A model generated the notes under the pieces. The model was given only the letters and a program-made list of their open reading frames with translations, ran no database searches and was not told where the DNA came from. Shown here piece after piece: positions 1 through 29,272 of a stretch of DNA of 29,272 bases (positions are counted from its first letter, which is position 1; each line of letters begins with the position of its first letter). The stretch is from Opitutales bacterium (GTDB lineage Bacteria > Verrucomicrobiota > Verrucomicrobiia > Opitutales > UBA9783): assembly GCA_024407725.1 (NCBI GenBank), contig JAKSVZ010000011.1:1-29272 (forward strand), given 5' to 3'. Position numbers and translations under genes: made by a program.

Positions 1-45
1 GAAAAAATCGGCAAAAACCCATCACTCGGTCTTCGCATCATTTTT

Positions 46-151
46 GCTTGACAGAGTAAAGGTTATGTTGTATTATTTATATGTAGGAGTTGGAAAGAGT
101 ACGTTGATTAAAGTTAATTTACTAAACAATCCCTATAATGTCAAGCTTTTT
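46..151. promoter_or_regulatory. Module 1 of a 100/101-bp inverted-motif unit that reads as two face-to-face sigma70-type promoters
   Basis: GCTTGAC at 46-52 and its reverse complement GTCAAGC at 140-146, followed by T5. Plus strand: TTGACA 48-53, 17-nt spacer, TATTAT 71-76. Minus strand: TTGACA 144->139, 17-nt spacer, TAAATT 121->116. An imperfect inverted repeat (82-92 / 127-137) lies between them. Confidence 0.45.
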
Positions 152-228
152 ATCTCATAAGCCCCATTGTAGCTAATCCAAAAATATCAATTTAAAACTT
201 ACCCAAAGAAAACCGCAAAGCATCCCAT

Positions 229-250
229 GGGTTGTTCGCCAACCCTTTAT
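229..250 (+). terminator. Weak intrinsic-terminator-like hairpin between module 1 and module 2
   Basis: GGGTTG 229-234, loop TTCGC, CAACCC 240-245, followed by TTTATAATT. The U-tract is short (3 T, then A/T-rich sequence). Confidence 0.3.
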
Positions 251-257
251 AATTGAT

Positions 258-361
258 GCTTGACTAATTAAGATTAATTAAGTACTATTTTCTTGCACAG
301 AAATAGAGACTTTTATCAATTAATATATTATAATTAACTGTCTCTATTATATCAAGCTTTT
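258..361. promoter_or_regulatory. Module 2 of the face-to-face promoter-like unit
   Basis: GCTTGAC 258-264 and ATCAAGC 351-357, followed by TTTT. Plus strand: TTGACT 260-265, 17-nt spacer, TACTAT 283-288. Minus strand: TTGATA 355->350, 17-nt spacer, TATAAT 332->327. Perfect 9-bp inverted repeat AATAGAGAC 302-310 / GTCTCTATT 340-348. Confidence 0.45.
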
Positions 362-548
362 ATTGATTCGTGCTTAACTAAACCTCAAAAAATATCCCAT
401 CATCGCTTAAATACGCCGCCCTCCATAGGGATATTCAGAACGTACAAAGTCTTAAACACTCAGGGGCTCAATAACAAAAAATCAACAAAAATCGGTAGGA
501 ATTAGAGTCGAAACCTAACTTAATGAATCGGCTCCGCAATCACTTTTG

Positions 549-652
549 GCTTGACTTAGAATGAAAATTTTATAAAATAATTTCTATTCTGTTACACCTG
601 CATGAACATTCAAGTTTATGTTACAGAATATAGCTCTGAATGTCAAGCTTTT
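549..652. promoter_or_regulatory. Module 3 of the face-to-face promoter-like unit
   Basis: GCTTGAC 549-555 and GTCAAGC 642-648, followed by TTTT. Plus strand: TTGACT 551-556, 16-nt spacer, TAAAAT 573-578. Minus strand: TTGACA 646->641, 17-nt spacer, TAACAT 623->618. Inverted repeat 585-596 / 619-630 with one mismatch. Confidence 0.45.
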
Positions 653-689
653 ATAGGAACAAAGCGAACAAACCTGCCCTGTTGATCAT

Positions 690-718
690 AAAAAAGCGCA
701 AAATGATAAAAATTTGCG
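690..718 (-). terminator. Intrinsic-terminator-like hairpin oriented for the minus strand
   Basis: On the minus strand: CGCAAA (718->713), 10-nt loop, TTTGCG (702->697), C, then T6 (695->690). No minus-strand gene or promoter is evident to its right, so what it terminates is unclear. Confidence 0.3.
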
Positions 719-724
719 AAACAG

Positions 725-756
725 GCTTGACGACATCCGGTACTTTCATCCATTGT
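725..756 (+). promoter_or_regulatory. Fourth GCTTGAC copy; candidate promoter of tRNA-Gly
   Basis: GCTTGAC 725-731 (TTGACG 727-732) lies 35 nt upstream of the tRNA. The only -10 candidate is weak (CATTGT 751-756, 18-nt spacer). There is no inverted partner motif downstream. Confidence 0.35.
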
Positions 757-766
757 TAATACAATT

Positions 767-841
767 GCGAGCGTAGCTCAGAGGTAGAGCGCTACCTTGC
801 CAAGGTAGATGTCGTGGGTTCGAACCCCATCGCTCGCTCCA
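767..841 (+). tRNA. tRNA-Gly (anticodon GCC), CCA encoded
   Basis: Cloverleaf folded by hand. Acceptor GCGAGCG/CGCTCGC, D arm GCTC-AGAGGTA-GAGC, anticodon arm CTACC-TTGCCAA-GGTAG, T arm GTGGG-TTCGAAC-CCCAT, discriminator T plus CCA. Confidence 0.95.
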
Positions 842-888
842 GGTTTTATTAAGTAGAACATAAGTTGAACAATGAGATTTAGGAGTGA

Positions 889-1686
889 GTGTCTATGTCA
901 ATGGGAATTACGCATTCCGTAGCGCCGTTAATTCAGGTTCGTAATTTAGTTAAAAACTACCATCAAGAACAAATCTTAAAATCCATCGATGTATCGATTG
1001 AAGAAGGAGATTTGGTATCCATTATTGGGCCATCAGGATGCGGTAAATCCACGTTTTTGCGATGCCTTAATGGGATGGAAATTCTCGATTCTGGTTTTAT
1101 ACAAATCGACGGAATAACCCTAGCGCGCAGTCCTAAAGCGAAAGCTGATAAATCCGATGCCCAATTCAGCAACACAGCGCATGCATTGCGGCAACACGTA
1201 GGGATGGTATTTCAGGCGCTCAATCTATTTCCGCACAAAACCCTATTGCAAAACGTTATGCTAGCCCCAATGGTAGTTCAGCATAAGAGCTACGACGAAG
1301 CGGAAGCGATTGCCCTTAATTTTTTGGATAAAGTAGGCCTAAAAGCCATTGCTCATCGGTACCCAGTACAATTATCTGGGGGTCAGCAACAACGAGGAGC
1401 CATCGCGCGCGCGTTGGCACTATCCCCCAAAGTAATGTTGTACGATGAACCCACATCAGCCATTGACCCGACGCGCGTAGACGAAGTTTTGGATGTTATG
1501 CGCACCTTGGATCAAGAAGGCATGACGCAAATCATTGTGACCCACGAAATGCGTTTCGCAAAAGACGCATCGGATTACATTATTTATATGGAACAGGGGC
1601 AATTCATTGAGATTTCGGATGAGGATGAGATTTTCATCAATCCTAAAGATGAACGCACGCGGCAATTCCTTAAAAAATTCATGTAA
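889..1686 (+). CDS. glnQ: Polar amino-acid ABC transporter ATP-binding protein (GlnQ/ArtP/HisP-like)
   Basis: Walker A GPSGCGKST, ABC signature LSGGQQQR, Walker B VMLYDEPTSAID, H-loop VTHEM. The ORF opens at GTG 889. The in-frame ATG at 895 lies 9 nt after AGGAG (881-885) and may be the true start. Confidence 0.9.
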   Translation: MSMSMGITHSVAPLIQVRNLVKNYHQEQILKSIDVSIEEGDLVSIIGPSGCGKSTFLRCLNGMEILDSGFIQIDGITLARSPKAKADKSDAQFSNTAHALRQHVGMVFQALNLFPHKTLLQNVMLAPMVVQHKSYDEAEAIALNFLDKVGLKAIAHRYPVQLSGGQQQRGAIARALALSPKVMLYDEPTSAIDPTRVDEVLDVMRTLDQEGMTQIIVTHEMRFAKDASDYIIYMEQGQFIEISDEDEIFINPKDERTRQFLKKFM

Positions 1687-3219
1687 ATGAAACGTATCAT
1701 CCAAGGAGTTTTTGTTGGTTTATTGCTCAATTTACAGGTTCTAAACGCTGAACGCGCGGTATTGCGTTGGGGAGGCGATGCAGAATCTGGGGTTCCTCAA
1801 ATCTTTTACGACGTTAAGGATTCAACCAAACTAACGGGGTTTGAGCACGAAATAGTAAAAGCTATTGCGGATTATCTGCAACGGGATTTGGAATTCATCC
1901 AAAACGACTATGAAATGCTTATCCCAGGGTTGCAACGCGGACAATACGATATAGTGATCAATGGGATGCAACGGAATAGTTGGGCTAACAAAGCACAAAA
2001 AGCGCATATTGCATTATCGGAACCCTATTTTATTACCACTTTAGCCGCAACGGTACGCGCTTCCTCCCGTTTCTTACGGTTTTCAGACTGCGTGCATTGC
2101 AAAATAGGAATTTTAAAAGCCACCGATCATAGTGCAAAAGCCGTTAAATTGCTTTCTGGGGCTCAAGCGGTTGTGTATGATGATGAAGCAAAAGCTTACG
2201 ATGATTTAAAGAACGGACGCATTGACTGTGTGTTATTGGAATACCCCGAATCATTCTATTATAGCCTCATCGACTCATCGGTACGGCTGCTAGAAGATAA
2301 AATCGCTCAATGCCCTTATTGTGCGGTTGTACGCAATAACGACCCTGAGTTGTTAAAGCAAATAAACGAAGCCATTCAGGCGTTAAAAGACAACGGCACG
2401 CTACAAGCCATTTATGAACGTTGGGGATTATGGAACGCCGAAACAGCAGCCTACTTTAAGACCACCCATGCGTCATTCGACAAAGCAACGGCTCTAAAAA
2501 GTTATACCAGCAGCCTACAATCGGAAGCAAATGATGAGCATTTTTACCTCCATGCCCTATCGCTTTTTGCACAAGCAGCGCTTATTACGCTCGGAATTTC
2601 ATTTACAGCTATGCTGCTAGCGCTCCTATTGGGCTTTGGAATCGCCATGATGCGTACCTATGCAGCCACTCCTTTGCAAAAACTAGCCGCTGTTTATATT
2701 GAAATTGTCCGCGGAATTCCTTTGTTGGTGCAGTTGTTTATCATCTTTTACGGACTCCCCAACCTAGCGCCTTATTTACCCAAAAGCTTCGAACCCTTCG
2801 TAATCCTCAATCCCATTATTGCCGCGATCATAGGGCTCGCAATCAACTATTCCGCTTATGAAGCAGAAATTTTCCGCTCAGGCTTTTTGTCCATACCGGT
2901 GGGGCAAATGGAAGCTGCGCGCGCTCTAGGAATGACTCATAATCAAGCCTTGCGATATGTAGTATTTCCGCAAACCGTCCGCACGGTATTGCCTCCGATT
3001 ACGAACGATTTCATCATGCTCATGCAAGATTCCTCGTTGGTATCCATGATTACCATCATTGAATTAACGCGCACCTATCAATTATTAGCGGCTTCTCGAT
3101 TTGATTATCTCTGGCTAGGAATTTTGGTTGGAATCTTTTATCTATTACTCGGATTGCCGTTTACCCGTCTCTCTCGTTTCTTCGAAAAGAAGTTAACGCG
3201 TCGTGTACAACGCTACTAA
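1687..3219 (+). CDS. Fused periplasmic amino-acid-binding domain plus ABC permease (GlnPH-type)
   Basis: N-terminal signal-like segment and family-3 solute-binding-like domain, then a multi-TM permease with an EAA-type loop (MEAARALGMTHNQALRYVVFPQ). The ATG abuts the glnQ stop (TAAATG). Confidence 0.85.
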   Translation: MKRIIQGVFVGLLLNLQVLNAERAVLRWGGDAESGVPQIFYDVKDSTKLTGFEHEIVKAIADYLQRDLEFIQNDYEMLIPGLQRGQYDIVINGMQRNSWANKAQKAHIALSEPYFITTLAATVRASSRFLRFSDCVHCKIGILKATDHSAKAVKLLSGAQAVVYDDEAKAYDDLKNGRIDCVLLEYPESFYYSLIDSSVRLLEDKIAQCPYCAVVRNNDPELLKQINEAIQALKDNGTLQAIYERWGLWNAETAAYFKTTHASFDKATALKSYTSSLQSEANDEHFYLHALSLFAQAALITLGISFTAMLLALLLGFGIAMMRTYAATPLQKLAAVYIEIVRGIPLLVQLFIIFYGLPNLAPYLPKSFEPFVILNPIIAAIIGLAINYSAYEAEIFRSGFLSIPVGQMEAARALGMTHNQALRYVVFPQTVRTVLPPITNDFIMLMQDSSLVSMITIIELTRTYQLLAASRFDYLWLGILVGIFYLLLGLPFTRLSRFFEKKLTRRVQRY

Positions 3220-3229
3220 TGGACTCGAC

Positions 3230-4123
3230 ATGTTGTATTACAATCGATACACGCAGGTCATTGAATCCGAATCAACGCCCAGCCATCGTTTACTCAAGTA
3301 TCTCTATGGCACCCCATTAGGGCGGATTATACTCCGTTTATTCCTCATCAAACCCATAACCTCGCGCTGCATTGGGTGGTGGATGTCAACCCGCCGCTCT
3401 AAAAAGCACATTGTGCCCTTTGCAAAGCGGTACCATATCGACTTAAATGCGTTTGAAAAAGCGCCAGAAGCCTATACTCATTTCAATGATTTTTTCTATC
3501 GAAAATTCAAACCAGAGCAGCGTCCCATTGATCCAACCCCCAATGCCCTTTGTTTTCCTTGCGACGGACGGCATTTGGGTTTTCAAACGCTAACCGATAC
3601 CCAACGTTTTTTCATAAAAGGCACCTCGTTTTCCTTAAAAAAACTACTGCAAGATGATGCCCTCTCTCAGCATTTTCACCAAGGAACCTGTGTTATTAGC
3701 CGCCTAGCGCCCATCGACTATCACCGTTTTCATTTTCCCTGCGATGGAATTCCTCAAGCCCCCAAAGCGATTCAGGGGCTATTGTATTCCGTTAATCCAA
3801 CCGCGCTTCAGCACAATTGGCGCATTTTTGCTGAAAACAAGCGCTGCCTTACCGTCATACAAACCCAAAGCTATGGGTTAATCGCCATGATTGAAGTAGG
3901 AGCGTGCTGCATCGGTAGCCTACAAGAAACCTTTCAGCCCAACCAATGCTACCGCAAAGGCGACGAAAAAGGATATTTTGCTTTCGGCGGCTCAACTATC
4001 ATTCTGCTGTTCGAAGCCCAACGGATACAATTGGCGCCTGACTTAATCAATTGCACTCAACACGGTTTGGAGCTCTACGCGCACATGGGCGATGTCCTTG
4101 GAACCGCCATTAAAAATCCATAA
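3230..4123 (+). CDS. psd: Phosphatidylserine decarboxylase proenzyme
   Basis: LAPIDYHRFHFP and the FGGST self-cleavage motif. The ORF opens at GTG 3203, overlapping the upstream gene by 17 nt. ATG 3230 (MLYYNRYTQ...), 10 nt after the upstream stop, is the more plausible start. Confidence 0.88.
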   Translation: MLYYNRYTQVIESESTPSHRLLKYLYGTPLGRIILRLFLIKPITSRCIGWWMSTRRSKKHIVPFAKRYHIDLNAFEKAPEAYTHFNDFFYRKFKPEQRPIDPTPNALCFPCDGRHLGFQTLTDTQRFFIKGTSFSLKKLLQDDALSQHFHQGTCVISRLAPIDYHRFHFPCDGIPQAPKAIQGLLYSVNPTALQHNWRIFAENKRCLTVIQTQSYGLIAMIEVGACCIGSLQETFQPNQCYRKGDEKGYFAFGGSTIILLFEAQRIQLAPDLINCTQHGLELYAHMGDVLGTAIKNP

Positions 4124-5108
4124 AATACCGATGGATTCCTTGTGCAATCGCGTCGGACAAAGTTCTTTGGTAGGCAGGGGATGCGCACTGTTTGCACTCT
4201 TGCGCATTGCTTAAAAACCCACATTCCACCAAAACCGATGGACAGGCGCTTAACCGCAACACCTTCAAATTCTCGCTTCGAACCCCACGGTCTTGCATCC
4301 TTAATGCGTTAATAATCCGTTTTTGGATGCACCATCCTAAGCACCGACTTTGGTCGTTAAAAGGATAGGCATAGCCCGGCATAAAATCGTCCGAAGATGG
4401 CGCACTGTGCGTACCCGGCTGCCCATACAAATGAAATACATAGGTTTCAATTCCTCGCGCAGATAAACTAGGTGCTGAATTATAATGAATGGATACCAAG
4501 GCATCTGCTTTATAGTTAGCGGCTAAATTCGCACGATCATCCAAGGATATATCTCGATCATCTTGGCGGGTTAAATACACTTTATACCCCAACGTCCTCA
4601 ATTTACTGGCTACTTGCAAAGCCGTTTTTAAGGTCAAATCCTTCTCCTTAACCCCATGCTGAATCGTGCCATCCTGACGTCCACCATGGCCAGGGTCAAT
4701 CACAACCGTACGGGTTTTCCGCTTTTGCTTCAGATTCAATCCAAACAAAGGCCGCAAATAATAATGGACATCCAACTGACGCACCCGACATTCAGCCATT
4801 CGCGTTGGCATACCTCCGACGCGTCCGCCTTCCATCGGATAGGTTAAAAAAATTTTAATGCCATCCAACAGCACCTGATTGCTACCCGGCGTTAACACCA
4901 TACGATGGCCGTTTTTCGTTAAAATCACTTGGTTGCTGACCAAACGACATTGAATCTGGTGCCTTTTAGCAAAGGTATCAATTGCAACCCAAGCATTAGC
5001 AGGGATAGGCTCCGAAGCGGTCATGCCAAAGGGGGTTCCTTGGACAATACCCAACGGGCATAACCAAGCCACCAAGCTAACCAAAATCAAATAAAGTTCG
5101 CGACGCAC
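4110..5108 (-). CDS. amiA: N-acetylmuramoyl-L-alanine amidase (Amidase_3, AmiA/AmiC-like) with signal peptide and N-terminal extra domain
   Basis: VVIDPGHGG ... EKDLTL ... GYKVYLTRQDD ... ADALVSIHYNS ... GIETYV pattern. Hydrophobic N-terminus. Lies 2 nt downstream of infC. The 3' end overlaps psd by 14 nt. Confidence 0.85.
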   Translation of the reverse strand: MRRELYLILVSLVAWLCPLGIVQGTPFGMTASEPIPANAWVAIDTFAKRHQIQCRLVSNQVILTKNGHRMVLTPGSNQVLLDGIKIFLTYPMEGGRVGGMPTRMAECRVRQLDVHYYLRPLFGLNLKQKRKTRTVVIDPGHGGRQDGTIQHGVKEKDLTLKTALQVASKLRTLGYKVYLTRQDDRDISLDDRANLAANYKADALVSIHYNSAPSLSARGIETYVFHLYGQPGTHSAPSSDDFMPGYAYPFNDQSRCLGWCIQKRIINALRMQDRGVRSENLKVLRLSACPSVLVECGFLSNAQECKQCASPAYQRTLSDAIAQGIHRYFMDF

Positions 5109-5110
5109 TA

Positions 5111-5701
5111 TTAAGCTCTGGGAGTATTATGCACCAAAACCCGTTTTTCTTTGGGTAGCGGAGATAATAGGACAGAAATATTCGGACCATTTTGCGCAAT
5201 CGATCCATCGGGAGACCCAACATTGGTTAGCGCATTAACCATCTTTTGTACCAACTCTCTTCCGCGCGCACTCAACGGCATCTGATATCGGCGCAAAAAC
5301 AACGAAATTTTAAGCTTATTTCCTTCATAGAGGAATTGCTCACCAGCTCTTAATTTAATACGGAAATCGTTTTCTTCGATCTGAACACCCAATTTAACTT
5401 CTTTTAATTTAGCGATGGTCGCTTTTTGCGATTTACGCTTCTTTTCCAAATCGTACTTATACTTACCCCATTCGATAATTTTGCAAACAGGCGGCTGTAC
5501 ATTGGGAGAAATTTCCACCAAATCTAACCCAGAACGTTGTGCTAACGACAAAGCGTCTTGGATGCTTAGCACTCCAATCTGCTGACCATCTGCTCCTATA
5601 ACACGTACGCTAGATGAACGAATTTGCTCGTTTCTTCGAGGCCCCCTATCCTTCATGGGGAATCGTCTAGGATATTTATTAAATACTTTCCCGGGCACCA
5701 T
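5111..5701 (-). CDS. infC: Translation initiation factor IF-3
   Basis: RRNEQIR-SSSVRVIGADGQQIGV ... GLDLVEISPNVQPPVCKIIEWGKYKY. An alternative in-frame ATG at 5656 (MKDRGPRRNEQIR) gives a more canonical N-terminus. Confidence 0.9.
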   Translation of the reverse strand: MVPGKVFNKYPRRFPMKDRGPRRNEQIRSSSVRVIGADGQQIGVLSIQDALSLAQRSGLDLVEISPNVQPPVCKIIEWGKYKYDLEKKRKSQKATIAKLKEVKLGVQIEENDFRIKLRAGEQFLYEGNKLKISLFLRRYQMPLSARGRELVQKMVNALTNVGSPDGSIAQNGPNISVLLSPLPKEKRVLVHNTPRA

Positions 5702-5734
5702 CGATTTTAACTAAAATTTCCATTTTATGGAGGT

Positions 5735-5764
5735 AGTATACGCCCACAGCTACCCTTTTGTCAA
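5735..5764 (-). promoter_or_regulatory. Sigma70-type promoter for infC-amiA
   Basis: Minus strand: TTGACA 5764->5759, 18-nt spacer, TATACT 5740->5735. The predicted transcription start is near 5728, upstream of the infC ATG at 5701. Confidence 0.5.
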
Positions 5765-5795
5765 AAACATTTTATCGCAGCCCATTGTCACCCAA

Positions 5796-5811
5796 TGGCA
5801 CAAATCCTGCT
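5796..5811 (+). promoter_or_regulatory. Sigma54-like -24/-12 element upstream of the T3SS operon (tentative)
   Basis: TGGCAC-aaatc-cTGCt has the correct GG-to-GC spacing (consensus TGGCAC-N5-TTGCW). It would start transcription near 5822, only about 7 nt before ATG 5829. A match this short could be chance. Confidence 0.2.
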
Positions 5812-5828
5812 GTTATTCATTCTGTTCC

Positions 5829-7907
5829 ATGGCAATAGGTCCCATTCTACCGAATCAATTAGCGCAACCCTTACAGGCCAATCCGATTCATGTCCTACCA
5901 AATCGTGCTGTGCCTAATCCCGTCAATAGCCTAGAGGACATTAGGAAACTGTATACCCATTACGTAGAATTATTCGGGAACGTAACAACCAAAGGCTCTT
6001 ACGAAAAAATTAGGGACAATATCCTCAAGCAGTTCAACACAGTCATTCAACCCGTCAGTGGGCATACTTATGGTTTCCCCTTAAAGCTTCAAAACATTCT
6101 TGACGATAATCCCCTGCCCCTACCTGAAGAAACCTGTTTGTTAGGGAACAAAGCCTACAAAGATCACATACGGGACGCAGTCAATCAAGCAAACTCACTC
6201 TATACTCTCATCGACCAAGCAAAAGTAGAATTGGATGCCTTAAAGGGGTTAATTGATGCGGAGGCTACGGATCAAGAAGCCATCCCATGCCTAAACACAT
6301 TAAGCATTCTAGAATCGCAAGCAAAAGAATCAACCAAAGCCTTTTCGGAATATTATGTAGTTAACTCAGGCAATGTAAGAACCTTTGCTTATGAACTATG
6401 GTTTGGTGAAGAAAAACTTCCCTTATTATCCAATCGAGCATTTACACAATACAACACAAAGGAACTTGATCTAACCCAAGAATTTACCTCCAAAATCACA
6501 GCCGACGATGCCAAATCGCTAGCAACCTTACGCGCCATACAAACCCAAAAGTATTACTACCCTGATGTGGTAGTGATCGATACCTATTACGTTGAACGGA
6601 GAAATGAAGAGGGGGAAGTAGAAAAAATCTTAACTGACCGCTTTGATCCTGACGCTCAGGTGGAAATAAATGCATATTGGAATGAATTTCAGACCCAAAC
6701 CTCTCCCATCGCCCTTTTTAACGAACTTACCTTACTCGATAGGCTTAAATACATTATTTTGTATTACACCCTAAACGGTGAACGTTCTGTACTCCCCAAC
6801 AATCCCAAAACAGGAATTCCTTGCATTCCAACTCCCCTATCAACCGATTACGTAAAAGATACAGAGGAAATCGGCAATGTAGAATTGTTTTTTATCGGTT
6901 ATTTAGTCAAACACTACAACGCTCTTTACGCACTTGCTTTGTTTATGGAAACAAAAGTCAATGCGTTGCTTTCCGTAACTAAAATGGTACAACGGCGCAT
7001 TAAAGCATTAAACTTTTACCTCAACCTTGCTAATCGCGGTTTTCAGGCACTTAATCAAAGTCAGGCCAATGGTAACGCTAGTATCACCAATGATGCGTAT
7101 TGCGTGCTACGTTATCTGGGAGCCAACATTACCCGTACATCCATAGAGATGACCATCAATAACTCAACCGATACCTACATTGTATTACAAGGTGTCTGTA
7201 ATACCCCAACAGCCGACGACCATCATACTGCAACAAACAATTATCTATTGCTCAAGGCCGATAATGATACCATCCAAAAGTTTTTCCAGCACGTAACAGG
7301 AGCAGGAAACAATTACCCTTATTATTATGACCATTTGTTCGATTACTCAAAAGGGCAAGCATGTACTTTAGAGAAAGCACCTCAATGGGGATATATGACG
7401 CAAGACGAATATAATCGGTTGATACAACAAGGATACAAAAAAACCGATCCATGCACCGTTGGAATAGGTTGTGCCACACAAGCTGTTCTAGGATACCCAC
7501 ATGTTTATCCAGCGTGTTTCCATTGCCGCCACAATAATAAAGGAACCATATGGAACAAAGGAAACCTTGATTCGATCTATGTTTTGTACGAGCCTGAACA
7601 GAATAATTTGCCTAAAGAATTAGAAACCAATCGCTTAAATATTGCCGATATATTGGTTGAAAAATACGCAGGTTCTGAAAACACTTGGAACAACTATAAA
7701 AACGACAACCAAGGTAGCTGGACTGCTTTGGTAAAATGTTGGACCACCGACTACCAAACCACCATTGAAAACATCAATACAGAAGTAACCTCCACGCAAA
7801 AAACGGTTTCAAACTATCGTAATAAAATAAGCAATTTTGAATCAAATGCAGCTAATTGCATTAAAAAGCTTAATCTCATGTACAATCAGGTCGTTAATAA
7901 AATATAA
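5829..7907 (+). CDS. Hypothetical protein, first gene of the T3SS chaperone/translocator operon (possible secreted substrate)
   Basis: Long uninterrupted ORF that opens at 5727. ATG 5829 is preferred because 5727-5764 holds the divergent infC promoter. Pro/Asn-rich N-terminus, predicted helical/coiled segments, a Cys cluster C576-x5-C582-x14-C597-x2-C600 (ORF numbering) and a C-terminal coiled-coil-like tail. The stop lies 5 nt before the chaperone ATG. I recognise no family. Confidence 0.65.
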   Translation: MAIGPILPNQLAQPLQANPIHVLPNRAVPNPVNSLEDIRKLYTHYVELFGNVTTKGSYEKIRDNILKQFNTVIQPVSGHTYGFPLKLQNILDDNPLPLPEETCLLGNKAYKDHIRDAVNQANSLYTLIDQAKVELDALKGLIDAEATDQEAIPCLNTLSILESQAKESTKAFSEYYVVNSGNVRTFAYELWFGEEKLPLLSNRAFTQYNTKELDLTQEFTSKITADDAKSLATLRAIQTQKYYYPDVVVIDTYYVERRNEEGEVEKILTDRFDPDAQVEINAYWNEFQTQTSPIALFNELTLLDRLKYIILYYTLNGERSVLPNNPKTGIPCIPTPLSTDYVKDTEEIGNVELFFIGYLVKHYNALYALALFMETKVNALLSVTKMVQRRIKALNFYLNLANRGFQALNQSQANGNASITNDAYCVLRYLGANITRTSIEMTINNSTDTYIVLQGVCNTPTADDHHTATNNYLLLKADNDTIQKFFQHVTGAGNNYPYYYDHLFDYSKGQACTLEKAPQWGYMTQDEYNRLIQQGYKKTDPCTVGIGCATQAVLGYPHVYPACFHCRHNNKGTIWNKGNLDSIYVLYEPEQNNLPKELETNRLNIADILVEKYAGSENTWNNYKNDNQGSWTALVKCWTTDYQTTIENINTEVTSTQKTVSNYRNKISNFESNAANCIKKLNLMYNQVVNKI

Positions 7908-7912
7908 ATCTT

Positions 7913-8464
7913 ATGTCTATCTCACTTACCCAATGTATCCGCAACGAAATTAAGGCGGTGTTAGGTCCAAAGGTTAATCTTAGCGATGAAGCAATCACCC
8001 GCAGCTTAATCACAGGGCACCTCCTATCCACAGGCAAATTGCAAGTAAAAGATATCATTCCCGTTCCACAGCAGCATCAAGATATGCTGTATGCTACCGC
8101 CTATGATTTTTTTCAAAAACAACAATATCAGGACGCTTGTCGTATCTTTAGCATCTTAAGTGTGTACGATCCACAACAAACAAAGTATTTAGAAGGTCTT
8201 GCAGCCACTTATCATCACTTAAAGCAACATAGAGACGCGCTGCTCATTTATTGTGCCTTAACCTTTATTGCCCCTGAAAATCTTGCTTACTTTTTACATT
8301 TAGCTGAAGAATTTTGCAAACTAGGGCAATTCCAACCCGCTATTAAATGTTGTGAAGCAATCGAGTGCCTTGCGAAAGAGGAACCCGTTAAATCCCATCC
8401 GGATACCGCTTCTTTCTTAAAACGTGCTAACAACCTTCGTACCATCCTAAACAAAAAAGCCTAA
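7913..8464 (+). CDS. Type III secretion class II (translocator) chaperone, TPR, LcrH/SycD/PcrH/IpgC family
   Basis: 183 aa. The core LYATAYDFFQKQQYQDACRIFSILSVYDPQQTKYLEGLAATYHHLKQHRDALLIYCALTFIAPENLAYFLHLAEEFCKLGQFQPA follows the SycD/LcrH TPR pattern by eye. It sits immediately upstream of a hydrophobic translocator-like gene. Confidence 0.8.
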   Translation: MSISLTQCIRNEIKAVLGPKVNLSDEAITRSLITGHLLSTGKLQVKDIIPVPQQHQDMLYATAYDFFQKQQYQDACRIFSILSVYDPQQTKYLEGLAATYHHLKQHRDALLIYCALTFIAPENLAYFLHLAEEFCKLGQFQPAIKCCEAIECLAKEEPVKSHPDTASFLKRANNLRTILNKKA

Positions 8465-8468
8465 TTTT

Positions 8469-9650
8469 ATGCCTCTTGACCTAGATCCATCTATTACTGC
8501 AAACCCCATGCAAGCGAATGAGTTGCCAACGGATGACGTATCCACGGAATCAACTCAAAACGTTGCTAAAACTCACCACCTAACAAAAACTGGAATATCG
8601 TTTATATCGGTAATTGAAGACCAAAGCTACGCTCAGGGAATATTCGAAAACCCTACGTTGAAAGCCCCAACCACTTCTTTAGCAGATGTAATGGCTACCC
8701 CAATAACAGTGTCTGCGGAAGTTGCCCAACAAATCGGGGTATCGTCCAACACAACTTTTTATGAATTTACTAAAGCTTGCCTCAGTAAAATTCAGGCACT
8801 CAACAATAATTCATCAACTCCAAGTACCAATCTCCTTGAAGGCGAAGATTTAGATTACCTCTGTACTTTATTAACCCTACAAGCTAAATCAAAACTGATC
8901 GCTGTTTTAAAGGAGACGCTTAGAGAGAAAATTAATTCCCGCAATGAGCTACAACAGAAATTTATTAAAGATCAGACTAAGTCAACTACTGATCAAGTAG
9001 AAGCAGAAAGAAAACGTGCAGAAGCAGCGCGTAAGGCAAAAAGACGCGGTATATTTGGCGCTATATTCGGAGCTATTGCTGCTATCGCTGCAGCGGTAGT
9101 AACGGTCGTTACCTTTGGAGCCGCTACGCCCTTAGCTGTTGCCGTAACCACTATGGCGATTTCAAGTGCCGTCCTTTGTACAACCGCTTCCGCATTAACC
9201 ATCGCCTCTCTATGCACGAATAATAAGGAACTCGCAGCAAAACTATCCTTAGCGTCTACCATTATCGGATGCGTTGGTGCAGCAGTAGGACTTGTAAGTT
9301 CTATTTGTTCCTTTAAGCTAAGTCCTCAGGATCTGGAAAAATTCGGTACCCTTCTAAAGATGATTTCCACAGGACTTTCATGCACAAATTCAGTCGTTAA
9401 CGGAACTTTTAGCATCCTTCAAGGAGCCGATCAAATGGAGCTAGCTGAACTAGAAAAAAAGATCGCGGAATATCAAGTTAAGATGGTTACAATGGATAAA
9501 GAAATTCAAACTCTATCCAAGTTTATTGATATGATCGTAAAATCAGTGGAAGAATTCATTAAGGACATGTTGTTAATCGAAGAACAAGGCCAACAGGTCA
9601 TGGAAGGAGTCCAAGACACTGAAAATGCATTGGCCAACAATTGCGTATAA
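8469..9650 (+). CDS. T3SS hydrophobic translocator (YopB/IpaB/PopB/CopB-like architecture)
   Basis: 393 aa. The PTLKAP motif at residues 62-67 matches the class II chaperone-binding motif PxLxxP. A coiled-coil-like segment is followed by a 56-residue hydrophobic hairpin (res 194-249, nt 9048-9215), a third hydrophobic segment (res 259-282) and a C-terminal coiled-coil-like region. The ATG lies 4 nt after the chaperone stop. Confidence 0.7.
   Translation: MPLDLDPSITANPMQANELPTDDVSTESTQNVAKTHHLTKTGISFISVIEDQSYAQGIFENPTLKAPTTSLADVMATPITVSAEVAQQIGVSSNTTFYEFTKACLSKIQALNNNSSTPSTNLLEGEDLDYLCTLLTLQAKSKLIAVLKETLREKINSRNELQQKFIKDQTKSTTDQVEAERKRAEAARKAKRRGIFGAIFGAIAAIAAAVVTVVTFGAATPLAVAVTTMAISSAVLCTTASALTIASLCTNNKELAAKLSLASTIIGCVGAAVGLVSSICSFKLSPQDLEKFGTLLKMISTGLSCTNSVVNGTFSILQGADQMELAELEKKIAEYQVKMVTMDKEIQTLSKFIDMIVKSVEEFIKDMLLIEEQGQQVMEGVQDTENALANNCV
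8652..8669 (+). other. Putative chaperone-binding motif PTLKAP (PxLxxP) within the translocator
   Basis: Codons cct acg ttg aaa gcc cca in the translocator frame. This resembles the IpaB PELKAP motif at a similar distance from the N-terminus (recalled from memory). Confidence 0.5.
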
Positions 9651-9658
9651 CTAACCGC

Positions 9659-11632
9659 TTACGCCTGATGAGTGCTTAAATACTGCTGAATGGCTTGAGC
9701 GCATGCTTCTGGGGTTAATCCCAAATGCTGGCGCAGCGCGCCAGCTGGCGCGCTTTTGCCGAACTGGTCTACTCCAATAACCTTCCCCTTTAGCCCCACA
9801 AATCGATACCATGGCAAAGCAGAACCTGCTTCAATTGCTATCCTGCACGTACAATCGGATGGCAAAATACGCTCTTGATAAGCTTCAGGTTGCTGCAAAA
9901 ACACTTCGCAGCAAGGCATAGACACCACACGAACGCCTGTGCCTAATTGCTGAGCTGTTTTTAGCGCTAAATCAACCTCGCTTCCCGTTGCAATCAGGAT
10001 GCATCGTAAGGCGTCCGTTTCTTTTAAAATAATATATCCCCCTTTATAGGCACCCTCCAACTTATCCTGACTAGGCACGGTGGATAAATACGGCAGTTCT
10101 TGTTTAGCAGCCACCCACACGCTGGGTCCTTCCGGAACATCCAACGCTTGTTGTAAGCACGCAACGCATTCATCCACATCTGCCGGTCGAAACACACGTA
10201 CATTAGGCATCGAACGCATACCGCATACTTGTTCAATCGGCTGATGGGTTGGTCCATCCTCGCCAACCGAAACAGAATCGTGCGTAAACACATACCAAAC
10301 CGGCAAATGCGCCATAGCCGCTACCCGCAACGCCGGTTTTAAGTAATCCGAAAAAACCAAGAATGCCGAACCACATACGTTAAAAATTCCATCATAGGTA
10401 ATACCGTTCATGATGGCTCCCATCGCATGTTCGCGCACGCCAAAGAATAGATTGCTGCCTTTTAGATTATCAGGAGCAAAATCCCCGCCTTGCGTTAAAT
10501 AGGTTTTGGTAGAAGCAAACACATCCGCACTGCCTGATAAAAACAACGGTGCTTGTTGGGCATACTCATTCAATAAAGCACCCATGCAGGCTCGTATTTC
10601 AATCGAACGTCTAAGCGACGGGAGGATGGCAAAATCCTTTAGCTTCAAACTAGGTTTGCTGCCCAACAAACGGGCTTTGTCGGGTTCTGCCGCTGTCCAA
10701 GTTTCAAATAGCGACGCCCACTCATTGTACGCTTTCTGCAATTGCCCTTCGCGTTTTTCAAAAAAACGCCGCGTTTCTTCAGAAACAAAAAATGATTTTT
10801 CAGGATCCAATCCCCAGATAGCCTTGGCCTGAACTCCATCCTTAAGTCCTTCCGCTGCATGCGCTTTGGAGGTACCTGCCACTTTCAGGCCATAACCAAT
10901 TACGGTGTTTAAAATAATCAATTTAGGTTTACCGCGCAACGAACGACAATGGTTCAACTGTGCTTCAATAGCCGTACAATCATGGCCATCGACCTCAAAA
11001 ACATCCCAACCGATCGACTCAAACCGTTTACGGACATCATCATTTTGAGAACATGCGCTCGGCCGATCCAACGTCACTTTGTTGCAATCGTACAGTAAAA
11101 TCAAATTATCCAATTGCCATAAGCCCGCCAATGCAATGCTTTCCTGCCCCATTCCTTCTTGCAAGCAACCTTCACCGCACAAACATACCGTACAAGCATC
11201 AAAGATTGGGGCATCCGGCGTATTGAACCAAGCCGCACATTTTTTTTGCGATAACGCTATGCCTACTGCATTCCCAATGCCTTGTCCTAAAGGCCCTGTG
11301 GTGGTTTCAACCCCTGAGGTTACTCCAAATTCAGGGTGGCCGGTAGCCTTACTGCCCATTTGACGCAAGGTCTTCAAATCCTCTAAGGAAATATCGTAAC
11401 CGCTTAAGTACAAAGCAGCGTAAAGCAAAGGGCTGCCATGCCCTGCCGACAATACAAAACGATCGCGATTTAACCAACGCGGATTTTTAGGTAAATAGCG
11501 TAAAAATTTGCCAAACAAAACCGCAACGCACTCAGCGCATCCCAACGGAAGCCCCAGATGCCCCGAATTTGCTTGAGCAATCATGTCGAAACACAACCCA
11601 CGGTATTCGTTTGCAATCGTTTTTAACTCCAT
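9659..11632 (-). CDS. tkt: Transketolase
   Basis: 657 aa. N-terminal SGHLG/GHGS ThDP-binding region, GEGCLQEG, and THDSVSVGEDGPTHQPIE. Confidence 0.95.
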   Translation of the reverse strand: MELKTIANEYRGLCFDMIAQANSGHLGLPLGCAECVAVLFGKFLRYLPKNPRWLNRDRFVLSAGHGSPLLYAALYLSGYDISLEDLKTLRQMGSKATGHPEFGVTSGVETTTGPLGQGIGNAVGIALSQKKCAAWFNTPDAPIFDACTVCLCGEGCLQEGMGQESIALAGLWQLDNLILLYDCNKVTLDRPSACSQNDDVRKRFESIGWDVFEVDGHDCTAIEAQLNHCRSLRGKPKLIILNTVIGYGLKVAGTSKAHAAEGLKDGVQAKAIWGLDPEKSFFVSEETRRFFEKREGQLQKAYNEWASLFETWTAAEPDKARLLGSKPSLKLKDFAILPSLRRSIEIRACMGALLNEYAQQAPLFLSGSADVFASTKTYLTQGGDFAPDNLKGSNLFFGVREHAMGAIMNGITYDGIFNVCGSAFLVFSDYLKPALRVAAMAHLPVWYVFTHDSVSVGEDGPTHQPIEQVCGMRSMPNVRVFRPADVDECVACLQQALDVPEGPSVWVAAKQELPYLSTVPSQDKLEGAYKGGYIILKETDALRCILIATGSEVDLALKTAQQLGTGVRVVSMPCCEVFLQQPEAYQERILPSDCTCRIAIEAGSALPWYRFVGLKGKVIGVDQFGKSAPAGALRQHLGLTPEACAQAIQQYLSTHQA

Positions 11633-11641
11633 AATGTTCCT

Positions 11642-13096
11642 TTAATGTTTAGCGTTTTTAGGGTCTGTAGGCTCCTGCTTAATGGCTTTATAATTTTTTT
11701 GGATCAAGCCAGACAATGTTTTTTGCGGATTTAAAACCAGCGATGCATCAATGACAAACGGCTCGCTGGTACCATTAGGAAACATCAATTTCAGTCCATA
11801 ACCCAAATCCTGAAACAGGTTATGGCATAAATCCGCTATAGACCTATCCTGAGCAATACTCTGCTTAATCAGTTCCTGAATCCCATCGTTCGAAAATTGA
11901 ATTTTTAACCCATGCTTTTCAACAAACTCTCGTTCATAAGCATGAATGGCTGCCAAGCGCTCCTCTTGCCCTTGAGACAAATGGGTTAATAACAGATCTT
12001 TTAAGGCCTTATCAGGATCGGCTACAGTATCCGTATTAACCTCAAAAAAATGAATACCCGACGAGGGAAGTTCGAACTTAAAATGGCGCAAAATCCGTTC
12101 AAAAATCGTCATTAAGCCGCGCGCCCCTGTTTTTTCTGCCTCTGCACGCGCTGCAATCTCATAAATGGCTTCGCGGGTAATCTCCATATTGATGTTATAC
12201 CCCTCGAACGCTTCCTGTGCTTGTTTCAAAATGGAACATTCGGTATCGGTCAGGATGCGCGCTAAATCCTCCTTGTTCAACGGCTCACACGTCACACGCG
12301 TGGGAATACGACCGATAAATTCTGGCTCAAAGCCGTATTTGATAAAATCCTGAGTGACCGCCTGATGTAAGATGTTGGTTTCATGAGTAGCATCTTGCGA
12401 TACACCAAAGCCAATGGTTCCTTTATTTAAACGGCGCTCAATGATTTCAGACAATTTATCGAACGCTCCACTAAAAATGAACAAGATATGGCGGGTATTG
12501 ATCACGGTTTTGCGGGGTGTATCGCCACGTTGCATAGCCATCATCGCTTGCATCTGACCCAGCATATCGGTCGGAGTCACCAAATTGACATCGGTATCCT
12601 CCATCAACTTCAACAAATTGACCTGAACGCCACGCCCAGAAACATCCTTACCTTGCGTAGGGGTTGAGGCAATCTTATCAACCTCATCAACGTAAATAAT
12701 ACCATACTGCGCCCAATCCACATCTCCATTAGCGCTTTTCACTAAATCCCGCACCAAATCTTCAACATCACCGCCCATATAGCCGGTTTCTGAAAACTTC
12801 GTGGCATCTGCTTTTAAAAACGGAACACCTATGCGCTTAGCAATGTTACGGATCAAATACGTTTTTCCAACCCCTGTTGGGCCTAAAACCAAGATGTTTT
12901 GTTTATAGTACAGTTGATCCTGTTTATCCGGTGACTGTAAGCATTGACGCACATGGTTGTAGTGGTCGCAAATCGCTACGGACAGCACTTTTTTAGCCTC
13001 TGTTTGCTTTACAACATAGCGATCCAAATACGCACATAAGTCTTTCGGTTTTAAATCAAAATCTTTAACTGATTGGGTAGCTGTTAGAGGGTCCAT
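11642..13096 (-). CDS. ClpX-like AAA+ ATPase lacking the N-terminal zinc-binding domain, with a C-terminal extension
   Basis: YLDRYVVKQTEAKKVLSVAICDHY, Walker A GPTGVGKT, pore loop GYMG, Walker B IIYVDEVDK, SGRGVQ, IGF-type loop TIGFGV, sensor-2 TGARGL. There are no CxxC pairs in the first 45 aa. About 165 aa follow TGARGL. Confidence 0.85.
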   Translation of the reverse strand: MDPLTATQSVKDFDLKPKDLCAYLDRYVVKQTEAKKVLSVAICDHYNHVRQCLQSPDKQDQLYYKQNILVLGPTGVGKTYLIRNIAKRIGVPFLKADATKFSETGYMGGDVEDLVRDLVKSANGDVDWAQYGIIYVDEVDKIASTPTQGKDVSGRGVQVNLLKLMEDTDVNLVTPTDMLGQMQAMMAMQRGDTPRKTVINTRHILFIFSGAFDKLSEIIERRLNKGTIGFGVSQDATHETNILHQAVTQDFIKYGFEPEFIGRIPTRVTCEPLNKEDLARILTDTECSILKQAQEAFEGYNINMEITREAIYEIAARAEAEKTGARGLMTIFERILRHFKFELPSSGIHFFEVNTDTVADPDKALKDLLLTHLSQGQEERLAAIHAYEREFVEKHGLKIQFSNDGIQELIKQSIAQDRSIADLCHNLFQDLGYGLKLMFPNGTSEPFVIDASLVLNPQKTLSGLIQKNYKAIKQEPTDPKNAKH

Positions 13097-13251
13097 AGAC
13101 GCATGAAATCACTCAATAAATAAGGATAGTCTCTTATGGCTAAGGTTCTAAACCATCCGATAAGCATAGGCAACCTTATAAACTTTAAGATTTGCCCCTT
13201 CCAACAATAAGTCATTTACTTTATTAAGAAATAATTTTCAGTAAAGATAGA

Positions 13252-14592
13252 GTGTCCGGTAAATTATTAATTATTGATAGCCACCGCACGCAGTTACAGG
13301 CTGTATTACTTACTCTTAATGCATTTAATCAACAAACGTTAACCGTCCATACTTATACGGAACCCTTGCCTCTTAAAGCGTGGAAGCAGCAAGTTCCGGC
13401 GGTCGCGCAGGCCTTAAATACCCATTTCCCTTCCATCCCTAGGGTATTGATTATTCCAGACGAAATGGGACTGTGCTTCTTCTTAGAGCTTCCATCCGAT
13501 GGACGTTTTTCGTTGATTCAACAACTGCATCGCTACCTCTTGAAGCACTTTAGGCTCAACCTACGTTCCTATTGTTACACCTATACGCAATTGAATGAGC
13601 GACAATACTGTGTGCAACTCATTCGAAAGCATGATTTACGTTACCTCTATAAAGCCTTTCATCCCACTTACTGCCTAACCTCGTTAACGGGGCACTTAAA
13701 TTACTTTAATACGTTGGATACGTATGAATCGGCTTCCATCACCCTATTCATGGAACCCCACCGCTACCGTTTGTTGTACAAAGCACCACAATCCATCGAC
13801 CTAGTTGAATTTTATACAACGCAACCCCATGCGCATCGATTAATTCCCCAACTCATCTCATCCTATCCCCAAAATGCCCATTCTCGACGCATTACCATCG
13901 TCGGTACTTTGCATCCCGAACTACGACAATTATGCCAAAACGATGAACGGTATCGCCTGATCGATGCAGTTCCTGAATTCTCAGGCGATCAACTCCCCAT
14001 CGACAACCAAGTAATTTACAGCGGAATTTTGCGCTACCTATCATCCGCAGCAAACGCGGAACTTTTACCGTTGAACTTTACCGATCCAGCGCTCAAAAAC
14101 CCGTTACAAAACCTAAAACTTCCGCCTTTGGTAGAGTCCATCCTAAGCAAATTTGGACGTAAGCTGTTAATCGCCAACCTAGCGCTGTTCTTTCTGTTGC
14201 TGCTCCTGCATAGCCTATTGAACCACAAACTGAATCATCAAGGGCAACAGGTTGCGCTGCTGAATCAATATCAACAGCAAACGCAAGACCTAAAGGCTCA
14301 CATGAAGCAAATAGAGGCTGACAATAAATCCCGTACGGCCTTACCCAAAACCTACCTTCATTATCTCCAGCGTTTACAACCCCTATCCTCGAACACGCGC
14401 ATCGACTATCTCTCTTGGAATGCAAAAACATCCCAAATTACCGTTAAGGGGCGAACCTTAATGGATAAGCAAAATTTCAAAAAAATCTTAAAGCCAAGCA
14501 GCGGCGCTCATGCACCACCATTATTGATTCTCAAGCCCTTGCATCCCATCGGCCATGAATTTACTTGGAAAATTTCAGTCGAAAACAAATGA
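13252..14592 (+). CDS. Hypothetical bitopic membrane protein with GspL / PilM-PilN-like architecture
   Basis: GTG start. A cytoplasmic region of about 300 aa, a single TM segment (LLIANLALFFLLLLLHSLL), a Gln-rich coiled segment and a C-terminal domain of about 90 aa. The call rests on architecture only; no motif-level match was recognised. Confidence 0.55.
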   Translation: MSGKLLIIDSHRTQLQAVLLTLNAFNQQTLTVHTYTEPLPLKAWKQQVPAVAQALNTHFPSIPRVLIIPDEMGLCFFLELPSDGRFSLIQQLHRYLLKHFRLNLRSYCYTYTQLNERQYCVQLIRKHDLRYLYKAFHPTYCLTSLTGHLNYFNTLDTYESASITLFMEPHRYRLLYKAPQSIDLVEFYTTQPHAHRLIPQLISSYPQNAHSRRITIVGTLHPELRQLCQNDERYRLIDAVPEFSGDQLPIDNQVIYSGILRYLSSAANAELLPLNFTDPALKNPLQNLKLPPLVESILSKFGRKLLIANLALFFLLLLLHSLLNHKLNHQGQQVALLNQYQQQTQDLKAHMKQIEADNKSRTALPKTYLHYLQRLQPLSSNTRIDYLSWNAKTSQITVKGRTLMDKQNFKKILKPSSGAHAPPLLILKPLHPIGHEFTWKISVENK

Positions 14593-15155
14593 AAAAGTTG
14601 ATTTCCATCATCCTGCTCATCCTCATCAACCTATGGCTTATGGGTAGCGGCTTAAGCAAGTGGATTCGCATCCACCGTTTAAGTTCAACCCAGTTGGTCA
14701 TGGCTTCTACTCCTGCTAAATTGAATGCCCTCAACACCAGTTATCGGGAAAAAATCTTTCCTTGGAAATCCTACATGCAGCTTCAACAATCCCAGCAGGC
14801 GTTAAAATCCCTGTTTAAGGCTGTACTCCTGCAAGAAATGCAATGGGGAGCTGCTACCCCCGATCCGCTTCGACCCAGAGTTTTTCGCCATCCAGTAACC
14901 ATCACAGGGTTTGTGCTCCATCTCGACTGCTATCCATTATTGGAAGCGCTCGCACATTCCAACTTACCTATTTGGGTTCAACAGTGCACCTTTCAACGCA
15001 ATGGGTTGTGCAATCAAGGATTACAGTTCACCTGCGCCCTACAGGTCGCTACGCTTACCGAAACAACCTCAATTGAGCCATCGAATCTGCATTCGCCGCT
15101 GAACCACTCGCGCGCAGCAAAGCAAACAGGGACAGCTCGGGATGCTCGCGAATAA
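14589..15155 (+). CDS. Hypothetical signal-anchored protein (GspM/PilO-like position)
   Basis: ATG 14589 overlaps the upstream TGA (ATGA), which suggests translational coupling. N-terminus MKKLISIILLILINLWLMG. The ORF track opens at 14565. The last 101 nt overlap the convergent exonuclease gene. Confidence 0.5.
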   Translation: MKKLISIILLILINLWLMGSGLSKWIRIHRLSSTQLVMASTPAKLNALNTSYREKIFPWKSYMQLQQSQQALKSLFKAVLLQEMQWGAATPDPLRPRVFRHPVTITGFVLHLDCYPLLEALAHSNLPIWVQQCTFQRNGLCNQGLQFTCALQVATLTETTSIEPSNLHSPLNHSRAAKQTGTARDARE

Positions 15156-15708
15156 AATTTAACGCTAAAAGCGCGCATCCCAAGGCATCGAACAAAGCGC
15201 AGTGGTAATGGCGACGGTCAGCAGGGCAAAAGCGCTCCCCTAAGGCATTTAACACCTCCTGTAATCTCATAACCTGCACTAAATCCTGCAGGTTATACGA
15301 TGGCTGATTCACCGCATTTTTATACAAACCATAGGTATCGACCCACGGCCCCCATTGGTTGGACGGAAACTCAGGAAGTTGCTTACCCGAAAACACAATG
15401 GGTACGTAAGAACTCAAGAGCGTATGCTCAAAAATCGCATTATGGGCGCAAAAAAAATAATTTTTACGCAGCGCTACCAATTGCGGCACAATGGCAGCAA
15501 AATCCGGACAGTTTGCCAAACGCTGAGCTTTAATTTGGTGCACCTGAAAATCCTGCTCTGGAATATGCTTTTTATTCTTACAAAATCCGGTTGTGGAGGT
15601 AAAAATCCCGCGTTGAGAATCAATTCCGACCCAGCCGTATTCCAAAACACCAGTTGTTAAGCTGCCTTCAAAATCCAATGCGTAGATAATAAATGATTCT
15701 AGGCTCAT
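15055..15708 (-). CDS. DEDDh 3'-5' exonuclease (DnaQ-epsilon / RNase T-like)
   Basis: Exo I ALDFE, Exo II FCAHNAIFE, Exo III HYHCALFDA. Confidence 0.8.
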   Translation of the reverse strand: MSLESFIIYALDFEGSLTTGVLEYGWVGIDSQRGIFTSTTGFCKNKKHIPEQDFQVHQIKAQRLANCPDFAAIVPQLVALRKNYFFCAHNAIFEHTLLSSYVPIVFSGKQLPEFPSNQWGPWVDTYGLYKNAVNQPSYNLQDLVQVMRLQEVLNALGERFCPADRRHYHCALFDALGCALLALNFIREHPELSLFALLRASGSAANADSMAQLRLFR

Positions 15709-15803
15709 TAAAATTTAACAGAATACAGAAACTGCATGCTTTTTAATTGACAAACATCCCATCTCATTTTTGATAAATTATCAAGTAAGTCGTTGGTTAA
15801 CAA

Positions 15804-15880
15804 GCACCTTTAGCTCAATTGGATAGAGCATCTGACTACGGATCAGAAGGTTGGGGGTTCGACTCCCTTAAGGTGCGCCA
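15804..15880 (+). tRNA. tRNA-Arg (anticodon ACG), CCA encoded
   Basis: Acceptor GCACCTT/AAGGTGC, D arm GCTC-AATTGGATA-GAGC, anticodon arm TCTGA-CTACGGA-TCAGA, T arm GGGGG-TTCGACT-CCCTT, discriminator G plus CCA. A TTGACA sits at 15747-15752 upstream. Confidence 0.95.
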
Positions 15881-16005
15881 GCTTTTCTGCATTCGCCTAA
15901 GGTTTTTTACTTAAGGCAGTTCGCAAGTATTTTCAAAAATAAAACGCAAGTTTTTTTCATAAAAAAATTGAAAAACGGCGCACTTATTGCATAGTCTATA
16001 AATAC

Positions 16006-17193
16006 ATGGAATCTGGAAATTTACTTATTTTACAATCAGGTCTGTCGGGTGTAGTTGGCAATTCCATCCTCTACGGATTACTGAATGAAGCATTACAGCA
16101 TGAAGCGATCGAAGAGATTTATGGAGCCTATGATGGGTTCGAAGGAATAGCTAGTGCCCATTGGATCCCCTTAGCCGATTTGCCACAAAAAACGGTTCAA
16201 AACCTCCTTTCTACCTCCGGTTATGCCTTAAAGCATGAAAGCGATGGATTTGCTCCCAACGATGAAGTTTTCCATCAAATGGTCGAAAATTTATCGAAAA
16301 ACAACATTAAATGGGTCGCGGTTATTGGCAATCAAAGTTCGATGATCTGGAGCCAACAATTACTGCAAGCAGCTGAAGCAGCTCATTATCCCTTGCAGGT
16401 ATTGGTTGCCCCTCAATCCAATCACAATGACCTACCGATTACGGATTACAGCCTTGGTTACGGCAGCGTTCTAAAGTTTTTAAATGCCAGCCTGATTTCG
16501 TTCAAAAAGATGCTGGCGGAAGAACGCATCCCTGTTGGAATTTTTGAAATTGATGGGTGCAAAAATGGTTGGATTCCAGCCGGTACAATTCTATCGCAAA
16601 TCAAGTCCAGCAAAACGAGCGATATGAATGAGTTGCCCTATGTGGTATGCTTACCGGAGCAACCGTTTGAAAGCGCAACGTTTTTGGATAAAGTACGTGC
16701 CAAACGCCGTCCTAACACCCCACTGACGATTGTTACCAGCTCTCAATTGATTGATGCGGATGGTCAACCGTTAGATATCCAACATTATGGCTCGGTAAAG
16801 ACCTATCTTGAGTACCTCATTCAGGACAACCTTAAACTGGTAACCTATGGGACTCAATGTAACTTATACACCCAAGCTTTATCGCACTTTATTTCGAAGC
16901 AAGACCAAGACAATGCGGTTAACTGCGGAACGGAAACCATAAAAGCTTTGATGGATGGAGTCAGCGGAAAGGCAGCTATCTTGGTAAAAGGAAACCGCAA
17001 AGATGCTTTATGCGACATCGACTTTGTCCCGTTCAAAGATATGGAAAACGGAACAAAATTCTTCCCAGTCGATTGGATTACAGCTGATGGGTTATCGGTT
17101 AACTACTCCATGGTTAAGTATGCAGCGCCATTAATCAAAGGGGAAGTTGCTGAAGCTTTTGAAAACGGAATTCCGCATTTAGCTCAGCTCTAA
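16006..17193 (+). CDS. Phosphofructokinase-fold protein with divergent catalytic motifs
   Basis: By eye this is collinear with the PfkA family. LLILQSGLSGVVGNSILYG aligns with SGGDAPGMN, AVIGNQSS with IGGDGS, PQSNHNDLPITDYSLGYGS with TIDNDxxxTDxTxGF, and FEIDGCKNGW with VEVMGR. Confidence 0.55.
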   Translation: MESGNLLILQSGLSGVVGNSILYGLLNEALQHEAIEEIYGAYDGFEGIASAHWIPLADLPQKTVQNLLSTSGYALKHESDGFAPNDEVFHQMVENLSKNNIKWVAVIGNQSSMIWSQQLLQAAEAAHYPLQVLVAPQSNHNDLPITDYSLGYGSVLKFLNASLISFKKMLAEERIPVGIFEIDGCKNGWIPAGTILSQIKSSKTSDMNELPYVVCLPEQPFESATFLDKVRAKRRPNTPLTIVTSSQLIDADGQPLDIQHYGSVKTYLEYLIQDNLKLVTYGTQCNLYTQALSHFISKQDQDNAVNCGTETIKALMDGVSGKAAILVKGNRKDALCDIDFVPFKDMENGTKFFPVDWITADGLSVNYSMVKYAAPLIKGEVAEAFENGIPHLAQL

Positions 17194-17213
17194 GATTGGA
17201 TCGCAACCCGCTT

Positions 17214-18134
17214 ATGAACGTAGCGTTATTGTTTCCGGGACAAGGTGCACAAGCTGTTGGGATGGGGCAAGAATGGTACCAATCCAACGCTTCTGTGCGA
17301 TCCTTTTTCGACCAAGCGGATCAGGTGTTGAAAACCCACTGTCAATTTCAATACAATCTGAGCGACCTCTGTTTCAACGGTCCTGAGGATAAGCTCCAAG
17401 CAACGTACATCTGCCAACCGGCTTTGTACGTTATGGGGTACGCGATTGCGGAGCAGCTCAAGCAAACGCATACGGTAGTAGCGGCAACCGGAATCAGTTT
17501 AGGGGTCGTAACCGCTTATGCGAGTGCCGGCGTATGGGATTTTGAAACCGGATTGCGGATTGTTGCCGAACGTAGTCGGTTGATGCAAATTGCTTGCGGG
17601 GAGCATCCTACCGGCATGTTAGCCATGATCGGAGGAAGCGAAGAGCAATTGCAGCAATTATGCACCGATTTTAATTTAGATATTGCCAACCGCAATTGTC
17701 CGGGTCAAACCGCTGTATCGGGTTTATTGGAAGATCTGGAAAAGGCACGGTTTGTAGCGGAAGAACGTGGGTTTAAGCGCGCAATTCTTTTAAAAACCGC
17801 TGGGGGTTATCATTCTCGATGGATGCAATCTGCCAGCAAGGGATTTGAGGAGTTTTTAGCCCCTATTCCATTTAAAACGCCAAGTTTTCCGGTTATTTCC
17901 AACACAACCGGCAAACCTATTTCAGACCCAGAAAGTATTCGCAAAGCACTCGTGACGCAAGTGACGCAAACGATTCAAGTGGAAGCCTGTTTGCGCTACC
18001 TCAGCACGTTGGAATTCGAAGTAGGGTTTGAATGCGGCCCAGGCAATGTCCTTGCAGGCTTAGCCAAGCGCACCGAACCGCGGCTGTGCATCAAAAGCGC
18101 CGCGACCCCAGACGTTTTAAACGCGTTAACGTAA
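17214..18134 (+). CDS. fabD: Malonyl-CoA:ACP transacylase
   Basis: LLFPGQGAQAVGMG, nucleophile elbow GISLG, GGYHSRWM. The ORF track opens at TTG 17196. ATG 17214 (MNVALLFPGQGAQ) is preferred. Confidence 0.85.
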   Translation: MNVALLFPGQGAQAVGMGQEWYQSNASVRSFFDQADQVLKTHCQFQYNLSDLCFNGPEDKLQATYICQPALYVMGYAIAEQLKQTHTVVAATGISLGVVTAYASAGVWDFETGLRIVAERSRLMQIACGEHPTGMLAMIGGSEEQLQQLCTDFNLDIANRNCPGQTAVSGLLEDLEKARFVAEERGFKRAILLKTAGGYHSRWMQSASKGFEEFLAPIPFKTPSFPVISNTTGKPISDPESIRKALVTQVTQTIQVEACLRYLSTLEFEVGFECGPGNVLAGLAKRTEPRLCIKSAATPDVLNALT

Positions 18135-18206
18135 GCCATTGATCCAGCACGCTTGCGTAAAATTTTTGATGCTTAATGCCGGTTTTTCATTTATGATACA
18201 AGCATA

Positions 18207-19988
18207 ATGGAGGATTCAATTCGCAACTTTTGTATCATTGCCCATGTGGATCATGGGAAAACGACGCTATCGGATCGCCTATTGGAAATGACCCAAACGG
18301 TGGATAAGCACAAGATGCAAGACCAATTGCTCGATTCCATGGATTTGGAACGCGAAAAAGGCATTACCATCAAATCCCATCCAGTTACGCTCCATTACAA
18401 AAATTATCTGTTGAACCTCATTGATACACCGGGGCACGTTGATTTTTCGTACGAAGTTGCCCGCAGTTTGGCGGCCTGCGAAGGAGCGATTTTGTTGATT
18501 GATGCGTCTCAAGGGATTGAAGCGCAAACCATGTCCAACGCGTTATTGGCCATGCAAAATGGACTCACTATCATCCCGGTGCTCAACAAAATCGATCTTC
18601 CGAGCGCCAATCCCGAACGGGTTAAGCGGCAAATCGAAGATATGTTGGCGATTCCAGCCAATGAAACCCTAAATGTCAGCGGTAAAACCGGCGCAGGCGT
18701 CCCTGAACTCCTGCAGGCGGTAATTGAACGTATTCCGTCGCCCAAAGGCGCTTCCGACGCTCCTCTACAAGCACTCATCTTTGACGCGGTATATGATACC
18801 TACAAGGGAATTATTTGCTATGTACGCTTGGTAAACGGCAGCTTAAAGACAGGGCAAACGCTTACGATGATGCGCCATGCGAACGGCGTGCTACAAGCAA
18901 AGGAAATTGGTATTTTTACGCCGCATATGCAGCCGGTTGAAACACTCCAAAACGGCGATGTTGGGTACATCATTACCAGCTTAAAAAACCTAACCGACAT
19001 CAAGATTGGCGATACGATTACCTCCGTTCAAACCCCAGCTGCTCAGCCGCTTCCTGGGTACAAGGAAATCAAGCCCATGGTGTTTAGCGGTATTTATCCC
19101 TTGGACACCAGCGAATACGAGCGCTTAAAAGCTGGGCTTGCAAAGCTGCAATTGAACGACGCATCGTTATCCTTTCAGGCAGAAAGCTCAACCGCTTTAG
19201 GGTTTGGGTTCCGCTGCGGATTTTTGGGACTCCTGCACATGGAAATCATCCAAGAACGCTTGCACCGCGAATACAATCTGGACTTAATCGCAACCTACCC
19301 AAGCGTTGTTTATCACGTGTTTTTAACGGATGGCACCGAGTTGGACATCGATAATCCCCTGCGTCTGCCCGACCCCTCGAACATTGACCATTTGGAAGAG
19401 CCAACCATCAAGGCATCCATTCATATCCCCAACGATGCCATTGGGTGTATACTTGATTTAATCCGAGAAAAACGCGGCACCTGCTTATCTACCGAAAGCA
19501 TTGATGAAAAGCGCGTCCTGCTCACCTGCATCCTGCCGTTAAACGAAATCCTCGTTGATTTCAATGACCGCCTGAAAAGCTTAACCAAGGGGTACGGTTC
19601 CATGGACTACGAATTCAGCGATTATGTACCGTCCGATTTGGTTAAAATGGATATCTTGGTCAACGGCGAACCGGTTGATGCCTTTTCCAGCATTATTCAT
19701 CGCGAAAAATCTGAATCCCATGGCCGCATGCTCTGCGAACGCCTTAAGGATTTGCTCCCACGCCAAATGTTTAAAGTTCCGATTCAAGCAGCAGTCGGCG
19801 GTAAGGTGGTCGCCCGCGAAACCTTAAGCGCTTACCGAAAGGATGTCACCGCTAAATGCTACGGCGGCGATATTACCCGCAAGCGCAAGCTGCTCGAAAA
19901 ACAAAAAGAGGGTAAAAAACGAATGAAACAAATCGGGCATGTCTTTATCCCTCAGGAAACCTTCGTTAATATTTTGAAGTCACGCTAG
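18207..19988 (+). CDS. lepA: Elongation factor 4 (LepA)
   Basis: NFCIIAHVDHGKTTLSDRLL, DTPGHVDF, NKIDL and a LepA-specific C-terminal domain (YGGDITRKRKLLEKQKEGKKRMK). Confidence 0.97.
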   Translation: MEDSIRNFCIIAHVDHGKTTLSDRLLEMTQTVDKHKMQDQLLDSMDLEREKGITIKSHPVTLHYKNYLLNLIDTPGHVDFSYEVARSLAACEGAILLIDASQGIEAQTMSNALLAMQNGLTIIPVLNKIDLPSANPERVKRQIEDMLAIPANETLNVSGKTGAGVPELLQAVIERIPSPKGASDAPLQALIFDAVYDTYKGIICYVRLVNGSLKTGQTLTMMRHANGVLQAKEIGIFTPHMQPVETLQNGDVGYIITSLKNLTDIKIGDTITSVQTPAAQPLPGYKEIKPMVFSGIYPLDTSEYERLKAGLAKLQLNDASLSFQAESSTALGFGFRCGFLGLLHMEIIQERLHREYNLDLIATYPSVVYHVFLTDGTELDIDNPLRLPDPSNIDHLEEPTIKASIHIPNDAIGCILDLIREKRGTCLSTESIDEKRVLLTCILPLNEILVDFNDRLKSLTKGYGSMDYEFSDYVPSDLVKMDILVNGEPVDAFSSIIHREKSESHGRMLCERLKDLLPRQMFKVPIQAAVGGKVVARETLSAYRKDVTAKCYGGDITRKRKLLEKQKEGKKRMKQIGHVFIPQETFVNILKSR

Positions 19989-20962
19989 GGTTGGATGTGA
20001 ATCGCCCATACATTAGATGGGAGTTTAAAGTGAACCTTGGGTTCAACTCCCTGCACCCGAAATGCGAGTACTTTTTGATCATCCCGTTCAAAATCGCTAC
20101 AGATCTCTATGGAAAGATTCGGTTTTGCAACTGATATTTCAACATTATCAAGGGATGTTGCTAAAATACGCTTCTCCTTATACATTCTATTGTTATCGTC
20201 CATGTGACGATACCTTAATACATGTTTCTCATTTACATTTGAACAGGAAAGAATGCGCCAAATATTATCATTATCTATACTTATAATTAGCTTGTTATTT
20301 TTGAACGGTTCTTCTTTATCAAAAAAGTCCTGCATCTTATCCAGCTGAACCTCATATATTTTCTTTTTTTGATTATTCACAGTCTCAATCATCTCATTTC
20401 TCATTGCGTCATATAAATAGAACTCAGCATACTCATTAGCTTTGGTTATTATACATTTCATCTCGTCATGAAAGTCTTCCATCGAAGTGAATGTAACAAG
20501 GGGGGTTAAGCCTACTCCACTTAAGCCTACTGAGTACTTCCACGTCCAATGCTCAAATGACTCATCAGAAAATTTAACGGGAGTACCGTAACTCTTTTGT
20601 AAAAAGTCAAAACAACACTTGTTGCAGCATGTATTGACAACCTCAGACTTCCAACCAAACAGAGAACCTTTGCATTTGAAAATTTTCTCGTAACAATTCT
20701 GAAGCGCTTTTTTACCTGCCCAGCTTAACTTTTTATCTGTTTGCACTTCTATTGTTTTTTCTATCACAAACTTTATTTTTACTTCATCATCTGCCTGATC
20801 AAAATATCCCGAGAAATGCTCTAAATCCTTCACCCACAATTTATGTAGTTTTTTTAAAGTGAAATAATATCTTTTGATCGAACCCAAATTGCATTTGGTC
20901 AAAATATTCTTACCTAGTTTTGAGCCTATCCAACTAGGAACAAAATCAAATATTTTATTCAT
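19985..20962 (-). CDS. Hypothetical protein; AT-rich orphan translationally coupled to metG
   Basis: 325-aa ORF. Its ATG lies inside the metG terminal codons (ATGAATAA, 8-nt overlap). Cys cluster CCNKCC. No motif recognised. It is markedly more AT-rich than its neighbours. Confidence 0.6.
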   Translation of the reverse strand: MNKIFDFVPSWIGSKLGKNILTKCNLGSIKRYYFTLKKLHKLWVKDLEHFSGYFDQADDEVKIKFVIEKTIEVQTDKKLSWAGKKALQNCYEKIFKCKGSLFGWKSEVVNTCCNKCCFDFLQKSYGTPVKFSDESFEHWTWKYSVGLSGVGLTPLVTFTSMEDFHDEMKCIITKANEYAEFYLYDAMRNEMIETVNNQKKKIYEVQLDKMQDFFDKEEPFKNNKLIISIDNDNIWRILSCSNVNEKHVLRYRHMDDNNRMYKEKRILATSLDNVEISVAKPNLSIEICSDFERDDQKVLAFRVQGVEPKVHFKLPSNVWAIHIQP

Positions 20963-22493
20963 TTTCTACCCTTGGGAAAAGCACCGCACCTTTTTGGACG
21001 CTAACGGTCGGAGTTAACGTGCCCCATTGATCCAAACGCTCATAAGTTGTATCGGAGGCCTGCGCGCCGATTTGCTCCCACAAACGCGGCATGGTGGTAG
21101 GCATAAAGGGCAATAATAAGCCGCTTACGATGCGCCATGTTTCCAGCAAGTTGTACAAAACAGTCGCTAAACGGGCTTTTTGCTGCAGATCTTTGGCTAA
21201 TTTCCACGGTGCGGTTTCATCCACATATTTGTTGGCGGCATCGACCACCGAAAAGATTTCCGCCAGCGCTTCATTCAAGCGCGAAGCATCAATCGCCTGC
21301 TCCACCTTTGACCTTAACGCACTGGCGGCGGCAATCAACGCATCATCAACAGGTGCCGAGCAACGTTCAGCCGGTAGGGTTCCGCCAAAGTACTTTTCGA
21401 CCATGGCAACGGTTCGCGAAACCCCATTACCCAAGCCATTCGCTAAATCCGCGTTGTAGCGCGCGAGCATAACATCGGGCGAAAACAGGCTGTCGTTTTC
21501 CAAAATCATTTCGCGTAGGATATGATAACGCACTGCATCCACCCCGTACTGGTCACACAACGGCTTCGGGGCAACCACATTGCCTACCGATTTGCTCATT
21601 TTTTGACCATCCATCAAAATCCACCCATGCACGACCAAGCGCTTAGGCAGCGGCAAATCCAAGGCCATCAATAACGCCGGCCAAATGATGGCATGAAAGC
21701 GCATGATGTCTTTAGCAACCCAATGAGCATTGGCAGGCCAAAATTGTTTGAAATCGCCCGAAAATTGGTCATTTTCATGCCCCAACGCACTCAGGTAGTT
21801 GGAGAGCGCATCAATCCAAACGTACACAATATGTTTTGGGTCGGACGGGACGGGAATCCCCCAAGTAAAGCTGGAGCGCGTGACGCATAAATCCTCCAAT
21901 CCGGGCTTAATGAAATTGTTAACCAACTCAAGCGCGCGGGATTTTGGCTGCAAATAATCCGTGTTGAGCAGCAAATCCTCCAATCGGTCGGCAAACTGAG
22001 AAAGTTTAAAAAAGTACGCTTCTTCGCTGGCATCAATCACCTCGCGGCCACAATCCGGACAACACCCATTGACCAATTGCTTGACCGGCCAAAAGGTTTC
22101 GCACGGCGTACAGTATTTACCGGTATACGTTCCTTTATAAATGAATCCACGGTCGCATAGCTTTTGAAACACCGCCTGTACCGTTTTTACATGATACGCA
22201 TCGGTGGTACGTACAAAACGGTCATAGCTGATGTTCAACAAGCTCCATACCTGCTTAAAGCTATCCGTTATGCGATCGACATAGGCTTGCGGGGTAATGC
22301 CCTCTTGCTTTGCTTTTTGCTCAATCTTCAACCCATGCTCATCCGTACCGGTTAAAAACAGCACGTTGTCGCCCTTCATCCGATGATACCGCGCAACTAC
22401 ATCGCACGCCACCGTCGTATAACAATGCCCAATGTGCGGATTGCCAGAAGGGTAATAGATCGGAGTGGTAATAAAAAAGTTATTCTGCTGCAT
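20955..22493 (-). CDS. metG: Methionyl-tRNA synthetase (short form, no C-terminal tRNA-binding appendix)
   Basis: HIGH motif (PSGNPHIGH), KMSKS, and a Zn knuckle CTPCETF ... CPDCG. Confidence 0.97.
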   Translation of the reverse strand: MQQNNFFITTPIYYPSGNPHIGHCYTTVACDVVARYHRMKGDNVLFLTGTDEHGLKIEQKAKQEGITPQAYVDRITDSFKQVWSLLNISYDRFVRTTDAYHVKTVQAVFQKLCDRGFIYKGTYTGKYCTPCETFWPVKQLVNGCCPDCGREVIDASEEAYFFKLSQFADRLEDLLLNTDYLQPKSRALELVNNFIKPGLEDLCVTRSSFTWGIPVPSDPKHIVYVWIDALSNYLSALGHENDQFSGDFKQFWPANAHWVAKDIMRFHAIIWPALLMALDLPLPKRLVVHGWILMDGQKMSKSVGNVVAPKPLCDQYGVDAVRYHILREMILENDSLFSPDVMLARYNADLANGLGNGVSRTVAMVEKYFGGTLPAERCSAPVDDALIAAASALRSKVEQAIDASRLNEALAEIFSVVDAANKYVDETAPWKLAKDLQQKARLATVLYNLLETWRIVSGLLLPFMPTTMPRLWEQIGAQASDTTYERLDQWGTLTPTVSVQKGAVLFPRVENE

Positions 22494-22630
22494 CCTAGGA
22501 TTCTAATTAACTACCTAAATAGTTAATGAAAATTCGCTAGGAAGCAATTGAATAACCCACGAATAGGGGCAAAAAACGACTAAACAAGCCTGTTTTTACA
22601 TCAAAAAAAGGGATCAACAACTCGCTAATA

Positions 22631-29272: not shown

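Follow-up and report, generated by a model that had tools for sequence, protein, structure and literature searches.

The first 766 nt of the window, a 29,272-nt contig of an uncultured Opitutae bacterium, comprise three tandem modules of about 100 bp upstream of a glycine tRNA gene. These modules most likely make pairs of short non-coding RNAs that interfere with each other, which would make them a variant, specific to this lineage, of an established type of regulation. Our leading explanation, to which we give slightly less than an even chance, is that the region holds three tandem non-coding RNA genes on the minus strand, each with an embedded opposing promoter, with mutual exclusion between the promoters and pairing between the 5' ends of the transcripts. 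We infer the activity of the six predicted promoters, the RNA ends, the interference, and the regulatory output from the DNA sequence. As the window is a complete contig, starting at position 1, the array may continue past this position.

The motif GCTTGAC was found on the plus strand at 46, 258, 549, and 725 and on the minus strand at 140–146 and 642–648. The whole window contains eight copies (2.9 expected), six of them inside region 1–766. The first three plus-strand copies are each matched by an inverted partner, which in module 2 reads ATCAAGC (351–357), and TTTT follows directly after all three partners. The resulting modules span 46–146 (module 1, 101 bp), 258–357 (module 2, 100 bp), and 549–648 (module 3, 100 bp). 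The pattern CTTGAC-N80-95-TCAAG matched these three modules, compared to an expectation of 0.18 matches for the whole window. An earlier sequence-only reading of the region had reported these motifs, partners, T-runs, and spans, and all were located where it had placed them. Its description of the interiors as unrelated was also borne out: their mutual similarity was not significant in a shuffle test, and the right flanks were likewise no more similar than shuffled sequences. The sole case of marginal similarity in this test was between the left flanks of modules 1 and 3.

A consensus scan called two facing promoters in every module, each with 9–11 of 12 consensus matches and a spacer of 16–17 nt, recovering the six well-spaced -10 hexamers proposed earlier. 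The plus-strand promoter of module 1 has its -35 element at 48–53 (TTGACA), its -10 element at 71–76 (TATTAT), and a predicted start at about 83; the minus-strand promoter has these at 144–139 (TTGACA), 121–116 (TAAATT), and about 109, respectively. The corresponding positions in module 2 are 260–265 (TTGACT), 283–288 (TACTAT), and about 295 on the plus strand, and 355–350 (TTGATA), 332–327 (TATAAT), and about 320 on the minus strand. In module 3 they are 551–556 (TTGACT), 573–578 (TAAAAT), and about 585 on the plus strand, and 646–641 (TTGACA), 623–618 (TAACAT), and about 611 on the minus strand. Of the two sets, the minus-strand promoters are of higher quality: they have 10–11 of 12 matches and are preceded by an A-tract. 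On the plus strand, TTGAC(A/T) lies 16–17 nt from TANNNT in all three modules, while the remaining sequence is unrelated.

We compared this arrangement to a control set of 133 chance matches to GCTTGAC-N85-88-RTCAAGCTTTT from unrelated genomes and viral contigs. A TANNNT hexamer at 16–18 nt was present on both sides in none of the control matches and on one side in 16, as opposed to both sides in all three modules of the window, which rules out coincidence for the promoter pairing. No further promoter pair of comparable quality and spacing was detected in the 29-kb window or in 12 loci of relatives. When the control pattern was searched across 185,579 genomes, the matches listed were single matches in unrelated taxa. 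A stricter two-promoter pattern yielded 104 distinct sequences from metagenomes and viral contigs, none of them related to the modules of the window; some were coincidences in coding sequence, and some were genuine-looking convergent promoter pairs. In many of the latter, located on phage-like contigs, a single promoter had been duplicated in inverted orientation around a central hairpin. Control scans with other central gaps recovered 1, 8, and 25 loci versus 17, indicating that 100 bp is not generally favored as a spacing. Phage records showed no similarity to the region, and plasmids yielded one trivial 32-nt match only.

The modules are not free-standing. Each is part of a larger unit of about 180–290 bp that includes a minus-strand terminator-like hairpin, an organization newly recognized in this analysis. 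A hairpin with a U-run was found to the left of each GCTTGAC. In three of the four flanks tested, G-U pairs made its minus-strand fold much more stable than that of the plus strand, and based on this strand bias, we read it as a minus-strand intrinsic terminator. In the flank of unit 1 (1–45, minus strand), the stem at 36–11 (GCGAAGACC...GGGTTTTTGC, with two G-U pairs) is followed by CGATTTTTTC down to position 1. A terminator was called here by the consensus scan, and the folding energy was -13.6 kcal/mol on the minus strand versus -5.5 on the plus strand. Window positions 1–59 align with the homologous left flank of module 3 in two relatives (L314 and L316). The possibility that positions 1–51 represent the 3' end of an upstream DUF179 gene was rejected, as this non-coding flank aligns much better.

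The flank of unit 2 (202–257) is terminator-like on both strands. On the plus strand, TTTATAATT comes after a hairpin at 229–245 (GGGTTGTTCGCCAACCC); on the minus strand, a larger hairpin, which includes GTCAAGC, precedes GGTTTTCTTT at 213–204. The scan called a plus-strand terminator, and the two strands folded about equally well (-18.5 kcal/mol with z = -2.2 for minus, -14.5 for plus). The flank of unit 3 (476–548, minus strand) is a diverged paralogue of that of unit 1, with a weak hairpin (535–529 pairing with 515–509, including G-U pairs) followed by CCGATTTTTGTTGATTTTTT at 495–476 and a folding energy not above that of shuffled sequences (z = +0.5). The fold of 295–440, together with direct reading, revealed an extra minus-strand hairpin at 385–437, in which AATATCCC (435–428) pairs with GGGATATT (397–390) ahead of a U-run; this could be a second stop for the third RNA. 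The flanks of relatives also differed between the minus and plus strands (-16.9 versus -3.9 in L314, -25.0 versus -13.9 in L319; the lowest z was -6.7), and the flank terminator hairpin was the only consensus structure reported by RNAalifold. We rate the terminator as convincing in unit 1 and in module 3 of the relatives, moderate in unit 2, and weak in unit 3. Flanks 1 and 3 are homologous despite unrelated interiors, as would be expected if constraint acts on functional elements only.

Three minus-strand RNAs are predicted from these elements. RNA 1 (2–109, about 105 nt) would extend from the module 1 minus promoter to the terminator at 36–2, RNA 2 would cover 204–320 (about 110–115 nt), and RNA 3 would cover 476–611 (about 120–135 nt, or longer if read on to 385). 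A further minus-strand hairpin with a U-run at 690–718 (CGCAAA...TTTGCG CTTTTTTATG) is located directly upstream of the tRNA promoter. It is nearly invariant among relatives and was called a terminator in L314 and L319; no promoter feeding it was found.

According to the leading explanation, region 1–766 would be a tandem array of three diverged units with one short non-coding RNA gene each on the minus strand. Every gene would have a strong sigma-70-type promoter (a TTGACA-like -35 element after an A-tract and a -10 element at 17 nt), a transcribed stretch of about 100–135 bases, and, immediately past the plus-strand GCTTGAC, an intrinsic terminator. Each gene would also contain a strong plus-strand promoter that points the opposite way and starts 26–27 nt from the minus-strand start. 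The usual footprint of RNA polymerase reaches from about -55 to +20. With starts this close, two polymerases would be unable to occupy both promoters of a module together, making the module a putative mutual-exclusion or transcriptional-interference device. The RNAs of one module would be complementary over their first 26–27 nt; the predicted overlap is 26–29 nt in the orthologues of module 3. The head-on sigma-70-type promoter pairs and 5' overlaps proposed in the sequence-only reading thus stand as predictions, backed by the scan, the chance control, the use of GCTTGAC as the -35 element of the tRNA-Gly promoter, and the conservation of module 3, but the proposal was incomplete in that it missed the minus-strand terminator units. 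No plausible target of the predicted RNAs was identified.

Conservation was assessed in syntenic relatives with about 91% nucleotide identity. Module 3, the sole module with clear orthologues, was kept with both promoters in L314, L316/L320, and L319, with orthologue lengths of 99, 100, and 102 bp overall. The module length, called fixed in the sequence-only reading, is therefore not entirely invariant. The consensus scan called both module 3 promoters in L314 and L319. Between L314 and L316, the promoter blocks were 100% (left) and 92% (right) identical, compared to 66–75% for the interior, and the plus promoter block was identical in L314, L316, and L319. Overall, the promoter blocks of module 3 were about as conserved as coding DNA, although they could be conserved as RNA sequence instead. 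The interior hairpins of the window modules were not conserved in the module 3 orthologues (z of -0.5, -0.3, and +0.8), leaving a structured antisense RNA unsupported. Modules 1 and 2 had no clear counterpart in relatives, so that conservation of the promoters and their spacing was seen for module 3 only.

The array is evolutionarily labile: relatives have a single intact module, a decayed module, or a deletion, and copy number and integrity vary between strains. L315 has lost the plus-strand -35 element and the flank hairpin and kept the minus promoter. The second unit in relatives is decayed, with the minus promoter still kept, and in L316 and L320 it is deleted between identical 22-nt tRNA trailers. 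The losses in L315 and the deletion in L316 and L320 suggest that the system is dispensable or decaying in some strains. In more distant relatives (L135–L145, with ABC transporter ATPases 77–81% identical), the tRNA and a TTGAC -35 element were kept, and no modules were found.

The tRNA-Gly(GCC) gene is located at 767–841 on the plus strand (ARAGORN; Rfam score of 70.4 bits). Its promoter region (725–766) starts with the fourth GCTTGAC, which serves as the -35 element 42 nt ahead of the tRNA. A TTGAC(A/T) element at a matching distance was kept in close relatives and in the distant relatives L135, L139, and L142, and the distance from the GCTTGAC-type element to tRNA-Gly ranged from 42 to 47 nt in the window genome and its relatives. 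The module 3 plus promoter, which has the GCTTGAC -35 element in common with the tRNA promoter, is 176 bp upstream of it. Since no plus-strand terminator was found between this promoter and the tRNA, it probably also drives tRNA-Gly(GCC) and the ABC-transporter operon from upstream, and the facing minus promoter could throttle the read-through. The neighboring genes encode the ABC transporter and type III secretion functions, a housekeeping context, with no candidate regulator gene adjoining the region. A second tRNA-Gly, with anticodon CCC, is present at the locus in relatives. Both the window contig and a Logan contig break at this locus.

Region 1–766 had been described as free of open reading frames. 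This is correct for ORFs of at least 60 aa; shorter ones are present. ORFs of at least 20 aa were examined, shorter ones were judged by eye, and no small ORF was common to the modules. The ORF at 640–759 was the sole one that stayed open in relatives, yet its substitutions were spread evenly across codon positions and it was frameshifted or stopped in L319 and L315. The region of minus-strand RNA 1 contained no conserved ORF. Small proteins and type I toxins were rejected given that no conserved peptide was found and that ORF 640–759 showed no codon-position bias. A search against Rfam up to E = 10 returned nothing credible in 1–766, and ARAGORN detected the tRNA-Gly at 767–841 only, with no tRNA in the modules; a tRNA remnant and a known Rfam family were rejected on these grounds. 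A miniature inverted-repeat element (MITE), such as a Correia element, was rejected as well, as the inverted repeat is only 6–8 bp and the interiors are unrelated. No further copies were found in the window or in the 22-kb loci of relatives.

We consider it unlikely that the minus promoters alone are functional. The modules would then be three sibling small-RNA genes that do not fire head-on, and what resembles promoters on the plus strand would be either conserved RNA sequence or relics of duplicated tRNA-Gly promoters. The higher quality of the minus promoters fits this explanation, as do their persistence both in L315 and in relatives whose second unit has decayed and the specificity of the terminators for the strand of the minus RNAs. 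However, the plus-strand elements keep their spacing in all three modules amid unrelated sequence, and the plus block of module 3 is identical in three relatives.

It is likewise improbable that the region is non-functional debris. In this case, a unit comprising a terminator, a GCTTGAC promoter, and tRNA-Gly would have been duplicated repeatedly, recombined, and decayed between a pair of tRNA-Gly genes, leaving promoter copies in both orientations. Such an origin would be in line with the fourth GCTTGAC being a tRNA promoter with a left flank of the module kind, the second tRNA-Gly(CCC) in relatives, the deletion between tRNA trailers, the differences in copy number and integrity between strains, and the contig breaks at the locus. 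Against it, six near-consensus promoters at constant spacing would not be expected while all else is randomized, the promoter blocks of module 3 roughly match coding DNA in conservation, and neither ARAGORN nor Rfam detected tRNA similarity.

A more elaborate version of the promoter-pair explanation, for which we see only a small chance, is that the modules are self-contained two-state toggles, each loading a single polymerase at a time. They would encode three sRNA/anti-sRNA pairs, the members of which neutralize each other via module-specific 5' duplexes of 26–27 nt; the pairs would be orthogonal, given that the overlaps differ in sequence without any relation between modules. The array could then gate read-through into tRNA-Gly and into the amino-acid transporter operon. 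Alternatively, a shared promoter–terminator chassis could present three distinct 5' seed regions. The fast-changing interior in relatives would in either case reflect a specificity segment that is diversifying.

A structured RNA of about 100 nt within a longer plus-strand precursor is very unlikely. It would be closed by a 7–8 bp GCUUGAC/GUCAAGC stem with a U-run after it and would be either a processed RNA or terminator-like. The full modules did fold with a closed terminal stem (plus-strand z of -2.2 to -3.8), and a T-run follows every right-hand motif. However, terminal pairing is inherent in an inverted repeat, both strands folded equally well, and the internal structure was not conserved in orthologues. 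Moreover, the end motifs change without compensation in relatives (GTTTGAC is paired with ATCAAGC, and L315 has a deletion of the left motif), and the six -10 hexamers would be left unexplained. Least probable of all are paired sites of a DNA-binding protein that recognizes GCTTGAC/GTCAAGC, an option raised in the sequence-only reading: inverted 7-mers at a constant distance of about 100 bp (about 9.5 helical turns) in three modules could suit looping or nucleoid organization, but only the TTGA(C/T) core persists in relatives (GTTTGAC, ATCAAAC, ATCAATC, ACTTGAC), as for a -35 element, every copy has a correctly spaced -10 hexamer beside it, one copy is plainly a tRNA promoter, and no candidate regulator gene is adjacent.

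The convergent promoter pairs were compared to known systems. The switch promoters of phages 186 and P2 are face-to-face, tens of bp apart. The modules resemble such lysis–lysogeny promoters in being close, convergent, and of unequal quality, so that each promoter, when it fires, should inhibit its partner. The earlier analogy to switches of temperate phages did not hold further: no repressor or operator was found, the promoters do not serve a pair of genes, the minus transcripts are predicted to end about 100 nt away at terminators, and the neighbors are housekeeping genes rather than phage genes. The mechanisms of transcriptional interference (sitting-duck, collision, and occlusion) have been reviewed and modelled (PMC5001618). 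The antisense RNA of IS10 is 69 nt long, and its first 35 nt are complementary to the beginning of its target (PMC5006887). The pIN–pOUT pair of IS10/Tn10, producing RNA-IN and RNA-OUT, and the modules share opposed promoters with transcripts that overlap at their 5' ends only; in the window, this overlap is predicted at 26–27 nt, and one RNA partner would be about 100 nt. In contrast to IS10, there is no transposase, controlled ORF, or IS end, conservation is lacking for the defining stem-loop of RNA-OUT, and three tandem copies have unrelated overlap sequences. An IS10-like stem-loop antisense RNA was rejected because the window hairpins, whose loops hold the opposing start, are not conserved and the overlap contains no translation start.

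Other systems share the tandem organization. Sibling small-RNA genes in tandem include LhrC1-5 of Listeria, OmrA/OmrB, and PrrF1/PrrF2, and such siblings normally share a conserved seed or body. Like these, the modules would form a series of short non-coding genes that have individual predicted promoters and intrinsic terminators and probably arose by duplication; in contrast, the bodies of the modules are unrelated, each has an internal opposing promoter, and no Rfam match was found. For the sRNA gene array considered earlier as an alternative, there are predicted promoters for all three copies and terminator-like hairpins of uneven quality, and no shared seed or body. Type I toxin–antitoxin loci (Ldr/Rdl, Zor/Orz, AapA/IsoA) are tandem pairs of small sense and antisense RNAs, often intergenic; the modules are similar in their predicted 5' overlap but lack a small hydrophobic toxin ORF. 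Stable-RNA operons have tandem promoters of the rrn P1–P2 type. The module 3 plus promoter is in tandem with the tRNA promoter in the same manner, except that a strong opposing promoter lies between the two and that modules 1 and 2 are parted from the tRNA by terminator-like hairpins.

If the modules are decaying promoter duplicates, they illustrate the duplication and erosion of tRNA-promoter units between paralogous tRNA genes. If both promoters fire, they would be natural, compact 100-bp mutual-exclusion promoter pairs, repeated in tandem and making non-coding RNA only. Such pairs would not belong to a phage, plasmid, or insertion sequence but would immediately precede a tRNA and a nutrient-uptake operon, and would offer a clean system for transcriptional interference and 5'–5' antisense pairing, free of coding function. 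To our knowledge, almost nothing is known about RNA-based regulation in Opitutae (Verrucomicrobiota), and the modules would provide a first glimpse of it.

The plus-strand copies of GCTTGAC at positions 46, 258, 549 and 725 are seen directly in the sequence. On the minus strand the motif lies at 140–146 and 642–648, and the third partner is ATCAAGC at 351–357. The pairs span 101, 100 and 100 bp (modules 1, 2 and 3: 46–146, 258–357 and 549–648), their interiors share no significant similarity, and the observation made in the sequence-only reading is confirmed. Six of the eight GCTTGAC copies of the 29-kb window fall within its first 766 bases, with 2.9 copies expected for the whole window; the relaxed pattern CTTGAC-N80-95-TCAAG recovers the three modules, with 0.18 matches expected. 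All six promoter-like sites proposed earlier were called by a consensus scan (9–11 of 12 matches, spacers of 16–17 nt), the better hexamers and an upstream A-tract belonging to the minus-strand promoters. In our own scan, the rest of the window yielded no promoter pair of comparable quality and spacing. Unrelated genomes and viral contigs supplied 133 chance matches to the outer motifs as controls; TANNNT at promoter spacing occurred on one side in 16 of these and on both sides in none, but it occurs on both sides in all three modules.

The modules are as claimed, but each is embedded in a larger unit whose left-flank hairpin had been overlooked. Each plus-strand GCTTGAC has an A-rich stretch and a hairpin on its immediate left; read on the minus strand, these form a hairpin that runs into a stretch of U. 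The consensus scan called the unit 1 hairpin a minus-strand terminator (stem 36..11). Four module flanks were tested, and in three of them the minus strand folded much better, because several pairs are G-U (z relative to shuffled sequences down to −6.7), with −13.6 versus −5.5 kcal/mol in unit 1 of the window, −16.9 versus −3.9 in the related locus L314 and −25.0 versus −13.9 in L319. Unit 2 has a moderate terminator, with similar folding on either strand, and unit 3 of the window a weak one, although 437–385 holds another minus-strand hairpin plus U-run. Positions 1–59 align over their full length with the left flank of the relatives' module 3, and paralogy can be recognised between the flanks of units 1 and 3, though not between the interiors. 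Across units, RNAalifold returned the flank hairpin as the sole consensus structure. Given these hairpins and U-runs, the minus promoters look like those of discrete RNAs of about 100–135 nt.

Syntenic loci (L314, L315, L316, L319 and L320) were reached via the transketolase cluster and are about 91% identical to the window across 537–19988. Their gene order is a DUF179 gene, tRNA-Gly(CCC), a variable spacer, one intact module, tRNA-Gly(GCC) and the ABC operon. The intact module, 99–102 bp long, is the orthologue of module 3; between genomes its interior is 66–75% identical, against 84–100% for its two promoter blocks. Both promoters of the module 3 orthologue were called by the consensus scan in L314 and L319; deletions in L315 removed the plus −35 and the left flank and kept the minus promoter. 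No clear orthologue of modules 1 and 2 was found in the syntenic relatives. Thus, the ends and spacing of one module are conserved, contrary to the outcome that the sequence-only reading had named as refuting it, whereas the array overall is labile.

L314, L315 and L319 retain a second unit in decayed form (GTTTGAC ... ATCAAGC/ATCAAAC/ATCAATC; 96 bp in L314), whose plus −10 is weak. In L316 and L320 it is deleted between identical 22-nt tRNA trailers; there, the trailer ccaggttttattaagtagaaca follows tRNA-Gly(CCC) (reverse complement ~21137–21234), as it does tRNA-Gly(GCC). The common trailer and the missing unit indicate recombination between paralogous tRNA-Gly genes. Within module 3, L314 differs from L316 and L319 (95–97% identical overall) by a patch of multiple substitutions and indels lying exactly between the predicted opposed starts (an interval of about 25 nt), with flanking promoter blocks 92–100% identical among these very few sequences; a template-switch event or a locally raised mutation rate could account for it. 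The plus-promoter spacer of module 3 (window 573–590 region) is a perfect 16-bp palindrome in relatives (TAGAATAATAATTCTA in L314) and a G-U-compatible variant of it, TAGAATGAAAATTTTA, in the window, and may serve as an operator or form a small hairpin.

Downstream of the array lie tRNA-Gly(GCC) (767–841; ARAGORN, Rfam), an operon for an amino-acid ABC transporter, a phosphatidylserine decarboxylase gene, and genes for a chaperone and translocon of type III secretion. The GCTTGAC at 725, the fourth, precedes the tRNA by 42 nt and is the −35 of the tRNA-Gly promoter. Distant relatives (ABC ATPase 77–81% identical) lack the modules, but their copy of this tRNA has TTGAC(A/T) equally far upstream, which anchors GCTTGAC as a −35 element in the lineage. 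Directly upstream of the tRNA-Gly(GCC) promoter, 690–718 is occupied by an intrinsic terminator on the minus strand (CGCAAA...TTTGCG CTTTTTTATG) that is nearly invariant, with counterparts at 20903–20924 in L314 and 15124–15145 in L319; neither the tRNA nor the sequence after it showed a minus-strand promoter that could feed it.

As the window is a complete contig with the array at its end, the array may extend past position 1. Logan contig L134 (1–6), from a strain with an ABC-transporter ATPase 98% identical at the protein level, begins 6 nt before the tRNA. Assemblies seem to break here, which suggests repeats or strain polymorphism. Elsewhere, a segment of about 1 kb (19988–20970; G+C 35% versus ~45%) lacks nucleotide homology to the relatives, which are otherwise 91% identical; it covers an ORF of 325 aa on the minus strand (19985–20962) and probably represents a strain-specific insertion or replacement. 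For the transketolase, the nearest named relative comes from an Opitutae metagenome-assembled genome. The type III secretion genes (7913–9650; L135 13230–15320 in relatives) encode a SycD/LcrH-type chaperone and an SseC-like translocon, with an SctV/FHIPEP-family gene in more distant relatives; their presence in an Opitutae-affiliated genome hints at a host-associated lifestyle.

The array contains no ORF of at least 60 aa, and its short ORFs are not common to the modules. A 39-codon frame at 640–759 is open in four relatives, frameshifted in L319 and stopped in L315; these disruptions and substitutions spread evenly over the three codon positions ruled it out as coding. Rfam returned nothing for 1–766 even at E = 10, ARAGORN found no tRNA-like gene in the array, and no phage or plasmid similarity was detected. 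In the window, each plus transcript is predicted to start with a hairpin that has the opposing start in its loop, recalling IS10 RNA-OUT; the hairpin is not conserved in module 3 orthologues (z −0.5, −0.3 and +0.8) and was set aside. Whole modules fold with the GCUUGAC/GUCAAGC stem closed, a pairing that the inverted repeat itself provides, that works on both strands and that shows no compensation in relatives. ATGTAGGAGT (81–90, module 1) resembles ATTTAGGAGT (877–886) at the ribosome-binding site of the ABC ATPase gene, to which the 5′ part of predicted minus RNA 1 (…ACUCCUACAU…) would be complementary at 9 of 10 positions, a match that chance may well explain.

A search pattern with both promoters compulsory retrieved many convergent pairs from metagenomic and viral contigs, none related to the window modules. 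Several are clearly real, with one promoter inversely duplicated around a hairpin and repeated in phage-like contigs (L163, L275). Control scans at other spacings gave comparable counts, so there is no general 100-bp class. In phage-like metagenomic contigs (L163 1–2443; L275 7130–7270; L149/L278), several inward-facing copies of one strong promoter, tttttcGCTTGACA-N17-TATAAT, surround GC-rich hairpins, sometimes back to back, in a recurrent architecture. The convergent pairs of metagenome contigs L155, L152 and L177 have a palindrome, TTGTCGACAA, in common at their centre; it resembles an operator set between promoters that face each other.

The interpretation offered by the sequence-only reading is supported in part only. 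Each unit would be a short minus-strand non-coding RNA gene with an opposing promoter embedded in it. The predicted opposed starts are 26–27 nt apart in the window and 26–29 nt in orthologues. An RNA polymerase open complex covers about −55 to +20; at this spacing, two footprints would overlap by some 12–15 bp, favouring mutual exclusion and transcriptional interference of the sitting-duck or occlusion type, known from convergent promoters (PMC5001618). RNAs from one module, if made, would pair over their 5′ ends, resembling IS10, in which a 69-nt antisense RNA uses its first 35 nt for pairing (PMC5006887). The module 1 plus transcript would stop at the hairpin at 229–245. No plus-strand terminator was found between the module 3 plus promoter and the tRNA, and this promoter could double as an upstream promoter of the tRNA and operon, throttled by the opposing one. 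As a whole, the mechanism of minus-strand RNA genes, embedded opposing promoters and interference is a tentative proposal, to which we give slightly less than even weight. The two main alternatives, activity confined to the minus-strand genes and modules that are decaying duplicates of the tRNA-promoter unit, both seem unlikely to us, and about equally so. Judged from sequence, the array is best placed, as an unproven and lineage-specific variant, among cis-antisense small-RNA loci with convergent promoters rather than in a new category.
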